Part shown: piece after piece, positions 1 through 64,000 of the stretch
Position numbering within the stretch: the stretch's first letter is position 1
How the letters are laid out: the number at the start of each line of letters is the position of its first letter
DNA from: Chloroflexota bacterium
GTDB taxonomy: Bacteria > Chloroflexota > Dehalococcoidia > Lucifugimonadales > UBA3495
Direction of reading: 5' to 3'
Assembly (NCBI GenBank): GCA_027623675.1
Contig: JAQBVF010000002.1
Location: 64,001 to 128,000, forward strand
DNA length: 64,000 nt
The notes under the pieces: model-generated
Seen by the model: only the letters and a program-made list of their open reading frames with translations
What the model was told of the DNA's origin: nothing
Database searches by the model: none
Made by a program: the position numbers and the translations under genes

Positions 1-35
1 AGGTCTTCTTGTTGCTGTGTATAACCGAAATCCAT
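1..35 (-). CDS. 5' end of probable acyl-CoA dehydrogenase (runs off window)
   Basis: ATG at 35 preceded by a GAGGAG SD; reads MDFGYTQQQED, a typical ACAD N-terminus (MDFxxTxEQE); lies directly downstream of the ETF gene. Only 11 codons visible. Confidence 0.55.
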   Translation of the reverse strand, partial: MDFGYTQQQED

Positions 36-208
36 TTTGAGACTCTCCTCTCTTTGGATAGAGCAGGCCTGGGGTAAAACAGGCCCAGGGATAAAACAGG
101 CCTGGCTCAGGCAAGCCAGCCGGGCCACGGCCCCGTGGTTCACGCGTTGTCATTTTCCAGTGCCACCGAATCGGTGTCAAGTTGACCCGGACGCGATCGT
201 CCGGACGC

Positions 209-2065
209 CTATTCCTCGTTCAGCCCCAGCAGTATCGGCCGCAACTGCTCGACCAAGGGCGGCAGGTACTCCTCCCACGTGCCCACGATACCGAAGTCTG
301 ACGAACGAAACATAACCGCCCGGCGGTTCTGGTTCAGGGCGATGATCACCCCGGCCCGTTGCAGTCCCACGGTGTGATTGAAGGCCCCGCGAATAGCCAC
401 CGCCAGGTACACCTTGGGGGCGATGGTGCGCCCGCTGATGCCTACCATGGCCTGCTGGGGCAGCCACCCCTCGTGGACCACGTCGCGGGTGGTGGCGATG
501 GTGGCGCCGATGGACCGGGCCAACTCCCGTATCTTGGTCAGGCTCTCCGTGCCGCCGATCCCCATGCCCACGCCCAGTACCACCCGGGCTTTGGCCAGCA
601 TCAGGCCGGCCAGGTCTTCCTGGAACTCCTCACTCAGCAGACGGACGTCCGGGCCGTCAAAGGGTGCGGCAGCAAGTTCTTCCACGGTTGGGGCAACGCC
701 CGGCTCCGGGACGGCGGGAGTGAGCAGCCCCGGCCGCAGCGTCACCAGGTTGGGCAGAGTCTTGGAGAGGATGGGCGCGATCACGTTGCCGCCCAGGGCT
801 GGTTTCAGCTGGACCAGCCGGCCTTCCCCGTCGATCTCCAGGTCGATGGCGTCACCCGTAAGGCCCAATTCCAGCCTGGCCGCCAGCCGGGAAGCCAGGT
901 CGCGTCCGTCGGCGGTGGCGGCGAACAGAACGGCGTAGGGCCGTTCTCTCGCGACGGCGCCGGCGAACGCCTGGCCCACGGCGCGCCCGCAGACCGGCCC
1001 GATAGGCGAGTTATCCAAGACCAACACCCGGTCGGCCCCCTGAGAACCCAGTTCTGCGATGGTGTCTTCCCGCCGGGGCGCGATGACCACAGCCACGACT
1101 TCGCTCCGGGTGGTCTGGGTCAACTCGCGGGCCTTTCCCAGCATTTCCATGGTGACATGCGCCAGGCCTTCATTGGTGTTTTCGGCCACCACCCAGATGC
1201 TCCGTTCCTTCCTGCCGGGATAGCGAGGCAGGGCAACGGGAGCGTCAACATAGGCATCAGCTTGGGACTCCGCCGCCAACTCCGCGAGACGCAGACGCAG
1301 GAAATCGGCCACCTGCTTGGCGGCCTCTTCGGGAGTGAGGTCCTGCAGCAGGACACCCAGCCGATTGGGTTCCACCAGGCGGATCTCATCCACCCAAGTA
1401 GGCGAGCCGGCAGACCCGATGGTGGAGAGGTCTATGGACAGGTCGGCGCAGGTCAGCACCTCAGTGGGAATCCCCGCCGCCCGGTCCATCTGTTCCTGAT
1501 CAGGAAAGAGTTCGGGGGCCACGCCTTCGGTCACGCAGACGAGTGCGGGGAGGTCGCATTCAAGGATCTGAAACCCCTCGTCTGTCATGCGCTCCACGAT
1601 CACCGCTTTCCCGTCGTCCCGCATCTCCAGTTTGCGGACATTGCTGATATGGGGTAGGCCCATCAGTTCGGCAATCTCGGGGCCGACCTGGCCCGTTTCG
1701 CCGTCGCTGCTGTTCCGGCCGCAGATGATCAGGTCAGGCTTCTCCCGGGCCAGCGCCCGCGACAGCGCCCGCGAGGTTGCCAGCGTGTCAGACCCGGCCA
1801 ATGCCCGGTCGGATAGCAGCACGGCCCGGTCCGCGCCCAGGGCCACGCAGTTGGTCAGCCCTTCGGTGGCGTTGGGCGGCCCCATTGAGATTACAACCAC
1901 CTCGTCACCGGGTGACTGCTTTAATTCGACAGCCCGGACCAAGGCCAGAAGGTCGAAGGGGTTAACCTCGGAGGGGACTCCTTCGCGGATGATGGTCTTG
2001 GCTTCGTAGTCGAATCTGATACGCGCGATGACTGGCACGTACTTCATGCATACGGCGGTTTTCAT
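209..2065 (-). CDS. Fused electron transfer flavoprotein beta/alpha (EtfB-EtfA / FixAB)
   Basis: N-terminal ETF-beta motifs (CMKYVP, NPFDLLAL, GSDTLATS, DGETGQVGP) and C-terminal ETF-alpha motifs (GRDLASRLAARL, VGISGRTIAP, GAFNHTVG) in one 618-aa ORF. Confidence 0.92.
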   Translation of the reverse strand: MKTAVCMKYVPVIARIRFDYEAKTIIREGVPSEVNPFDLLALVRAVELKQSPGDEVVVISMGPPNATEGLTNCVALGADRAVLLSDRALAGSDTLATSRALSRALAREKPDLIICGRNSSDGETGQVGPEIAELMGLPHISNVRKLEMRDDGKAVIVERMTDEGFQILECDLPALVCVTEGVAPELFPDQEQMDRAAGIPTEVLTCADLSIDLSTIGSAGSPTWVDEIRLVEPNRLGVLLQDLTPEEAAKQVADFLRLRLAELAAESQADAYVDAPVALPRYPGRKERSIWVVAENTNEGLAHVTMEMLGKARELTQTTRSEVVAVVIAPRREDTIAELGSQGADRVLVLDNSPIGPVCGRAVGQAFAGAVARERPYAVLFAATADGRDLASRLAARLELGLTGDAIDLEIDGEGRLVQLKPALGGNVIAPILSKTLPNLVTLRPGLLTPAVPEPGVAPTVEELAAAPFDGPDVRLLSEEFQEDLAGLMLAKARVVLGVGMGIGGTESLTKIRELARSIGATIATTRDVVHEGWLPQQAMVGISGRTIAPKVYLAVAIRGAFNHTVGLQRAGVIIALNQNRRAVMFRSSDFGIVGTWEEYLPPLVEQLRPILLGLNEE

Positions 2066-2154
2066 TGATCGGTGCGCCTCGAGATTAGAATGGCAGGGGA
2101 GGGGTATTTCCCCATTTATTGCGTATTGCGGTCGATTGCGATCGACTGATGTGT

Positions 2155-3540
2155 CTAGTCGCTGTCCGAAACGTTGACGCCCATCGCCTCTTCCCGGACC
2201 GCCGATGTCAGTCGCTCCAGGCGTCCGCTGATGCCAACGGGGTAGCGGGGTGGGTTGCTCAGGGCTTTGAAGCGGTCGTCCAAAAGGCCGAAGTCCTCTT
2301 GGAACCGGCGTCTGACCTCTTCTAGGGTGGCGGCCGGCCCGACCCTCCGCCCGTCCTTCATGACCTCTTCCAGGACCGGCAGCCCACCCGGCAGTTCTTC
2401 TTCGGCCATGGCGATGATATCTTTGGCGAACATGCCGCCTGCGCCCTTGGTGCGGTAGACCTGCTTGGCGCCGGGCAGAGAAACCTTGTCTGTGCTGAGT
2501 TTCATCACCGGCCGGCCATCATAAGAGACCAACTTGTAGGCCATGTCGGTCCAGGGCGCGTCGGCCGAGACGCCCGCTTTGGTGCCCACGCCGAACATGT
2601 CGATGGGAGCGCCCGCTTTGACCAGCTTCTCCAGTTCGTATTCATCGAGGCCGCCGCTGGCCAGTATCTTGACGTGATCCAAACCCGATTCGTCCAGTAT
2701 CCGGCGCACCTGACGGCTCAGTTCATCGAAATCTCCCGAGTCCAGCCGAACCGCCGTCAACTTTTGCCCCTTGGCTTCCATCTCCTTGCCCACCGTCACC
2801 GCGTTCCAGGTCCCGGCGACGGTGTCGTAGGTGTCCACAAGGAGCACGGTGCGGTCGGGGAAAGATTCGGCGTAGGCCCGGAAGGCGTTTAGCTCGGAAT
2901 CAAAGCTGGAGATGAATGAGTGGGCCATGGTGCCGGTAGGCGGCATCCCGTAAAGGTTGGCGGCGAGGACGTTACTGGTGGAATTGAACCCGGCGATGTA
3001 GCTGGCCCGGGCCATCTTGAGGGCCGCGTCGGTGCCCTGGGTGCGCCGCGAGGCGAAGTCGGCGACGCCTCGCCCCTGTGCCGCCCAGACGCAACGGGAG
3101 GCTTTGGTGGCCAGCATGCTTTGGAGGTTCACCTGGTTGATGATGAAGGTCTCAGCGATCTGGGCTTGGATCAGAGGCGCCGTTACCTCCACCGCCGGTT
3201 CGCCGGCGAAATATAGCCTGCCTTCGGGGATGGCGCGGACACTGCCAGTGAACCGGAAGCCAAGCAGGTAATCTAGAAAGTCATCGTTGAATATGCCGGT
3301 GGCCCGCAGGTAATCGACGGAGCGGTCGCTGAAATTCAGGTTGGAAAGATAGTCCAACACGTCTTCCAGACCGGCGGACACGAAGTAGGCGCGGTTAACT
3401 GGATAGGTGCGGGTGAACAGGCTGAAGGTTGCCTCGGCTGACATCCCCTGGCGTAGGAACGCCTGGGACATGGTTAGCTCATAAAGGTCGGTGAAAAGGC
3501 CCAGGTCTTCTCCGGGCAGTGGGAGTTTTGGCTCGGTCAT
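2155..3540 (-). CDS. pncB: Nicotinate phosphoribosyltransferase
   Basis: LFTDLYELTM, DFASRR, GTMAHS, LLVDTYDT, VRLDSGD, ASGGLDE motifs. Confidence 0.95.
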   Translation of the reverse strand: MTEPKLPLPGEDLGLFTDLYELTMSQAFLRQGMSAEATFSLFTRTYPVNRAYFVSAGLEDVLDYLSNLNFSDRSVDYLRATGIFNDDFLDYLLGFRFTGSVRAIPEGRLYFAGEPAVEVTAPLIQAQIAETFIINQVNLQSMLATKASRCVWAAQGRGVADFASRRTQGTDAALKMARASYIAGFNSTSNVLAANLYGMPPTGTMAHSFISSFDSELNAFRAYAESFPDRTVLLVDTYDTVAGTWNAVTVGKEMEAKGQKLTAVRLDSGDFDELSRQVRRILDESGLDHVKILASGGLDEYELEKLVKAGAPIDMFGVGTKAGVSADAPWTDMAYKLVSYDGRPVMKLSTDKVSLPGAKQVYRTKGAGGMFAKDIIAMAEEELPGGLPVLEEVMKDGRRVGPAATLEEVRRRFQEDFGLLDDRFKALSNPPRYPVGISGRLERLTSAVREEAMGVNVSDSD

Positions 3541-3584
3541 CTATTCCGCAATGGGGCTGTGTGGTTTCCGTTAGGTTAGGGCGT

Positions 3585-3614
3585 ATTATGTTGGCGTTCC
3601 GAAGGCGATGTCAA
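3585..3614 (-). promoter_or_regulatory. Sigma70-type promoter for pncB
   Basis: TTGACA-18 bp-CATAAT on the minus strand, 45 nt upstream of the pncB ATG. Confidence 0.6.
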
Positions 3615-3671
3615 CCGAGTCTGGGCGTGGTCCACGCCTGAGCGCCGTACAGCCAAGCGGCCACCCTCTTC

Positions 3672-3700
3672 TTGACACGATGACTGCCCCTTAGTAACAT
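3672..3700 (+). promoter_or_regulatory. Sigma70-type promoter for the SAM-riboswitch operon
   Basis: TTGACA-17 bp-TAACAT. Confidence 0.7.
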
Positions 3701-3782
3701 TTAGGCGACCCTCGGTGTGTTTACCAAGCCACCTGCGGTTGGTTTTACTGATTGTCTTAAAAACAGAAAAGTAACTCAGAAA

Positions 3783-3916
3783 CCCTTATCCAGAACGGCA
3801 GAGGGGACGGCCCGATGAAGCCTAGCAACCGGTCCTAGTCCGCCACGGCAGGCGACGATACGGTGCTAATTCCGGCGCCAGACGCTGCGCCAGCAGCGCC
3901 AGGCGAAAGATGAGGG
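3783..3916 (+). promoter_or_regulatory. SAM-I (S-box) riboswitch
   Basis: CTTATCCAGA..GGCAGAGGGGACGGCCCGATGAAGCC..GCAACC..GGTGCTAATTCC..GAAAGATGAG consensus; P1 CCCTTATC/GATGAGGG; upstream of methionine salvage/SAM cycle genes. Confidence 0.95.
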
Positions 3917-3935
3917 GAGGCTCAGAGTACCTGTG

Positions 3936-3960
3936 AGCTTCTCTCTCGAGAAGCTTTTTT
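3936..3960 (+). terminator. Riboswitch expression-platform terminator
   Basis: AGCTTCTC-tctc-GAGAAGCT followed by a T-run; competing hairpin GGAGGCTCA/TGAGCTTCT (3916-3942) overlaps the P1 3' strand. Confidence 0.85.
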
Positions 3961-4053
3961 AATGTCTGAGACCAATCATATCCCCCGGTTCCACGGCGAT
4001 GGCGCTAGGCCATCGCCCAAGGATGCGGCCTAGAAACCCCTGGAGTATTTCCG

Positions 4054-5097
4054 GTGAGCGAGATTCGACCTATAGAGTGGGCCAACGGCACACTCAGACT
4101 GCTTGACCAGACCCTGCTTCCATCTCAAGAAGTGATCGTGGAAGCTCATGGGTATCTGGAAGCCGTCGACGCCATCAAGACGATGCGCGTGCGGGGAGCT
4201 CCAGCTATCGGCGTCACCGCCGCTTACGCCGTCGCCATGGCCGCCAGAGAGCTGGATTCTCCCGACCGGGACCGATTCTTACAGCGGTTGGCAGAGGCCG
4301 GCGCCGTGATCAAGGCTGCCCGCCCCACCGCCGTTAACCTGATGTGGGCCGTGGACCGGATGGTTGCCCTGGCCAACACTCAAAGCGGTATAGCGGACAT
4401 CCGCGAACGCTTGATGTCGGAAGCCATCACGATCGAGAAAGAAGATGAAGCGATCAACCGCAAGATGGGCAGCCACGGCAAAGAACTGATGCCCGACGGC
4501 GGGTCGGTGCTGACACACTGCAACGCCGGCGCTCTGGCGACAGCCGCCTTTGGCACGGCGGTTGGGGTCATTCGGGCTGGCTGGGAAGACGGCAAGCGCT
4601 TCAAGGTGTTCAACACCGAGACCAGGCCGTTCCTGCAGGGCGCGCGGTTGACGGCTTGGGAGTTCAAGCAGCTTGGCATACCTTCCACCCTGATAGTGGA
4701 CTCCGCGGCCGGCATGCTCATGCGCCGGGGCGAGATCGGCTGCGTCATCACTGGGGCCGACCGCATCGCCGCCAACGGAGACACGGCAAACAAGATCGGC
4801 ACCTACACGCTGGCGGTGCTGGCCAAAGAGAATGGGATACCCTTCTACGTCGCCGCTCCCATCAGCACGGTGGACCTGAGCCTTAGCAACGGAGACGAGA
4901 TCGAGATAGAACAACGTTCCCAGACCGAGGTCACTGAATTCAGGGGAGTGCGTATCGCGCCCGACGGAGTAGAAGCCCTTAATCCTGGGTTCGACGTGAC
5001 ACCCGCCAGATACGTGAGCGCCATCATCACCGAAGCTGGGGTTGCCCGCCCGCCCTATACCGACAGCCTTGCCCTGGCGGCTAAGGCGGCCCGATGA
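4054..5097 (+). CDS. mtnA: S-methyl-5-thioribose-1-phosphate isomerase
   Basis: LLDQTLLP, MRVRGAPAIG, RPTAVNL, LTHCNAGALAT, ETRPFLQGARLTAWE, NKIGTY, NPGFDVTP. Confidence 0.96.
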   Translation: MSEIRPIEWANGTLRLLDQTLLPSQEVIVEAHGYLEAVDAIKTMRVRGAPAIGVTAAYAVAMAARELDSPDRDRFLQRLAEAGAVIKAARPTAVNLMWAVDRMVALANTQSGIADIRERLMSEAITIEKEDEAINRKMGSHGKELMPDGGSVLTHCNAGALATAAFGTAVGVIRAGWEDGKRFKVFNTETRPFLQGARLTAWEFKQLGIPSTLIVDSAAGMLMRRGEIGCVITGADRIAANGDTANKIGTYTLAVLAKENGIPFYVAAPISTVDLSLSNGDEIEIEQRSQTEVTEFRGVRIAPDGVEALNPGFDVTPARYVSAIITEAGVARPPYTDSLALAAKAAR

Positions 5098-5966
5098 GAA
5101 CGGCGCAGGGAGCCACGGTGGCGGTGATCGGAGGCAGCGGCCTCTATGACATGGACGGTTTGACCGGCGTCGAATTCGTGAATGTGGACACGCCTTTCGG
5201 GAAACCCAGCGACGCCATAGTGCTGGGAGAGTTGGAAGGGGTGCGAGTCGCCTTCCTGCCGCGTCATGGCCGGGGGCACCGGTTCAACCCGACCCACATT
5301 CCGGCCCGCGCCAACATCTACGCGCTCAAGTCGTTGGGCGTGGAACGCATAATCTCAGTGAGCGCGGTTGGCAGCCTTAAAGAGGAGTTCGCTCCGCTGG
5401 ACCTGGTGATACCCAATCAGTTGATCGACCGCACCAGACTGCGCGAAAGCACCTTCTTCGACACCGACATGGTGGTGCACGTGGCCATGGCCGACCCGTT
5501 CTGCGCGGCAACCAGCCAGGCGGTGCACCAGGCGGCCCAGCAGTTGGACATCACGGTGCATCCCGGCGGGACCATGGTGGTGATGGAAGGACCGGCCTTT
5601 TCAACCAGGGCCGAATCGTTCATGTACCGCTCCTGGGGAGCAGACATAATCGGCATGACGGCGCTCCCGGAGGCCAAGCTGGCCCGGGAAGCCGAGATGT
5701 GCTACGCCACCATGGCCTGGATCACCGACTACGATTGTTGGCACCAAAGCTCGGAGTCGGTCACGGTGGACATGGTGATCGCCAATCTATTGAAGAACGT
5801 GGCGACCTCAAAAGCACTGCTGCGGCAGGTGATTCCGGCGCTGAAAGGCGAGCGCAATTGTCCCTGCGAGTCGGCGCTTAAAGATGCGATAATCACCCGG
5901 AAAGAAGAGATTCCGGAAGATTTGAAACGAAAACTAGCCCCGGTAACAGGAAGATATTTAAGTTAG
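5094..5966 (+). CDS. mtnP: S-methyl-5'-thioadenosine phosphorylase
   Basis: IGGSGLY, TPFGKPS, FLPRHG, EGPAFSTRAES, GMTALPEAKLAREAE, TDYDCW; ATGA overlap with mtnA. Confidence 0.95.
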   Translation: MRTAQGATVAVIGGSGLYDMDGLTGVEFVNVDTPFGKPSDAIVLGELEGVRVAFLPRHGRGHRFNPTHIPARANIYALKSLGVERIISVSAVGSLKEEFAPLDLVIPNQLIDRTRLRESTFFDTDMVVHVAMADPFCAATSQAVHQAAQQLDITVHPGGTMVVMEGPAFSTRAESFMYRSWGADIIGMTALPEAKLAREAEMCYATMAWITDYDCWHQSSESVTVDMVIANLLKNVATSKALLRQVIPALKGERNCPCESALKDAIITRKEEIPEDLKRKLAPVTGRYLS

Positions 5967-6005
5967 GGACCGGTAACGTCCCGGCTAAGATCGAGGAGGA
6001 CCGAA

Positions 6006-6362
6006 ATGCCTAGACAAGACCCAGGGGAGCCATATTTCAGGGTGAATTCCGCCGAAGGCCAGGCGATGCGTGAAGCGGACCCTGATGGCATTGTGGTGAT
6101 AGATGTCCGGCGCGACGATGAGTGGGTCACCGGCCACGTCGCTGGCGCCATCCACGTTCCGGTTGACGACCTGACGGACAGGATCGACCAGATCCCCACC
6201 GACAAGAAAGTATTGTTCATCTGCGCCGCCGGCGTAAGGAGCGGCTTGGCCTGCGAGATGGCCGCGGCCCTGGGCTACGAAGCAGAGAACCTGTACAACA
6301 TCGAAGACGGGACACCCGCCTGGATCGCCGGCGGCCATCCCACTTCTTACGGCGACGACTAG
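6006..6362 (+). CDS. Single-domain rhodanese-like sulfurtransferase
   Basis: IDVRRDDEW, GHVAGAIHVP, active-site loop CAAGVRS; strong GAGGAGG SD. Confidence 0.88.
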   Translation: MPRQDPGEPYFRVNSAEGQAMREADPDGIVVIDVRRDDEWVTGHVAGAIHVPVDDLTDRIDQIPTDKKVLFICAAGVRSGLACEMAAALGYEAENLYNIEDGTPAWIAGGHPTSYGDD

Positions 6363-6396
6363 CCGAAGGCGGCGACAACTAGCTAGCGGCGACTAG

Positions 6397-7773
<1,377 letters not shown>

Positions 7774-7858
7774 GCCACCAGACATAACGCATACACCGGC
7801 AAATTCAACACGAGGGGCAGACCGGCCCCAGGTTGCAACAGGAGAGAGAAGAACTACC

Positions 7859-9067
7859 ATGCCAATGCTATTCCACGAATCGCCCAAATACCTGCTGACT
7901 TCAGAGTCGGTAACCGAAGGACACCCCGACAAGCTATGCGACCAGATCTCCGACGGAGTACTGGACGCCGTACTGACCAACGACCCCATGGGCCGCGTCG
8001 CCTGTGAGACCGCCGTCACCAACGGACTGGTCATGGTCATGGGTGAGATCACCACCAACTCGTATGTGGACGTGCCCAAGATCGTCCGCGAGACCCTGGC
8101 CAGGGCCGGGTACACCAACTCCGACTACGGTATCGACGCCATGAGCTGCGGAGTGGCTGTCTCCATCCAGGAGCAGTCCAGCGATATCAGCGCCGGCGTT
8201 ACCACCGCCCTGGAACAGCGCGGCTCGGCCGCGGAAGAAGCCTTGATGCAGACCGGCGCCGGCGACCAGGGAATGATGGTCGGGTTCGCCTGCAATGAGA
8301 CTCCCGAACTGATGCCCCTCACGGTGAGCCTGTCCCAGCGGTTGGTTGAGCGACTGGCCCTGGTCCGGAAGGAGGGCATCCTGCCCTACCTGCGGCCCGA
8401 CGGCAAGTCCCAGGTGACCGTTGAGTATCGCCACGGGGTCGCCCACCGCGTTGACACCGTGGTCATCAGCGCCCAGCACAACCCCGAAGTCACCAACGAG
8501 CAGATCGAGAAGGACATCACCGAGCAGGTCATCAAGAAGATCGTCCCCGCCAATCTGATGGACGCCGACACCAAGATCTTCGTCAACCCCAGCGGCCGGT
8601 TCGTGATTGGCGGACCCGCCGGGGATAGCGGCCTGACCGGCCGGAAGATTCTGGTCGACACCTACGGCGGCATCGCTCGTCACGGCGGCGGCGCTTTCTC
8701 GGGCAAGGACCCGACCAAGGTTGACCGTTCGGCGGCCTACGCTGCCCGCTACGTGGCCAAGAACCTGGTGGCGGCCGGCCTGGCCGACCGCGCCGAAGTT
8801 CTAGTCTCCTACGCCATCGGCGTGGCCACCCCCATATCGGTGGCGGTCGAGACCTTCGACACCAACAAGGTCGACAGCGACACCATCCACGCACTGGTGG
8901 CCAAGCACTTCGACCTGCGTCCCGCGGCAATCATCCGCGACCTGGACCTGCGCCGGCCGATCTACCAGGCCACGGCCGCCTACGGGCACTTTGGGCGGGA
9001 ATCGCTCAACCTGTCCTGGGAGAGGACCGATAAAGCCGAAGCCTTGAGGAAAGACGCTGGCCTCTAG
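7859..9067 (+). CDS. metK: S-adenosylmethionine synthetase
   Basis: [43 protein letters not shown]; start moved to ATG 7859 (alternative 7865). Confidence 0.97.
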
Positions 9068-9126
9068 CCTTCCGGTCTAAGCTGTTTATCAACTCTCTAG
9101 GGGGCAGTTGATAGCAGGCAGATCCT

Positions 9127-9161
9127 GGGGTCCTTGGCAGATTGCCAAGGACCCCATTTTT
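9127..9161 (+). terminator. Probable intrinsic terminator after metK
   Basis: Perfect 13-bp stem GGGGTCCTTGGCA-gat-TGCCAAGGACCCC followed by ATTTTT. Confidence 0.7.
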
Positions 9162-9265
9162 ATTGCCCTTAACGGATTCTGGTAACATGCGTTTTACCGT
9201 ATCGATGGCCGGAGCGGCGAAAACATGCCAACCGGCATCGAAATCCAACTCACCGAGGCGTTGAA

Positions 9266-10699
9266 TTGGCCGACCTGACAGACATAAGATTCGGGACCGA
9301 CGGCTGGCGGGCGTTGATCGCCAACGAGTATACGTTCGAGAACGTGGCCCGTTGCGCTGAGGGCCTGTGTGTTCATCTGAAAGCGGCCGGAACGGCCGGC
9401 AAGGGTTTGGTCGTTGGCTACGACACCCGGTTCCTGTCGCCCGAGTTCGCAGATACCGTTGCCGCTGTGTGCGCCGCCCAAGGAGTCAAAGTTTACCTGG
9501 CTGATAAACAAGCCCCTACCCCGGTCCTCAGCTACAACGTATTGCACCATCAGGCAGGCGGCGCCGCCATCATCACCGCCAGCCACAACCCCGCCCAGTG
9601 GAACGGGTTCAAGTTCAAGCCCGAATACGCCGGCAGCGCCACTCAGGAGATCACGGACCGTCTGGAGGCGGCCATCGCCCAGGTCCCGGTTAAGCCAGTC
9701 CCCAGCATGGCGGCGGGGCGGGAGAGCGGAATGATTGTGGACATTGACCCCGCGCCTCCCTACCTCGAGCGCATCGCCTCTCAGGTGAACCTGGACGCCA
9801 TCAAGAGCGCCGGCCTCCAGGTTGTCGTGGATGCCATGTACGGGGCCGGATTGGGCTACCTGCCGGCGCTCTTAGCCGGCGGCAAAACCACCGTCAGGGA
9901 GCTCCACGGCCACCGTAACCCGGCATTTCCCGGTATGCAGCAGCCTGAGCCCATCGCCCACAATCTGACGGAGATTTCGGCTCTCATCGCCAAGGAGGGC
10001 GCTCACGGGGGAAAGTCGGTGGGTATCGCCCTGGATGGCGACGCCGACCGTGTGGGAATCATCGACGAGCAGGGCCGCTTCGTCACCACATTGGACACTT
10101 TTTCCATGCTGGCCCAGTACCTTTTGGAGCAGAAGCAGCAGCGCGGAGCACTGGTCAAGGGCGTCACCTCATCCATCGCCCTCAACCACTTGGGCGCGGC
10201 CTACGGGGTGGATGTCCACGAGATGCGGGTTGGCTTCAAAAACATCGGCCCCAAAATGACTGAGGTGGACGCCTTGATGGGCGGGGAGGAGAGCGGCGGG
10301 TTCGCCTTCCGGGGCCATATCCCCGAACGCGACGGCATCCTGAGCGGGCTGTATATCCTGGAATACATGGCCGTAACCGGCGAAAGTCCAACCCAGTTGT
10401 TGCAGCGGTTGATCGACAAGGTCGGCCCCCACTCGTACCACCGGCGTGACATCGGCTTCCAAGCCAGCGACCGGGAACGGATCCTAGAAGCGGTGAACGA
10501 CCCGGCTTTTACCGAGGTCGCCGGAATCCCGATTCTCGGCTCCGACACAATCGATGGCCGCAGGTTCCGGGTGGATGACGGCTGGCTGGCGGTGCGGTTC
10601 TCCGGCACCGAGCCCCTGCTCCGCATCTACGCCGAAGCCGCCACGCCCGAGTTGGTGGAGAAGCTACTTGATGGGGCCATGACCTACCTCAAGGTCTAG
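9266..10699 (+). CDS. Phosphoglucomutase/phosphomannomutase family protein
   Basis: FGTDGWR, TASHNP, DGDADR, GEESGG, RFSGTEP. Confidence 0.93.
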   Translation: MADLTDIRFGTDGWRALIANEYTFENVARCAEGLCVHLKAAGTAGKGLVVGYDTRFLSPEFADTVAAVCAAQGVKVYLADKQAPTPVLSYNVLHHQAGGAAIITASHNPAQWNGFKFKPEYAGSATQEITDRLEAAIAQVPVKPVPSMAAGRESGMIVDIDPAPPYLERIASQVNLDAIKSAGLQVVVDAMYGAGLGYLPALLAGGKTTVRELHGHRNPAFPGMQQPEPIAHNLTEISALIAKEGAHGGKSVGIALDGDADRVGIIDEQGRFVTTLDTFSMLAQYLLEQKQQRGALVKGVTSSIALNHLGAAYGVDVHEMRVGFKNIGPKMTEVDALMGGEESGGFAFRGHIPERDGILSGLYILEYMAVTGESPTQLLQRLIDKVGPHSYHRRDIGFQASDRERILEAVNDPAFTEVAGIPILGSDTIDGRRFRVDDGWLAVRFSGTEPLLRIYAEAATPELVEKLLDGAMTYLKV

Positions 10700-11033
10700 C
10701 CAGCAGGTGACCGTGCCGGTCAACACGAATCAAGCGAAGCGTCCGGACGCCGGGGTTGAGCCAGAGTTCACCAAGCAACGAGGGTCTTTCCCGAATCGTC
10801 GGCCTCAAGTAATCAGGCCGCTCCCGTTGGTCCTGAGCTCCGTCGAAGGGCGTGCATAAGTCTCGTTGGGGGATAACGCTAAATGCGGTGGGTTCCAGGT
10901 CTTAATCCCGAAGGATGCCACGAACGGGACGCCGGGAATCCGGCCTGTCGGGTGCAACCGGCTACAATCACCAAAGGAATGAGACCGTTGGCCCATCTCC
11001 AGAAGGGCTCGGAATGACGGCTTTCGTTGAATG

Positions 11034-11063
11034 AAAAAGGCCCCGGAATTATCCGGGGCCTTT
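11034..11063 (-). terminator. Intrinsic terminator of the ribosomal superoperon (possibly bidirectional)
   Basis: AAAGGCCCCGGA-atta-TCCGGGGCCTTT, 25 nt past the rpsI stop. Confidence 0.8.
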
Positions 11064-11087
11064 CGGTTTCCAGTTGTTGCTGGGTCT

Positions 11088-11498
11088 CTACCGCTTGGTG
11101 TACTGCGGCGCCCGGCGGGCCCGCTTGAGGCCGTACTTCTTGCTCTCTTTGATGCGGGCGTCGCGGGTGATGAGACCGGCCCGGCGCAAACTGGGCTTGA
11201 GGGTGGCGTCGTAGACCACCAGCGCCCGGGCGATGCCGTGACGGATGGCCTCGGATTGCGCGTTCACACCTCCGCCGGCGACCTTGACCACCACCCGGAA
11301 CTTGTTGACGGTATCGCTGATACGGAACGCTTCGTTGATCGTCTTCTGCCAGGGGGCCCAGTTGAAGAACTCGTCCATGGGCTTCCCGTTGACCAGGATG
11401 GGGCCGCCGTCGTCCAGGTAAAGGCGCACCCGGGCGATGGCCGTCTTACGCTTGCCCGTTCCGTAGAAATAAGTCTGGTTGGCTTCAGCTTGTACCAA
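11088..11498 (-). CDS. rpsI: 30S ribosomal protein S9
   Basis: GTGKRKTAIARV ... KKYGLKRARRAPQYTKR. Confidence 0.97.
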   Translation of the reverse strand: MVQAEANQTYFYGTGKRKTAIARVRLYLDDGGPILVNGKPMDEFFNWAPWQKTINEAFRISDTVNKFRVVVKVAGGGVNAQSEAIRHGIARALVVYDATLKPSLRRAGLITRDARIKESKKYGLKRARRAPQYTKR

Positions 11499-11554
11499 GG
11501 TTGGTCTTTCCTTTTATTTGACTATGCGCTACTCGGCTAGGGGTTAGGCGAGCG

Positions 11555-12022
11555 CTAGGCGTCCGTTGTCGGGGGTTCGGCTACCGGATGTCCGGTCACC
11601 TGGGCCTCGTGCGGATGGTCCGGGCCGCTGTACACCTTGAGGCGGCGCAACATCTGCCGTCCCATATGGTTCTTGGGGAGCATGCCCTTAACGGCCAGTT
11701 CCAGCACCCGATCGGGCTTGGAGTCCATCAGATCCCTCAGACGGAAAGTCCTCAGGTTTCCCACGTACCCACTGTGCCGGTAGTACATCTTCTGGTCCAA
11801 CTTCTTGCCGGTGACCTTAAGGTCGGCGGCGTTGGTCACCACCACGAAGTCACCCGTGAGGGTGTGGGGCGTGTAGCTGGTTTTGTCTTTGCCTTGCAGG
11901 GCAATGGCGATGTTTCTTGCTATCCGACCCAGGGTTTGGCCCTGAGCGTCGATCACTCGCCACCGTTCGGCGGTGTCGCCAGGCTTGGCAAAATATGTGC
12001 TGGTTCGTTTCATTTCTTTCAA
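11555..12022 (-). CDS. rplM: 50S ribosomal protein L13
   Basis: WRVIDA, GDFVVVTNA, YYRHSGY, AVKGMLPKN, HPHEAQ. Confidence 0.97.
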   Translation of the reverse strand: MKEMKRTSTYFAKPGDTAERWRVIDAQGQTLGRIARNIAIALQGKDKTSYTPHTLTGDFVVVTNAADLKVTGKKLDQKMYYRHSGYVGNLRTFRLRDLMDSKPDRVLELAVKGMLPKNHMGRQMLRRLKVYSGPDHPHEAQVTGHPVAEPPTTDA

Positions 12023-12075
12023 TTCCGTTCTAGTTATTCCAGTGGCCAGTCCGGTCGTCCCAATATCAGCGGCGC

Positions 12076-12813
12076 TTATTGGACTTCAAACCTGACGGAA
12101 CCTGGATATCTTACACTAATTAGGCAAAGTCCGTGTGCGGGCAACAAGGGCGATCCGTCTACGGCGCCGTCCAGCGCCTGAGTGATTCGCTCCACCGGAT
12201 ATTTCCCTCTTCCGATCTCTGTTAAAATTCCGTTCGCTTTCCTTATCTGTTGTTTCAAGAAGCCGTTGGCTTCACACTCGATAACGATGTTGTCGCCGGT
12301 CTGTTCAATGTCCCACCGCTTCACTTCCCGAACTGAGCCGCGGTCTTCGGGATGCCCCACGGCCAGCGCCCGAAAGTCGTGGATCCCCACCAGGAGCTGG
12401 GCTGCCTCGGCCATCTTCCCGGTGTCCAGGCACTCCCTGATCCAGAGGTGGCTGTGCCTGCGCAATGGCGAAGGCGAGGGCCGGTTCAATATGCTGTACT
12501 GGTAGGTCCTGCCCAGTGCGCTCCGCCGGGAGTTGAAATCCTCGTCCACCCGGTAGGCCTCGAGGACTTTGATGTCCTCGGGGAGATGATAGTTCATGGC
12601 GGGAGCGAATCTTTCCAGCGGGTGCCGGGTGCCGGTCAGGAAGTCTACCATCTGACCCTTGGCGTGGGCCCCGGAATCGGTGCGGCTGGCGCCCCGGATC
12701 CTGGTTTCCTGCCCGGTAAACTTGGCCAGAGCCTTCTCCAGTTCACCTTGAATGGTCGGAGGACCTGCCTGGAGTTGGAAGCCGGCGTAATTGGTGCCTT
12801 GATATTCAACCAA
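12076..12813 (-). CDS. truA: tRNA pseudouridine(38-40) synthase; true start probably upstream (see findings)
   Basis: EYQGTNYAGFQ, GASRTDSGAHA, GIHDF, ANGFLKQQIR, PAHGLCL. Confidence 0.93.
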   Translation of the reverse strand: MVEYQGTNYAGFQLQAGPPTIQGELEKALAKFTGQETRIRGASRTDSGAHAKGQMVDFLTGTRHPLERFAPAMNYHLPEDIKVLEAYRVDEDFNSRRSALGRTYQYSILNRPSPSPLRRHSHLWIRECLDTGKMAEAAQLLVGIHDFRALAVGHPEDRGSVREVKRWDIEQTGDNIVIECEANGFLKQQIRKANGILTEIGRGKYPVERITQALDGAVDGSPLLPAHGLCLISVRYPGSVRFEVQ

Positions 12814-12918
12814 CAGGGCGGCCCGCCAAAGGTGCTCGCCCGTTTCTTTCTCTAAACCGCTGGCTGATTCGTTAACTGAGTTTTGGACTCTGCCGTCTTT
12901 TATCTAGATCTTGCTCCG

Positions 12919-13272
12919 TTAGACCAACTCGATGATCGCCATCAGGGCGGAGTCACCGGTGCGCGGTCCCAATTTCATGATCCTGGTATAGCCGCCGGGC
13001 CGTTCGGCGTAGCGGACCGCCACGTCGTCAAACACTTTCTTTACCACTTTGGAGTTGGGCACCTGGGCCATGGCCAACCGGCGATGGTTCAGGTTGCCCT
13101 TTTTGCCGTGGGTGATCAGTTTCTCGGCCATCACCCTGGTCTCTTTGGCCTTGGCCAGGGTGGTGGTGATGCGTTCGTGGGTTATCAGTTCCACAACCAA
13201 ACCCCGCAGCAATGCGGTGCGTTGGTCGCGGTACCGGCTGAGTTTTCTACCGGCAATTCTGTGGGAGGCCAT
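12919..13272 (-). CDS. rplQ: 50S ribosomal protein L17
   Basis: [24 protein letters not shown]. Confidence 0.97.
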
Positions 13273-13274
13273 GG

Positions 13275-14426
13275 CTACTCGTCATCCTCGTCTTCGATAT
13301 CGTCCAGGTCGTCTTCGTCGGGCCCGTCGTCCAAGTCGCCGGTCTCTTCAATTGACATTCCGGGAGCGTCGGCTGGCGAGTCGGGTGGGGCGTCGCCCAT
13401 CAGTTCGCCCAAGTCCTCGGTGGAAAGGTCAGGCACCCTGCCGGCGGGCCGGTCGGCAAAGTCGGTAACACCGTTCTCATACAGCTTTTCTTTCAACTCA
13501 ACCAGCGATTTCTCGCCGAAGTTGCGTATCTTAAGCAGTTCGTCGTCGGACATCTCCAGGACTTCGCCGACCTTGGAGATGTGAGAGCGCTTCAGGCAGT
13601 TCAGGGTGCGCGGAGACAGTTCCAGCTTCTCTATAGGCGTCTGGTAGATCTCCGGGGACACCACCAACGGCACTCGTTCGTTCCCTTCCTCGGCAACCCG
13701 GTTCAAGTTGCTGAATAGGAAGAAGTGATTAACGAGATTCTCGGCGGCTTGCTGAATGGCCTCGACAGCCTTGATCGTGCCGTCGGTCCAAACTTCCATC
13801 ACCAAGCGCTCGTAATCGGTAACTTGACCGACCCTGGTGCGCTCGACGTTGTAATTGACCTTGCGAACGGGGCTGAACACGGCGTCCACGGGCAGAACAC
13901 CCACTGGCGGGTTGTTGGTCCCGTCGTGCTGTGCCGCTGCCTGGTAGCCAACGCCCTGTTCGACGTTGAATTCCATGGACAGGTGGGAGTCATCGGAGTC
14001 CAGGGTCGCCAGGTGCAACTCTGGATTCACAATCTCGAAGTCGCTCGACGTTGCGATGTCACCCGCGCAAACCCGGCCTTCGCCTTTGACGTCCAGGCGC
14101 ATCTTGCCCGCCCGGTCCGATTGGGAGCGGATCCGGATGCGCTTGACGTTTAGGAGGAGTTCCATAACTTCCTCTTTGACGCCAGGCACGGCGGCATACT
14201 CGTGGACCACGTCGTCAATCTTGACCCACGTGACCGCGCAGCCTTTGGTGGAGCTGAGCAATATCCTCCGAAGAGGGTTGCCGATGGTCAGACCGAAACC
14301 ACGGGGCAGCGGCTCGACGGCCACCTTCCCATAAGTATCCTCTGATTCCAACACCCGAATCTCGGGCTTTATGATTTCTGTACCGGTCTCCGGCGAACCC
14401 GGAGTCAGGATTAAGGTGTCCAACAT
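13275..14426 (-). CDS. rpoA: RNA polymerase alpha subunit with acidic C-terminal tail
   Basis: [50 protein letters not shown] 14426 fits the GAGGT SD (alternative TTG 14432). Confidence 0.97.
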
Positions 14427-14433
14427 GGACAAA

Positions 14434-15060
14434 CTACCTCGAGTAAAACTCTACTATCAGCCTTGAATCTACTATTGCTTGCAGGTCCTCATCGGCGGGG
14501 AGCGACACCACTGTGCCAGTCATCTCGCTTTGGTCCAGACTCAGCCAAGCGGGGATGGGCCGTTTGGGGATCCCGTCGATCCGGCCGGCGTAGAAGTCGG
14601 TGGTCTTGATGGACTCCTTCCAGGAAATCACATCGCCGGGTCTTACCTGGTATGAGGGCACATCGGTCTTGTTACCGTTGACCCGGAAGTGGCCGTGGAG
14701 CACGGTCTGGCGGCCCTGTTTCCTGGAGTCGGAGAAACCAAGCTGGAATACCACATTGTCCAAACGACGCTCCAGAGACCGGAGCAGGTTCATGCCGGTC
14801 ACTCCGGGCGTGTTGAACGCGTTGGTCATGTAGCGCCTGAATTGGCCTTCCATGACGCCGTAGATGTATTTGGCCTTTTGCTTCTCCCGCAGGTGAACGG
14901 CGTAGTCGGTAGGCCTTCGGCGGCGGCGGGAGATGTCGCCGGGGGGATTGCGGCGCTTCTCGAAAGCGCAGCGGGGCGTGAAGCACTTATCGCCCTTTAA
15001 AAATAGCTTTTCGCCGGACCGCCGGCAGAGGCGGCAGGAGGGTCCTGTATATCTTCCCAT
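14434..15060 (-). CDS. rpsD: 30S ribosomal protein S4 (zinc-ribbon type)
   Basis: MGRYTGPSCRLCRR, LREKQK, LERRLDN, IVEFYSR; start set at ATG 15060. Confidence 0.97.
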   Translation of the reverse strand: MGRYTGPSCRLCRRSGEKLFLKGDKCFTPRCAFEKRRNPPGDISRRRRRPTDYAVHLREKQKAKYIYGVMEGQFRRYMTNAFNTPGVTGMNLLRSLERRLDNVVFQLGFSDSRKQGRQTVLHGHFRVNGNKTDVPSYQVRPGDVISWKESIKTTDFYAGRIDGIPKRPIPAWLSLDQSEMTGTVVSLPADEDLQAIVDSRLIVEFYSR

Positions 15061-15068
15061 GGACGGAG

Positions 15069-15452
15069 TTACACTCTCCTTCGTTTTGGCGGGCGGCACC
15101 CATTGTGAGGGATGGGCGTCACGTCCCGGATGCTGGTCACGAAAAGTCCTGCTCCCTGGAGGGAACGGATGGCGGCTTCCCGTCCCGCGCCAGGTCCCTT
15201 GATGAGGACGTCGATCTGGCGGAGTCCGGAATCCATACCCTTGCGGGCGGCCTGCTCGGCGGCGCGCTGGGCGGCGAAAGCGGTGCCCTTCCGGGAGCCT
15301 TTGAAGCCCACGGTGCCGGCGCTGGCAGTGGCGATAACGTTGCCCTGGGGGTCTGTAAGACTCACCAGGGTGTTGTTGAATGTCGAATAGATATAGGCCC
15401 GTCCTTGAGGCACCGAACGGCGCTCACGACGCCTTGTCCTTGGTCTAGGCAT
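15069..15452 (-). CDS. rpsK: 30S ribosomal protein S11
   Basis: [31 protein letters not shown]. Confidence 0.97.
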
Positions 15453-15490
15453 AAATAAATCTCTCTCGTACTAGCTGGTCTAGCTCGTGG

Positions 15491-15880
15491 CTACTTGCCG
15501 CCGGTGCGCCTGCCGCGGCCTGCGACGGTGCGGCGGGGTCCTTTGCGGGTTCGGGCATTGGTCTTGGTGCGTTGCCCGGCGACGGGCAGGTTCCGGCGGT
15601 GGCGCAGACCCCGGTAGGTGCCGATCTCGATGAGACGGCGAATGTTCTGGTTAACTTCCCGGCGCAGATCGCCTTCGTTGATGTAGTCCCGGTCGACCAA
15701 TTCCCTGATCCGGTCAACCTGTGCCTCGGTCAGTTCAATCATCCGCGGGGGAATGACCGGGTCAAGTTCGGCTTTGATCAGGATCTCTTCAGCAATCTTC
15801 GGGCCGATGCCATAGATGCTGCGAAGGGCTACATGCGCCCTCTTTCGGTCGGGAACGTCTACTCCGGCGATACGGACCAC
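15491..15880 (-). CDS. rpsM: 30S ribosomal protein S13
   Basis: [31 protein letters not shown]. Confidence 0.97.
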
Positions 15881-15968
15881 TCCGGGCCTCCTTAAATTAA
15901 CCCCATCTAATCCAATGGGTGACGGTCATCAAGACGACCGTCATTAAATTACCGTATATTGCTCTTGC

Positions 15969-16082
15969 TTAACCCTGCCGCTGGGAGTGCCTGGGGTTGG
16001 AACAGATTATCCTGACCACACCCTTGCGCTTGATCACATGGCAGTTGCTGCACCTGGGCTTAACCGATGCTGATACTTTCAA
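15969..16082 (-). CDS. rpmJ: 50S ribosomal protein L36 (not in ORF track)
   Basis: Manual translation from [40 protein letters not shown]. Confidence 0.95.
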
Positions 16083-16141
16083 AACTAATGCCTTATAGCT
16101 GATTGACCGGTGAAATCGGGGAACGAGTCACTAGGACCGAA

Positions 16142-16360
16142 CTACTTGAACCGGTAGGTTATCCGGCCCCGGGTCAGATCGTATGGAGACAACTCCACCA
16201 GCACCCGGTCGCCGGGCAACACCCGGATAAAGTGCATCCTGATCTTTCCGGAAACGTGGGCCAAGACCTCATGATCGTTGGGAAGCTCCACCCGGAACAT
16301 GCCATTGGGAAGAGCCTCTTTGACGCTGGCCTCAACCTCGATCGCTTGTTTCTTCGCCAT
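16142..16360 (-). CDS. infA: Translation initiation factor IF-1
   Basis: [32 protein letters not shown]. Confidence 0.97.
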
Positions 16361-16456
16361 AATGCCTCGTTAAGTAATCCCGTAAGATAATTCCAAATCG
16401 CGCCCTCCCCGGTCCCACCGGTGGGAGAACGCTGCGGACCGCTGGCCGGCCCGGTG

Positions 16457-17263
16457 TTAGCCGTGGACCGTTAGAATCTCCGGTCCATCTTCAGTGATGG
16501 CTATAGAATGCTCGAAATGGGCCGAGAGTTCGCCGTCGGCGGTTATCACGGTCCATTCGTCATCCAGAATCTTCGTGTGCCAGTCCCCCATGTTGAACAT
16601 CGGCTCGATGGCGATGCACATCCCAACGCGAAGCAGCGGGCCCATGCCCGCCTGCCCGTAGTTGGGCACCTGGGGGTCTTCGTGCAGGAACCGGCCAACG
16701 CCGTGTCCCACAAACTCCCGCACCACGCCGTAGCCGAGGCTCTCACCGTAGGCCTGCACCGCAGCGCCAATATCGCCGACCCGCCCGCCGGGCTGGGCCG
16801 CTTTGATACCCATTTCCAAGCTGATACGAGTGGCGTCCATCAAAGCCACGGCTTCCGGCGTTACTTCGCCAACGGCCATTGATACCGCTGCGTCGCCAAT
16901 CATGCCCTCGATGGTGGCTCCCACGTCAACCTTCACGATATCGCCCTCTTTAAGCACCCGTTTGCCGGGTATCCCGTGGACGATCTCTTCATTGACCGAA
17001 GTACAGATACTGGCAGGGAATCCCCGGTAACCCATGAATGTGGGTTTGGCTCCCTGACGAGTAATCTCTTTGTAAGCGATCTTGTCCAAATCTTTGGTGG
17101 TCATTCCAGGTTCCACCGCAGCTTTCAACAGATCGATCACCGCGCCTACGATGCCTCCCGCACGACGCATAGAGTCCAGCTCCTGGGGCGATTTAATCGT
17201 AATCCCCCCCGAGTAGGTGGACGCCGAGTTTGAGGCGGTCTCATTTTTACGGCCGCGATTCAC
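16457..17263 (-). CDS. map: Methionine aminopeptidase type I
   Basis: SVNEEIVHGIP, GHGVG, HEDPQVPN, AIEPM, SAHFEHS; start uncertain. Confidence 0.95.
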   Translation of the reverse strand: MNRGRKNETASNSASTYSGGITIKSPQELDSMRRAGGIVGAVIDLLKAAVEPGMTTKDLDKIAYKEITRQGAKPTFMGYRGFPASICTSVNEEIVHGIPGKRVLKEGDIVKVDVGATIEGMIGDAAVSMAVGEVTPEAVALMDATRISLEMGIKAAQPGGRVGDIGAAVQAYGESLGYGVVREFVGHGVGRFLHEDPQVPNYGQAGMGPLLRVGMCIAIEPMFNMGDWHTKILDDEWTVITADGELSAHFEHSIAITEDGPEILTVHG

Positions 17264-17368
17264 TTTGTATATTCTACTCCCGATTGATGGCCTTGGGAAC
17301 CCAGGGGGTTATCACTATCGTTAGGTTCCGGTAAACCCGCTAGCAAGCCGCCTGGCCGAAATGGACGT

Positions 17369-18022
17369 TTAGGCGTCCAGCGCCGCCAGGACTTGTTGGT
17401 TAACATCGTCAACGGTCTGGTCTCCGGAGATGTCCACCACGACATCGCGGTCGCGGTAGAAACCCAGCACGGGCGTGGTCTCGTCGTTGTAAACCTGGAT
17501 CCGCTTCTTGACCGCCTTGGGCTGGTCGTCGTCACGCTGGTACAGTTCACCGCCGCATTGGCTGCAAACCTTGGATGCGTCCTCGCCCTCGCCGATGGAA
17601 TGCGGCGCCTGGCAATCACGGCAGACGAACCGCCCGCCCAGTCGGCGGAGCAACACCGGCTCCGGGACCTCTATGTGGACCACTTTGTCCAAGCCGCGAA
17701 CGGCGCCCGACAGGGCTTTCTCCAACTCTTCGGCCTGGTGGGGGTTCCTGGGGAACCCATCCAAGATGAACCCTTCCTCGTTGGGAACGGACAACACCTT
17801 GTCCAGAATGATGTCGATGGTAACTTCGTCGGGGACCAACTCCCCTTTGTTCATATATTCCTTGGCCCGCAGACCCAAGGCTGTGCCCTGTCCCAGATGG
17901 TATCGGAAAAGGTCGCCAGAGCTGATGTGCGTGACCTTGAGCCGGTCTCGCAGCAGTTGGGCTTGGGTGCCCTTTCCGGCGCCGGGAGGGCCGAACAGCA
18001 CGAGTCTAAGTCCCTGGGCCAT
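17369..18022 (-). CDS. adk: Adenylate kinase (Zn-LID)
   Basis: GPPGAGKGTQA, GELVPDE, LDGFPR, CRDC/CSQC LID. Confidence 0.96.
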   Translation of the reverse strand: MAQGLRLVLFGPPGAGKGTQAQLLRDRLKVTHISSGDLFRYHLGQGTALGLRAKEYMNKGELVPDEVTIDIILDKVLSVPNEEGFILDGFPRNPHQAEELEKALSGAVRGLDKVVHIEVPEPVLLRRLGGRFVCRDCQAPHSIGEGEDASKVCSQCGGELYQRDDDQPKAVKKRIQVYNDETTPVLGFYRDRDVVVDISGDQTVDDVNQQVLAALDA

Positions 18023-19350
18023 TATCTAAGGAAACCCTCGTAGTTGCGCATCATAAGCTGCGCCTCTAGCTGACGCAGGGTATCTAGACCCACACCCACC
18101 ATGATCAACAGGCTGGTGCTGCTCAGCGATATCGCTTGAACGCCGGTTATCAGCGACGCGATATAAGGCATGATGGCGATGGTGCCCAAGAACAGGGCGC
18201 CGCCCAACGTGATGCGCACGATCACACGGTTCAGGTAGTCCTGGGTGGGTTTGCCAGGCCGGATACCCAAAACAAACCCTCCGTTCTTCTGAAGATTCTC
18301 GGCCAGTTGCTGCTGATTGAACACAACCAGCGTGTAGAAGAAGGTGAACATCACAACCAGCACGAACACCATCACCCAATATAGGGGGGATGAAGGGATC
18401 AGCAGGTCCGAGGCGAAGTTGGCCACGTCACCGATCCAAGAGGTATTGGTGGCGAAGTAGGTGGCGATGGTCCCGGGCAGAATCACGATGGAAAAGGCAA
18501 AGATCAAGGGAATCATGCCCGCCGAGTTTATGCGCAGCGGTAGATAGGTCGCGCCACTCTGCCGGTACATCCTGCCGCCCCTGAAGATGCTGCGGCCGTA
18601 TTGCACCGGGATGCGACGGTGGGCCTCGTTGAACATGACGATGGCCGCGATGATCAGAACGCCGATTATGGCGAAGAAGCCGATGCCAAGCACGTTGTCC
18701 CGGTCCAAGAAACCCCGGGTGATTAGGTTGGGGAAACCGGCGACGATTCCCGCGAAGATTATCAGGGAGATGCCGTTGCCGATGCCGCGCTCGGTAATCA
18801 TCTCACCCAACCAGACCAAGAACATGGTGCCGGCGGCGATGGAGAACAGGGCGGCGATGGTCGGCAGGAGTGCGTCGCCCGAGAATCCCACATCGGCTAT
18901 GACGTTGCTCTGCTCCAGAAGAACGAGCTGTCCGTACCCTTGGGCAAAGGCGATGGGGATGGTGATCCAGTGGGTCAGCCGGTTCATCTTGGCTCGGCCG
19001 GCTTCGCCCTCGCGGGCCATGTCTTGGAGCGTTGGAATGACCGGAGTCAGCAACTGGATGATGATTGACGAAGTTATATAGGGGAAAACGCCCAGCGCTA
19101 CGATGCTCATACGGCTGAGGGCCCCGCCACTGAAGAGGTCCAAGAAGCCAAGTAGTTCGTTGTTCCGGAAGAGGTTATCCAGCTGTACCTGGTCGATACC
19201 CGGAAGAGGAATATGGGCGACGAACCGGTAGAGGGCCAATATGGCCAGGGTGAAAAGAATCTTGGCCCGCAAGTCGGGGAGGCTGAAGGCGTCGATCGCC
19301 GCCTGAATCAGCTTAGGGAATTTACCAGCCTGGGCCTCGGCGTTCATCAT
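18022..19350 (-). CDS. secY: Preprotein translocase SecY
   Basis: ALGVFPYITSSII, WLGEMITERGIGNGISLIIF, GIRPGKPT. Confidence 0.97.
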   Translation of the reverse strand: MMNAEAQAGKFPKLIQAAIDAFSLPDLRAKILFTLAILALYRFVAHIPLPGIDQVQLDNLFRNNELLGFLDLFSGGALSRMSIVALGVFPYITSSIIIQLLTPVIPTLQDMAREGEAGRAKMNRLTHWITIPIAFAQGYGQLVLLEQSNVIADVGFSGDALLPTIAALFSIAAGTMFLVWLGEMITERGIGNGISLIIFAGIVAGFPNLITRGFLDRDNVLGIGFFAIIGVLIIAAIVMFNEAHRRIPVQYGRSIFRGGRMYRQSGATYLPLRINSAGMIPLIFAFSIVILPGTIATYFATNTSWIGDVANFASDLLIPSSPLYWVMVFVLVVMFTFFYTLVVFNQQQLAENLQKNGGFVLGIRPGKPTQDYLNRVIVRITLGGALFLGTIAIMPYIASLITGVQAISLSSTSLLIMVGVGLDTLRQLEAQLMMRNYEGFLR

Positions 19351-19799
19351 TACGCCGAGGTCTCCTCCGCTGTTCCTTTGGCCGCTTCGATCTTCGCTTT
19401 GGCGGAGCGGGTGAATCTGGCGGCCACCACGGTCACAGCCTTGCTGATCTCACCGTCGCCCACGATCTTCACCGGCAGGTTCAAGTTCCGCAGGAAACCC
19501 TTCTCCAAAAGGAGTTCGGGGGTGATGCGCTCTCCGGCGTCAAATAGGTCCAGCGTGGTCAGTTTGATCAGGGAGTAATAGGTCTTGAACGGGTTGTGGA
19601 AGCCCCGTTTCATGGGCAGTCCCTTGATCAAAGGCAACTGACCGCCTTCAAACCATATGGGCGGTCCGCCGCCGGAGCGGGACTTCTGGCCCTTCATGCC
19701 ACGGCCGGCAGTGCTGCCTTGTCCTGCCGCGTCACCGCGGCCGATCCGTTTTCTGCTTTTCCTGGCTCCCTTGGAAGGGGCCAGCTGATGTTCCATCAT
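19350..19799 (-). CDS. rplO: 50S ribosomal protein L15
   Basis: RIGRG, GRGMKGQKSRSG, FEGGQLPL. Confidence 0.96.
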   Translation of the reverse strand: MMEHQLAPSKGARKSRKRIGRGDAAGQGSTAGRGMKGQKSRSGGGPPIWFEGGQLPLIKGLPMKRGFHNPFKTYYSLIKLTTLDLFDAGERITPELLLEKGFLRNLNLPVKIVGDGEISKAVTVVAARFTRSAKAKIEAAKGTAEETSA

Positions 19800-19960
19800 A
19801 AGAGGGGCCTCATTAAGATGTGACGTAACCTGTTAGAGGAGCGCCTACGCCATGTATCTGATTCTAACTGCCTTGTGGCCGTGGTTAAACGATTTGATCG
19901 CCAGCGAAACCCCAGTTTACCGCCGCTGAGGGTTCACAAACGTCCTAAAGGGCAGAGTAG

Positions 19961-20140
19961 CTAGGCTATTTCGACCTTTACCATGTGGCTGACCTTGTTA
20001 ACCATGCCGCGGATGGTCGGTGAGTCCTGGTGGACCACCGTATGGTGCAGGCGCCGCAGACCCAGCGACTCGATGATTCGGCGCTGGATTCCGGGGCGGC
20101 CGATACCGCTCCTGGTCAAAGTGATCTTTATTTCCGCCAT
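19961..20140 (-). CDS. rpmD: 50S ribosomal protein L30 (not in ORF track)
   Basis: Manual translation [59 protein letters not shown]. Confidence 0.95.
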
Positions 20141-20194
20141 ATCGTCTCGTCCAGTGTTTTCGGGTTGGGTCTTTCCGGTTTTAATGATGCGAAG

Positions 20195-20767
20195 TTACGC
20201 TTCGACCGGCACTTCTTTCGCGGGTTGTTCCTTGGACGGGACCGGCCGGCCGAGGCGGCGCGCGATCTCAACCTCAGGGTCCTTCAATTGGCGCAGGGCT
20301 TCCATCGTCGCGTATACGATATTGATCGGGTTCCTGGATCCAAGGGATTTTCCGACCACGTCTTTCACGCCGCCCAGTTCCAAGATGGCGCGCATGGCGC
20401 CGGCCGCGATCACCCCGGTCCCTTCGCGGGCGGGCTTAATCATGACGATGGTCGCGCCCTTCTTGACCGTGATCTTCTGGGGAATGGTGCTTCCAATCAG
20501 CGGAATGGTGACCGTCTCGCGCCTGGCTACCGCATTGCCTTTTCTGACGGCGTCGGGAATCACGAGGGCCTTGCCCAAGCCAGCGCCTACCTGCCCTTGA
20601 CCGTCACCAACGACGACCAGGGCGTTGAACCGGAGCCGACGGCCTCCCTTTACAACTTTGGAGATACGGCGGGTAAAGACGACCCTCTCGGTGAATCCAC
20701 CGGTGTCTTCATCCCGGCCTCGTCCTCGGTCTCGATCAGAGAAGAACCTATTTGGGGCTTGGACCAT
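20195..20767 (-). CDS. rpsE: 30S ribosomal protein S5
   Basis: KVVKGGRRLRFNALVVVGD, GTGVIA, KSLGSRNPIN. Confidence 0.96.
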   Translation of the reverse strand: MVQAPNRFFSDRDRGRGRDEDTGGFTERVVFTRRISKVVKGGRRLRFNALVVVGDGQGQVGAGLGKALVIPDAVRKGNAVARRETVTIPLIGSTIPQKITVKKGATIVMIKPAREGTGVIAAGAMRAILELGGVKDVVGKSLGSRNPINIVYATMEALRQLKDPEVEIARRLGRPVPSKEQPAKEVPVEA

Positions 20768-20830
20768 TAGCGAGCTAGACCTCCCAGTCTCCGCGGAAAA
20801 TCGCGTGGGTTATTCAGGTTGATTAATATA

Positions 20831-21199
20831 TTAGAACTTCAGACCGGCTTCCCGGGTAGCTTCGGCGAGGGCTTTGACCCGGCCATGGTATTTGCATCCG
20901 CCCCGGTCAAACACGACCTGTGTGACGCCTGCGGCCTGGGCCCTTTCTGCCACCAGCTTCCCCACCGCGGCTGATGCCGCGATCTTGGGGGTGATGGGAC
21001 CGCCGGCTTCCTTGATGGCGTCGGCGCTGGATGCCGCCACCAGAGTGGTCCCTGTGGTGTCGTCGATCACCTGAGCGTAGATGTGCTGCAGGCTGCGGAA
21101 TACGGCCAGCCTGGGCCGTTCCGGCGTGCCGGACACTTTGTTGCGAAGCCTGACGTGGCGTATCTTCCGGAGACTTTTCGCGTTCTTATCTTTAGGCAT
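20831..21199 (-). CDS. rplR: 50S ribosomal protein L18
   Basis: [34 protein letters not shown]. Confidence 0.96.
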
Positions 21200-21236
21200 G
21201 TTTGTTTCTTTATCAGCGCGGCGCCGTATTCAGGCC

Positions 21237-21809
21237 TTAGGCCTTTCTGGCGGCCGCCTTTCCTGGCTTAAAGTGTAGGGTTTCGTCGGAGTACCTGATG
21301 CCCTTTTCCTTATACGTGTTGGGCGGGCGGACCCTCCGCACGTTGGCCGCAAGTTGGCCTACTTTTTGCTTGTCGATACCCCGAACGTGTATTCGTGTTG
21401 GTCCTTCCACCTCCAGAGTTACACCCTCTTCAGGATGCATCTCCACAGGGTGGCTGTAGCCCACATTCAAGATGATTCCGTTGCCGGCGGCGGCGACCCT
21501 ATATCCGACGCCCATGATCTCAAGCGTCCTAGTGAAGCCTTCCGAAACCCCGATCACGGCATTGGATATCAGGCTGCGGGTTAGGCCGTGCAACGAATGG
21601 TGGAATTTGTTGTCCGAGTGACGCTCCACCAGGATCTCGCCGTCCCCAACCTTAACCACCACTTCGGGGTGGTACTTCTGCTCGATCGTCCCCCTAGGAC
21701 CGGTGACTTTGACCCCGCCGTACTGGACTTCTACCTGAACGCCGTCGGGCACAGGTATGGCCTTCCGGCCGATGCGGGAGAGTGTTTTCTCTTGTTTCTT
21801 TTCGTTCAT
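21237..21809 (-). CDS. rplF: 50S ribosomal protein L6
   Basis: SRIGRKAI, GVGYR, GYSHPV, YKEKGIRY. Confidence 0.96.
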   Translation of the reverse strand: MNEKKQEKTLSRIGRKAIPVPDGVQVEVQYGGVKVTGPRGTIEQKYHPEVVVKVGDGEILVERHSDNKFHHSLHGLTRSLISNAVIGVSEGFTRTLEIMGVGYRVAAAGNGIILNVGYSHPVEMHPEEGVTLEVEGPTRIHVRGIDKQKVGQLAANVRRVRPPNTYKEKGIRYSDETLHFKPGKAAARKA

Positions 21810-21859
21810 AACCGGTTTACCAGACTAAACAGAGTAGTTAAAGACATTCTTAGATCCGT

Positions 21860-22258
21860 CTACCAGACGTAGCAGAGCAGTTCCCCGCCAACGCCTTGAC
21901 GCCAGGCGTTTCTCCCGGCCATTACGCCTTTGGAGGTGGAGACGATGGCCAGTCCGATGCCGCCGTAGACCCGGGGTATCTCACCCTTGCCCACATAGAC
22001 CCTCAGTCCCGGTTTGCTCACGCGTTTCAGACCCGAGATGGCCGGCTGCCGTCCTTCGCGGTAGGTCAGGTGCAGGCGGATGGTCGGATGGGCCTGGGCC
22101 CGGGGTATGTCGAAGTCTCGGATAAAACCCTCATCTTTGAGAATCTTGGCCAAGGCCAACTTCATCTTGGAATGCGGGAGACTAACGGAATCGTGACGCA
22201 CCTGTATGGCGTTACGGATCCGCGTAAGCATGTCTGCAATTGGGTCGGTTACCGGCAT
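21860..22258 (-). CDS. rpsH: 30S ribosomal protein S8
   Basis: [36 protein letters not shown]. Confidence 0.97.
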
Positions 22259-22322
22259 TTTAGGTCTTTCTCCCCTTTCCGCCTGAAGTTATCTAGTTCG
22301 TGCATCAGTGACATCCGGGTGG

Positions 22323-22508
22323 CTACAAGCTGGCCTTGCGCACGCCGGGCAATTCTCCGTTCAGAGCCATTCCCCGGAAACAGATGCGGCACAGCCCGGT
22401 GTACCTGTTATAGGCACGCGGCCTCGCGCATTTGTGGCACCGGTTGTAACCCCGGACTTTGAATTTAGGCTCCCTGAGCCATTTTTGGACCATTGATGTT
22501 TTTGCCAA
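22323..22508 (-). CDS. rpsN: 30S ribosomal protein S14 (type Z, zinc-binding)
   Basis: TTG start at 22508: MAKTSM...[12 protein letters not shown]...LCRICFR...LPGVRKASL (61 aa). Confidence 0.94.
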
Positions 22509-22551
22509 CGACGCCTCCGTTAGGCTCTTCCGTGTTAATAGACCGGTTTGC

Positions 22552-23292
22552 TTAGGCCTCGACCGTGTCTTTGATAAAGGGCATACCGTAGAGTTCCAGC
22601 AAGCGGATCGCCTCGGCGTCATTCTTGGCCGTGGTGGCGATGGTCACCTGCAGTCCGCGTATCTTGTCTATCTGGTTGTAATCAATCTCCGGGAAGATGA
22701 TCTGCTCCCGGATCCCGATCGTGTAATTTCCCCGACCGTCCAGGCCGCGCCTTTGCAGGCCCCTGAAGTCCCGGATACGTGGAAGGGCCGTGTTTATCAG
22801 GCGGTCCAAGAAGTGGTACATACGGGCGCCCCTAAGAGTAACCGCAGTGCCGATGGCGTTGCCCTGCCTGATCTTGAATCCGGCGATGGACTTTTTCGCC
22901 CGCGTAATCACCGGTTTCTGACCGCTGATGATGGTCAGGTCGTTGCTGGCGGCCTCCATGGCCCGTCCGTTGGTCAGCGCCTCGCCCACGCCGATGTTCA
23001 GAACAATCTTCTGCAGGCGGGGCACCTCCATGGTGTTGTCGTAATTGAATTCCTGCACCATGGCGGGAATGATCGTCGTCTTGAATTGTTCATAGAGACG
23101 CGGCGGAGGCGGTGGCTCCGTTGGCGGTCCTAGTTCGGCAGGGGCATTCCGGCCGCCACCCGTGCGTTCCCGCCTGGAACGGCGAGGGGCTTCCTGCGTC
23201 ACGGCCTCGGCAGCTTCCGAACTCTCAAGTTCGGCTACCGTTTCTTGAGATTCTTCCGCGCCCTCTGGTTGTTGTCTCTCGTCATCGAGCAT
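22552..23292 (-). CDS. rplE: 50S ribosomal protein L5 with N-terminal extension
   Basis: [49 protein letters not shown]. Confidence 0.96.
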
Positions 23293-23602
23293 CGTCGATT
23301 ACTTCCTGGCATTTGGTGCAACTGCGAACCCTGGAGCCCGTGTCCAAGAAAACGGTCTTGGGCTTGGTGGGCGCGTTGCATTTATTACAGATCAGAACCA
23401 CGTTTGAGGCATGGATCGACGCCTCTTTCTGGATGCGCCCGCCCTGGCTCACACCGGGCCTGGGCTTCATGTGGCGTGTCACCAAGTTTACACCCTCGAC
23501 AACCACACGTTCATTTTCACGGTCCTGGCGTTCAACCCGGCCGGTCTTGCCCTTCTCTTTCCCGGCGATCACCAGCACATTGTCTCCGGTGCGGACTCGC
23601 AT
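23282..23602 (-). CDS. rplX: 50S ribosomal protein L24
   Basis: [30 protein letters not shown]. Confidence 0.96.
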
Positions 23603-23970
23603 CAGACCACCTCCGGCGCAAGGGACACGATCCGCATGAACCCCTTGTCTCTCAGTTCACGGGCGACCGGGCCAAAGATGCGGGTGCCCCTGGGCAGTTG
23701 GTCGTCGGCGATCAATACCGCCGCGTTGTCGTCAAACTTGATGTAGGTCCCATCGGGCCGGCGGCGGGGTTGGGCTTGGCGAATGACCACGGCCTTGACC
23801 ACCTCTCCCTTCCGGACCGGCGAGTTGGGGGCGGCTTCCCTCACGTTGCACACGATGATATCGCCCACGTGAGCGTACCTGCGCCTGCTGCTCCCGGGTA
23901 TGTTAATAAGGCGTATAACCTTGGCCCCACTATTGTCGGCCACCTTCAGCCGGGTATAGGTCTGAATCAT
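23602..23970 (-). CDS. rplN: 50S ribosomal protein L14
   Basis: [33 protein letters not shown]. Confidence 0.97.
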
Positions 23971-24509
23971 TCCTTTTCTTCCTGTTCACCTTCGTCACCG
24001 CTCTCGGAATCATCAGCTTCAGCGTCTTCTTCAGCTTCGACTGGTTCCTCTTCGGCGACAAGCTCTTCATCAGAGGCGTCGTCAGCCTCTGGTTCTTCTA
24101 CTTCCAATTCTTCAACGGCAGACGCTTCCATTGCATTGTCCGCGGTATCACCACTGGAGTCGTCTTCGGCTGCCCTGGCCTCCGCAGCCGCGATGCGGGG
24201 CTGGGTAATTTCTTGGCTGACATCGGTCTCCACATCTATGGGGCGGACCTCAGCAATCTGCTTGCGTTCCAGTATCGCCATGAGTCGCCAGTGCTTGCTC
24301 TTGGAGATACGCCTGGTCTCTTCGATACGAACGGTATCGCCCAGGACACACTTGTTCTCCGGGTCGTGCACGTAGAAACGCGCTACCCGGCGCACCTGCT
24401 TCCGGTAGAGCCGGTGACGCTGTTTCCAAACCATCTCAACGATGGCGGTCTTGTCTTGAGAGTTCCGCACGACTGCGCCGACGCGGACTTTGCGCATGGA
24501 CCTTGCCAC
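23967..24509 (-). CDS. rpsQ: 30S ribosomal protein S17 with acidic C-terminal extension
   Basis: [37 protein letters not shown]. Confidence 0.93.
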
Positions 24510-24709
24510 TAGCCAGCCTCCTGGATCTGCCGTTCTTTAATCACCGTCCGGAGCCTGGCAATGGTCTTTTTAACCGTGTTGGGCTCGTTGGAATCGGGCA
24601 ACTGGTTGGTCGCGGCGCGGAAACGAAGATTCATCAATTCCCGGCCGGCTTTCTCCAGCTCCTCGTACAACTGATCGTTGCTTAGTTCTCTGATTTCGTG
24701 GGCACGCAT
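24509..24709 (-). CDS. rpmC: 50S ribosomal protein L29
   Basis: EIRELS, ELMNLRF, KKTIARLRTV. Confidence 0.95.
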   Translation of the reverse strand: MRAHEIRELSNDQLYEELEKAGRELMNLRFRAATNQLPDSNEPNTVKKTIARLRTVIKERQIQEAG

Positions 24710-24712
24710 GGG

Positions 24713-25153
24713 TTAAACCAAGCCGTTGGCCACGGCGGCGGCCAAACGGTCTCTTACGACTGTCTTCGTGGGGATCGGCAACTTTTGCGAGGCCAGGCGA
24801 AGTGCCTGGACCGCCTCTTCGTGGGGCACTCCGGCCACCTCAAAGAGCACCTTGCCCGGTTTTACCACTGCCACCCAGTATTCATTGGCGGCTTTTCCGC
24901 CGCCCATGCGGGTTTCAGCGGCTTTCTTGCTGACGGCCTTGTCAGGGAAAACCCTGACCCAGACCTGTCCACCGCGCTTTAAGTGCCGGGTTACGGCGAC
25001 GCGGGCGGCTTCGATCTGCCTGGCGGTGATCCATGAGGCCTCCATGGCCTTAAGACCGATCTCGCCGAAGGAAACCGAACTTCCGGTGATCGCGGTTCCC
25101 CGCATCTTGCCACGGAAGTGCTTCCTAAATTTTGAGCGTTTGGGTTGCAGCAT
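24713..25153 (-). CDS. rplP: 50S ribosomal protein L16
   Basis: [26 protein letters not shown]. Confidence 0.97.
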
Positions 25154-25174
25154 GGGTTGCTCCTAGTCCGGTCC

Positions 25175-25918
25175 CTATTCGGGGTTTTCCAGTTCGACGG
25201 CCCCGAGGGCTTCTTCGATGTCCTCTGCCTGTACCGTTACTTCGATGTTATCCAGTTCTTCGACTTCTTCAGCCCGGGGCGGCAGCACCTCGCCGTGGTA
25301 GACCCAGGTCTTGACGCCAACCTGTCCCATCGCGGTGTGCGCCTCAGCCAAGGAGTAGTCAATGTCGGCCCGAAGGGTGTGCAGGGGCACTCGGCCGATC
25401 ATCAGTTTCTCGACGCGGGCAATCTCCGACCCGGTGATGCGTCCCTTGATGATGATCTTTATGCCTTCGGCGCCCGCCTGCATGCACCTTTGCGCCGCCT
25501 GCCGCATCGCCCGGCGGTAGGCAACCCTACGCTCCAACTGCTCGGCCACGTTCCGGCCCACCAGATAGGCGTTGGTCTCAGGGTGCTCGATCTCGACGAT
25601 ATTGAGCTGTATCCGGCTTTCGGTGATGGCTTCGAGCTTGGCACGCAGGTTCTTGACCCGTTCGCCGTCCCGTCCGATCAGTATCCCAGGACGGGCCGAG
25701 TGGATATTGATGACGCTGTCTTGGGCGCCGCGGTCAATCTCAACCTTGGCGATACCGGCATCGGAGAACGCCTTGTACTCGTTCTTGATGCTATCGCGAA
25801 GCCGCAGGTCCTGGGTCACCAAGTCACGATAGGAACTGCTGTTGCCAGCGTACCAATGGGCCTTCCAGTCCTTGATGATACCCAGGCGGAAACCGTATGG
25901 GTGGGTCTTATGCCCCAT
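25175..25918 (-). CDS. rpsC: 30S ribosomal protein S3
   Basis: MGHKTHPYGFRLG, RPGILIG, VPLHTLRADIDY. Confidence 0.97.
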   Translation of the reverse strand: MGHKTHPYGFRLGIIKDWKAHWYAGNSSSYRDLVTQDLRLRDSIKNEYKAFSDAGIAKVEIDRGAQDSVINIHSARPGILIGRDGERVKNLRAKLEAITESRIQLNIVEIEHPETNAYLVGRNVAEQLERRVAYRRAMRQAAQRCMQAGAEGIKIIIKGRITGSEIARVEKLMIGRVPLHTLRADIDYSLAEAHTAMGQVGVKTWVYHGEVLPPRAEEVEELDNIEVTVQAEDIEEALGAVELENPE

Positions 25919-25920
25919 TC

Positions 25921-26268
25921 CTAGCTCCTATTCTCGTCTTCGTCCACAACCACCATTACGTGGCTGGAGCGCTTGATTATCCGCCCGATTCGGCCTCTGG
26001 CCCGGGGCCGAAAGCGCTTAATCGACTTGGCGTTGTCTGCCGATATGTGGACGATCCGTAGATTGTCCCGGTCCATCAGCATGTTGTTCTCGGCGTTGGC
26101 CGCCGCCGACGCCACTACCTTAGCCACCGACTTCGCCCAAGGCGAGGGCAACAGATTAAGGCTATTCAGGGCGTCGTCCACCCGCTGGCCTCTTACGAGG
26201 TCCAAGATGGGCTTGAGCCTCTTTTGGGAGGTCCCCAGTGATTTGGCTAATGCTTTTACGGGTGGCAT
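25921..26268 (-). CDS. rplV: 50S ribosomal protein L22
   Basis: DLVRG, SAAANAENN, RPRARGR, KRSSH. Confidence 0.95.
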   Translation of the reverse strand: MPPVKALAKSLGTSQKRLKPILDLVRGQRVDDALNSLNLLPSPWAKSVAKVVASAAANAENNMLMDRDNLRIVHISADNAKSIKRFRPRARGRIGRIIKRSSHVMVVVDEDENRS

Positions 26269-26272
26269 TGGT

Positions 26273-26557
26273 TTACCTCACCCGGCTGGTGCGTTCGGAC
26301 CGTGATATATGACCGCGAAAGGTCCTGGTGGGAGAGAACTCTCCCAGCCGGTGACCGACCATGTTTTCAGTGATGAACACCGGCACGTGCCGGCGGCCGT
26401 CATGGACCCCAATCGTCAACCCAACCATCTCTGGCATGATCATGGAGGCGCGGGCCCAAGTCCGAATGACCGTGTTGGCCCCGGAGCGCTGCACCGCTTC
26501 CACGTGTTTCATCAATTTGGGATGGACGTAAGGTCCCTTTTTAATCGAACGGGACAT
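26273..26557 (-). CDS. rpsS: 30S ribosomal protein S19
   Basis: [29 protein letters not shown]; start set at ATG 26557. Confidence 0.96.
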
Positions 26558-26558
26558 C

Positions 26559-27392
26559 TTAGCGTCTCCTGGTTCTGCGCATGATAAATTTGCTCGACGC
26601 CTTCTTCTTGCGGCGCGTCTTGTAACCCAAGGTGGGTTTGCCCCAGGGCGACTTGGGCCCCGGCATGCCGATGGGGGAGCGGCCCTCACCACCACCATGG
26701 GGGTGGTCCACTGGGTTCTTGGCCACACCGCGGACCTGCGGGCGGCGGCCCTTGTGGCGGGTTGCCCCAGCCTTGCCCAGGCTTTCATTCTTATGGTCGG
26801 GGTTGGAGAGTTGTCCCACACTGGCGCGGCAACGCAGCAACACCCGCCGCATCTCGCCAGAGGGCAGACGCACCAACACGTATTCGCCTTCCCGTGACAG
26901 CAGCTGGGCGCCGGTGCCGGCGCCCCGGACGATCTGTCCGCCCCTACCCGGAGTCAATTCCATATTGTGGACCACGGTTCCGGTAGGTATGTTCGCCAAC
27001 GGCAGGCAGTTGCCCAGGCTGATCTCGGCATCCGGCCCGGACTGGACCAGGGAGCCTACCTCCAGCCCGTGGGGGGCTAGGATGTAGCTCTTCTCGCCGT
27101 CCACGTAGTAGATCAAAGCGATGCGGGTGGTCCGGTTCGGGTCGTACTCGATGGACTTTACGCGGCCAGGGACCCCGTCCTTGATCCGCTTGAAGTCAAC
27201 CTTGCGGTACATGCGCCGCGATCCGCCGCCGCGGCTCCGGGTGGTGATCCGTCCCCGGTTGTTGCGCCCGGCATGGTTCTGCTTGGCTTCGACGAGGGAC
27301 TTTTCCGGCTTGGTGGCGGTGAGCTCTTCGAAAGAAGGGCGTACCGCGTTCCGGGTTCCCGGTGTTCTCGGTTTTAGATTCTTAAGCGGCAT
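26559..27392 (-). CDS. rplB: 50S ribosomal protein L2
   Basis: [33 protein letters not shown]. Confidence 0.97.
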
Positions 27393-27401
27393 GCGAGGTT
27401 T

Positions 27402-27686
27402 TTACAGCCCCTCGATCAGGTTGATGCGGTCGCCTTGCTTCAAGGTGACAACCGCTTTCTTCGTGTCGGGCCGCTGGGTGATGCGGGCGCCGTAGCGCTT
27501 CTTCTTACCCCGCAGCTTGGTGATATTCACATCCAGCACGGTTACGCTGAAGTTCTTCTCGACGGCCTCTTTGACCTCCACCTTGTTCGCCTGGGGTGCG
27601 ATGTGGAAGGTGTACTTGCCGGACTCTTGCAGGAGCGTGCTTTTCTCCGTGATGGTGGGCTTGAGGAGCACGTGTTGGATATCCAT
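27402..27686 (-). CDS. rplW: 50S ribosomal protein L23
   Basis: PTITEKS, ANKVEVKEAVE, KKAVVTL. Confidence 0.95.
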   Translation of the reverse strand: MDIQHVLLKPTITEKSTLLQESGKYTFHIAPQANKVEVKEAVEKNFSVTVLDVNITKLRGKKKRYGARITQRPDTKKAVVTLKQGDRINLIEGL

Positions 27687-28631
27687 CTACGCCTGTTCCT
27701 CCGAAGAATCCCCAGTTGGAGCGTCCTGGGACGCCGTCTCAGGGGCTGCTTCTTCACCCGCGGCGGCGGTGGCGCGGCGGCGCCTGGTCCGCGGCTTGGG
27801 AGCCTCTTCTTCCGCCGGCGCCTCTGTCGGGTCAGCCGTACCTGCGGCGGCAGCAGGCGTGGCGCTGCGGCGGCGAGGCCTGGGCTTCGTTTCTTCCTCG
27901 GCAACAGCGGTCGCGGTATCTTCCGTTACGGAAACAGCCTCGTCGTCGGCTGCCTCAGGCTCGGCCGTTCCGCCGCTGGCCCATCTGGCGCCGCGGCGTC
28001 CGTGGGGCTCAACCGCAAGCGTTTCTTCCGCCCAGCGGGCCGCTTCCACGGTCATGATTACCGTGTCCCGGGCCAACAGTTCCTGAGCGTTCAGTTGGTT
28101 GACTGGAATCGTCCAGATCTTTTTCAGGTTATGGGCCGATTGGACCACCTCTGTAACGGTCCCCATGGTGACGACCAGAGCCGATCCGCCAACTGCGAGA
28201 TTCTCCAGCAATTGGGCCATGGACTTGGTCTTGCCGTCGATGGTGCTCGTGGAATCGAGACAGAACAGACGGCTTTGGCGCGCCTTATCCGATAGCACGC
28301 AACGCAGGGCTTGCCGCTTCATGCGCTTGGGAAGGGCGGCCCGGTAGCTGCGGGGATGCGGTCCGAAGACCACGCCGCCGTGACGCCACTGGGGGGCGCG
28401 GGTGCTGCCCTGCCGGGCCCGGCCGGTGTGTTTCTGCAGCCACGGTTTGCGGCCGCCGCCGGAAACCTGCGCCCTGGTCTTCGTGTCATGGGTTCCCTGG
28501 CGCTTGTTGCCCTGGTAGATGACCATGGCTTGGTGCACCAAGGATTGGTTCATCGGCACGTTGAAGACGGCATCGTTAAGTTCGATGTTATCTAGTGTGT
28601 CGCCGCTCTGGTTTTTTACTGCAACTTGCAT
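27687..28631 (-). CDS. rplD: 50S ribosomal protein L4 with long C-terminal extension
   Basis: RQGTHDTKTR, GGGRKPWLQKHTGRARQGS, GGVVFGPHPR. Confidence 0.96.
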   Translation of the reverse strand: MQVAVKNQSGDTLDNIELNDAVFNVPMNQSLVHQAMVIYQGNKRQGTHDTKTRAQVSGGGRKPWLQKHTGRARQGSTRAPQWRHGGVVFGPHPRSYRAALPKRMKRQALRCVLSDKARQSRLFCLDSTSTIDGKTKSMAQLLENLAVGGSALVVTMGTVTEVVQSAHNLKKIWTIPVNQLNAQELLARDTVIMTVEAARWAEETLAVEPHGRRGARWASGGTAEPEAADDEAVSVTEDTATAVAEEETKPRPRRRSATPAAAAGTADPTEAPAEEEAPKPRTRRRRATAAAGEEAAPETASQDAPTGDSSEEQA

Positions 28632-28658
28632 TTGGAGATCTTATAGTCGCCGGCGCCC

Positions 28659-29276
28659 TTAGGCGCCGATCCTTCTAATCTGGACCAGGCTGTTGGTAGC
28701 CCCAGGAATGCCGCCCTTGACCAAGAGCAGATTCCGTTCGGCATCCACTTCAATGATTTCCAGGCCTTTAACGGTGATCCGGCGGTTGCCCATGTGTCCG
28801 GCCATCTTCAGGCCTTTGTAGACCTTGCCGGGAGTGGTGCCGCCGCCGATGGAACCCGGCGCCCGGGAGCGGTCCGACTGACCATGGGTCCGGGGGCCGC
28901 CACCGAATCCCCAGCGTTTCATCACGCCGGCGAATCCACGGCCCTTGGATGTTCCAATCACGTCTACTTTCTCGCCGGCTGCGAAGATATCGACACCGAC
29001 GGATTGACCCACCTGGAATTCGGTGGGGTCGTCTGCTGTCACTTCCCTAAGGAAGCGGCTGAGACGGCTGTCTTTCAGATGGCCGCTTTCAGGCTTGTTT
29101 CGCCGTTTCACATCGCCGAAACCCAGCTGGACCGCTTCGTAGCCGTCGGTCTCCTTGGTTTTGACCTGGGTTACGACACACGGGCCGGCTTGGATGACGG
29201 TAACGGGGACCACTCTACCGTCTTCACGGTAGATCTGGGTCATCCCTATTTTCTTTCCCAGGTATCCCTGGAGCAT
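28659..29276 (-). CDS. rplC: 50S ribosomal protein L3
   Basis: [39 protein letters not shown]. Confidence 0.97.
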
Positions 29277-29310
29277 CGTTATTCGCCTTTGTTGATCTGA
29301 ATGGTTGAGT

Positions 29311-29622
29311 CTAGAGTTTGATCGAGATATCGACGCCCGCCGGCAGGTTCAACCTGGTCAGCGAGTCTATAGTCTTCGAGGTTGGCTCCAGGATGTCGAT
29401 CAAACGTTTGTGTGTGCGTATCTCAAAATGTTCGCGAGAGTCTTTGTCCACGTGGGGGCCACGGATGACGCAGAAGCGGCGAATGTGGGTGGGCAGCGGC
29501 ACCGGTCCGGCGACGCGCGCTCCGGTCCGTTCGGCCGTCTCCACGATCTGTCCGGTGGAAAGGTCCAACATCTTGTGGTCGAAGGCTTTCAAGATGATCC
29601 GTACTTTTTGCCGAGTTACCAT
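29311..29622 (-). CDS. rpsJ: 30S ribosomal protein S10
   Basis: [32 protein letters not shown]. Confidence 0.97.
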
Positions 29623-29709
29623 AAGCCTGCTTTCTGTTCGTCCTTCTTATTGGATACCGGGATTGGATACCGGGTTATGAGACGCCACGGCCCTGGCCTA
29701 GGTTGAGAC

Positions 29710-31791
29710 CTAGGCTGGGACCAAAGTCCTTACGATGTGGTCCGGGACCGGCTCGTAATACTTGAATTCCATGCTATACGAAGCCCGGCCCTGGCTGATG
29801 GAACGTAACGCAGTCGTGTACGCGAACGTCTCGCCCAGAGGCAGAAGCGCCCGCACGTACTGCAGGTTGTCCTGGCCCTCGATGCTCTGAATCTGAGCCC
29901 GGCGGGTCCCCAGGTCACCGATCACTTCACCGAGGTATTCCTCGGGGGTCACCACTTCCAAATCAGCTATCGGCTCAAGCAGTACAGGGGCGCACTTGGG
30001 CGCGCCCTCTCTGATGGCCAGCATCCCGGCGCTCCGGAAAGCCATTTCGGAAGAGTCCACTTGGTGGAAGCTTCCGTCCACCAGAGACACTTTTAGGTCA
30101 ACCAGAGGATACCCGGCTAGAGGGCCGTTGTCTAGGGCGTCCCTCACGCCTTTTTCGACCGCAGGGATGAACTCCCTGGGGATCGCGCCCCTGGTGATGT
30201 TGTTCTCGAAGATTATGCCTTCGCCCCGCTCCAGCGGGATCAGGTCCAGTATCACGTGTCCGAACTGACCGTGTCCGCCGGTCTGACGCACGAAGCGGCC
30301 TTCAACCTGTCGCTGACTGGTCAATGTCTCGCGGTAGGAGACACGGGGCATGCCGACCTGGGCGGCGACGTTGAATTCACGGCGCATCCGGTCGACCAAT
30401 ACTTCAAGATGTAGTTCACCCATACCGGAGATGATCGTCTGGCCGGTCTCGTCGTTGACCGAGACTACGAAGGTCGGGTCCTCGTCGGCAAGTTTCCGCA
30501 GGGAGTCGGTCAAGCGGTCCTGATCGGCCTTGGTCGTCGGCTCGATGGCCACCGACACAACCGGCTTGGGGAACTTGGGCGGCTCTAGAATCACCGGGCG
30601 GTCTTGGGTGCCAATGGTATCGCCGGTGAAGGTGTCCTTCAGTCCGATGGCGGCGCAGATGTTCCCCGCGGTTACCTCATCCAGTTCTTCCCTGGAGTTG
30701 GCGTGCATGCGGAGCAGACGCCCCATGCGCTCGCGGCTGTTCTTGGTAACGTTGTTCACCACGGCGCCGGCCTTGACCGTGCCGGAATAGACCCGCAGGA
30801 ACACCAGACGGCCCACATAGGGGTCGGTGGCGACCTTGAAAGCCAGCGCCGACAACGGTTCGTCGGCATCCGGATGGCGGAGTTCAATCTCATTGGTGCG
30901 TGGGTTGATTCCTTCCACTGGGGGGGCGTCCGCAGGGGAAGGCAGGTAATCTATGATGGCGTCCAGCAGATTGTGGATTCCCTTGGCGAACATGGCGCTG
31001 CCCAGCAGCACGGGCACTATCTTCCGATCACAGGTGGCCTGCCGGAGCGCCGCCTTCAGTTCATCTTCGGAGATCTCCTCGCCTTCCAGATATTTGACCA
31101 GCAGAACTTCATCGGTCTCGGCAACCTTCTCGATAAGTTCCTGCCGGTATTGTTCGAACTGCTCGGCGAACTCGGGCGGCGTGTCCACTTCTTTCGGCCG
31201 GTCGACGTTGCCTTCATTGACCCTTCCCACCGGGTATATGGTGGCCTTGCCGGTGATCAGATCGATCATCCCGGCGAAGGAATCTTCTGAGCCGATGGGC
31301 AGTTGGATAGCAACAGGGTTGCCGTTCAAGCGGCGGCGGATGGACTCGATCGTGCGCTCATAGCTGGCGCCGGCCCGGTCCATTTTATTGACGAAACAGA
31401 TGCGGGGGACCTTGTAGGTGTCGGCCTGCCGCCAAACGGTCTCCGACTGTGACTGGACACCGGCAACGGCGTCGAGCACGACGATGCCGCCATCCAAAAC
31501 ACGGAGGCTGCGTTCCACTTCGGCGGTGAAATCGACGTGGCCGGGCGTGTCGATCACGTTGACGCGGAATTCTTTCCAGTAGGTGGTGGTTGCCGCGGCG
31601 GTGATGGTGATGCCCCTTTCTTTTTCCTGGGGCATCCAGTCCATCGCCGTATTGCCCTCGTCCACGCCACCCGCACGGTGAATACGGCCTGTGGCGAACA
31701 GGACCTGCTCAGTTACCGTGGTTTTTCCGGCGTCGATATGGGCGATAAACCCGATATTGCGGATCTTTTCGATCGGAAAGTTGTCTGCCAT
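29710..31791 (-). CDS. fusA: Elongation factor G
   Basis: AHIDAGKTT, ERGITI, DTPGHVDF, NKMD, GMGELHLE, DSSEMAF. Confidence 0.97.
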   Translation of the reverse strand: MADNFPIEKIRNIGFIAHIDAGKTTVTEQVLFATGRIHRAGGVDEGNTAMDWMPQEKERGITITAAATTTYWKEFRVNVIDTPGHVDFTAEVERSLRVLDGGIVVLDAVAGVQSQSETVWRQADTYKVPRICFVNKMDRAGASYERTIESIRRRLNGNPVAIQLPIGSEDSFAGMIDLITGKATIYPVGRVNEGNVDRPKEVDTPPEFAEQFEQYRQELIEKVAETDEVLLVKYLEGEEISEDELKAALRQATCDRKIVPVLLGSAMFAKGIHNLLDAIIDYLPSPADAPPVEGINPRTNEIELRHPDADEPLSALAFKVATDPYVGRLVFLRVYSGTVKAGAVVNNVTKNSRERMGRLLRMHANSREELDEVTAGNICAAIGLKDTFTGDTIGTQDRPVILEPPKFPKPVVSVAIEPTTKADQDRLTDSLRKLADEDPTFVVSVNDETGQTIISGMGELHLEVLVDRMRREFNVAAQVGMPRVSYRETLTSQRQVEGRFVRQTGGHGQFGHVILDLIPLERGEGIIFENNITRGAIPREFIPAVEKGVRDALDNGPLAGYPLVDLKVSLVDGSFHQVDSSEMAFRSAGMLAIREGAPKCAPVLLEPIADLEVVTPEEYLGEVIGDLGTRRAQIQSIEGQDNLQYVRALLPLGETFAYTTALRSISQGRASYSMEFKYYEPVPDHIVRTLVPA

Positions 31792-31864
31792 TTAGATTTG
31801 GCACTGGATACTTACTATGAAGACTGGGCGCTGGGGCCTACGGGGGAATCAACTGAAAAGTAAA

Positions 31865-32335
31865 TTACCGACGGTAGTGCACAAAGGCCCGGTTGGCTTC
31901 CGCCATCCGGTGCAACTCCTCCCTTCTACGGACGGCCGAACCCTCGCCACGGGAGGCATCCATTAATTCTTGTGCCAGTCCACGCATCATGGGCATACCG
32001 TTGCGGGCCCTGGCTCCTCTGATGATCCAGCGCATGGCAAGCGCTTCGCTGCGTGTCGCCCGGAGTTCCGTCGGTACCTGAATCGTGGAGCCGCCGATAC
32101 GCTTCGGTTTTACTTCAACCGCGGGGGTGGCATTCCTGAGGGCCTGTTGGAAAACCTCTAGGGGTTCCCGATTGGATTCCGCCTGGATGATGTCGAACGC
32201 ACTGTAGGTGATGCGTTGGGCAATGCTTTTCTTGCCCTTAATCATCACCCTATTGATGAAACGGGCCAGCTCCACGTCGTTAAAACGCGGGTCGGGCGCA
32301 ATCTCTCGTTTTTCAGCCGCTCGTCTTCTAGACAT
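31865..32335 (-). CDS. rpsG: 30S ribosomal protein S7
   Basis: GKKSIA, RIGG, LAMRWI, HRMAEANRAF. Confidence 0.97.
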   Translation of the reverse strand: MSRRRAAEKREIAPDPRFNDVELARFINRVMIKGKKSIAQRITYSAFDIIQAESNREPLEVFQQALRNATPAVEVKPKRIGGSTIQVPTELRATRSEALAMRWIIRGARARNGMPMMRGLAQELMDASRGEGSAVRRREELHRMAEANRAFVHYRR

Positions 32336-32474
32336 AGGTAATCACACCTGCGTTTTGGTACCAATCGTTTGGGTCCCCTGGGAATAGATCCAACTATGGT
32401 CCAAACAAGCCATAGGAACCAGGGAAAATCTAAGGAATCAAAGCTGTAGACCTGAGTCTACAATAACCGGCGGG

Positions 32475-32891
32475 CTAGTCCCGGGGCTTGATCGCTCCGT
32501 ACTTGCTGCGGCCTCGCCGGCGGTCCGGCACACCCTCACAGTCGAGAGCGCTGCGGACTACGTGGTAACGGACACCCGGCAGGTCTTTAACACGACCGCC
32601 TCGAATCAGCACCACCGAGTGTTCTTGGAGGTTATGGCCTTCACCGCCGATGTATGCGGTGACTTCCACTCCGTTGGTCAAGCGGATCCTGGCGATCTTC
32701 CGAAGAGCTGAGTTCGGCTTCTTCGGAGTCATGGTGCGCACCTGGATGCAGACACCCCGCCTCTGCGGGCAACCGGGACCCCATTTCACTCTATTCGTGA
32801 GGGAGTTCTGGACCCAGTGCATCGCCGGAGCCTTCGTCTTTTTGTGGACGGGCTTTCGGCCTTTTCTTACTAACTGATTTACTGTCGGCAT
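32475..32891 (-). CDS. rpsL: 30S ribosomal protein S12
   Basis: [35 protein letters not shown]; start set at ATG 32891. Confidence 0.97.
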
Positions 32892-33066
32892 GGCGTTCCC
32901 CTCGCCGCAATGGGCGCGATATATAACTCTATACAATCGACCGTGGCATTGTCAACAGATTTTACTCGTGATTCGCCTGTGCTTCAACTCCCACGTACTC
33001 GGGGGAATCCAGACGTTTCACCCGGCCAATAAGACTCCGTAGACCCTGGATCCAGCCGGAATCTTC

Positions 33067-33095
33067 TTGACAAGCTAAGCCCCCAATCATAAAGT
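33067..33095 (+). promoter_or_regulatory. Sigma70-type promoter for cbiE-cobN
   Basis: TTGACA-17 bp-TAAAGT. Confidence 0.6.
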
Positions 33096-33240
33096 AGCCC
33101 ATGACTCCAATCTGCCGATCTGAGCCCTCGGCGCCACGAATGCCGGAGGCTTTTTTAATACCCATGACTCACCACAGCGCCCCCAGGCATACGGCCTGTA
33201 GCTTCACTCCGTCCCGACCCGCCAACGCCGGCGCCGCCAT

Positions 33241-33933
33241 ATGACATCCCAAGATGGCGGCACACGGGTTACCATTATAGGCGTGGGTCCCGGCGACAAC
33301 GGATTCCTAACCCTGAAGGCAAAACAAGCGGTTGAGGAAGCCGACCTGGTGGCCGGTTTCGCGACGGTCTTGAACGTCGTCCGACCCTTCGTCAAGAATG
33401 CCGAACTCTGCCCCATGGCCTACCGCGACCAGGAAGAGGTTCTTGACTACGCCGTGGGAAAGGTGAAACAAGGCAAGAGCCTCGTCGTATGCGCCTGGGG
33501 AGACCTGAACGTGTCGGCCAAGGAGTTGCTAGACCGCGTGCGGCGGCGGGTGGACCACGTTGACCTGATCCCCGGCATCAGTTCGGTGCAGATCGCGCTG
33601 GTCCGTTCCGGCATATCCTTGGAGCATGCGGTCTTCGTCACGCTTCACGTTCGGGACGGCGCCGAATCGGCCTTGGAAGAATTGGTCCACTATATAAAGG
33701 AAGGCCGGCGGAACGTGGTCCTGCTGCCCCGACCCTACGACCTGATGCCGGCCGGTATCGCCGCTGGCGTTATCGAGGCTGGGATCTCCGGGGACCGCCA
33801 GATGACGGTCTTCCAACGCCTCACTCACGACGACGAGCAGTCTTGGAGCGGCAGCGTCAGCGAATGCGCCGCCATCACCTCCGATTTCAGCGATCTGTCG
33901 ATAATGGTTTTCCACAAGCCTGACTCGGACTAG
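33241..33933 (+). CDS. cbiE: Precorrin-6Y/cobalt-precorrin-7 C5-methyltransferase-like tetrapyrrole methylase
   Basis: IIGVGPGD, LTLKAKQAVEEADLVAG, GD motif, IPGISSVQ, TLH, QRLTHDDE; adjacent to cobN. Confidence 0.8.
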   Translation: MTSQDGGTRVTIIGVGPGDNGFLTLKAKQAVEEADLVAGFATVLNVVRPFVKNAELCPMAYRDQEEVLDYAVGKVKQGKSLVVCAWGDLNVSAKELLDRVRRRVDHVDLIPGISSVQIALVRSGISLEHAVFVTLHVRDGAESALEELVHYIKEGRRNVVLLPRPYDLMPAGIAAGVIEAGISGDRQMTVFQRLTHDDEQSWSGSVSECAAITSDFSDLSIMVFHKPDSD

Positions 33934-34088
33934 GCAGCATCAGGCACGGGCTTTCGCAAGCCCGATTCCGGTTAAAGTTAACCAGGCCTTCTAACCCACC
34001 GGTCCGCCCCCGCACGGGTTGGCGAGACCGGACAAGATATTTCACCGGCCTGCCTCGAAGGGGGAGGCTGGGAGGGACCGGTCCCAGT

Positions 34089-37000
34089 TTGATCCTTTTC
34101 GTCACCACTGCAGACACCGACCTGCTCACCGCTGGCCGGGCATTGGAGATTCTGCCGGCTGATTTTCCACAGGTAAAGGCGTTCAACCCGGCCACTCTGC
34201 CGGGGGAAGGCGAGCAAGACGCCATCCTGGCGGCCGCCGCGGAGGCCGACGTTGTTGTGCTGCGCCTGCTGGGCGGCAAACGGGCCATGCCCGAAAACTT
34301 CGACCCATTGGTCCGCCTCTGCCACGAGCGGGGCATTCCCCTCATCGCCTGTCCTGGCCATCAGGAATGGGACCAAGACCTGGTCACGGCCTGCACCGTT
34401 CCGCCCTCTGAGCTAGACGCCGTTTTCTCCTACCTGATTCGTGGCGGCGTGGCCAATTTCGAGAATCTTTTCCTCTTTTTAAGTGACTCCTACCTGGGCT
34501 CGGACTACGGCCACGAGGCCCCGGCGGAAGTCTCATGGGAAGGCATCTACCATCCCGACGAAGCCGACGGCATGTCAGCCCAGGATTTTGTGGTGCGCCG
34601 CTTCAAGCCCGGCCGGCCCAGCGTGGCGGTGCTGTTCTACCGCGCCCACTGGATGAGCGGCAACCTGCAGACGGTGGACGCACTGGTCCGGCGGCTTGAG
34701 GAACTGGAAACCAACGTGATGCCCGTCTATTCGTTCAGCCTGAAACACAATCCGGAGGGCGACGGGCAGGCCAACCGGACCTTCTCGGAGATCCTCTGCG
34801 ACGAGAATGGCGACGCCCGCGTCGACTGCATCATCAACACCATGGGCATGTCCATGACCGACCTGCACCAAGACGGCGCAACCTTCGCCGCCGGCCCCCA
34901 GGTCGACTATCTGGACAAGCTGAACGTCCCCATAATCCAGGGCATATTCAGCACCGGCAACGAGGCCGAATGGGAGGAGAGCTCCCTGGGTCTGGGCCCC
35001 ATAGACACCGCCATGAGTGTGGCCCTGCCCGAGTTCGACGGGCGGATCATCACCGTGCCAATCTCATTCAAAGAAGAGGTATCTTCGGAATCCGTTGGCC
35101 GCGATGGCAAGATGGACGCCCGGCTGCAGCGAAACCTGCCCCGGCCCGACCGCATCGACCTCCTGGCCCGGCTGTCCGCCAAATGGGCCTCGCTGCGGCT
35201 AAAGCCGAACGCTGACAAGCGCATCGCCATCATCCTCAGCAACTACCCGACCAAGGACGCCCGCGTCGGGAACGCGGTGGGACTGGACACCCCCGCTTCG
35301 GTCATCAACGTGCTAAACGCCATGGCCGCGGCCGGGTACACCGTGACCGACATCCCCGCCGACGGCGATGAACTGGTCCACCGGATAATCGAGCGGTGCA
35401 GCAACGACACCGACACGCTGACCGAAGAGCAACTCCGGCTGGCGGCGGGCCACGTTAGCTCCACCCAGTACAAAGAGTGGTTCCGCGGTTTCCCGCAAAC
35501 CGTCCAGAACGACATGGTTGAGGCCTGGGGCCAGCCGCCGGGGCAGGTATACCGCACCGGAGACAACCTGGCCATCGCCGGTATCGACTTGGGCAACGTG
35601 TTCGTCGGACTACAGCCGCCCCGAGGCTTCGGCGAGAACCCCATATCCGTGTACCACAGCCCGGACCTGGTCCCCACCCATCACTACATCGCCTATTACC
35701 GGTGGATGCGGGACGTTTTCAAAGCCGACGCGATGGTCCATGTGGGCAAGCACGGCACCCTGGAATGGCTGCCCGGAAAGGGGATCGGCCTGTCCGCTGC
35801 CTGCTACCCCGAGGTGGCCCTGGATGACGTGCCGCTGTTCTACCCGTTCATCATCAACAATCCCGGTGAGGGCGCCCAGGCCAAGCGGCGGGCCCACGCC
35901 ACCATCATCGACCACCTCATACCGGCCATGACCACCGCCGACAGTTACGGCGACATCGCCCGGCTGGAACAGTTGATGGACGAGCATTACCAGTGCCAGA
36001 CGTTGGACCCGGCCAAGCTGCCCTTGCTTGAGGGCCAGATCTGGGACATGGTGCGTCAGGCCGACCTGGACCGCGACCTGGGAGTGGACGAACATCCGGA
36101 GGACTTCGGCGACTTCATCTTGCACATCGACGGCTATCTCTGCGAACTGAAAGACGCCCAGATCAGGGACGGTCTCCACACCCTGGGCGAGGTGCCCCAA
36201 GACGAGCAGATGACCGGCCTGTTATCCTCCCTCACTCGCTTGGATACCGGAGGGATACCCAGCCTTAGACGCTCGCTGGCCGAGGCCATGGGCTTGGATT
36301 ACACCAGCCTGCTTGACGAACCGGCGCTGCCCGCCCCCGAGCCGGTCCCAGCGCCGCTGGCCGCCGGCGACGGCACGCCGGTCCGCACCCAAGGCGACCT
36401 GCTGGAAAGACTGGAAGAGCTGTCCCGCTCGGCTTACACCATGCTGGACGCCGGCGGGTTCAAAAGGCAGGACGTGGCCGGCATTGTCTTAAAGCTACTG
36501 GGAACCGAAGACGCCCAGTCCAGCCACGTGCTGAACTACGTGACCGACACCCTGCATCCGGCGCTGCTGCGGACCACCGACGAGATCGGCAATCTGCTGC
36601 GCGGCCTGGACGGTCAATTCGTCCCCGCCGGACCCAGCGGCGCACCGACCAGGGGCATGTCCAACATCCTGCCCACCGGCCGCAATTTCTATTCCGTCGA
36701 CCCCAAGACCATCCCATCGCCCACCGCCTGGGACATGGGCGTCGGCCTGGCCAACGCGCTGCTGCAGGTCTATCTGGAGGAAGAGGGCGGCTACCCCGAG
36801 ATGGTGGGGCTGGTCATCTGGGGCACGTCCGCCATGCGCACCCACGGCGACGACATCGCCCAGGTGTTCAGCCTTCTCGGCATCAAGCCGGTCTGGCAGG
36901 AAGAGAGCCGGCGCATCACCGGACTCGAGGTGATACCTCTGGCGGACCTGGGCCGTCCCCGGATCGACGTCACGGTTCGGATCAGCGGCTTCTTCCGGGA

Positions 37001-37913
37001 CGCCTTCCCCAACCTGATCGAGTTGATCGACCAGGCGGTGGAGCTGGTGGCCTCGTTGGACGAATCGCCGGAAGACAACATGGTGGTCAAACACCTGCGG
37101 GAGGACGCCGCCGCCAGGGAGTCCGGCGAGGAACAGTCGGCCGAGCCGACCGTGTCCCAGGGCAACCCCGCGCTGTACCGGATATTCGGCAGCAAGCCCG
37201 GCACCTATGGGGCCGGGATATTGGCCGCCATCGATGAACGCAACTGGGAGAGCGTTCAAGACCTGGCTGAGGTCTATACCGCCTGGGGCGGCTACGCCTA
37301 TACCCGCCAGGACTTCGGCGTTAACGCCCGGAACGAGTTCCGCCGCCGGTTCAGCCAGATCGTGGTTGCGGCCAAGAACCAGGACAACCGGGAGCACGAC
37401 ATCTTCGACAGCGACGACTACATGCAGTATCACGGCGGCATGATCGCCACCGTGAGGGCGCTGACCGGCAGCAACCCCCAGCAATTTTTCGGAGACAGTT
37501 CCGACCCCACCCGCGCCAGGGTTCGAAAGTTGGAGGAGGAAGCGCGCCGGGTCTTCCGCACCAGGGTGGTCAACCCCAAGTGGATCGACTCCATGAAGCG
37601 CCACGGCTACAAGGGCGCCTTCGAGCTGTCGGCCACCGTCGATTACATGTTCGGCTATGACGCCACTGCCCAGGTCATTGAGGACTGGATGTACGAGAAT
37701 GTCACCGAGTCCTACGTGCTGGACCCGGAGACCCAGGAGTTCTTCCAGCAGAGCAACCCCTGGGCGCTAAGAGACATTGTGGAGCGGCTGTTGGAGGCGA
37801 TAGAGCGCGGCATGTGGGAGAACCCGCCCGAGGACATGAAGGAAAAGCTTCAAAACATGTTCTTGGACCTGGAAGCCGATCTGGAAGCCCGCCAAGAGGG
37901 CCCGCAAAGCTAA
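34089..37913 (+). CDS. cobN: Cobaltochelatase large subunit
   Basis: 1274 aa; LPEFDGRI, NYPTKDARVGNAVGLDT, QPPRG, HVGKHGTLEWLPGK, GPSGAPTRG, LPTGRNFY, RPRIDVT, NQDNREHD, RVVNPKW. Confidence 0.95.
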   Translation: MILFVTTADTDLLTAGRALEILPADFPQVKAFNPATLPGEGEQDAILAAAAEADVVVLRLLGGKRAMPENFDPLVRLCHERGIPLIACPGHQEWDQDLVTACTVPPSELDAVFSYLIRGGVANFENLFLFLSDSYLGSDYGHEAPAEVSWEGIYHPDEADGMSAQDFVVRRFKPGRPSVAVLFYRAHWMSGNLQTVDALVRRLEELETNVMPVYSFSLKHNPEGDGQANRTFSEILCDENGDARVDCIINTMGMSMTDLHQDGATFAAGPQVDYLDKLNVPIIQGIFSTGNEAEWEESSLGLGPIDTAMSVALPEFDGRIITVPISFKEEVSSESVGRDGKMDARLQRNLPRPDRIDLLARLSAKWASLRLKPNADKRIAIILSNYPTKDARVGNAVGLDTPASVINVLNAMAAAGYTVTDIPADGDELVHRIIERCSNDTDTLTEEQLRLAAGHVSSTQYKEWFRGFPQTVQNDMVEAWGQPPGQVYRTGDNLAIAGIDLGNVFVGLQPPRGFGENPISVYHSPDLVPTHHYIAYYRWMRDVFKADAMVHVGKHGTLEWLPGKGIGLSAACYPEVALDDVPLFYPFIINNPGEGAQAKRRAHATIIDHLIPAMTTADSYGDIARLEQLMDEHYQCQTLDPAKLPLLEGQIWDMVRQADLDRDLGVDEHPEDFGDFILHIDGYLCELKDAQIRDGLHTLGEVPQDEQMTGLLSSLTRLDTGGIPSLRRSLAEAMGLDYTSLLDEPALPAPEPVPAPLAAGDGTPVRTQGDLLERLEELSRSAYTMLDAGGFKRQDVAGIVLKLLGTEDAQSSHVLNYVTDTLHPALLRTTDEIGNLLRGLDGQFVPAGPSGAPTRGMSNILPTGRNFYSVDPKTIPSPTAWDMGVGLANALLQVYLEEEGGYPEMVGLVIWGTSAMRTHGDDIAQVFSLLGIKPVWQEESRRITGLEVIPLADLGRPRIDVTVRISGFFRDAFPNLIELIDQAVELVASLDESPEDNMVVKHLREDAAARESGEEQSAEPTVSQGNPALYRIFGSKPGTYGAGILAAIDERNWESVQDLAEVYTAWGGYAYTRQDFGVNARNEFRRRFSQIVVAAKNQDNREHDIFDSDDYMQYHGGMIATVRALTGSNPQQFFGDSSDPTRARVRKLEEEARRVFRTRVVNPKWIDSMKRHGYKGAFELSATVDYMFGYDATAQVIEDWMYENVTESYVLDPETQEFFQQSNPWALRDIVERLLEAIERGMWENPPEDMKEKLQNMFLDLEADLEARQEGPQS

Positions 37914-37938
37914 ATCACAGATCTTCAGGAGGCCACCT

Positions 37939-38364
37939 GTGGAAATAACGATGGAACTACTCCGTGAACTGACCCAAGATGACAAGAAAACGTGGGTGAT
38001 CGGCGGCAGCAAGGTGTCCAGCGAGAATAGCTCCAAGGGCATCAAAGAGCCGGAGGTCTCGGGCAAATACGTCACGATCGAAGCGGACAATTGGCATTTT
38101 CACCTGGCCCTGGACGATGTTACCGGGATCCAGTTCGTCGATTCCGAGAGCCATGGGGACATGCACTCCTACTACGTCCGGTTTTCCGGCCCGGGATACG
38201 AGGACACGTTGGTCCGCAGCTATTTCCCCAATCCCAACCTGGACGACGACGAGAAGCGGACCGAGTTCCAGCCCGAAAAACTCAAGGCGTTCGAAGAGTT
38301 CCGGGACCGGTACGTGGGCCGCGAGGGCATCGTGTTCGTGACCAGGCCCCGGCAGGCCAGTTAG
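37939..38364 (+). CDS. HutX/ChuX (HemS-fold)-like putative tetrapyrrole-binding protein
   Basis: GTG after AGGAGG; pattern HFHL..DD.TGIQFV...SYYVRF...R.YF...Q...F..F resembles the ChuX/HutX split-barrel family (by eye). Confidence 0.6.
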   Translation: MEITMELLRELTQDDKKTWVIGGSKVSSENSSKGIKEPEVSGKYVTIEADNWHFHLALDDVTGIQFVDSESHGDMHSYYVRFSGPGYEDTLVRSYFPNPNLDDDEKRTEFQPEKLKAFEEFRDRYVGREGIVFVTRPRQAS

Positions 38365-38449
38365 CCGGCTTTCCCTATAATAATCTAAGATTTCCTGCGA
38401 TCTCGATCTTTCAGTTTTGATCCGGAACTGGGATTGGGCCGTATAGCTA

Positions 38450-38478
38450 TTGACCACGCTGTCCGCGAGGAATAACAT
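38450..38478 (+). promoter_or_regulatory. Promoter of B12-riboswitch unit 1
   Basis: TTGACC-17 bp-TAACAT, about 45 nt before the aptamer. Confidence 0.65.
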
Positions 38479-38524
38479 CAACTGGCTTACCACGAAGCCA
38501 AAGCGCTTAACAATCTAAAACATG

Positions 38525-38703
38525 TCCATAGGTGGTCCCGATTATTCGGGACTGAAAAGGGAAGCCGGTGAGATACCGGCGCGGTCGCGCCACTGTAACT
38601 GGTGTCAGCCACCCCACTAACGAATCGCCACTGACCCGATAACTCGGGATGGGAAGGCGGGGGTACTTGACCTAAGCCAGGAGCCAGGAGACCTGCCTAT
38701 GGA
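38525..38703 (+). promoter_or_regulatory. Cobalamin riboswitch 1
   Basis: AAAAGGGAAGCCGGTG..CCGGCGCGGTC.CGCCACTGTAA..GCCACTG..GGGAAGG..GAGCCAGGAGACCTGCC; P1 TCCATAGGTGG/CTGCCTATGGA. Confidence 0.95.
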
Positions 38704-38755
38704 TTGACTTGATGCACTTCGCAATTGAGGGTGTGAGTCTTACCGATTCTCTATG

Positions 38756-38784
38756 ACCTGACTTCCGAAGTCGGGTTTTTTTTT
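38756..38784 (+). terminator. Riboswitch 1 terminator
   Basis: ACCTGACTT-ccg-AAGTCGGGT followed by a long T-run. Confidence 0.85.
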
Positions 38785-38814
38785 GCTCAAGATCAAACGT
38801 CTGGAGATTTCAAC

Positions 38815-40398
38815 ATGCACTGGCGTTCAACGGCCTTTGGGTTCATCTTTGGCACTTTGCTCCTGGCTATCTTGGCGTGTGGCGGTCCTGCCAGCGCCAC
38901 GCCCACCGGTTCGGTTGTAGCCGAATCGAGCGGAGCGCCTACTGGTTCCGCAGAGCAACGCGTGTTGAAAGTAGCCCTGACTTTCCTGGACGAGCCGCCA
39001 GACCCTTATCAGACCGGTTGGCTGGCGGTCCCCACCGGTCTGGCCGAAACTTTGTTCCGATTGAGCGACGACCTTAAGCCGGAGCCTTGGCTGGCCACCG
39101 GCGCGGTACAGACCGCTCCGGAAACCTGGGAGATCACCCTGCGCGAGGGCGTCACCTTCCACAACGGCGTGTCGATGGACGCCGCCAAGGTCAAAGGCTC
39201 GCTGGACCTGGCGCTGCAACGGCGGCCCGGCACCAGGGTCCTTCTGGACATTGCCCGGACCGAGGTCAAAGACCCGTACACCGTGCTCATCACCACCAAC
39301 TCGCCCAACCCGACCCTGCCCGGCCTGTTGACCAACCAGAACACGAGCATCGCCGACCCCGGCACGGTGCCGGCATCGCCGGAAGATTCGGCGGAAAGCG
39401 CTGCGATGACCGGTCCCTACAAGCTGGTGTCCTTCAAAGCCGATCGGGAGATGATTGTCGAAGCGCACACCGGTTATTGGCAGGGCCGACCGGCGTTGGA
39501 CCGGATCGAATACGTTGCCTTTAACCAGAGCGACACCCGCCTCATCGCCCTCCAAAGCGGCGACGTCGACATATCGGTCAACCTCTCCCCACAGGGAGCG
39601 GTGACCGCCGAGAAAGATTCGTCACTGGAAGTTTTGATTGCTCCACCGTCGGGCATGCTGTTCATGTTTGTGAACCATGAAAGTCCGGCGATGCGGGACC
39701 CGCTGGTGCGCCGGGCCGTCGCCATGGCGGTGGACCGGAATGCCATGGCAACCGGCGTGGCGGACGGGCGCGCCGTCCCTGCGGAAAGCATGTTCCCGCC
39801 CGGGTTCATCTCCTGCCAGAATCCGGCTGGGTTTTCCTACAACCCGGAAGCGGCCCGTCAACTGCTTGCCGATGCCGGCTATCAGGATGAAAACGGCGAC
39901 GGCATCGTGGAAAAAGACGGGAAAGCCTTGGAGTTGGTCCTACAGACCTATCCCGAGCAGCCACTCTTGCCGCCGATGCTCGAAGCATACCAATCGATGT
40001 TGAAGGACATCGGCGTTGGCGCCAAGGTCCAAATCGTGGAATGGACCCTGGCCAGCCAGGGCGGTTACGACCTGTTCGGCTACAGCAACGGCACCATCAC
40101 CACGGGCGACCCCGGGTGGGCGCTCAACCGCCAGTTCCTGACCGGCGGCGACGAGAACCGGGGCAATTTCAGCAACGCCACGGTGGACGAACTCATCGGT
40201 AAGTTGTCCGGCGCGGCCGGTCCGGCCCAGCGGGAGCAGATCGCCTGCGAAGCCCTGAAAGCAGGGAATGATGAAGTTGCCCTGATACCGGTGATGTTCC
40301 CCAACCGGCTCTACGGGATATCGGACTCCGTCGATTGGCCGTCGGGTCCGCACGCCGTCCAACTCTACTTCATAGACTACAGAATCGGACTGAAATAG
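38815..40398 (+). CDS. ABC transporter substrate-binding lipoprotein, family 5 (NikA/CntA/DppA-like)
   Basis: Lipobox LAILAC; ETLFRL, PWLA, LREGVTFHNG, TGPYKL, ALQSGDVD, VRRAVAMAVDR, ARQLLADAGY. Confidence 0.88.
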   Translation: MHWRSTAFGFIFGTLLLAILACGGPASATPTGSVVAESSGAPTGSAEQRVLKVALTFLDEPPDPYQTGWLAVPTGLAETLFRLSDDLKPEPWLATGAVQTAPETWEITLREGVTFHNGVSMDAAKVKGSLDLALQRRPGTRVLLDIARTEVKDPYTVLITTNSPNPTLPGLLTNQNTSIADPGTVPASPEDSAESAAMTGPYKLVSFKADREMIVEAHTGYWQGRPALDRIEYVAFNQSDTRLIALQSGDVDISVNLSPQGAVTAEKDSSLEVLIAPPSGMLFMFVNHESPAMRDPLVRRAVAMAVDRNAMATGVADGRAVPAESMFPPGFISCQNPAGFSYNPEAARQLLADAGYQDENGDGIVEKDGKALELVLQTYPEQPLLPPMLEAYQSMLKDIGVGAKVQIVEWTLASQGGYDLFGYSNGTITTGDPGWALNRQFLTGGDENRGNFSNATVDELIGKLSGAAGPAQREQIACEALKAGNDEVALIPVMFPNRLYGISDSVDWPSGPHAVQLYFIDYRIGLK

Positions 40399-40399
40399 C

Positions 40400-41347
40400 T
40401 TGGGCAATCACCTAACGCGACGCCTGATAACACTTCCATTTCTCTTGGTGGGCATCTCAATCATCAGCTTTTTGCTGTTGAATTTCGCCCCCGGCGACGC
40501 CGCGGAGATCAGGCTGCTCCGTCAGAACGGGGGCGTAGCGCCTTCCGAGGAAGCGGTGATGGAATTGCGGCAAGAATTGGGTTTAAACGACGCCCTGCCG
40601 ATCCGCTATGCCAGATGGGTATCTTCCGCGGTGCGCGGCGACCTGGGTGAGTCCTACCGCACCGGTGCTTCGATCGCCTCCGAATTGACCCGGCGATTGC
40701 CAGCGACCCTCCTGCTTGCAGCCACCGCTTTAGCCTTGGCGGTGGCTGCAAGCATCCCCCTCGGCGTATTGGCGGCGGTGAGGCGGGGCTCTTGGGTGGA
40801 TACCATATGCCGCATACTCGCCCTCGTAGGGGCGGCAGTGCCCAGCTACGTGATGGCGCCGGCCTTGATGCTGCTATTCGCCGTGAAGTTGGACTGGCTG
40901 CCGGCCATCGGCTACGGGTCCTTCAGCGCCCTTGTGCTGCCGGCCCTGGCGCTGTCCTTCGGAACCATGGCCCAGTTGATGCGCCTGACGCGGGCCAGCG
41001 TGCTAGAGGTGCTGGACCAAGACTATATGCGGACGGCCCGCGCGAAAGGCCTGACCGAGACGGTGGTGGTTTGGCGTCACGGCTTGAAGAACGCCCTGCT
41101 GCCGGTGGTCACGGTCCTGGGGACCAATACGGGGTATCTTCTGGGCGGCGCCGTGATCATCGAGACCATCTTCGGCTGGCCGGGTGTCGGTCAGTTCGTC
41201 GTCACCGGAATCTCCCAACGGGACTACCCCGTGGTACAAGGGTTCGTGCTGTACATGGCTGTGATCTTCCTGCTGGTCAACCTGGCGGTAGATATCTCAT
41301 ACCGCTGGCTGGACCCGAGGCTTCATTTTGGCCGGCGGCATCACTAA
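40400..41347 (+). CDS. ABC transporter permease (NikB/DppB-like)
   Basis: GDLGESY, RLPATL, DYMRTARAKGL, ETIFGWPGVG, RDYPVVQG, LDPR; TTG start. Confidence 0.9.
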   Translation: MGNHLTRRLITLPFLLVGISIISFLLLNFAPGDAAEIRLLRQNGGVAPSEEAVMELRQELGLNDALPIRYARWVSSAVRGDLGESYRTGASIASELTRRLPATLLLAATALALAVAASIPLGVLAAVRRGSWVDTICRILALVGAAVPSYVMAPALMLLFAVKLDWLPAIGYGSFSALVLPALALSFGTMAQLMRLTRASVLEVLDQDYMRTARAKGLTETVVVWRHGLKNALLPVVTVLGTNTGYLLGGAVIIETIFGWPGVGQFVVTGISQRDYPVVQGFVLYMAVIFLLVNLAVDISYRWLDPRLHFGRRHH

Positions 41348-41348
41348 C

Positions 41349-42317
41349 ATGAAGACTGACGCTAAGCCTGTAAGAACGCCTCTTCGCCTTCGAGAACCGG
41401 CTCTTGCCCCAAGATTGCCCCGACCTGGAGACGTCACCATACAGAACACGATCCAACAACCGGTTTCCCAGCGACGGGCTTCACGAAAGACGGTGTTCCA
41501 TCACTTGCGCCACGACCCCGGAGCCGTTGCTGGTTTCGTGATCGTGGCCGCAGCTATCCTGGCGGCGCTGTTTGCCCCGTTGCTCCCCCTGCCAAGCCCG
41601 GTGGAAGTGGACCTGCAGAACCGGTTGCTTTCTCCCTCCGGCGCTTTCCCGTTGGGCACCGACCACCTGGGCCGGGATGAGTTGAGCCGCCTGGTCTTTG
41701 GCGCACGGACCACGTTGATGATGTCCGGCGCATCGTTGGCCATCATCATGGTCATCGCAACCGTGGTCGGTTCCCTGGCCGGCTACTACGGCGGCTGGCT
41801 CGACACCGGCTTGATGATGCTGGTGGACCTGCTGCTGGCATTTCCGGCGCTGATCCTGGGGGTGGCCGTGGCCGGTATCTTGGGGCCAAGCCTGGTCAAC
41901 GTGATGATTGCCGTCTCAGTGGTCTGGTGGGCCAGCCACGCCCGAGTCATCCGCGCCATGGTCTTGTCGGCAAGGCACCGGGAATATGTTGTGGCCGCCA
42001 GGGCTATCGGGGCTAGCGACGGCCGAATCATCGTCTTCCACATCGCCCGTAACATCATGGGGCCGTTCGTCGTATTGGCGACGCTGGACATCGGCTGGAT
42101 AATCTTGGGGATAGCCGGTTTGAGTTTCCTGGGACTGGGCGCCCAGCCGCCCACGCCCGAATGGGGGGCCATGCTCAACGACTCGCGCTCGTACATGCAG
42201 ACCGCGCCATCGTTGTTGCTCGCCCCCGGAATCGCGATCTTTCTATTGGTGCTGGGCTTCAATCTTTTGGGCGACGGGCTGCGCGACATGCTTGACCCGA
42301 CGACCTACCGGCTTTAG
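41349..42317 (+). CDS. ABC transporter permease (NikC/DppC-like)
   Basis: LGTDHLGRD, EYVVAARAIGAS, LSFLGLGAQPPTPEWG, FNLLGDGLRD; ATG 41349 chosen as start. Confidence 0.9.
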   Translation: MKTDAKPVRTPLRLREPALAPRLPRPGDVTIQNTIQQPVSQRRASRKTVFHHLRHDPGAVAGFVIVAAAILAALFAPLLPLPSPVEVDLQNRLLSPSGAFPLGTDHLGRDELSRLVFGARTTLMMSGASLAIIMVIATVVGSLAGYYGGWLDTGLMMLVDLLLAFPALILGVAVAGILGPSLVNVMIAVSVVWWASHARVIRAMVLSARHREYVVAARAIGASDGRIIVFHIARNIMGPFVVLATLDIGWIILGIAGLSFLGLGAQPPTPEWGAMLNDSRSYMQTAPSLLLAPGIAIFLLVLGFNLLGDGLRDMLDPTTYRL

Positions 42318-42375
42318 AGGACATAGCCGCGCCGGAGGGACGATAGATTCGGCCTGGCGTGCCGGGAATCACCTA

Positions 42376-42404
42376 TTGACCCTATCGGTCAAAAAGGCTA
42401 TTAT
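42376..42404 (+). promoter_or_regulatory. Promoter of B12-riboswitch unit 2
   Basis: TTGACC-17 bp-TATTAT; the -35 is one arm of TTGACC-N5-GGTCAA. Confidence 0.65.
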
Positions 42405-42455
42405 TCTGCTCGAAGAGCAACCGAAAGATTGTCTCTTCGTTTAACAACTTAGACG

Positions 42456-42640
42456 AGCTGCTTGGTGGTCCCGTTCATTCGGGACTGAAAAGGGAAGCCG
42501 GTGCGAGTCCGGCGCGGTCCCGCCACTGTAACTGGTAACCCCCTCTCCCACCGGGAGTGGAGTCACTGTTCCGAGTAATTGGAACGGGAAGGCGAAGGGG
42601 GGGGTAGAAAAGCCAGGAGCCAGGAGACCTGCCACCAGCT
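42456..42640 (+). promoter_or_regulatory. Cobalamin riboswitch 2
   Basis: AAAAGGGAAGCCGGTGCGAGTCCGGCGCGGTCCCGCCACTGTAA..GTCACTG..GGGAAGG..GAGCCAGGAGACCTGCC. Confidence 0.95.
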
Positions 42641-42690
42641 TGACTTGGAAGCCTTCGTGGATTGGGGGTATGAGTCAGTATGACGATTCC

Positions 42691-42718
42691 GCCCGACTCC
42701 GCCAGTCGGGCATTTTTT
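42691..42718 (+). terminator. Riboswitch 2 terminator
   Basis: GCCCGACT-ccgcc-AGTCGGGC followed by ATTTTTT. Confidence 0.8.
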
Positions 42719-42903
42719 ATGCCCTGACCGGATGGTGGTTGGGCAAAGAACAGAAAATTGAATAGCTAGGTTGTTCGTGGCTTTAGCCTGCTCGGCTATA
42801 ATCCTGGTGGAAAACTGAGTTGACCGGAGCGGCGGGTCCTTTATCCAGCCGCGGAAAAAGTCAGACATAAATTCGAGACATAGAGAAATCTGAGGGGGAA
42901 ATC

Positions 42904-43101
42904 ATGGTACAGGTGTTTCGGCAGTCCATAGCAAACAGAGAGTCTTCCCGATGGCTTCCCGCGGTGTTGGCGGCAACCGTCGCCTTGTATTTCATCGGCT
43001 ACGTCGACGGCACGGCCCAGGGAGCGTTCTTGGGCGGCAACATGGCGGTTGTCCATGAGGTCTTCCACCACGCCCGCCACGTTGCCTTCATGTGCCACTA
43101 G
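42904..43101 (+). CDS. cbtB: Cobalt transporter subunit CbtB
   Basis: One TM helix then HEVFHHARHVAFMCH (CbtB H..H..RH....CH terminus); behind a B12 riboswitch. Confidence 0.88.
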   Translation: MVQVFRQSIANRESSRWLPAVLAATVALYFIGYVDGTAQGAFLGGNMAVVHEVFHHARHVAFMCH

Positions 43102-43393
43102 GCTAGGAGCCCGCTCCTAGCAGGCAACTCTAAGACCCGGCTTAAGAGAAAAATACCGCAGTCTCCGCTACGGAGACTGCGGTTCTAATCAACCCGCCTC
43201 CTCCCCAGCCCCGCGCTTCAACTTAGCCGTTTCTCACCCGGCGCTGTATGGCCTCGCACTGCAGTTTCGCGTATCTCATCGCCCCCAAAACGATGTCCCG
43301 CCGCGGCTTCGCGATCCACGGACAGGGCTTCTAAACAGATTTTCTCCAAACGGACTTTCATGGACTTTCAACGCATGTCAGGGAGGGGCAATC

Positions 43394-44164
43394 ATGCCTA
43401 GAATATTGATCATTGGGCTGGTGGCGGGCCTATTCGCCGGCCTGCTGGTGGGCGGGTTTCACAACCTGTTCACCGTGCCCGTCATCGAACGGGCCATAGA
43501 TTTCGAAGAAGCACAGTCTGCATCGGCGAATCCCAATGCCCCGGAAGAAGACCCGCTGGTCTCCCTGGGGGCGCAACGGTGGGGAATGGCGGCCGGGACC
43601 GGCATCTACGGCGCCATCCTTGGCGTGGTCTTCGCCGCCGCCGTCACCGTACTCCGCAAGGTAGTCCCAGATTGGAAGCCCTTGGCCATCGCCGTCACCG
43701 CGGCCGCCTTGGGATTCTGGGCCTTGTCTTTGTTCCCGTTCATCCGGTACCCGCTGAATCCGCCCGGTGTGGGCGAGTCCGACACCCTCACCTACCGGCA
43801 GGGTCTGCAGACCATGTTCATGATTCTGTCGGTACTAGGCGTCGGGGTATTGCTGTTTGGCCTGCGTGAGATCAACGGTCGGTTCCAAGAAACTAGCAAG
43901 CGGGTCAAAATGTACGGCGCTGCCGGGCTGGCCTACGTTGTCTTCGCGGTAATCATGTACTTCGCCCACCCGGCCAATCCAGACCCGGTGGAGATGCCCA
44001 TCGACCTCCTGGAACTGTTCCGCACGCTGACGATGGTCGGGCAATTCCTGACCTGGGCCATGATGGCCGGACTGGCAACCGCCGGCATGTATTGGTATCA
44101 ACGCCGCGATGCGAAGGCGGGCAACCGCTTCGATCCGGTGACCGGAGCGCCCGTAAGCCTGTGA
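43394..44164 (+). CDS. cbtA: Cobalt transporter subunit CbtA
   Basis: GLVAGLFAG, PVIERAIDFEE, PFIRYPLNPPGVG...TLTYRQ, P.DLL..FR; multiple TM helices. Confidence 0.88.
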   Translation: MPRILIIGLVAGLFAGLLVGGFHNLFTVPVIERAIDFEEAQSASANPNAPEEDPLVSLGAQRWGMAAGTGIYGAILGVVFAAAVTVLRKVVPDWKPLAIAVTAAALGFWALSLFPFIRYPLNPPGVGESDTLTYRQGLQTMFMILSVLGVGVLLFGLREINGRFQETSKRVKMYGAAGLAYVVFAVIMYFAHPANPDPVEMPIDLLELFRTLTMVGQFLTWAMMAGLATAGMYWYQRRDAKAGNRFDPVTGAPVSL

Positions 44165-46335
44165 CCAGATCAAGCACGACAACCACCAGTGAGAACCCCG
44201 GAAATAAAAATCCCGGCAATAAAAACCCCGGCAATAAAAACCCCGGCGGAAACGCCGGCAGAATCCCAGAGTCCCGGTTTCCGTTCACGGCCATCGTAGG
44301 TCAAACGGCCATGAAACGAGCGCTGCTCCTGAACGCCGTCAACCCGAAGATCGGCGGCGTTCTGGTGCGCGGCAAGAAGGGCACCGCCAAGTCCACGGCG
44401 GTCCGTTCTCTGGCTGCGCTATTGCCCGAGGTAACCGTGGTCCAGGGCTGCCCCTACAACTGCAGTCCGGAAGAACGCCAGGGGCTGTGCAACCGCTGTG
44501 AGCCGATCGACACCGACGCCGCAACCGTCGTTCGCCAGATCCCGATCGTGGACCTGCCGGTTGGCGCGACGGAGGACAGGCTGGTGGGGTCTCTGGACAT
44601 CGAGGAGGCCATCAAAACGGGAAACCGGGTCTTTGAGCCGGGCCTCATCGCAGCGACGCACCGGGGCATTCTCTACATCGACGAAGTTAACCTGCTCAAC
44701 GACCACCTGGTGGACATTCTGCTGGACGCCGCCGCCATGGGCCGCAACTATGTGGAGCGGGAGGGTATCTCGGTGACCCATCGTTCGGAGTTTATCCTGG
44801 TGGGCACGATGAACCCGGAAGAAGGCGACCTCCGGCCCCAACTGCTGGACCGCTTCGGACTGGCGGTTGAAGTCGACGGGCGGTTCTCCCCCGAGGAACG
44901 CCAAGAGGTGGTGAAGCGCCGCATCGCCTACGAGGCCGACCCCCAGGCGTTCATGGCCCGGTGGCAGCAGCCGGAGCAGGAGGAACGGCAGCGGGTGCTG
45001 CGGAGCCAGCAGTTGCTGCCCCAGGTGGTTGTCAGCGATGACATCTTGTCCCTGATCACATCCATCTGCGCCGAATACGATATCGACGGCATGCGCGGCG
45101 ATATCGTCATGTACAAGACAGCCAGCACCATCGCCGCCTACGAGCAGCGGACGGAAGTCAACGCCGAGGACGTGCGCGAGGCCGCCAACCTGGCCCTGCT
45201 TCACCGCCAGCGCCGGCAGCCCTTCCAGCAGCCCAATCTGGAGACCAGCCAGCTCGACTCAATGGTGGACGACTTTCAGAGTCAGGACCGCCAACGCGAA
45301 TCGCAAGACCAGGCCGGGGATAACGATCAAGGAGAGGGCGATTCCGAGCCCTCGGATTTAAGACCGGAAGATTTAGAGTCACCGGACCCCGAATCACCTG
45401 AGCCCCAGGACCCCGACGCCGAACCGGACAATCCGGGATTCGGGCTGCCCCAGAATGAGCAGTTCGAAGTGGGCGACCCCTATGCGGTGCGGTCTCTCGA
45501 CCTGAAGCCTCCAGACCAACGCTCCCGCCGCGCCTCGGGCCGCCGTAACGTCACCATCAGCGACTCCTCCGCCGGGCGGTACGTCCGCTCCCGCCAACCG
45601 GAGGGCAAGGCGACCGGGCTGGCCTTGGACGCCACCCTGCGCGCCGCCGCACCGCACCAACTGGGCCGCCGGTCATCGTCCCAATCAGCCAACGCCGTGC
45701 TGGTCGAGCCCCAGGATATCCGCGATAAGGTCAGGGAGAACAAGGCGGGCAGCCTGGTGCTGTTCGTGGTTGATGCCAGCGGCTCCATGGGCGCTCAGCG
45801 GCGCATGGTGGCGGTCAAGGGGGCGATCATGTCCCTCTTGCTGGACGCCTACCAGCGGCGCGACCGGGTGGGACTGATCTCATTTCGCGGGACACAGTCC
45901 AGTCTGCTGCTGCCGCCCACCAACAGCGTCGACCTGGCCCAGGTCCACCTGAAAGACATGCCCACGGGAGGCCGAACTCCGCTCAGCGCCGGTCTGTTCA
46001 AAGCGTTGGAGATCGTCGAGACGGAACGCATCAAGGACCGGGACGTCATGCCCCTGCTGGTGCTGCTGTCCGATGGCCGGGGCAACGTGGCCCAAGGCCA
46101 AGACTCGCCCTTGGACGAAGCGTCGGTGGCGGCTGGGATCATCGGCGAGGGCAAGATCCCGTCGGTGGTGGTGGACACCGAGTCCGGGTTCATCAAGCTG
46201 GGCATGATACAGCCGATAGCCACGGCCATGGGCGCCCAATACCTGAAGCTGGAAGACCTGAGGGCCGACAACCTGGCGGAGGCGGTGCGGCTCAACATGC
46301 CCATTATCGGCGAGGCCCCGCCCCACGTTAACTAG
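44161..46335 (+). CDS. Fused ChlI/ChlD-type (AAA+ plus vWA) chelatase subunit, likely CobN partner
   Basis: GTG overlaps the cbtA stop (GTGA); FPFTAIVGQ, GKKGTAKST, TEDRLVGSLD, YIDEVNLL, GTMNPEEG, LLDRFG; acidic/Pro linker; vWA MIDAS DASGSM, TGGRTPL, LSDGRGN. Confidence 0.92.
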   Translation: MTRSSTTTTSENPGNKNPGNKNPGNKNPGGNAGRIPESRFPFTAIVGQTAMKRALLLNAVNPKIGGVLVRGKKGTAKSTAVRSLAALLPEVTVVQGCPYNCSPEERQGLCNRCEPIDTDAATVVRQIPIVDLPVGATEDRLVGSLDIEEAIKTGNRVFEPGLIAATHRGILYIDEVNLLNDHLVDILLDAAAMGRNYVEREGISVTHRSEFILVGTMNPEEGDLRPQLLDRFGLAVEVDGRFSPEERQEVVKRRIAYEADPQAFMARWQQPEQEERQRVLRSQQLLPQVVVSDDILSLITSICAEYDIDGMRGDIVMYKTASTIAAYEQRTEVNAEDVREAANLALLHRQRRQPFQQPNLETSQLDSMVDDFQSQDRQRESQDQAGDNDQGEGDSEPSDLRPEDLESPDPESPEPQDPDAEPDNPGFGLPQNEQFEVGDPYAVRSLDLKPPDQRSRRASGRRNVTISDSSAGRYVRSRQPEGKATGLALDATLRAAAPHQLGRRSSSQSANAVLVEPQDIRDKVRENKAGSLVLFVVDASGSMGAQRRMVAVKGAIMSLLLDAYQRRDRVGLISFRGTQSSLLLPPTNSVDLAQVHLKDMPTGGRTPLSAGLFKALEIVETERIKDRDVMPLLVLLSDGRGNVAQGQDSPLDEASVAAGIIGEGKIPSVVVDTESGFIKLGMIQPIATAMGAQYLKLEDLRADNLAEAVRLNMPIIGEAPPHVN
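44194..44253 (+). repeat. 15-bp tandem repeat encoding (NPGNK)n
   Basis: AACCCCGGAAATAAA AATCCCGGCAATAAA AACCCCGGCAATAAA AACCCCGGCGGAAAC. Confidence 0.9.
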
Positions 46336-46429
46336 CGGTCAGGACTGTGCGGTCGGGATCCAGCCTGGTTCGAGTTGGCAGGCGGCCCTTCGAGGGCTTG
46401 CTCCCAGTTGATGCGGCATTGCCGTCCCG

Positions 46430-46458
46430 TTTACATCGCCCACCGGACTTGGTAATCT
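46430..46458 (+). promoter_or_regulatory. Candidate promoter for glyQS-birA
   Basis: TTTACA-17 bp-TAATCT with extended TG. Confidence 0.45.
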
Positions 46459-46539
46459 CGACTGTGGCCCGATTACCGGCCACTATCCCTTTTTTACTTA
46501 ATGCGGCTGCGCCGCCCCGCCACCCCAGGAGGTACCCGT

Positions 46540-48066
46540 TTGGCCCGCAACATGCTCTATGCCGACATGGACAAGATGCTTTCTCTGTCCAAGCGCCGGG
46601 GATTCATCTTTCAAAGCTCGGAGATCTATGGGGGCCTGGGTTCCACCTGGGACTACGGCCCCTTGGGCGTGGAGCTGAAACGCAATGTCAAAGAGGCCTG
46701 GTGGCAGGCCGTGATCGCCCAGCGCGACGACATGGTGGGCCTGGACGCCGCCATCCTGATGCATCCCAAGACCTGGGTCGCCAGCGGCCACGTGGAGAAC
46801 TTCTCCGACCCCTTGGTTGAATGCGGAAATTGTCGGCATCGGTTCCGACTTGACCATCTAACTTATGGCCACGCCTGGCTCGAGAACGGCGCCTCTGTAG
46901 AATTGAGTTTAGACGGAGCGTCAAATGACGACGTTGAGAAAGCGTTAAGAGAAAGAGCCGGGAGGATTGGTTCACCGATCTCAATCTCCAGGGAACTTGT
47001 AATATTGCCAGTGGTAGGTGGTTCACGAGCTGATCCAGTCACTAGCGTTCCGTGCCCGATATGCGAACAACGCGAACTGACCCCGCCGCGCCGGTTCAAC
47101 CTGATGTTCAAGACCTTCATGGGGCCGGTGGAAGACACGGCCAACGAGGTGTTCCTGCGACCGGAGACGGCCCAGGGCATCTTCGTCAATTTCAAGAACG
47201 TTTTGGACTCGACCCGCAAGAAGCTGCCCTTCGGCATCGGCCAGATCGGCAAGTCATTCCGGAACGAGATCACCCCCGGCAACTTCACTTTTAGAACCAG
47301 AGAGTTCGAGCAGATGGAAGCCGAGTTCTTCGTTAAGCCGGGCGAAGACGTGGAATGGCTGGACCGGTGGGTCCAACACCGCTTCCAGTGGTACATCGGC
47401 CTGGGCATTCGGAAGGAAAACCTGCGTCTGCGCGAGCATGGTCCCGATGAACTGGCCCACTACGCCAAGGCCTGTTACGACATCGAATACCGCTTTCCCT
47501 GGGGCTGGGCCGAACTGGAGGGCATCGCCAACCGCGCCGACTTCGACCTGCGGCAACACCAAGACGCCAGCGGGCAGGACATGACCTACTTCGACGATGC
47601 GGCGGCCGAGGGCGAGGAGCCTCGCTACCTCCCCTACGTCATCGAGCCGTCGGGCGGCGTTGACCGGGCCACCTTGGCCTTCTGGCTGGACGCCTATGAC
47701 GAAGAACCCGACGGCCCGATTGAAAAGGGAGCCGTGAGGGTGGTCTCCCACATCCACCGGGACCTGGCGCCCATCACCGTGGCGGCGCTGCCCCTGAGCC
47801 GTAACGAGAAGCTGCTGCCCACCGCCCGCCGGGTCTACGACACGCTCCGCAAGCACTTCCGGACGCAGTACGACGACGCCCAGAGCATCGGCCGCCGCTA
47901 CCGGCGCCAGGACGAGATCGGCACGCCCTACTGCGTGACCATCGATTTCGACACCATCGACGACGGCCAGGTGACCATCCGGGACCGGGACTCGATGCAC
48001 CAGGCCAGGGTCCCCATCTCCCAGTTGGTGGACATCCTGAAAGACAAGATCGAACACGCCTGGTAG
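46540..48066 (+). CDS. glyQS: Glycine--tRNA ligase, homodimeric (alpha2) type
   Basis: TTG after AGGAGG; SEIYGG, DYGPLG, LRPETAQG, GKSFRNEITP, FRTREFEQME, LAHY, ELEGIANR, YVIEPS, IGRRYRRQDEIGTP. Confidence 0.96.
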   Translation: MARNMLYADMDKMLSLSKRRGFIFQSSEIYGGLGSTWDYGPLGVELKRNVKEAWWQAVIAQRDDMVGLDAAILMHPKTWVASGHVENFSDPLVECGNCRHRFRLDHLTYGHAWLENGASVELSLDGASNDDVEKALRERAGRIGSPISISRELVILPVVGGSRADPVTSVPCPICEQRELTPPRRFNLMFKTFMGPVEDTANEVFLRPETAQGIFVNFKNVLDSTRKKLPFGIGQIGKSFRNEITPGNFTFRTREFEQMEAEFFVKPGEDVEWLDRWVQHRFQWYIGLGIRKENLRLREHGPDELAHYAKACYDIEYRFPWGWAELEGIANRADFDLRQHQDASGQDMTYFDDAAAEGEEPRYLPYVIEPSGGVDRATLAFWLDAYDEEPDGPIEKGAVRVVSHIHRDLAPITVAALPLSRNEKLLPTARRVYDTLRKHFRTQYDDAQSIGRRYRRQDEIGTPYCVTIDFDTIDDGQVTIRDRDSMHQARVPISQLVDILKDKIEHAW

Positions 48067-48110
48067 GCGGCGAAATGGCGTTTCTTTGAACCGGCTGAAG
48101 ATAATCTCTT

Positions 48111-48890
48111 ATGCCTCCTAATCTTGTCGCCGCTACCGTCCGGCAGGGGTTGTTCACCCGCATCGTGGGCCGGCGGCTGCTGTATTACCCGGAGCTTGCT
48201 TCCACCATGGATGAGGCCGCCAAGCTGGGCGAGGGCGACGCCGATGAGGGCGCGGTGGTGGTGGCCGAGGTGCAGACCGCCGGCCGGGGTCGCCGTGGGC
48301 GCAGTTGGGTATCCCAACCCGGCAATTTGCTCGTGTCGGTCCTGTTCCGTCCCTCTTTGGAAGTCCTGCCGTTCATCAGTATTATCGGCGGGGTCGCCGC
48401 CGCCAGGGCTGTGCGCAAAGTGACCGGACTGGAACCCAAGATCAAATGGCCCAACGACCTGCTGATCAGCGGACGCAAGGCCGCCGGCATACTGGCCGAG
48501 AGCGCGGTCGCCGGGGATACCGTATGGTATGCTGTGCTCGGTCTAGGCATGAATGTGAGCCTGGACACCAGCCAGACGGCGGAGATTTCGTCCTTCGCGG
48601 TCAGCGTCAACGCGGCTGCCGGAAGGGAGGTCCCACGGGAAGATTTGCTTCGGCAGTTCCTGATGGACCTGGACGCCCTTTACCTGGCGCTCGGCCAAGG
48701 AGATTCACCCATCGCTGAGTGGCAGGACCTGTTGGAAACCACCGGGCAGCGGGTGACTGCAACCTGGGCCGACGACTCGTACACCGGCTTGGCCGAAGGC
48801 ACTGACGAGTTGGGTAATCTGCTGCTGCGCCAGGACGATGGCGTTCTGCTGACCCTGACCGCCGGGGACGTAACGCTGAGCGGGCGATAA
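48111..48890 (+). CDS. birA: Biotin--[acetyl-CoA-carboxylase] ligase (no HTH domain)
   Basis: STMD, AEVQTAGRGRRGRSW, KWPNDL, KAAGIL, GLGMNV. Confidence 0.94.
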   Translation: MPPNLVAATVRQGLFTRIVGRRLLYYPELASTMDEAAKLGEGDADEGAVVVAEVQTAGRGRRGRSWVSQPGNLLVSVLFRPSLEVLPFISIIGGVAAARAVRKVTGLEPKIKWPNDLLISGRKAAGILAESAVAGDTVWYAVLGLGMNVSLDTSQTAEISSFAVSVNAAAGREVPREDLLRQFLMDLDALYLALGQGDSPIAEWQDLLETTGQRVTATWADDSYTGLAEGTDELGNLLLRQDDGVLLTLTAGDVTLSGR

Positions 48891-48958
48891 TCGCCTTGGT
48901 TCCTGGCCCGGTTTTGCCGCAATCAAATCGCCGCCACAATTAGCTATCAGAGGAACAG

Positions 48959-49765
48959 ATGCTGGAATCACTTAGCCTGGATGGAACATCGGTTGTCATA
49001 ACCGGCGGGGGCACCGGACTGGGCCGGGCCATGGTCCGGGACATGGCCCGCGCCGGCGCCAACCTGGTCATCGCCGGCCGCCGCACGGGTCCCATCGAAG
49101 AGGCCGCCGCCGAGGCCATCAGCCTGGGCGTGGATGCAACTTCGGTGGCAACGGATGTGACCGACTCCGCACAGGTGGCAAACCTGATGCAGACCTGCCT
49201 GGACCGCTTCGGCAAGATCGACGTCCTGCTGAATAACGCCGGGGCAGTGTCGGACAACGTCCGGAAGCCCATCTGGGAGCATACCGACGAGGAATGGGAC
49301 CGCATCATGCGGGTAAACCTCACCGGCGCTTTCTACTGCGCCCGCGAGGTGTCCCAGACCATGGTGACCCAGGAACACGGCAAGATCATCAACGTGGCTT
49401 CCGGGTTCGGCCTGCGGGGCGGCCGCGAGATCTATATGTACTGCTGCAGCAAGGGCGGCATGATCCAGCTCAGCCGGGTCCTGTCATTCAATCTGGCCCG
49501 GTACGGTATCACGGCCAACACCATAGTACCCGGCTTCGTGCCCACCGGCGCCACCGACACCATGGCCGCCAGCCTGCCGAGGGGCGGCGAATTCCTGCCC
49601 AACGGCAAGCTGGGCAAGCCCGCCGACTTTGGCCCCTTGGCCGTCTACCTGGCTTCGGCGGCGTCGGACTACATGACCGGGGAGATGTTCATCGCCGACG
49701 GCGGCGGCTTGGCTGCCGGCATCACGCCCACCGGCCACGCTCCGGTCATCGCTCTGGAAGCCTAA
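48959..49765 (+). CDS. SDR family oxidoreductase (canonical motifs)
   Basis: TGGGTGLG, NNAG, INVAS, YCCSK. Confidence 0.92.
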   Translation: MLESLSLDGTSVVITGGGTGLGRAMVRDMARAGANLVIAGRRTGPIEEAAAEAISLGVDATSVATDVTDSAQVANLMQTCLDRFGKIDVLLNNAGAVSDNVRKPIWEHTDEEWDRIMRVNLTGAFYCAREVSQTMVTQEHGKIINVASGFGLRGGREIYMYCCSKGGMIQLSRVLSFNLARYGITANTIVPGFVPTGATDTMAASLPRGGEFLPNGKLGKPADFGPLAVYLASAASDYMTGEMFIADGGGLAAGITPTGHAPVIALEA

Positions 49766-49826
49766 CCAGCAACTTTTAGACCAAGTCTGGGGCCCAAACA
49801 ACGGCCCCGGTTTCAGGAGAGAATCA

Positions 49827-50594
49827 ATGCCGGTCCTACCCGAGTACGACCTATCCGGCAAGACGGCCATCTTGGCGACCTCAGGCGGGGGTGAGGCTCC
49901 CTTCCTGGCCCAGGCCCTGGTTGAGGGCGGCGCCAGCGTGTTCGCCGTGGCCCGCACTCAGGCGCTTCTCGACGCCGTGCTTGGCTCACTGCCGGCTGGT
50001 TCCAGCGGCGCGGTGATGGACGCCAACGACCCCGGCAGCGCCAAGCAGGTCATGGAGCGGTTCGACCGGGCGTACGGCGGCCAGTCCTCCGGCAAGATTG
50101 ACATACTGGTTAACGACGCCCGCAGCATGTACGCCCAGGCACTGGAGCAGATCAGCGTTGACGAGTGGGACTCCGTCCAGACCCGGAACGCCAAGGCGCC
50201 ATTCCTGCTTTCCCAGCAGGTGCTGCCGCGCATGGCCAAGGCCGAGTACGGCCGGGTGGTAAACATGATCTCCGAACTGGCCGAACGGGGCATGATCAAC
50301 GGCTCGGCATTTGCCGCCAGCCAGGCCTCGGTGTTGGCCCTGACCCGTTCTTTGGCGGTTGAATGGAGCCGGTTCAACATCCGGATCAACGCCATCGGCA
50401 CCGGCTGGATCGACACCCAGGGGCAGACCCTGGAGGAGCAGCGGGAAGAATTGCTGGTCCGCTACATCCCCCTCCGGCGCAAGGGCAGCCCCGGCGACAT
50501 CGGCCCCCTCCTCGTCTACCTGTGCTCCGAGTCCTGCGATTACTCCACCGGACAGCCGGTGTATGTCGATGGCGGCCTGAACGCCCACCCTTAG
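49827..50594 (+). CDS. SDR-fold protein with degenerate catalytic and cofactor motifs
   Basis: DLSGKTAI, GKIDILVND, GRVVNMIS, LTRSLAVEW, IRINAI, YVDGG; YxxxK replaced by FAASQ. Confidence 0.85.
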   Translation: MPVLPEYDLSGKTAILATSGGGEAPFLAQALVEGGASVFAVARTQALLDAVLGSLPAGSSGAVMDANDPGSAKQVMERFDRAYGGQSSGKIDILVNDARSMYAQALEQISVDEWDSVQTRNAKAPFLLSQQVLPRMAKAEYGRVVNMISELAERGMINGSAFAASQASVLALTRSLAVEWSRFNIRINAIGTGWIDTQGQTLEEQREELLVRYIPLRRKGSPGDIGPLLVYLCSESCDYSTGQPVYVDGGLNAHP

Positions 50595-50751
50595 CCCGGT
50601 CCGGGCCTGAACCAGCCTTTCGGGCGTCCGTTCGAATCTTGGATGTAACGCCTGGGCTGATGTACAATGATTCCAGCCCAAAGGCGTCTCCAATCTTTCG
50701 AGCCGCCCTTATCATTTTGACCAAGTTTTCTACCTTTCCCTGCGTAAAACA

Positions 50752-51978
50752 ATGTTCCGCCAACCTACCCAATCCACCAAACCCGTCTCCCGGCTGCAGG
50801 GCATGAACGACCTGTCTGAAGACGCTTGGCGCGGCCGGCTGGGGCTTCAAGACCGGCTCGGCCAGCTTCTCGGCAGCTACGGTTACAGCCTGTTGGAGAC
50901 CCCGGTCTTGGAATCCACCGAGCTGTTTCTACGGAAGTCTGGCGGTGAGTTGGCCTCCCAGCTGTACAGTTTCATCGACGCCGGCAGCAACCACGTAAGT
51001 CTGCGTCCCGAGTTCACCTCGCCCATCATGCGGCACTATCTGGAGAACGCGGCCGGCATCGGCCTGCCAGCCCGGTGGCGGTACTGCGGCCCGGTGTTCC
51101 GGTTCGACGAGTCTCACCCCGAGGCCAGCGGACAGTTCACCCAGGTGGGCGGCGAATTGATCGGCTCATCGGACATCTCAGCCGACATTGAGCTACTGAA
51201 CCTGGCCATTTCCGTGCCCGCCAAATTGGCACTGGACGGCTGGAGTCTGCGGCTGGCCGACCTGGATATCTTGGACAGTTTGCTGGACCCGTTGGGTGTT
51301 TCCGAACGGGCCAGGTCGTTCATCATCCAGAGCATGCCCCGCCTGCGGGAAGGGCACGGCGCCGTATCCAAGCTGGTGGAGGAAGGCCGCCGTCTGCATC
51401 TGGCCGGCGGCGACGGTTCCGGAGACGGTGAAGAAGCCGCTCTGCACCAGGCGGTCCAGGGATTGAACGACGACCAGGCCCGGTCCGTATTGCTGGGCCT
51501 GTTGCGATGGAACTCGGCCGACCACCTGGGGCAGCGGACCCCGGAGGACGTGGTGGAGCGTCTGCTCCGCAAGATACGGGGCGCCGACAGCGAGGACAAG
51601 CTTCGGCAGGGCTTGGAGTTGGCCAGCGACCTAGCGGTTATCAAGGGCGAACCCCAAGCGGCGCTGGAATCGGTCAACGCTGTTCTGGCATCGGCCGGCG
51701 CCAACCGGAACGCAGCCAGTCGCTTGACGGAGATAATCGGCCTGATGGCAGACGGGCAAGATGCCAAGGGCAGGGTTGTGTTGGACTTCAGCCTGGTCCG
51801 CGGCCTGGCCTACTACAACGGCGTGATATTCGAGGTCAGCCATCCCGGTTGGCCAGGACCTTTGGGCGGCGGCGGCCGGTACGACAACCTATCTCGGGCG
51901 CTGGGCGGCAGCGACGCGGTCCCGGCCCTTGGCTTTGCCTATAACCTGGACGCCCTCATCGCCCTGGGCGCAGGCTAG
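50752..51978 (+). CDS. hisZ: ATP phosphoribosyltransferase regulatory subunit
   Basis: HisRS-like core (GY..LETP, LRPEFT, Y.GPVFR, RGLAYYNG, GGGRYD) ending without an anticodon-binding domain; precedes hisG. Confidence 0.88.
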   Translation: MFRQPTQSTKPVSRLQGMNDLSEDAWRGRLGLQDRLGQLLGSYGYSLLETPVLESTELFLRKSGGELASQLYSFIDAGSNHVSLRPEFTSPIMRHYLENAAGIGLPARWRYCGPVFRFDESHPEASGQFTQVGGELIGSSDISADIELLNLAISVPAKLALDGWSLRLADLDILDSLLDPLGVSERARSFIIQSMPRLREGHGAVSKLVEEGRRLHLAGGDGSGDGEEAALHQAVQGLNDDQARSVLLGLLRWNSADHLGQRTPEDVVERLLRKIRGADSEDKLRQGLELASDLAVIKGEPQAALESVNAVLASAGANRNAASRLTEIIGLMADGQDAKGRVVLDFSLVRGLAYYNGVIFEVSHPGWPGPLGGGGRYDNLSRALGGSDAVPALGFAYNLDALIALGAG

Positions 51979-51987
51979 GCCAGGACC

Positions 51988-53031
51988 ATGACCATTCAAG
52001 ACGAGAATAAGAACCGGAGCGATGGCCCCCTGCGCATCGTCCTGCCCAGCGACGGCGAACTGTACGACTCGACCACCGCCTTCATGCGCGCCTGCGGCCT
52101 GGCGGTATCCCGGCCCAACGCCCGGCGCTATACCGGCTCGGTCCCGGCGATACCCGGCGTTGAGGTCCTTTTCCAACGATCGGGGGACGTCACCCAAAAA
52201 GTGGAAGAAGGCAGTGCCGAACTGGGCGTAACGGGCCTGGACAGGGTGCTGGAATACCGCAACGACGAGGCACGGGCGGCGGTGTTGATTGACGACCTGC
52301 GCTACGGCCGCTGCGAGTTTGTCATGGCCGTGCCCAACTCCTGGATGGACGTGACTTCATTGTCTGACCTGGCCGACCTGGCTCTGGAATTCAGGCAGGA
52401 GGGCAAGCAACTCCGCATCGCCACCAAGTATCCCCGGCTGCTTCGCAGCTACCTCTACGAACGGGGCATCAATTTCTTCACTCTGGTGCCGGCCAGCGGC
52501 GCCATGGAAGCAGCCCCGGCAGCGGGTTACGCCGACCTGATAGCCGACCTTACGGCCACCGGCGCCACCCTGAGAGAGAACCAGCTCAAGATGCTGGAAG
52601 AGGGCACGATCCTCACCTCCCAGGCCTGCCTGATCGCCAATCCGGTGCTGCTGTCGGCCTCGAGAGAGATTCGAGGCATGGCCCGGTCGATCGTCGAATT
52701 GATGGAGGGTCACCTGAGGGCAGAACCCTACTACCGCGTCACCGCCAATGTGCGGGCAGGTTCGGCTGAGGAAGCCAGCGCCACGGTCCTGACCCGCCCC
52801 GACCTGGCCGGCCTGCGCGGCCCCACCGTCGCCAGGGTCTACAACGTGGAAGAACAGGACTGGTTCAACGTGAGCCTGCTGATCAAGAAGGGCAAGCTAT
52901 TGGAAGCGGTTGACCACCTGAGAGGCTGCGGCGCCATCGACGTGGCCGCGTCCCAACTCAGCTACCTGTTCGACGGCCATTCCGAGGCCTACAGGTCGTT
53001 GTTCGGTGAGGAATCCGCCACCCGGAACTAA
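51988..53031 (+). CDS. hisG: ATP phosphoribosyltransferase, long form
   Basis: LGVTGLD, RIATKYP, GAMEAAP, ADLIADLTATGATLRENQL; C-terminal regulatory domain (GLRGPTV..W). Confidence 0.93.
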   Translation: MTIQDENKNRSDGPLRIVLPSDGELYDSTTAFMRACGLAVSRPNARRYTGSVPAIPGVEVLFQRSGDVTQKVEEGSAELGVTGLDRVLEYRNDEARAAVLIDDLRYGRCEFVMAVPNSWMDVTSLSDLADLALEFRQEGKQLRIATKYPRLLRSYLYERGINFFTLVPASGAMEAAPAAGYADLIADLTATGATLRENQLKMLEEGTILTSQACLIANPVLLSASREIRGMARSIVELMEGHLRAEPYYRVTANVRAGSAEEASATVLTRPDLAGLRGPTVARVYNVEEQDWFNVSLLIKKGKLLEAVDHLRGCGAIDVAASQLSYLFDGHSEAYRSLFGEESATRN

Positions 53032-53050
53032 CCCGCAGGGTCTAGAAGAA

Positions 53051-53809
53051 ATGCCAAACCTGCCGATGCACATATACCTGGCCAATCTGGCTGCAGAGGA
53101 GCTGGACCGTGGTTACTTACACGACCACCGGGGCAGCTTTTATCTGGGTTCGACTGCTCCGGACATCCGCGCCATGACCAGGAAACCCAGGGAGCTGACC
53201 CACTTCGCGCCCCTGTCGGTGGAGGAAGTCGGCACCGGGACCAGGACCATGTTCCAGATGCATCCCGAGTTGAGCGACGCGTTGACGCCGGCCTCTCAGG
53301 CGTTCTTGGCTGGCTACATCTGCCATCTGGCGGCGGACGAGATCTGGATCACCAGCGTGTTCCGGCACAATTTCGACACGTCTTTGGAAGACAGCCGCTT
53401 GACCGACGACGAGGTGCAAGCCAACATCTGGGACCGCGCGATGCAACTGGACCTGGACCGTCAGACCCTCAGCCAGTTCGACGGGGACAATCACCCGAAA
53501 CGGCTGTTAGCCTGCTCCGATCAGGACGTGTCCATGCCTTTCTTTGAAGACGGCCTTCTGGCAGAGTGGAAGGACCGGGTTGGGCGGTTCGCTGTCTGGG
53601 AGTTCAACTGGGACCGATTGAAAAGCGCCCTCAACCGGCTGTACCGTGATGACGAACAGGTGCAACAGGCCGTGGAGAAGTTCCTGGATGGGATGCCACG
53701 CAGTCTGGAACAGGTCTACAAGAAAGTCCCCGAGGGCGAGATCTCGGCCTACCAGCAACGGGCCGTGTCCGCCACCATCGACCAAGTCCGGGAGTTTATG
53801 CCGGAGTAG
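53051..53809 (+). CDS. Zinc-dependent phospholipase C / P1-nuclease fold hydrolase
   Basis: MP....H N-terminus, GSTAPD, TH, GYICHLAAD..W; start moved to ATG 53051. Confidence 0.75.
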   Translation: MPNLPMHIYLANLAAEELDRGYLHDHRGSFYLGSTAPDIRAMTRKPRELTHFAPLSVEEVGTGTRTMFQMHPELSDALTPASQAFLAGYICHLAADEIWITSVFRHNFDTSLEDSRLTDDEVQANIWDRAMQLDLDRQTLSQFDGDNHPKRLLACSDQDVSMPFFEDGLLAEWKDRVGRFAVWEFNWDRLKSALNRLYRDDEQVQQAVEKFLDGMPRSLEQVYKKVPEGEISAYQQRAVSATIDQVREFMPE

Positions 53810-53838
53810 AATGGGCAACGGATATAGGGAGAATCAAC

Positions 53839-55170
53839 GTGGCGCTTAATGTGATACATGGAGTCAAGAACGCCGAGAACGTTCTGGTCCGCATCGACCC
53901 TTTGGACCTGGACTCATTACCCGAGTCAGTGCTGGCTCGGACCGAGGCCGCCTTCGGCAAAGGCGTGACCCCGCTTCAGTCGATCAACCAGATGCTGGAC
54001 GACGTGCGCCGGGAGGGCGACGCCGCGGTGTTACGCTACGCCAAACTCCTAGACGGCTCGGACCTGGAAGAGTTCCGGGTGACCGAAGCCCAGATGGCCC
54101 AGGCCAGAGATTCGATCAGCAAGGAACTTCGGGAGGCGTTGGAGATGGCCGCTGACCGGGTGCGGAGCTTCCACGAATCCACCATGCCCAAAGACTGGAT
54201 CGACCGCGAACAGGGCCTTGGCGAATTGGTCCGCCCCCTGGACCGGGTCGGCCTCTACGCCCCCGGCGGCAGCGCCGCCTACCCTTCCACCGTGCTGATG
54301 ACCGCCGTGCCGGCCAGGGTGGCCGGCGTCCGTGAGGTCATCCTCTGCACACCGCCCCTCCGTGGGGAATCGCTGAATCCAGCCGTGATTGCCGCCGCCG
54401 AGATCGCCGGGGTCGACGCCCTCTATCAGGTGGGCGGAGTGCCTGCCATCGCGGCCATGGCCTACGGCACCAAGTCGATCCCCAAGGTGGACAAGATATG
54501 CGGGCCCGGCAACGTCTTCGTGGCGATGGCCAAGAAACTAGTCCAGGGCCAGGTGGCCATCGACGGCGTATTCGGCCCAACCGAGACGATCGTGCTGGCC
54601 GATGACACCGCCAACGCCTATTTCTGCGCGGCCGACCTCATAGCCCAGGCCGAACACGACCCGCTGGCCACGGCCATCATGATCACAACCAGCCAGGACC
54701 TGATCAACCGCACCGAAGCGGAGGTCGACCGGATGCTGGCCTCCCAGCCCAGAGGCGACGTGGCCAAAGCAGCTTTGGACCGTCAGGGCAGGGTTGTCTT
54801 GGTGGACTCGCTGGACGAAGCCGTTGACCTGGTGAACCGGATAGCCCCAGAGCACCTGTGCCTGCTGGTGGCGGACCCCTGGTCCTGGGTCGGCAAGATC
54901 AAGCACGCCGGCGGCCTGTTCCTTGGCGAGTTCTCGCCGGAGGTCATGGGCGACTATATCGCCGGGCCCAGCCACGTCATGCCCACCGGGGGCACCGCCA
55001 GGTTCGGTTCCGCCCTGAGCGTGCACCATTTCCTGCGCACCATGCCGGTGGTCGGTCTCAGCCCCACCGAGTTCAAAAAGCTGGGCCGGGCCGCCGTGCA
55101 CATCGCCGACGCCGAAGGACTCTCCGGGCACGCCACCGCCATCCAGGTCAGACTGGACTCGCTGAACTAA
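53839..55170 (+). CDS. hisD: Histidinol dehydrogenase
   Basis: GLYAPGG, YPSTVLM, DKICGPGN, DLIAQAEHD, APEHL, GDYIAGPSHVMPT. Confidence 0.96.
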   Translation: MALNVIHGVKNAENVLVRIDPLDLDSLPESVLARTEAAFGKGVTPLQSINQMLDDVRREGDAAVLRYAKLLDGSDLEEFRVTEAQMAQARDSISKELREALEMAADRVRSFHESTMPKDWIDREQGLGELVRPLDRVGLYAPGGSAAYPSTVLMTAVPARVAGVREVILCTPPLRGESLNPAVIAAAEIAGVDALYQVGGVPAIAAMAYGTKSIPKVDKICGPGNVFVAMAKKLVQGQVAIDGVFGPTETIVLADDTANAYFCAADLIAQAEHDPLATAIMITTSQDLINRTEAEVDRMLASQPRGDVAKAALDRQGRVVLVDSLDEAVDLVNRIAPEHLCLLVADPWSWVGKIKHAGGLFLGEFSPEVMGDYIAGPSHVMPTGGTARFGSALSVHHFLRTMPVVGLSPTEFKKLGRAAVHIADAEGLSGHATAIQVRLDSLN

Positions 55171-55206
55171 GGCGCATGCGTGCCAGCATGATCCGGCAAT
55201 CCACCA

Positions 55207-56325
55207 ATGGCCCAGAGCGCAATGAATCAGAATAAATCATCAAATAAACTGCCGCCCATGTTGCCCCACATCCAAGCCTTGGAAACATATCAGGGCGTGG
55301 ACCCCATGGAAGTCATGGCCGAGCGGGCCGGTATCGCCCCCGACAAGATCATCCGCCTGAACGGCAATGAGAACCCGTATGGGCCTTCGCCCAACGTTGC
55401 CGCGGCTTTGGGCGGGTATCCCAATTTCAACTACTACCCCGACCCCGACCAGCGCACCCTGCGCCGGGTGCTTTCAGGCTATATGAACGTTGAGCCGGAG
55501 CGGATCGTGGCCGGAAACGGCAGCGACGAGCTGATTGACCTGCTGCTGCGGATGTACGTGGGCATCGGCGACAACGTAATCGTTCCCTCGCCGACCTTCG
55601 GCATGTACTCGTTCTCGGCGGGCATCTGCGGCGGCAAGGCCATCGCGGTGGAGCGCGACGATAACTTCGAGATTGACTTGGAGGCGATGAAGGCGGCCAT
55701 CACCCCCCAGAGCAAGATCATCTTCCTGACCTCGCCCAACAACCCCACCGGCAACATCGTTCCAGAGGCCCAGACCAGGGCATTGCTGGACACCGGGCTG
55801 ATCGTGGTGATGGACGAAGCCTACTTCGAGTTCTGCGGCGACACCGCCATCCCGCTGCTGGCCGATTACCCGAACCTGGTGGTGCTGCGTACCTTCAGCA
55901 AATGGGCCGGACTGGCCGGATTGCGCATCGGAGTCGGCGCCATGGACCCCGAACTGGCCGCAACCATGATGGCCATGAAGCCGCCCTACAACGTGAACCT
56001 GGCCGCCGAGGTCGCCCTGATCTCGTCCCTGGAAGACACGCCGGGGCTGCTGGTCCGGGTGAAGCAGATCGTGGATGAGCGCGACCGGATGATGCAGATG
56101 TTGCAGCAGGTCCCCAACCTGACCCCCTGGCCGTCACGAGCCAACTTCATACTCTGTCAGGTGCCCGAGGGCCGGGGCCAAGAGGTATTCGACGGCCTGT
56201 GCAGCCGGGGGATTTTCCTGCGGTATTGGAGCAGCGGCCGGTTGAAGGACTACATCCGCACCAGCGTCGGGCTGCCCCATGAGACCGACGCCGTGGTGGC
56301 GGCTTTCGCGGAATTATGCGCTTAG
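55207..56325 (+). CDS. hisC: Histidinol-phosphate aminotransferase
   Basis: LNGNENPY, YPD, GNGSDELI, SPNNPTG, DEAYFEF, RTFSKWAGLAGLRIG. Confidence 0.95.
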   Translation: MAQSAMNQNKSSNKLPPMLPHIQALETYQGVDPMEVMAERAGIAPDKIIRLNGNENPYGPSPNVAAALGGYPNFNYYPDPDQRTLRRVLSGYMNVEPERIVAGNGSDELIDLLLRMYVGIGDNVIVPSPTFGMYSFSAGICGGKAIAVERDDNFEIDLEAMKAAITPQSKIIFLTSPNNPTGNIVPEAQTRALLDTGLIVVMDEAYFEFCGDTAIPLLADYPNLVVLRTFSKWAGLAGLRIGVGAMDPELAATMMAMKPPYNVNLAAEVALISSLEDTPGLLVRVKQIVDERDRMMQMLQQVPNLTPWPSRANFILCQVPEGRGQEVFDGLCSRGIFLRYWSSGRLKDYIRTSVGLPHETDAVVAAFAELCA

Positions 56326-56416
56326 CCGGCTCGCCTGATCAGATTGCTCCAGCCATGTGCCCTACCCAGTCCCTAAACGTGTGCCCAACCGTGTGCCTAA
56401 CCATATGGAGAAAGTG

Positions 56417-57034
56417 ATGGCGTCTACCCCTACCAACAATGGCCGGACAGCGGCTATTGAACGCAAGACCAGCGAGACCGAGATATCCCTGAGCCTGAAC
56501 CTAGACGGGACCGGCGTCTACGACGTGGACACCGGCAACGGGTTCCTCGACCACATGGTCAGCCAGATATCCCGGCACGGATTGATCGACATAACACTGA
56601 AAGCCAAAGGCGATCTTCACGTGGGTTGGCACCACCTGGTGGAGGACGTGGCGATCACGCTGGGGCGGGCGTTCAACGAGGCTTTGGGCGAGGCGCGGGG
56701 CATCCGCCGCATGGGCCACGCCATAGTTCCCCTGGATGAGACGCTGGCCATGGTGGCGCTGGACTGCAGCGGACGGGGTTACGCCGTGATCGAAACAACC
56801 CTGGACGACACCATGGTGGAGACGCTGCCCGGCGCGTTGGTGAAACACTTCTTCGAGTCATTCGCGCTGGAAGGCAAGATAAACCTCCACGCTCAGATCA
56901 TGACCGGCACCAGCCCCCACCACAAGGCCGAAGCGCTCTGCAAAGCCCTGGCCCGCTCCCTGCGCGACGCGTTGGAGCCGGACCCCCGCGCCCCGTCCCA
57001 GATACCCAGCACCAAGGGCACTCTGAGCGGCTAG
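56417..57034 (+). CDS. hisB: Imidazoleglycerol-phosphate dehydratase (monofunctional)
   Basis: RKTSET, FLDHM, HHLVED, PLDE, HHKAEA, PSTKG; ATG 56417 after GGAG; no HAD phosphatase domain. Confidence 0.95.
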   Translation: MASTPTNNGRTAAIERKTSETEISLSLNLDGTGVYDVDTGNGFLDHMVSQISRHGLIDITLKAKGDLHVGWHHLVEDVAITLGRAFNEALGEARGIRRMGHAIVPLDETLAMVALDCSGRGYAVIETTLDDTMVETLPGALVKHFFESFALEGKINLHAQIMTGTSPHHKAEALCKALARSLRDALEPDPRAPSQIPSTKGTLSG

Positions 57035-57708
57035 GTGCGAGTGGCGACCCACAGGAAATAATATCCGCCGCCTTTACGTCCGCTGCGGGCGCGTGCCTTA
57101 ACTTCCTCGACCTTGAATCCGGTCTTGATCAGCCTTCTGGTAAACGCTGGGTCAGGATCGGTTGACCAGATGGACAAAACGCCTTGCGGCCGCAGAGCGG
57201 CGAAAGACGCTTCCAGGCCGTTATTGCCATAGATCCAGTCATTGCCCTCCTGGGTCATTGCCTGCGGGCCATTGTCGACGTCGAGCATGATAGCGTTGTA
57301 ATCACCCTTGCCGTCCTTTATCATCTGCGCGACATCGGTCACCCGGACCGTGACCCGGCCATCATCAAGTGGACTACGGGCGAGATGAGCAAGGAAGTCC
57401 CGGTTCCACTGCACCACTTCGGGCACTATCTCGGCGACTACAACTTGGGCGTCGGCTTTGAGTTCATCCAGGGCCGATCTCAGGGTGTAACCCAGCCCCA
57501 GACCGCCGATCAGGACCCTGACCTCCGGGAAGACGGCGATCTTTTCACAGGCGAGTTTGGCTAAAGCGTCTTCCGATCCATGGACCTGACTGTTCATGAG
57601 TTCCCGGTTGTCAGCTTTGATCGAGAACTCAGTGTCCCGCTGGTACAACCGGAGCTCAACCCCGTTCCGAGACGTCTTTGCAGTGCCGAGCAACTTCCAG
57701 GGAATCAT
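57031..57708 (-). CDS. Spermidine-synthase-like class I SAM-dependent methyltransferase
   Basis: LMNS...SE..LA, VLIGGLGLGYTL, VAEIVPEV, LDVDNGP, GVLSIWS. Confidence 0.85.
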   Translation of the reverse strand: MIPWKLLGTAKTSRNGVELRLYQRDTEFSIKADNRELMNSQVHGSEDALAKLACEKIAVFPEVRVLIGGLGLGYTLRSALDELKADAQVVVAEIVPEVVQWNRDFLAHLARSPLDDGRVTVRVTDVAQMIKDGKGDYNAIMLDVDNGPQAMTQEGNDWIYGNNGLEASFAALRPQGVLSIWSTDPDPAFTRRLIKTGFKVEEVKARARSGRKGGGYYFLWVATRT

Positions 57709-57716
57709 GGGTTACT

Positions 57717-58110
57717 CTACACCCAACCCTTGCTGGCGATTAACCCGGGGGAGTCGTCCTCGACTCCGAAGTCTTTGATCACGTTTTGTCACGTTGGTGT
57801 GGTCCTTATAGATCTGCCACTTGTCGTGCAGGTCGGCGGTTGCCTATGGGCAGTATATGCTTGATGCCCTTCACCTGCCCTTGGTGGTTCTTGTGGTGGT
57901 TCTTGGCGATCAGGGTCAACGCCTCCTTGGTCTTGGCCCGCGATTCTCCCACCGGGACCACGTTGTTCAGCAAGCCGCCCTGGAGAACCCCTTGGCCTTG
58001 GGCCAGCCCGTCCCTCAAGCCGATAACCGGCTTGGGTGACGTCGAGCTATCATACATCCATTGGGAGTGCTGGACGTCCCGCTCCTCCTCGGGGCGGTCA
58101 CGGGCGTCAC
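57717..58110 (-). pseudogene. Decayed partial duplicate of the crotonase gene at 59664-60434
   Basis: EEERDV, HSQWMYD.S.SPKPVIG, TLIAKNH, VKGIK, FGVED match the intact copy; 5' part missing, with internal deletions and frameshifts. Confidence 0.9.
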
Positions 58111-58407
58111 GGCGACAAAGCCAGATCATCTACCCGCGCTCATCCGGCGTATAGTTTTAGGTGCTGGCCCTTAGCGGGTTTGTAGTACACCCTCAAGAAT
58201 CGCACCATATCTTCCGGTAGGCTGTCTCTAGGATGTCTCCCTAGATCGTTCCACCAGAGATTCAGGGGGGCGTTAACTTAGACGTTCCTTGAGAAGTTCC
58301 CAGGTGCGGTCCGAACATGGACCACAACTGGAACCGCCTGATCCGGGGCTCCAGGCCAGCGGCATCGCCGCCGGTCGCCCTCGAGATCGGCTTCATCCGG
58401 GGGGTGA

Positions 58408-59616
58408 GTGGTGCGGAAATCTTCGGCAATCGCGTTGGTTATCGCGGGTATCTTTTTCTCTGTCTTTGCCGTCCTTGGAGCGGCCCCGTCCACGGTGTCC
58501 ATATCTCCACCGGGCGCGGCGCCAAGTTTGACGGTAACCCCATCCAGCGGCCCCAGGGGAACTCAGGTCACCATCGACGGCGAAAACTTCACCAACAGCG
58601 GCAATATAGCCGCCAATGGAATCACGCTGGACGGCATCCCAATGGTCCACCCACAGATCGCCGCGACCGGCGGTGGTGAATTGAGCGCCAGCTTCAGGGT
58701 GCCGGCAACCACCGGATTGGGCGCCAAGCCAGTATCGGTTATCGATTCTGGTTCTCTGGCCGGCGCGGCCACATTCACAGTTACCCAGCCAACAATAGCG
58801 ATCAGTCCCGCCACGGCGGTCATGGGCCAAGTTATCACTGTCACCGGGACCGGTTGGGTGCCGCTAACGTCCGCGGCCCTGACGTTAACTTCCGGTGGCG
58901 TGGTGGTGGGGATCCACTCCGCGGACGCCGATGCCAACGGGGGCTTTGTTGCCAAGATAGCGTTGCCCAACACGGTAGGCGTGGGACCCAAAGAGGTTTC
59001 GTTCACCGCCGCGGATGCCGGTTCGTTGGGTAACACCGCCTCCGGGCAGACCCTGACGGTTACCGCTCCCACTATGACATTGTCGGCGGCCGAGGCAACG
59101 GTGGGGTCCGAAGTTACGGTCACTGCCGCCGGCTTCATGCCCTACACCGCCCTAACGGCATTCTCCATCGGCGCCGCGGATGTCAGGCGGGGCGTGGCGA
59201 TAACCGATTCCACGGGTAGCTTATCCGTCACGTCAATGGTGCCCGGATTCTCGGGAGCGCAATCGGTCTCTATCACCGTTGGGGGGGTTACATCCTCCAA
59301 ATCAATAAAGGTGAAACCAGCGTCTACGCCTGAGCCCGAGCCAGCGGCGGCAACACCGGCCGAGCCTCTGCCACCCGCGCCCCTGGATGAAGTGTTCGCC
59401 AACCTCATCGCCAACGATGGCAACTTGGTCCGGATATTCCGGTTCGACAACTCCACTCAGACTTGGGCGTTCTTCGACCCGCGGCCCGCGTTCGTCAGCA
59501 CCAACGACCTGACCGCCGCTGGGTCCGGCGACATCGTGTGGGTCAAGGTGAACACCCAGCAGGAGTTCCGGGGAAGGATTCTGCTCCCTGGCTGGAGCTT
59601 GTTCTCGCTGGAGTGA
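58408..59616 (+). CDS. Secreted/surface protein with IPT/TIG-like beta repeats, Pro/Ala linker and C-terminal domain
   Basis: Signal-peptide-like N-terminus; three ~95-aa repeats (P.SG..GT.VTI.G.NF / G..ITVTGTGW / GSEVTVTAAGF); PEPEPAAATP linker. Confidence 0.75.
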   Translation: MVRKSSAIALVIAGIFFSVFAVLGAAPSTVSISPPGAAPSLTVTPSSGPRGTQVTIDGENFTNSGNIAANGITLDGIPMVHPQIAATGGGELSASFRVPATTGLGAKPVSVIDSGSLAGAATFTVTQPTIAISPATAVMGQVITVTGTGWVPLTSAALTLTSGGVVVGIHSADADANGGFVAKIALPNTVGVGPKEVSFTAADAGSLGNTASGQTLTVTAPTMTLSAAEATVGSEVTVTAAGFMPYTALTAFSIGAADVRRGVAITDSTGSLSVTSMVPGFSGAQSVSITVGGVTSSKSIKVKPASTPEPEPAAATPAEPLPPAPLDEVFANLIANDGNLVRIFRFDNSTQTWAFFDPRPAFVSTNDLTAAGSGDIVWVKVNTQQEFRGRILLPGWSLFSLE

Positions 59617-59663
59617 CGCTTCGAAGGCCACCGGGTTTCGGCGGAATGAACGGTCCGCCCGGT

Positions 59664-60434
59664 TTAGGCGCGGCCCTTTCTGGCGAGGAACTCGGGGAAG
59701 GCGTCTTCGACCCCGAACCCTTTCTGCACGGCGGTGAAATCCTTCTCGTTCTCCCACATGCCCCGCAGGTCGGCGGTCATGTCTTGCAGCAAGAGTTGCT
59801 TGATGCCCTTCACCGACCCCTGGTGGTTCTTGGCGATCAGCGTTGCCATCTCCATCGTCTTGGCCCGCAGTTCTCCCGCCGGGACCAGGTGATTCAGCAG
59901 GCCAACCTGAAGAGCTTCCTCGGCTTCCACCACTCTGGCGGTGAACAGGAACTCCTTGGCCTTGGGCCAGCCCACCTGGTTGGGGAGGGTCCAGGTGCAG
60001 TTGATGCGGCCATAGGCCACGGCCAGGAAGCGGAACTTGGTGTTTTCGCAGCCGACCCGGATGTCGAGACAGGACGCCAGCACCGCGCCGCCGCCGTAGG
60101 CCAGCCCGTTCATCATGCCGATGACCGGCTTGGGCGACGCAGAGATGTCGTACATCCATTGGGAGTGTTCCGCGGAACGGACGTCCCGCTCCTCCTCGGT
60201 GCGTTCACGGGCGTCGACCCGCTGCTCGTGGATGTCGCCGCCGGCGGAGAACGCCTTGTTGCCGGTCCCGGTGATCACGATGCAGCCGATGTTGTCGTCT
60301 TCGTTGGCCGCCTTCACGGCATCATGAAGCTCCGAATCCAGCTGGTGGTTCATGGCGTTCAGGACCTCAGGGCGGTTCATCGTAATGACCGCCACGCCCT
60401 CTTCGTTCTCGACCAAGATATGTTCGTAAGTCAT
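59664..60434 (-). CDS. Enoyl-CoA hydratase/isomerase (crotonase) family protein
   Basis: ITMNRPEVLNAM, AFSAGGDI, PKPVIG..NG.A.GGG, A.EAL.VGLLN. Confidence 0.92.
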   Translation of the reverse strand: MTYEHILVENEEGVAVITMNRPEVLNAMNHQLDSELHDAVKAANEDDNIGCIVITGTGNKAFSAGGDIHEQRVDARERTEEERDVRSAEHSQWMYDISASPKPVIGMMNGLAYGGGAVLASCLDIRVGCENTKFRFLAVAYGRINCTWTLPNQVGWPKAKEFLFTARVVEAEEALQVGLLNHLVPAGELRAKTMEMATLIAKNHQGSVKGIKQLLLQDMTADLRGMWENEKDFTAVQKGFGVEDAFPEFLARKGRA

Positions 60435-60835
60435 TTTTCCTCCATCTTATTTTCGGTTAATGTTCCCGGTCCTCGGTCGCGTAACCCATCCGTGAGACTT
60501 CGGGAAACTTGATTTCACGATCGGTAAATGTATTGCCTAAAGGGTATCAGCCGACCTAGTTTTCCGATACAAACGGCTGCACCAGTATGTCACCCTGCGT
60601 CCATCCGCCGTACGAGGAAAGGTCTGCCGGTCTGACGATCGTCCGAAACGGGGCCAGGATTCGCTGGAATATCGCAGGAATACCGAATCGCTCCCGATTT
60701 TACGGTGGGCGTGACAGACAGTCAATTTGGCCGGATGCCGATCCGGCATATGATAAACTTCCAGCGTCGCTCAGGCGTGACTTGAGATTCAATTGATGGC
60801 CAAACTTGATTTGGTGAGATCTGGAGGTATTTGGA

Positions 60836-62527
60836 TTGGTTAAGATGAATGCGGGCGTGGCTGTGATCGAGATGCTGCGGCAGGAAGGGGTATCTCACAT
60901 ATTCGGAATCGTTGGGTCGTCATTCCTGGACATCCTCGACCCCCTGTACGACCGGGACGACATCCGGTTCATTGGGGTACGCCACGAACAGGGAGCGGCC
61001 CTGATGGCCGACGGCTACAGCCGCATCTCCGGCGCGCCCAGCGTTTGCCTGGTGACCAACGGCCCCGGAGTCTTGAACCTGACCTACGGTATCGGTTCCG
61101 CCTACGTGGCCCACTCGCCGGTGGTCGTGCTGGCCCCATCCGCTTCCCGTAGCCACCAGAACCGGGACTCCACCCAGGAGTTCGACCAGGTGGCCCTCTT
61201 CAAGCCAATCACCAAAGCGGCCTTCGCCATCAACAAGATCGAGGTCCTGCCGGAGGCCCTGCGTCACGCGTTCCGGGTTGCCACATCAGGCAAGATGGGT
61301 CCGGTGATGATCGACATCCCCCGGGACCTGCTGCCCGGCGCTGAGATTGACCTCGATCTCCTGAGCCCGGACGCCTACCGCCCGGGGCAGACCCGCTCCA
61401 GAGGCGACCAGGGGCTGATTGACAAGGGCGCCGCGGTGCTGGCCGCCGCCCAACGTCCGGTCATCTTGGCCGGCGGCGGAGTGCAATGGAGCGGCGCCGC
61501 CGACGAGGTCTGCCGCATGGCGGAACTGACCGGGGCGGCCATCGTGACCTCCTACGGCCGGGCGGATGCCGTGCCCAACGACCACCCCAATTATCTGGGT
61601 CACCTAGGCCGGTTGGGGTCCGCCGAGGGTATCGAGGCGATGCGGAATGCCGACACCATCCTGGCCGTGGGCACCCGCCTCAGCCAGTCGACCACCTTCT
61701 ACGACAACCGGTTCATCCCCGCCGACGCCAAGATCGTCCAGATAGAGATCGACCCTCAAGAGATCGGCCGCAATTACCCCGTGGCGGTGGGCATCGAAGG
61801 CGACGCCAAGGCGGTGATGGAGGGTCTGCTGGAGAAGGTCCGGGAGCGGGAGCCGCGTCCCAACGAGATGTGGGTCTCGGAGATCGCCGATTGGAACTCG
61901 CGCCGGGCGAACCGCCTGCAGGATGAGGAGAAACTATCCAGCTTACCCATCAAGCCCCAACGGGTCTACGCCGAACTCCGCAAGGTCATGCCCAGGGACG
62001 CCATCGTGGCCCTGGACGCCGGGTTGGCCCCCAACTACGGGCAGGACCGGCTAAATTACTACGAGCCCAAAAGCCTGATTACCTCGCTGGACCTGGGCGG
62101 TCTGGGGTTCAGCTTCCCGGCGGCCATCGGCGCGAAATTCGCCGCCCCCGACCGGCCGGTGATCAACTTCAACGGCGACGGCGGATTCCTGTTCAACGCC
62201 CAGGAGTTCTCGACGGCGGTCCATTACAACCTGCCGCTGGTCACCGTGATAATGAACAATGGCATCTGGGGTTCGGAGAAAGCCTACCAGCGCTATGCAT
62301 TCGACGAGCGTTACGTTGGCGCGGACACCACCAACCCCCGCTTCGACAAATATGCCGAGATCTTCGGCGGCGTGGGGTTCTACGTGGAGCGGCCTGAGGA
62401 TATCGGAAACGCCCTGACCGAGGCCTTGAACTGCGGCAAACCCAGCATCATCGAGATACCAACCGACCCCGACGAGATGCCTCGCCCGGCCCGTTTGAAC
62501 GAGGTGCAGGCTCCTCCTGGAGCATAG
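60836..62527 (+). CDS. ThDP-dependent enzyme, ALS family, resembling sulfoacetaldehyde acetyltransferase Xsc
   Basis: FGIVGSSFLD, RHEQGA..MADGY, NGPG, GDGGF...NNGIWGSEK; TTG after GGAGGT. Confidence 0.8.
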   Translation: MVKMNAGVAVIEMLRQEGVSHIFGIVGSSFLDILDPLYDRDDIRFIGVRHEQGAALMADGYSRISGAPSVCLVTNGPGVLNLTYGIGSAYVAHSPVVVLAPSASRSHQNRDSTQEFDQVALFKPITKAAFAINKIEVLPEALRHAFRVATSGKMGPVMIDIPRDLLPGAEIDLDLLSPDAYRPGQTRSRGDQGLIDKGAAVLAAAQRPVILAGGGVQWSGAADEVCRMAELTGAAIVTSYGRADAVPNDHPNYLGHLGRLGSAEGIEAMRNADTILAVGTRLSQSTTFYDNRFIPADAKIVQIEIDPQEIGRNYPVAVGIEGDAKAVMEGLLEKVREREPRPNEMWVSEIADWNSRRANRLQDEEKLSSLPIKPQRVYAELRKVMPRDAIVALDAGLAPNYGQDRLNYYEPKSLITSLDLGGLGFSFPAAIGAKFAAPDRPVINFNGDGGFLFNAQEFSTAVHYNLPLVTVIMNNGIWGSEKAYQRYAFDERYVGADTTNPRFDKYAEIFGGVGFYVERPEDIGNALTEALNCGKPSIIEIPTDPDEMPRPARLNEVQAPPGA

Positions 62528-62572
62528 ATAACACCAGGCGGCCAGGCCGCTTTCCCAGCCGTCTTAACGATA

Positions 62573-62935
62573 ATGGATGAAACAGTTATGCAAAACGTAG
62601 TCATGCCCGATTCCATAAACCTGGAAGACGACGCGGTGGTGATCCTCTGGGAGGATGCCCATCGGAGTCCCTTCCCCCACCGCTACCTGCGGCTGCACTG
62701 TCCCTGCGCCAATTGCATCGACGAGATGACCGGCAAGGTCACCCTCGACCCCGACTCGGTGCCCCAAGACGTGAAGGCGGTTGACCAGATGCCCGTCGGC
62801 AAGTACGGAGTGCAGTTCCTTTGGAGCGACACCCATTACACCGGCATCTACACCTTCAACGTGCTGCGGGCGGCCTGCCCCTGCATCATCTGCGGAGAGG
62901 CCAGGGCCAGCAAGGCAGAGTCCGGGACCAGTTAG
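62573..62935 (+). CDS. DUF971 / gamma-butyrobetaine hydroxylase N-terminal-like Zn-binding protein
   Basis: LRLHCPCANC, VGKYG, WSDTHYTGIY, LR..CPC..C. Confidence 0.85.
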   Translation: MDETVMQNVVMPDSINLEDDAVVILWEDAHRSPFPHRYLRLHCPCANCIDEMTGKVTLDPDSVPQDVKAVDQMPVGKYGVQFLWSDTHYTGIYTFNVLRAACPCIICGEARASKAESGTS

Positions 62936-63159
62936 GGGTCCGAAGCCGGGTTTCTATCGTGGGAGCGCATCGGCTTCTCGAGGGAAGCCTTGAACTTGGG
63001 CGAGGTGAAAGTGTTGGACTTGAAGGCGAAGTTGGAGAGCTGACGCTCGCCTGGTTTGCCGCAGGTGGCGCAGTTGGCCGGCTCATCCGACTGTGAAACC
63101 GAGCGCATCACTTCAAAGTCCAAGCCGCAACCGGCGCAGTAATACTCGTAGATGGGCAT
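62932..63159 (-). CDS. FmdB family zinc-ribbon protein
   Basis: MPIYEYYCAGCG..FE....CATCG...R.LS; AGGAGG SD. Confidence 0.88.
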   Translation of the reverse strand: MPIYEYYCAGCGLDFEVMRSVSQSDEPANCATCGKPGERQLSNFAFKSNTFTSPKFKASLEKPMRSHDRNPASDP

Positions 63160-63335
63160 GAGAACCTCCTGAAACTAGGTATATTTTAGCTTCATTGCCG
63201 AAAGGTTGCCACGGGAACACGAGCAAGAGCCTCTGCCCCCGTTCAGGGGGTTCCTCACTGGGAAGATTGGCTCGTGGCAAACCCTCCCCCATTACCGGGG
63301 AAGGGAACTAACTAACCCAACAAAGGGGAGACATC

Positions 63336-64000
63336 ATGGCAGAAACGACGGATGTTGCGATCATCGGCGGAGGCGCGGCCGGTTGTGCCGTCGCCTACTA
63401 CCTGGCCCAATCCGGTATCAAGTCCACCATCATCGAACGGGAGGGCTTGGGCAACCAGGCTTCCGGATACGCCGCCGGCGGGTTGAACCCACTCACCGGG
63501 GTCGGAATACCCGGCCCGCTGGGCACCTTTGCCTGGGAGTGTTTCCAACTCCACATGGACCTTTACCCGAGCCTGAAAGACCAGTCGGGCATCGACTACC
63601 AGACCAGGAAGGTTGGCAAGTTCGACCTGGCCTTGGAAGAGTCCGAGGTCGCGGGACTGCGTGAGACCGTGGAACTGTTTCAGGGCATCCCGGGATTCGA
63701 GGGCCGCTGGCTGGAACCGGCGGAGATCGCCGAACTGGAGCCACGCGTCAGTCCGAACGTCCTGGGAGGCATGTACGACTTCGGGAACGCCGCTGTCGAC
63801 AGCCACGGCTTCACCAATGCCATGGCCGCCGCCGCGGAGAAGATGGGCGCCAGTATCAGGGTGGGAAACGTCCGGACTCTGGAGAGCAAAGGCGGCAAGG
63901 TTGACCGGGTGGTCCTCGCCGACGGCGAGATATCCTGCGGTCAGGTTGTGATGGCCATGGGGCCTTGGTCGCGGCGGGCCGAGTCGTGGCTGGGCGTGTA
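63336..64000 (+). CDS. FAD-dependent oxidoreductase, DAO/glycine oxidase-like (truncated by window end)
   Basis: Manual translation MAETTDVAIIGGGAAGCAVAYYLA...IIER...QASGYAAGGL...VVMAMGPWS; GGGGAG SD. Confidence 0.85.
   Translation, partial: MAETTDVAIIGGGAAGCAVAYYLAQSGIKSTIIEREGLGNQASGYAAGGLNPLTGVGIPGPLGTFAWECFQLHMDLYPSLKDQSGIDYQTRKVGKFDLALEESEVAGLRETVELFQGIPGFEGRWLEPAEIAELEPRVSPNVLGGMYDFGNAAVDSHGFTNAMAAAAEKMGASIRVGNVRTLESKGGKVDRVVLADGEISCGQVVMAMGPWSRRAESWLGV

Follow-up and report, generated by a model that had tools for sequence, protein, structure and literature searches.

A B12-riboswitch-regulated cobalt-supply and class I chelatase island, probably an arm of de novo cobalamin synthesis, in a Chloroflexota bacterium

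In this study, we report the in silico analysis of a co-oriented gene block in a window of 64,000 nucleotides from a Chloroflexota bacterium (contig JAQBVF010000002.1, here C2). The island is probably the part of de novo cobalamin synthesis that supplies cobalt and inserts it by a class I chelatase, under repression by B12. As the rest of the B12 pathway lies elsewhere in the same genome, the island does not work alone as a scavenging unit. This kind of cobalt-supply and chelatase system was already predicted in 2003; in an excerpt of PMC9227772, which cites Rodionov 2003, ChlI/ChlD are given as proposed partners of CobN.

Gene content of the island

The island lies between rpsL (32475-32936, minus strand) and GlyRS (46501-48066). 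All listed parts from cbiE to the chelatase motor gene were confirmed on the plus strand, at the positions given here, by ORF, Pfam, NCBIfam and Rfam analyses. Three transcription units appear to make it up. The first would comprise cbiE, cobN and a chuX-like gene; neither Rfam nor nhmmer revealed a riboswitch ahead of it in this genome, and a promoter-like site lies at 33067..33095 (consensus scan, 10/12 matches; a pattern match only). The cbiE gene (33241..33933), for the precorrin-6Y/cobalt-precorrin-7 C5-methyltransferase subunit, scored 98.9 bits with PF00590 and 123.2 bits with TIGR02467 (cut-off 92.9). It is the sole TP_methylase match on C2 and the only cbiE found among the seven of the genome, the other six typing as CbiL, CbiF, CbiH, CobA-HemD, a second CobI/CbiL and RsmI. 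The single-copy cobN (34089..37913), large subunit of class I cobaltochelatase, reached 1276 bits with TIGR02257 (cut-off 822). Its closest solved chain was M. tuberculosis CobN 7c6o (1103 bits), compared with 511 bits for ChlH and 356 bits for HmuS (9d26).

The second unit would start with a cobalamin riboswitch (38513..38714; RF00174, 114.7 bits, full model 1-189), preceded by a promoter-like site (38450..38478; 9/12 matches in the consensus scan, a pattern match only) and followed by a terminator-like hairpin and T-run (38755..38777; 10-pair stem, then TTTTTTTGCT), likely its expression platform. Downstream are a NikA-like family-5 substrate-binding protein (SBP_bac_5; 38815..40398; PF00496, 266 bits), which remained under the cut-off of 600 for NF045468 Opp5A_nikA (298 bits), a NikB-like permease (40400..41347; NF045470 nickel ABC permease, 363 bits, cut-off 350) and a NikC-like permease (41328..42317; NF045474, 303.6 bits, cut-off 300; TIGR02790, 322 bits). 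The family-5 ABC importer of the first-pass annotation is therefore present as a binding protein and two permeases, but the island holds no ATPase gene for it: nikC is followed directly by the second riboswitch. In relatives carrying a Nik-type cassette, the stretch from nikC to chlD was likewise found to contain neither nikD nor nikE.

The third unit would have the same type of platform. Its cobalamin riboswitch (42445..42650; RF00174, 118.7 bits) lies between a promoter-like site (42376..42404; consensus scan, 10/12 matches, again a pattern match only) and a terminator-like hairpin and T-run (42691..42711; 8-pair stem with 6 GC pairs, then ATTTTTTATG). It precedes a cbtB-like ORF (42904..43101) for a small membrane protein whose C-terminus is rich in His. 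This ORF matched PF09489 only at E=0.93, but tblastn located counterparts of 37-89% identity in many relatives, upstream of cbtA. Next come cbtA (43394..44164; PF09490, 150.1 bits), a predicted cobalt transporter subunit, and the motor gene. Cobalt import under B12 riboswitches, as first proposed, is supported, cobalt being the presumed cargo of the Nik-type set.

The motor gene (44092..46335; TIGR02442, 817 bits, cut-off 779) joins a ChlI-like AAA+ part, an acidic linker and a ChlD-type VWA part, and its real start is probably downstream of 44092. The protein's N-terminal portion resembles ChlI 6l8d (339 bits) and the C-terminal part BchD 2x31 (85 bits); the translation contains a Walker A (GKKGTAKST), a Walker B (ILYIDEV) and a MIDAS-like motif (DASGS). 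Its earlier description as a fused ChlI/ChlD is right in that one gene carries both parts, but this is the known TIGR02442 type. Its AAA/linker border showed no fs-chlD-type frameshift site. The genome search revealed neither a separate small subunit (ChlI/CobS) nor a clear CobW, the sole strong PF02492 match being UreG. CobN and the motor gene pass the TIGR02257 and TIGR02442 cut-offs, and the suggested CobN plus ChlI/ChlD-type chelatase is supported.

The ring pathway in the genome and among relatives

In profile searches of the genome contigs, none of CbiC, CobD/CbiB, CobS and GATase_3 (CobB/CobQ) mapped to C2. Since these ring-building families are absent from C2, the island block is itself without ring-building genes. 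The earlier observation that ring-pathway genes are lacking is true for this contig only, as the same genome (91% complete) carries them on others: hemA, cbiC, cbiX, cbiD (393.7 bits, cut-off 348), cbiT, cbiL, cbiF, cbiG and cbiH on C47; cobB/cbiA, cobO, cobT, cobS, cbiB and cobD on C10; a cobC-like phosphatase gene, cobQ and cobU on C35; and ahbAB, a cysG-N-like gene, hemC, cobA-hemD, hemB and hemL on C29. In addition, bluB lies behind a third B12 riboswitch on C13. Judged from sequence, C47, C10, C35 and C29 encode a pathway that is close to complete for ring building, amidation and the nucleotide loop.

This pathway is of the early-insertion type, with CbiX inside the cbi cluster, a full-length CbiG and CbiD, both in this genome and in 20/21 large relatives reached via island loci (CbiC, CbiX and CbiG_N each in 20/21). 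No CobG was found in the genome; the best candidate was rejected because it scored higher as a ferredoxin-nitrite reductase (517.9 bits) than as CobG (198.2 bits). None of the seven TP_methylase matches typed as CobF. The pathway is thus not the complete aerobic one that the first-pass annotation would have taken as counter-evidence, along with a HutX-like gene that does not accompany cobN, which it does. A less ordinary trait, as far as gene assignments tell, is the coexistence of CobN with a wholly early-insertion pathway (CbiX/CbiG/CbiD, no CobG or CobF).

Among relatives, gains and losses of CobN coincide with those of CbiC. In a sample of 40, each was found in 23/24 members of the own family, the two mismatches being MAGs of 86% and 78% completeness, and among the 16 from the order's other families there was neither a full CobN (0/16) nor CbiC (0/16). 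The sole large relative without CbiC, CbiX and CbiG (G160) retains cobN only as a 6% remnant, and its ChuX-like gene is still an open frame.

The HemS/ChuX-fold protein and its neighbourhood

The third gene of the block (37939..38364), with a GTG start 25 nt past the cobN stop, encodes a protein of 141 aa whose sole Pfam match is DUF7676 (33.7 bits); PF06228 gave no match to it at E<=10. Its model (pLDDT 90.7) matched the folds of 3na2 (Z 14.9), 3fm2 (Z 11.6), 2ph0 (Z 10.6), HutX 5exv (Z 9.8) and ChuS 4cdp (Z 8.4), with the next match at 6.0; a Foldseek search also supported the HemS/ChuX/HutX fold. The label HutX/ChuX-like, which Pfam does not yield, is therefore upheld by predicted fold and by profile matches to 3fm2 (E 1.5e-4) and 3na2 (E 3e-3), and the predicted fold supports a possible role as tetrapyrrole carrier. 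Residues D50, N51, W52, H53, H55 and H72 were invariant in 38 sequences of the ChuX-like protein, and distant relatives and 3na2 retain the W-H-x-H motif.

The fold is that of the haem-binding ChuX/HutX/HemS-ChuS-PhuS family, of which 3na2 (LFE_1968-like) and 3fm2 (Ava_4353) are uncharacterised cousins. Unlike that family, the gene has no haem-uptake or haem-degradation genes nearby; it follows cobN, and the operon is preceded by a B12 riboswitch in most relatives. Paralogs in other Dehalococcoidia do pass PF06228. Paralogs of 42-51% identity lie in unrelated contexts, with a cobN context in 0/4 of one set and in 0/16 of the loci L092 and L095-L109.

The synteny across Dehalococcoidia, which had been put forward as a check, was strong. 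Among the 74 of 80 loci with >=4 kb upstream, the ChuX-like gene was preceded within about 2.3 kb by a full cobN in 71/74, the gap being <300 nt in 64 and 300-2300 nt in the other 7, and cbiE lay upstream of cobN in 70/74. In the 63 loci with >=7 kb downstream, the following slot held cbtBA+chlD in 43, Nik-type+chlD in 9 and both in 2. The interchange of the cbtBA and Nik-type cassettes in one slot points to a shared job, cobalt supply. An nhmmer model built from 11 Rfam-confirmed copies located a B12 riboswitch at 59/61 loci: only upstream of cbiE in 37, only after the ChuX-like gene in 16 and at both places in 6, so that it precedes the cbiE-cobN-ChuX-like genes in 43/61. At least three relatives (L006, L031, L021) carry in the riboswitch-gated slot a BtuF-type Peripla_BP_2 importer, accompanied by FecCD and/or an ABC ATPase. 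The predicted link of a HemS/ChuX-fold gene to full cobN under B12-riboswitch operons is a further less ordinary trait.

Alternative readings and proposed role

The first-pass annotation had suggested that the island is a module for scavenging or repair and not for de novo synthesis: it would import cobalt along with a corrinoid that is damaged or lacks its metal, and the HutX-like carrier would pass this corrinoid on for re-metallation by CobN/ChlD. We consider this quite improbable. CobN does look superfluous in a CbiX/CbiG/CbiD pathway and so might have another substrate, the modelled fold of the ChuX-like protein would suit a carrier, and a BtuF-type importer occupies the slot in some relatives. 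However, the ring pathway is present in the genome and its sole cbiE sits in the island; no examined genome has a full cobN without it, save one 86%-complete MAG; and the island importers are of the Ni/Co type, not the corrinoid type, and exchangeable with cbtBA. Moreover, an excerpt of PMC7689651 describes a BtuF-like CbtJKL, controlled by an AdoCbl riboswitch, that imports Co(II), so even the BtuF-type cassette is not necessarily a corrinoid importer. It is very improbable indeed that CobN/ChlD works in reverse, stripping cobalt from imported corrinoids delivered by the ChuX-like protein. A CobN relative, HmuS of Bacteroidota, is a proven haem dechelatase of the same CobN/ChlH domain family (PMC12583661, in excerpt), and in the excerpted text of PMC13227078 it is membrane-anchored and located in a haem-uptake operon. 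The island CobN, in contrast, is far closer to 7c6o than to HmuS, lies among cobalt importers and B12 genes, which makes free cobalt the supply, and tracks the biosynthetic pathway in relatives.

Also unlikely is a role of CobN/ChlD as an additional early chelatase, driven by ATP and of high affinity, that would act on sirohydrochlorin or an early intermediate close to it at low B12 and cobalt, with CbiX acting at higher cobalt or mainly in sirohaem formation for the Ahb haem route. Both chelatase types are retained in 20/21 relatives, two CobI/CbiL paralogs exist, the motor gene and cobalt importers lie behind the same riboswitches, and AhbA-AhbB with the CysG-N-like gene indicate a sirohaem-dependent haem route competing for sirohydrochlorin. 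Nevertheless, the closest CobN, that of M. tuberculosis, is classed with the late route, cbiX adjoins cbiC inside the cbi cluster, and we know of no class I chelatase that uses sirohydrochlorin. There is a similarly small chance that the 141-aa protein is a Co(II) metallochaperone replacing the missing CobW, rather than a tetrapyrrole carrier. Its invariant histidines (H53, H55, H72), the W-H-x-H motif kept in distant relatives and the failure to find a CobW-type gene in the genome would fit, but no metal-chaperone fold ranked high in the fold searches, and the HemS, ChuS, ChuX and HutX family is known for binding haem and linear tetrapyrroles (PMC13227078, in excerpt), ChuX moving a tetrapyrrole from enzyme to enzyme.

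The cobalt-supply reading is favoured by the curated cut-offs that CobN, CbiE, the Nik-type permeases and the TIGR02442 gene pass, by the proximity of CobN to solved CobN chains over ChlH or the HmuS dechelatase, and by two full-length cobalamin riboswitches, each flanked by a promoter-like site and a hairpin with T-run. It is further favoured by the remaining pathway genes on other contigs, by the joint occurrence of CobN and CbiC, and by the synteny and riboswitch placement in relatives. Against it stand the early-insertion pathway in this genome and 20/21 relatives, the lack of a separate small subunit or clear CobW among the genes found, the Nik-type set without an ATPase gene and with a binding protein below the NikA cut-offs, the cbiE-cobN-chuX-like genes without a riboswitch of their own, and the ChuX-like frame that persists in G160 and has paralogs outside the cobN context.

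Among known systems, the island resembles the B12-regulated cobN plus chlI/chlD sets with CbtAB (Rodionov et al. 2003, cited in the excerpted PMC9227772 and PMC2667541) in its CobN and ChlD-type gene, both past equivalog cut-offs, and in cbtBA with a B12 riboswitch. It differs in its single ChlI-like/ChlD-type gene, with no further chlI found in the genome, in its early-insertion partner genes and in a conserved ChuX-fold gene attached to cobN. The excerpt of PMC2667541 also gives CbtAB as a predicted cobalt transporter and places Nik-type transporters behind B12 riboswitches; the island shares with these its family-5 binding protein and NikB/NikC-like permeases, and differs by the absence of nikD/nikE ATPase genes and the sub-threshold binding protein.

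In the cobalt-supply reading, scarce adenosylcobalamin would let both riboswitches permit read-through, and the cobalt importers and the AAA+/VWA motor would be made. The motor would drive CobN, which may metallate a tetrapyrrole or corrin intermediate with Co(II), and CbiE, with CbiT encoded elsewhere, would carry out its usual methylation step. GUN4 is a porphyrin-binding activator of the Mg-chelatase subunit ChlH, and is unrelated to the 141-aa protein in fold and family. By analogy with GUN4, a small tetrapyrrole-binding protein may serve the large subunit of a class I chelatase here too: the HemS/ChuX-fold protein would most likely bind the tetrapyrrole substrate or product and hand it to or from CobN.

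Organization, control and importers of the island

Systems of this kind are known, and the island is a lineage-specific form of one; on the most parsimonious reading, it is most likely the arm of de novo B12 synthesis that deals with cobalt. It is bounded by rpsL (32475-32936, minus strand) and by the GlyRS gene (46501-48066), and all the features between them lie on the plus strand. It begins with cbiE (33241-33933; TIGR02467, 123 bits against a cut-off of 93) and cobN (34089-37913), followed by an ORF of 141 aa (37939-38364) whose product has a ChuX-type fold. A full-length cobalamin riboswitch (RF00174, 114.7 bits) at 38513-38714 precedes the genes for a binding protein of family 5 and a pair of permeases (38815-42317), which matched PF00496 and nickel ABC permease models. 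A second full-length copy (RF00174, 118.7 bits) at 42445-42650 precedes a cbtB-like ORF of 65 aa (42904-43101), cbtA (43394-44164) and the chlD motor gene (44092-46335), an ORF of 747 aa in which a ChlI-like AAA+ domain, an acidic linker and a VWA domain are joined (TIGR02442, 817 bits against 779). The gene list that the first-pass annotation had given for the island is correct, as all of its parts were found in their places, with curated cut-offs passed by CobN, CbiE, the motor gene and both permeases.

A pattern scan of the window placed a promoter-like site 5' and a hairpin with a T-run 3' of both riboswitches, a predicted arrangement consistent with control by transcription attenuation and with three transcription units. 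The gap of 290 nt between cbtB and cbtA (43101-43394) contains a perfect, GC-rich palindromic hairpin of 13 pairs at 43155-43183, which the scan classed as terminator-like on the minus strand and which lies inside the cbtBA-chlD unit. The window also carries a SAM riboswitch (RF00162, 70.9 bits) at 3783-3916 on the plus strand.

With respect to the importers, CbtA was recognized by PF09490 (150 bits) and the riboswitch lies 254 nt upstream of cbtB, whose product is weak in Pfam (E=0.93) yet conserved in relatives by tblastn. The binding protein of the Nik-type set matched PF00496 with 266 bits and stayed below the NikA cut-off (298 bits vs 600), while its permeases scored 363 bits against 350 (NF045470) and 303.6 against 300 (NF045474). 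No ABC_tran ORF for the ATPase subunits was found within the island, where nikC ends at 42317 and the second riboswitch starts at 42445. Nik-type systems behind B12 riboswitches, and CbtAB, were earlier interpreted as cobalt importers in the account of PMC2667541.

The same slot was compared across relatives. The 141-aa protein was used as query in a species-level genome collection, in which 151 stretches encode a relative; the island proteins were then mapped by tblastn to the best 80 of the 151 loci and counted. Among the 63 loci with at least 7 kb downstream, cbtBA followed by chlD occupied the slot in 43, the Nik-type set followed by chlD in 9, and both cassettes in 2. Such exchange of cbtBA for the Nik-type set at a single position speaks for cobalt import by both. 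Neither cassette was present in the remaining loci, of which 3/63 kept chlD and 6/63 did not; two of those with chlD had a BtuF-type protein and an ABC ATPase, with FecCD in L006, the locus of the closest relative. According to Pfam, a corrinoid importer of the BtuFCD type (BtuF-type protein, FecCD, ATPase) is absent from the window, and where a BtuF-type cassette does fill the slot (L006, L031 and L021) a CbtJKL-like cobalt cargo is indistinguishable from a corrinoid one; the BtuF-like CbtJKL is described in PMC7689651 as transporting Co(II). The riboswitch-gated slot of L006 (10562-14812) encodes a 287-aa protein, the BtuF-type protein, a FecCD permease and an ABC ATPase, after which chlD follows, and the 287-aa protein showed a weak CbiX match (21.7 bits) plus a thioredoxin-like [2Fe-2S] match.

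Riboswitches were counted in 61 loci with an nhmmer model built from 11 Rfam-confirmed copies. They were found only upstream of cbiE in 37 loci, only after the small gene, as in the window, in 16, in both positions in 6 and in neither in 2. Additionally, a urease cluster (urease alpha subunit, UreG) is located on contig C5 of the same genome (L110, 16500-21500). Nickel is therefore required by the cell as well, yet the one Nik-type importer observed has a B12 riboswitch upstream.

The ring pathway in the rest of the genome

The first-pass annotation had taken the lack of ring-building genes in the island as a sign of scavenging or repair in place of de novo synthesis. This argument is unsupported both at the genome and at the lineage level, since the ring genes lie on other contigs and CobN and CbiC co-occur among relatives. 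The assembly comprises 3.07 Mb in 48 contigs and is 91.4% complete, the window being on contig C2. Family searches of the whole genome, with annotation of the matches, located hemA, cbiC, a two-domain cbiX, cbiD (393.7 bits against a cut-off of 348), cbiT, cbiL, cbiF, cbiG and cbiH in a single row on C47. Contig C10 carries cobB/cbiA, cobO, cobT, cobS, cbiB and the threonine-phosphate decarboxylase gene cobD; C35 has a cobC-like phosphatase gene, cobQ and cobU; and C29 contains a fused ahbA-ahbB, a CysG-N-like gene, hemC, cobA-hemD, hemB and hemL. On C13, bluB (L094:12474-13563, minus strand; TIGR02476, 257.9 bits vs 150) directly follows a third cobalamin riboswitch (RF00174, 92.9 bits).

Seven TP_methylase matches were obtained in the genome, namely CbiL, CbiF, CbiH, CobA-HemD, a second CobI/CbiL, RsmI and the CbiE of the island. 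By this typing, the island holds the only cbiE found in the genome, its partner cbiT being on C47. The two CobI/CbiL C20 methyltransferases are encoded at L001:5322-6071 on C47 and at L003:7570-8298 on C36 (TIGR01467, 243.9 and 221.1 bits, respectively), and the latter is isolated from any cob gene.

No CobF was present among the seven TP_methylase matches. The candidate for CobG proved to be a ferredoxin-nitrite reductase (517.9 bits vs 198.9 for CobG, whose cut-off is 234.8), with an MFS transporter and a molybdopterin oxidoreductase as neighbours. A late-insertion pathway through CobG and CobF was thus not found in the genome, in which CbiD, CbiG and CbiX are present instead. As for CobW, the strong PF02492 match was the UreG of the urease cluster, and two weaker ones reached 29 and 20 bits. 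Precorrin-6 reductase (CbiJ/CobK) was not detected by PF02571 or TIGR00715 in this genome, nor CbiJ by PF02571 in any of 21 large relatives (G151-G171) having the rest of the pathway, in a search whose control was positive in only 2 of 14 named genomes. Its absence may reflect a gap in sensitivity or a real non-orthologous replacement.

The nhmmer scan of the whole genome gave three cobalamin riboswitches only, and none was found at the clusters on C47, C10, C35 and C29. Given the position of the third copy directly before bluB, lower-ligand synthesis, which through BluB requires oxygen, is the only other B12-gated step found in the genome. On C29, the fused AhbA-AhbB sirohaem decarboxylase and the CysG-N-like dehydrogenase/ferrochelatase domain (L002:5644-7620) are encoded near hemC, cobA-hemD, hemB and hemL, and haem is probably made via sirohaem, in competition with B12 synthesis for sirohydrochlorin.

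The same association was observed in the lineage. Each of CbiC, CbiX and CbiG_N was detected in 20 of the 21 large island-bearing relatives, and the sole exception for all three, G160 (locus L053), retains no more than a remnant of cobN. Forty relatives chosen by the tool were also compared. In the 24 that belong to the family of the window, CobN and CbiC were each present in 23 and the small protein in 20, the two mismatches between CobN and CbiC being MAGs that are 86 and 78% complete. The 16 from other families of the same order had no full CobN and no CbiC, and 5 of them had a distant paralog of the small protein. Therefore, in no genome examined does the island replace a missing ring pathway, contrary to the expectation for an autonomous scavenging module.

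A ChuX-fold protein next to CobN

The AlphaFold model of the 141-aa protein, computed from 38 sequences, had a pLDDT of 90.7 and a pTM of 0.87. A structure search against PDB representatives, made independently of Foldseek, gave as top chain 3na2, of unknown function (Z 14.9, rmsd 3.0, 129 aligned), followed by 3fm2, named 'putative haem-binding' (Z 11.6), 2ph0 (Z 10.6), HutX 5exv (Z 9.8, rmsd 2.8, 114 aligned) and ChuS 4cdp (Z 8.4), while the next-best chain fell to Z 6.0. Foldseek agreed (E 2.5e-7 to 9.5e-4) and added ChuX, PhuS and HemS. At the level of sequence, the family profile matched 3fm2 (E 1.5e-4) and 3na2 (E 3e-3), and the only Pfam family assigned to the protein was DUF7676 (33.7 bits). 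PF06228 (ChuX_HutX) gave no match to it at E<=10; some orthologues at 66-69% identity have a precomputed PF06228 assignment, and paralogs in other Dehalococcoidia exceed the cut-off of that family (30.9-32.8 bits vs 25). The earlier label of HutX/ChuX-like is consequently correct as far as fold and remote homology are concerned, in view of the fold search, the profile matches to 3fm2 and 3na2 and the paralogs that pass PF06228. The residues invariant in the 38 sequences include D50, N51, W52, H53, H55, H72, Y79, R81, Y95 and F96, and the W-H-x-H motif is kept in distant relatives.

No gene context of haem uptake or degradation was seen for the small protein, whose neighbours are cobN, a B12 riboswitch and cobalt importers. 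In 64 of the 74 loci with at least 4 kb available upstream, fewer than 300 nt separate the end of a near-full cobN from the small gene, and in 7 more a full cobN stops 300-2300 nt short of it. Over the 70 loci whose cobN ORF is complete, the gap has a median of 63 nt and does not exceed 200 nt in 62; cbiE lies upstream of cobN in 70 of the 74. A Cu/Zn superoxide dismutase gene separates both genes in L033, and in L017 (8068-9855) and L032 (8897-9675) IS-type DDE transposase genes stand between them with the flanking genes intact. The remaining 3 of the 74 loci (L038, L053 and L056) lack cobN upstream, apart from remnants of 5-6% in L053 and L056. The ChuX-like gene is still an open frame in these two, the genome of L053 being without CbiC, CbiX and CbiG, and in L038 its neighbour is a luciferase-like monooxygenase gene. 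The protein may have a use beyond CobN, or the three loci may be recent losses.

The family is narrow: of 1.84 billion cluster representatives, 104 reach E<=1e-3 and 13 reach E<=1e-30. It comprises 711 proteins in 90% clusters, some of which JGI calls 'putative heme iron utilization protein'. Paralogs at 42-51% identity had a cobN or riboswitch neighbour in 0/4 and 0/16 loci (L092, L095-L109), the 16 consisting of one reached with query P0133 and 15 of a paralog subfamily reached with P0129. In the class sample, the A1 profile matched 4 of 150 other genomes, in none of which did the match adjoin cobN; a search of 300 Chloroflexota with PF22684 was uninformative, as this model misses the 141-aa protein of the window itself. 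The lack of a cobN neighbour in the paralogs confines the link with cobN to one orthologous group, of at least 60% identity. Among the literature matches listed, judged by title or abstract, no publication deals with a ChuX/HutX/DUF7676 protein paired with CobN, and DUF7676 appears in none of them. The complex prediction for CobN residues 420-1274 with the 141-aa protein, with alignments for both, gave 0.00 against a mark of 0.32 and was uninformative either way.

Proposed cobalt insertion and its significance

Judged by its sequence, the cobN product is a true CobN (TIGR02257, 1276 bits vs 822; 1103 bits for 7c6o vs 511 for ChlH), retained alongside the ring pathway. The motor gene matched PF01078, AAA_lid_2 and VWA_2 in Pfam and, among solved chains, ChlI 6l8d (339 bits) and BchD 2x31 (85 bits). 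Its translation reads GKKGTAKST (Walker A), ILYIDEV (Walker B) and DASGS (MIDAS-like), so that an AAA+ ATPase and a VWA/MIDAS medium subunit were found in one gene. No separate ChlI was identified in the 91.4%-complete genome, the sole strong TIGR02030 match being the motor gene's own N-terminal part. With the ChlI-like Walker motifs and the MIDAS-like motif in one polypeptide, a single protein may do the jobs of the small subunit as well as the medium one. A programmed frameshift was considered and dropped, since X_XXY_YYZ sites occur only at codons 44, 49 and 176, with codons 177 to 747 and the region of the AAA/linker border free of them. The ORF overlaps with the last part of cbtA, and its 5' end codes for a tandem repeat of NPGNK (44190-44260); this repeat precedes the part that matches any chelatase model, which begins at residue 63, and the true start codon of chlD probably lies downstream of 44092. 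ChlI and ChlD as partners of CobN go back to a 2003 proposal, as cited in PMC9227772.

In the mechanism proposed here, low adenosylcobalamin would open both riboswitches of the island, the cobalt importers and the AAA+/VWA motor would then be made, and the motor would power CobN. CbiE would act together with CbiT, and the ChuX-fold protein, to judge from its modelled structure, probably handles a tetrapyrrole. It must be noted that in the textbook late route, through CobG or CobZ and CobF, hydrogenobyrinic acid a,c-diamide is supplied to the class I cobaltochelatase. The ring genes found here are of the early-insertion type, with CbiX conserved within the cbi cluster in 20 of the 21 relatives, so the textbook substrate of CobN should not arise. 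CobN might act early, on a side product, or in re-metallation, as three rival possibilities. In this regard, CbiC, CbiX, CbiG_N and the CobN/ChlH family were all matched in the named control genomes of Synechococcus, Methanocaldococcus, Haloferax and Methanosarcina. The mixture of CobN with early insertion is therefore not rare, and ChlH may explain the cyanobacterial match.

We regard it as rather unlikely, though worth stating, that this SAR202-related family inserts cobalt in a non-textbook way, by a class I chelatase for cobalt that has a HemS/ChuX-fold chaperone for corrinoids of its own and works beside a complete CbiX/CbiG/CbiD pathway. If this were true, the step could be an insertion driven by ATP, with an early intermediate as substrate under the very low cobalt of the ocean, or it could restore the metal to corrinoids that lack cobalt or have lost it, and no dedicated substrate carrier for CobN would have been described before the ChuX-like protein. 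The ChuX-fold partner of CobN and the lasting coexistence of CobN with CbiX deserve bench work. The pairing of CobN with a tetrapyrrole-carrier fold bears on the role of CobN-type chelatases where the ring pathway inserts cobalt early, and the small protein, if a carrier or activator, could aid engineered B12 production.

The deep ocean, poor in cobalt and B12, harbours abundant SAR202 and related Dehalococcoidia. Reading the island as the cobalt arm of de novo synthesis would make them de novo producers of B12, in which the B12 feedback found here is limited to cobalt supply, the chelatase motor and bluB.

What the first reader, a model, noticed from the sequence alone, without database searches (positions are those of the whole stretch)
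37939..38364. HutX/ChuX-like heme-carrier fold directly behind cobN: candidate corrin chaperone
Seen: a 141-aa ORF 25 nt after the cobN stop with a strong SD and a His-containing core (WHFHL, SHGDMHS). By eye it follows the ChuX/HutX pattern. Known: HutX/ChuX are cytoplasmic heme carriers of heme-uptake operons, and GUN4 is the porphyrin-binding helper of Mg-chelatase. Inference: a GUN4-analogous substrate or product carrier for cobaltochelatase; I know of no such described partner.
Basis: partly seen in the sequence, partly recalled or inferred. Interest (0 to 1): 0.7.

Follow-up and report, generated by a model that had tools for sequence, protein, structure and literature searches.

The report
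ChuX-fold protein inside cobaltochelatase operon
A small gene just behind the cobalt-chelatase gene cobN encodes a protein with the fold of bacterial heme carriers, which may handle the vitamin B12 precursor for the chelatase, although close relatives of it also live in genomes that have no chelatase at all.

Summary
Window 37939-38364(+) is a real 141-aa gene with a GTG start, 25 nt after the cobN stop and 6 nt after an AGGAGG. A confident model (pLDDT 94.3) has the HemS/ChuX fold: Z 15.2 to 3na2, 12.3 to ChuX, 10.9 to HutX. It is not a member of Pfam ChuX_HutX. It belongs to an uncharacterised sister family (DUF7676 / LFE_1968-like).

The interpretation, a GUN4-like corrin carrier for CobN, is only partly supported.

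For it:
- In the 80 most similar loci the gene follows cobN in 75, and cobalt-uptake or chelatase genes follow it in 63.
- A B12 riboswitch lies upstream of cbiE, the first gene of the array, in 9 of 11 relatives.

Against it:
- All these loci form one clade, so the linkage arose once.
- In a sample of 201 genomes of the order, 50 carry the family and only 18 of those have CobN. Only 8 have the two genes adjacent.
- Twenty unlinked copies (38-56% identical) sit in unrelated neighbourhoods.
- Five of five such genomes lack CbiC.
- The same 24 residues, including E29, H53, H55, H72, R81 and R93, are conserved at 90% or more in linked and unlinked copies alike.

Best reading (0.4): a tetrapyrrole-binding carrier, probably for a corrinoid, recruited into the cobN operon in one SAR202 lineage. 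It is not an obligatory CobN partner.

The parts
33241..33933 (+). cbiE-type precorrin methyltransferase, first gene of the unit
   Evidence: Pfam TP_methylase 5e-28; TIGR02467 CbiE 123 bits against a cut-off of 92.9. It lies upstream of cobN in most related loci.
34089..37913 (+). cobN, large subunit of the class I cobaltochelatase (1274 aa)
   Evidence: PF02514 1406 bits; TIGR02257 1276 bits against a cut-off of 822.
37927..37932 (+). Shine-Dalgarno AGGAGG, 6 nt before the GTG start
   Evidence: Read directly from the sequence.
37939..38364 (+). The finding: a 141-aa HemS/ChuX-fold protein of the DUF7676 / LFE_1968-like family
   Evidence: Residues conserved at 90% or more in both groups include E29, W52, H53, H55, Q65, H72, Y79, R81 and R93, and the YFPNP loop at 95-99.
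38513..38714 (+). Cobalamin riboswitch ahead of the nikABC-like genes; it marks the end of the cbiE-cobN-ORF141 unit in this window
   Evidence: RF00174, 114.7 bits.
38815..42317 (+). nikA/nikB/nikC-like ABC importer (binding protein and two permeases), probably for cobalt; no ATPase gene in the locus
   Evidence: SBP_bac_5 and BPD_transp_1; NCBIfam nickel/cobalt ABC models.
42445..42650 (+). Second cobalamin riboswitch, ahead of cbtB-cbtA-chlID
   Evidence: RF00174, 118.7 bits.
42904..43101 (+). cbtB-like small ORF (65 aa, His-rich C-terminus)
   Evidence: ORF list. No Pfam hit. It is conserved after the ORF141 homolog in 52 of 80 related loci. The name rests on position and on a recalled motif.
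43394..44164 (+). cbtA, probable cobalt transporter subunit
   Evidence: PF09490 CbtA 1.3e-43.
44092..46335 (+). Fused ChlI/ChlD-like AAA+ and VWA motor subunit of the chelatase; the true start is probably later than 44092
   Evidence: Mg_chelatase, AAA_5, AAA_lid_2 and VWA domains.

Best explanation
ORF141 is a small cytoplasmic ligand-binding protein of the HemS/ChuX superfamily, from an uncharacterised sister family of ChuX/HutX. It most likely binds a tetrapyrrole on the face of its curved beta-sheet. By strand register, the conserved residues H53, H55, Q65, Y79 and R81 lie side by side there; the positions of E29, H72 and R93 relative to this patch could not be fixed without coordinates (all inferred, not shown). 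In the lineage of this window the gene was captured once into the cbiE-cobN-ORF141-(cbtB-cbtA-chlID) operon. There it most likely holds or hands over a corrinoid substrate or product of the CobN/ChlID cobaltochelatase, much as ChuX/HutX pass heme or anaerobilin between enzymes. It is not an obligatory CobN subunit: the same protein, with the same conserved site, works in relatives that have neither CobN nor corrin-ring synthesis. Shown: the gene is real, it has this fold, it has this operon position, and the family is distributed this way. Inferred: the ligand, the binding face and the hand-over to CobN.
For: Fold: pLDDT 94.3; Z 15.2 to 3na2, 12.3 to ChuX, 10.9 to HutX and 8.6-9.3 to HemS/ChuS/PhuS; profile E 1.5e-10 to 3fm2, deposited as a distant HemS relative. 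The HutX alignment places an H-x-H at the position of H53/H55. Operon: of the 80 most similar loci (of 151 confirmed), cobN ends <=700 nt upstream in 75 (two of these are cobN remnants only), 723-2246 nt upstream in 4, and is not seen in 1. In the 75 the gap is mostly around 40-150 nt. Downstream on the same strand come cbtB in 52, nikA-like in 9 and chlID in 2 of the 80. A cobalamin riboswitch precedes cbiE in 9 of 11 sampled relatives, which puts the gene inside a B12-controlled operon there. One genome, G570, has both a cobN-linked and an unlinked copy, consistent with specialisation. Two-domain relatives of about 300 aa (P0130, P0154, P0165) resemble the doubled HemS/ChuS architecture. Precedent from passages read: HutX transports heme to HutZ and HutW (PMC12670364), and ChuX shuttles anaerobilin from ChuW to ChuY (PMC13227078).
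Against: The linkage has a single origin: all linked copies form one clade (SH-aLRT 99, quick tree only), so the 75 loci count as roughly one event plus retention. The 80 loci were chosen by similarity to the query, which biases the count. In the unbiased order sample, 50 of 201 genomes have the family, 23 of 201 have CobN, 18 have both and only 8 have them adjacent. In eight cobN loci of other lineages, cobN is followed directly by chlID or cbtB with no homolog between. Twenty unlinked copies have no cobN, cbiE, cbt or chlID within 7 kb, and their neighbours are unrelated to tetrapyrroles. None of the 20 has a B12 riboswitch in front of it. Five of five unlinked-copy genomes lack CbiC, while G000 is positive. 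The conserved site is the same in linked and unlinked copies, so the ligand need not be a CobN substrate. The family does not reach Pfam ChuX_HutX. The genome also holds CbiX, CbiD, CbiG and CbiC, so what CobN itself acts on here is unclear.
Confidence: 0.4

Rival explanations
1. It is a generic cytoplasmic heme-binding, heme-trafficking or heme-degrading protein, as in the rest of the HemS/ChuX superfamily. Its place behind cobN in one lineage is a hitch-hiking accident kept by inheritance.
For: Every characterised structural neighbour is a heme protein. JGI names some homologs 'putative heme iron utilization protein'. The family occurs in 32 genomes of the order sample that gave no CobN match and in five of five tested genomes without CbiC. 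The conserved site is the same in linked and unlinked copies.
Against: No heme-uptake or heme-degradation gene lies beside it in the window or in the 20 unlinked loci. In 63 of 80 loci it is flanked on both sides by chelatase or cobalt-uptake genes. In 9 of 11 relatives the operon is B12-riboswitch controlled. The gene has been kept there while CobN diverged to about 70% identity.
Confidence: 0.2
2. It is a metal-binding protein. The invariant E29, H53, H55 and H72 form a mononuclear site, and in this operon it passes Co(II) from the CbtAB or Nik-like importer to CobN, standing in for CobW.
For: An H-x-H on one strand, a third His in the next hairpin and an invariant Glu on another strand are conserved in all 104 copies compared. 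The gene lies between cobN and cbtB/cbtA in 52 of 80 loci. CobW-type metallochaperones are usually encoded beside cobN (PMC7689651, passages). The best cobW-family match in this genome is a 222-aa frame on another contig, shorter than a typical CobW as I recall it.
Against: I know of no member of this fold that binds a bare metal (recall). The fold's cleft binds tetrapyrroles in all characterised relatives. Two invariant Arg and one Tyr fit propionate and axial ligation better than metal binding. Whether the four residues are close in space could not be checked, because no coordinates were available. Unlinked copies persist in genomes without CobN.
Confidence: 0.15
3. It is an enzyme or a sensor rather than a carrier. 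It could modify a tetrapyrrole or another small molecule at the conserved polar site, or sense an end product and tune the chelatase.
For: 24 of 141 positions are conserved at 90% or more in both groups down to 38% identity, which is unusually many polar positions for a simple carrier. HemS/ChuS/PhuS relatives break down heme (PMC12670364 and PMC13227078, passages). In this window cbiE-cobN-ORF141 has no riboswitch of its own, which leaves room for control at the protein level.
Against: No cofactor-binding or catalytic motif was recognised. No conserved partner gene appears in the unlinked loci. This reading is purely inferential.
Confidence: 0.15

Closest known systems
ChuX (E. coli O157:H7) and HutX (Vibrio cholerae), cytoplasmic heme and anaerobilin carriers (PDB 2ovi, 6u9j, 5exv)
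   Same: Same fold: Z 12.3 and 10.9 with 116-117 aligned residues. Weak profile relation: E 0.018 to 5exv, with an H-x-H aligned to H53/H55. Also a small soluble protein encoded beside a tetrapyrrole-processing enzyme.
   Different: No match to Pfam ChuX_HutX. 12-18% identity. It lacks about 43 N-terminal residues of ChuX (model 1-126 aligns to ChuX 44-161). It is not in a heme-utilisation operon. It has its own conserved YFPNP loop and E/H/H/H/R/R set.
3na2 (Leptospirillum, LFE_1968-like) and 3fm2 (Anabaena Ava_4353), structural-genomics proteins of unknown function
   Same: The closest solved relatives: Z 15.2 and 12.1, profile E 7.9e-10 and 1.5e-10. Same size class. W-H-x-H is kept in 3na2, and H55, Y79 and R81 are kept in 3fm2.
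   Different: 16-20% identity. H72, R93 and the YFPNP loop are not kept. Their function and gene context are unknown to me. The one text search for these names listed no relevant paper.
GUN4, porphyrin-binding activator of Mg-chelatase ChlHID
   Different: Unrelated fold and family: no GUN4 Pfam hit. No evidence here of binding to CobN or of rate enhancement. It is not co-distributed with CobN beyond one clade.
CobW, the Co(II) metallochaperone of CobNST
   Same: An accessory protein usually encoded next to cobN (PMC7689651).
   Different: CobW is a G3E GTPase with a CxCC site. ORF141 has no P-loop or cobW domain and has a tetrapyrrole-carrier fold.
HmuS of Bacteroidota, a CobN-family protein acting on heme
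   Same: It shows that CobN-family proteins can work with heme, so a heme-type carrier beside a CobN homolog is not absurd (PMC13227078, passages).
   Different: HmuS is membrane-anchored, forms a separate clade and sits in hmu operons. The CobN here passes the cobaltochelatase equivalog model and lies among B12-riboswitch-controlled cobalt genes.

Membership tests
HemS/ChuX structural superfamily | Curved antiparallel beta-sheet with flanking helices, superposable on ChuX, HutX and the HemS half-domains | tested here: met
   Z 12.3 (2ovi), 10.9 (5exv) and 8.6-9.3 (HemS/ChuS/PhuS), well above the next unrelated rows at Z about 5-6. Foldseek probability 1.00.
HemS/ChuX structural superfamily | Detectable sequence-profile relation to members | tested here: met
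   The family profile hits 3fm2 at 1.5e-10, 3na2 at 7.9e-10, 2hqv at 0.016 and 5exv at 0.018. The last two are weak.
Pfam ChuX_HutX (PF06228) | Match to the family HMM at or above its gathering score | tested here: not met
   No PF06228 hit even at E<=10.
ChuX/HutX heme carriers | Encoded in a heme uptake or utilisation operon (chu, hut) | tested here: not met
   The neighbours are cbiE, cobN, nikABC-like, cbtBA and chlID. None of the 20 unlinked loci shows heme genes.
ChuX/HutX heme carriers | 1:1 binding of heme | not testable with these tools
   Needs purified protein and UV-visible titration.
Pfam DUF7676 (PF24724) | Match at or above the gathering score (27 bits) | tested here: met
   33.7 bits, E 3e-08, but the best stretch covers only residues 39-65 against profile positions 61-87 of 166. 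It is an outlying member.
Pfam LFE_1968-like (PF22684) | Match at or above the gathering score (27 bits) | tested here: not met
   15.9 bits, E 0.017. Precomputed annotation lists PF22684 on the homologs, and 3na2 is the best structural match.
GUN4-type chelatase helper | GUN4 porphyrin-binding domain | tested here: not met
   No such Pfam hit. The fold is HemS/ChuX.
GUN4-type chelatase helper | Binds the large chelatase subunit and raises its activity | not testable with these tools
   Needs pull-down and a chelatase assay.
GUN4-type chelatase helper | Co-distributed with its chelatase | tested here: not met
   Order sample: 18 genomes with both, 5 with CobN only and 32 with the family only. 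Phylum sample: CobN family in 75 of 401, this family in 3 of 401.
CobW (COG0523) cobalt chaperone | G3E GTPase domain | tested here: not met
   No PF02492 hit in ORF141.

The most novel reading that the evidence does not exclude
In this SAR202 lineage the protein is a dedicated corrinoid-binding accessory factor of the CobN/ChlID cobaltochelatase. It would be the first tetrapyrrole-handling partner described for a class I cobaltochelatase, a functional analogue of GUN4 built on the ChuX/HutX fold. Because the genome also carries the early-insertion set (CbiX, CbiD, CbiG, CbiC), it might feed CobN a metal-free or salvaged corrinoid rather than the classical aerobic intermediate.
Probability: 0.25. 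Interest if true: 0.75.

Novelty: new variant of a known kind. Interest (0 to 1): 0.45.

Why it matters
Class I cobaltochelatases have one known helper, the metal chaperone CobW. In the texts I searched and read, no protein is described that handles their corrin substrate (searches; passages). A ChuX-fold protein fixed between cobN and the cobalt-uptake and motor genes, in a B12-riboswitch-controlled operon, is a concrete candidate that can be tested at the bench. It also bears on an open question: what CobN does in organisms that already have the early cobalt-insertion route. The survey also carries a caution. The synteny looked overwhelming (75 of 80) only because the loci were chosen by similarity. 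In an unbiased sample the family is mostly unlinked to cobN.

Tried and rejected
- Complex prediction of CobN residues 420-1274 with ORF141, each given as an alignment. Verdict: no answer, score 0.00. CobN had to be truncated to fit the size limit. This is not evidence either way.
- RNA runs. No RNA holder was listed.
- Metagenome context of distant relatives. The single protein P0173 found no confirmed relative. The context of the out-group relatives stays unknown.
- Earlier findings of this scan by place and by sequence: nothing.
- Literature. 'DUF7676' gave 0 papers. 'cobN + SAR202 + cobalamin' gave 0 papers. 3FM2/3NA2/Ava_4353/LFE_1968 gave only chemistry papers among the 10 listed. The ChuX structure paper PMC2762594 is not held, so the heme-ligand residues of ChuX and HutX could not be checked. 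That ChuX His98 and His65 are the proposed ligands is recall only.
- Rosetta-stone search among longer proteins. The one hit, P0184 (403 aa), is an internally deleted CobN remnant joined in frame to a homolog. I read it as decay of cobN, not as a functional fusion.
- Pfam families in 14 control genomes. DUF7676 and LFE_1968-like rang in none.
- The careful tree search did not finish in 300 s, so only the quick tree is reported.
- The spatial closeness of the conserved residues could not be computed, because model coordinates are not exposed. The surface patch is inferred from strand register only.

Full report
**Observation.** The ORF at 37939-38364(+) exists as described. It has a GTG start, encodes 141 codons and begins 25 nt after the cobN stop at 37913. 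AGGAGG lies 6 nt upstream. The upstream gene is a cobaltochelatase CobN: PF02514 at 1406 bits, TIGR02257 at 1276 bits against a cut-off of 822.

The ORF is a real gene:
- 464 clusters at 90% identity match it.
- Homologs start at the position of the GTG.
- dN/dS is 0.08-0.22 against three relatives.
- AlphaFold2, given a 30-row alignment, yields mean pLDDT 94.3 and pTM 0.89.

**Fold.**
- Foldseek ranks 3na2, 3fm2, 2hqv, ChuX and HutX first, followed by PhuS, ChuS and HemS.
- VIA-align gives Z 15.2 (3na2), 12.3 (ChuX 2ovi), 12.1 (3fm2), 11.9 (2hqv), 10.9 (HutX) and 8.6-9.3 (HemS/ChuS/PhuS). Unrelated rows follow at about 5-6.
- A profile of the family reaches 3fm2 at 1.5e-10, 3na2 at 7.9e-10, 2hqv at 0.016 and HutX at 0.018. 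In the HutX alignment an H-x-H sits at the place of H53/H55.
- Pfam gives DUF7676 above its cut-off (33.7 against 27 bits), but over 27 residues only. LFE_1968-like falls below its cut-off. ChuX_HutX gives nothing.

The protein is not a ChuX/HutX family member. It belongs to an uncharacterised sister family, and it lacks about 43 N-terminal residues of ChuX.

**Surroundings in the window.** The gene order is:
- cbiE (33241-33933), cobN, ORF141
- a cobalamin riboswitch (38513-38714)
- a nikA/B/C-like importer (38815-42317)
- a second cobalamin riboswitch (42445-42650)
- cbtB-like ORF, cbtA, and a fused ChlI/ChlD-like motor subunit

No riboswitch precedes cbiE here. Elsewhere, on contig C47, the genome carries CbiC, CbiX, CbiD and CbiG. 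CobG stays below its cut-off. The organism therefore has the early cobalt-insertion set as well as CobN/ChlID.

**Evidence for a link to cobN.** A scan of one genome per species found 151 stretches encoding relatives, and the best 80 were kept. All are Dehalococcoidia/Chloroflexota MAGs at 60-94% identity.
- Upstream on the same strand, cobN ends within 700 nt in 75 of the 80 loci, two of which hold only a cobN remnant. It ends 723-2246 nt away in 4 and is not seen in 1.
- Downstream on the same strand come cbtB in 52 of the 80, nikA-like in 9 and chlID in 2.
- In 9 of 11 sampled loci a cobalamin riboswitch lies just upstream of cbiE. In most of those, none lies after the ORF141 homolog. There the gene sits in the interior of a B12-controlled cbiE-cobN-ORF141-cbtB-cbtA-chlID operon.

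**Evidence against a general link.** Those 80 loci were selected by similarity to the query, so the count is biased.
- In an evenly drawn sample of 201 genomes of the same order, 50 carry the family and 23 carry CobN. Eighteen carry both, 5 carry CobN only and 32 carry the family only. The two genes are adjacent in only 8 genomes: the six same-family genomes, G000 and G570.
- I fetched 20 unlinked copies, 38-56% identical to ORF141. None has cobN, cbiE, cbtA/B or chlID within 7 kb.
- Their neighbours differ from family to family: Rieske oxygenase with SDR, aconitase with a CAP-domain protein, phage portal with GAPDH, MFS with CoA-transferase, and glycosyltransferases.
- None has a cobalamin riboswitch in front of it. 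One, L091, lies 1.3 kb from a riboswitch-controlled BtuF/BtuC-like importer.
- In eight cobN loci of other lineages, cobN is followed directly by chlID or cbtB with no homolog between. This includes G548, whose CobN is 73% identical to the window's and whose family copy lies 350 kb away.
- Five of five near-complete genomes with unlinked copies lack CbiC, while the window's genome is positive.
- In a sample of 401 genomes of the phylum, 75 have a CobN-family protein and 3 have this family. The count of 75 includes BchH/ChlH-type proteins and one genome flagged unpublished, G038.

**Phylogeny.**
- A quick maximum-likelihood tree of 121 rows puts all cobN-linked copies in one clade with SH-aLRT 99. 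The clade has 83 rows, including two representatives of unknown context. The 23 unlinked copies fall outside it in several groups. The careful search did not finish.
- The linkage therefore looks like one capture event followed by retention, while CobN diverged to about 70% identity.
- Within that clade, three related genomes (L033, L048, L051) have lost the adjacent cobN. Two keep a short remnant, and all three have a full cobN elsewhere.
- Their ORF is intact. Pairwise dN/dS within this trio is 0.30-0.41, against 0.05-0.22 elsewhere, but it rests on few changes.
- A single 403-aa protein joins an internally deleted CobN remnant to a homolog.

**The conserved site.**
- Across 81 linked and 23 unlinked copies, 24 positions are conserved at 90% or more in both groups: L7, L11, V20, E29, W52, H53, H55, Q65, F66, V67, H72, G73, Y79, R81, S83, T90, R93, Y95, F96, P97, N98, P99, D102, Q111, P112, F118, R122 and V134 less the four that miss the mark are listed. 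H76 of 'SHGDMHS' is not conserved.
- By strand register in the model, H53/H55 on strand 5, Q65/V67 on strand 6 and Y79/R81 on strand 7 face the same side of the sheet. This is an inference.
- His, Tyr and two Arg suit axial ligation and propionate binding of a tetrapyrrole. A Glu with three His could also hold a metal ion.
- Because the site is the same in copies with and without cobN, the ligand is probably something every member of the order has. A corrinoid (made or salvaged) or heme would fit.

**Most likely mechanism.** I favour, at 0.4, a tetrapyrrole-binding carrier, most likely for a corrinoid. It was recruited into the cobN operon in this lineage and buffers or passes on the chelatase's substrate or product. 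The analogy is to HutX and ChuX, which pass heme or anaerobilin between enzymes (PMC12670364 and PMC13227078, passages).

The rivals are:
- a generic heme protein that hitch-hikes behind cobN (0.2)
- a Co(II)-binding chaperone that uses the E/H/H/H set (0.15)
- an enzyme or sensor (0.15)

**Comparison with what is known.** The known CobNST helper is CobW, a GTPase metallochaperone usually encoded beside cobN (PMC7689651, passages; bioRxiv 10.64898/2026.10.09.757910, passages). GUN4 is the porphyrin-binding activator of ChlHID, and bacteriochlorophyll chelatases have no analogue of it (PMC7242693, passages). None of the passages I read describes a tetrapyrrole-binding partner of CobN, and the searches found none. 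From memory, CobE has been proposed to carry hydrogenobyrinic acid. I could not confirm this in the held texts: the term is absent from PMC7689651 and PMC7242693.

**Verdict.**
- The finding is a new variant of a known kind: a ChuX-fold protein of an uncharacterised family, fixed in a cobaltochelatase operon in one SAR202 lineage.
- It is worth a bench test. The genomic evidence does not support a general or obligatory partnership with CobN.

Noticed in passing
own genome G000, contig C47:1935-8026, and window 34089-46335: The genome carries the early cobalt-insertion set (CbiC, a two-domain CbiX, CbiD, CbiG) as well as CobN with a fused ChlID. CobG stays below its cut-off. What CobN acts on in such an organism is unclear.
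   Followed up: partly
window 38815-42317: The B12-riboswitch-controlled nikA/B/C-like importer has a binding protein and two permeases, but no ATPase genes follow. The next feature is the second riboswitch.
   Followed up: no
window 32800-34200; L014, L015, L022, L035, L036, L042, L044, L058, L073 at about 730-1270: Nine of 11 relatives have a cobalamin riboswitch upstream of cbiE. The window has none there, even at E<=1, and instead has two riboswitches downstream of ORF141. The control of the operon has been rearranged.
   Followed up: partly
L048:5720-5950, L051:5803-6000; G596:C1:2761493-2761747: Short C-terminal cobN remnants lie directly before intact ORF141 homologs, while a full-length cobN lies elsewhere in the same genomes. 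The cobN at this locus has been lost or replaced.
   Followed up: partly
P0184 (403 aa, one contig): An internally deleted CobN fragment is joined in frame to an ORF141 homolog. It is probably a decaying cobN read through into the next gene.
   Followed up: partly
P0130, P0154, P0165 (294-310 aa): These are tandem two-domain relatives of the family, recalling the doubled architecture of HemS/ChuS/PhuS. Their gene context is unknown.
   Followed up: no
G404:C1:6967-7568: cobN is reduced to two short fragments with an internal TGA in a genome that keeps an intact unlinked family copy (L104).
   Followed up: no
window 44092-44164: The listed chlID ORF (TTG at 44092) overlaps the end of cbtA by 73 nt. 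The true start is probably further downstream.
   Followed up: no
window 3783-3916: A SAM riboswitch (RF00162, 70.9 bits) lies ahead of the ORF at 4054-5097.
   Followed up: no
L101, L102, L104 (family f87) and L093: Unlinked family copies lie within a few kb of a phage portal protein gene, possibly at the edge of a prophage or a remnant of one.
   Followed up: no
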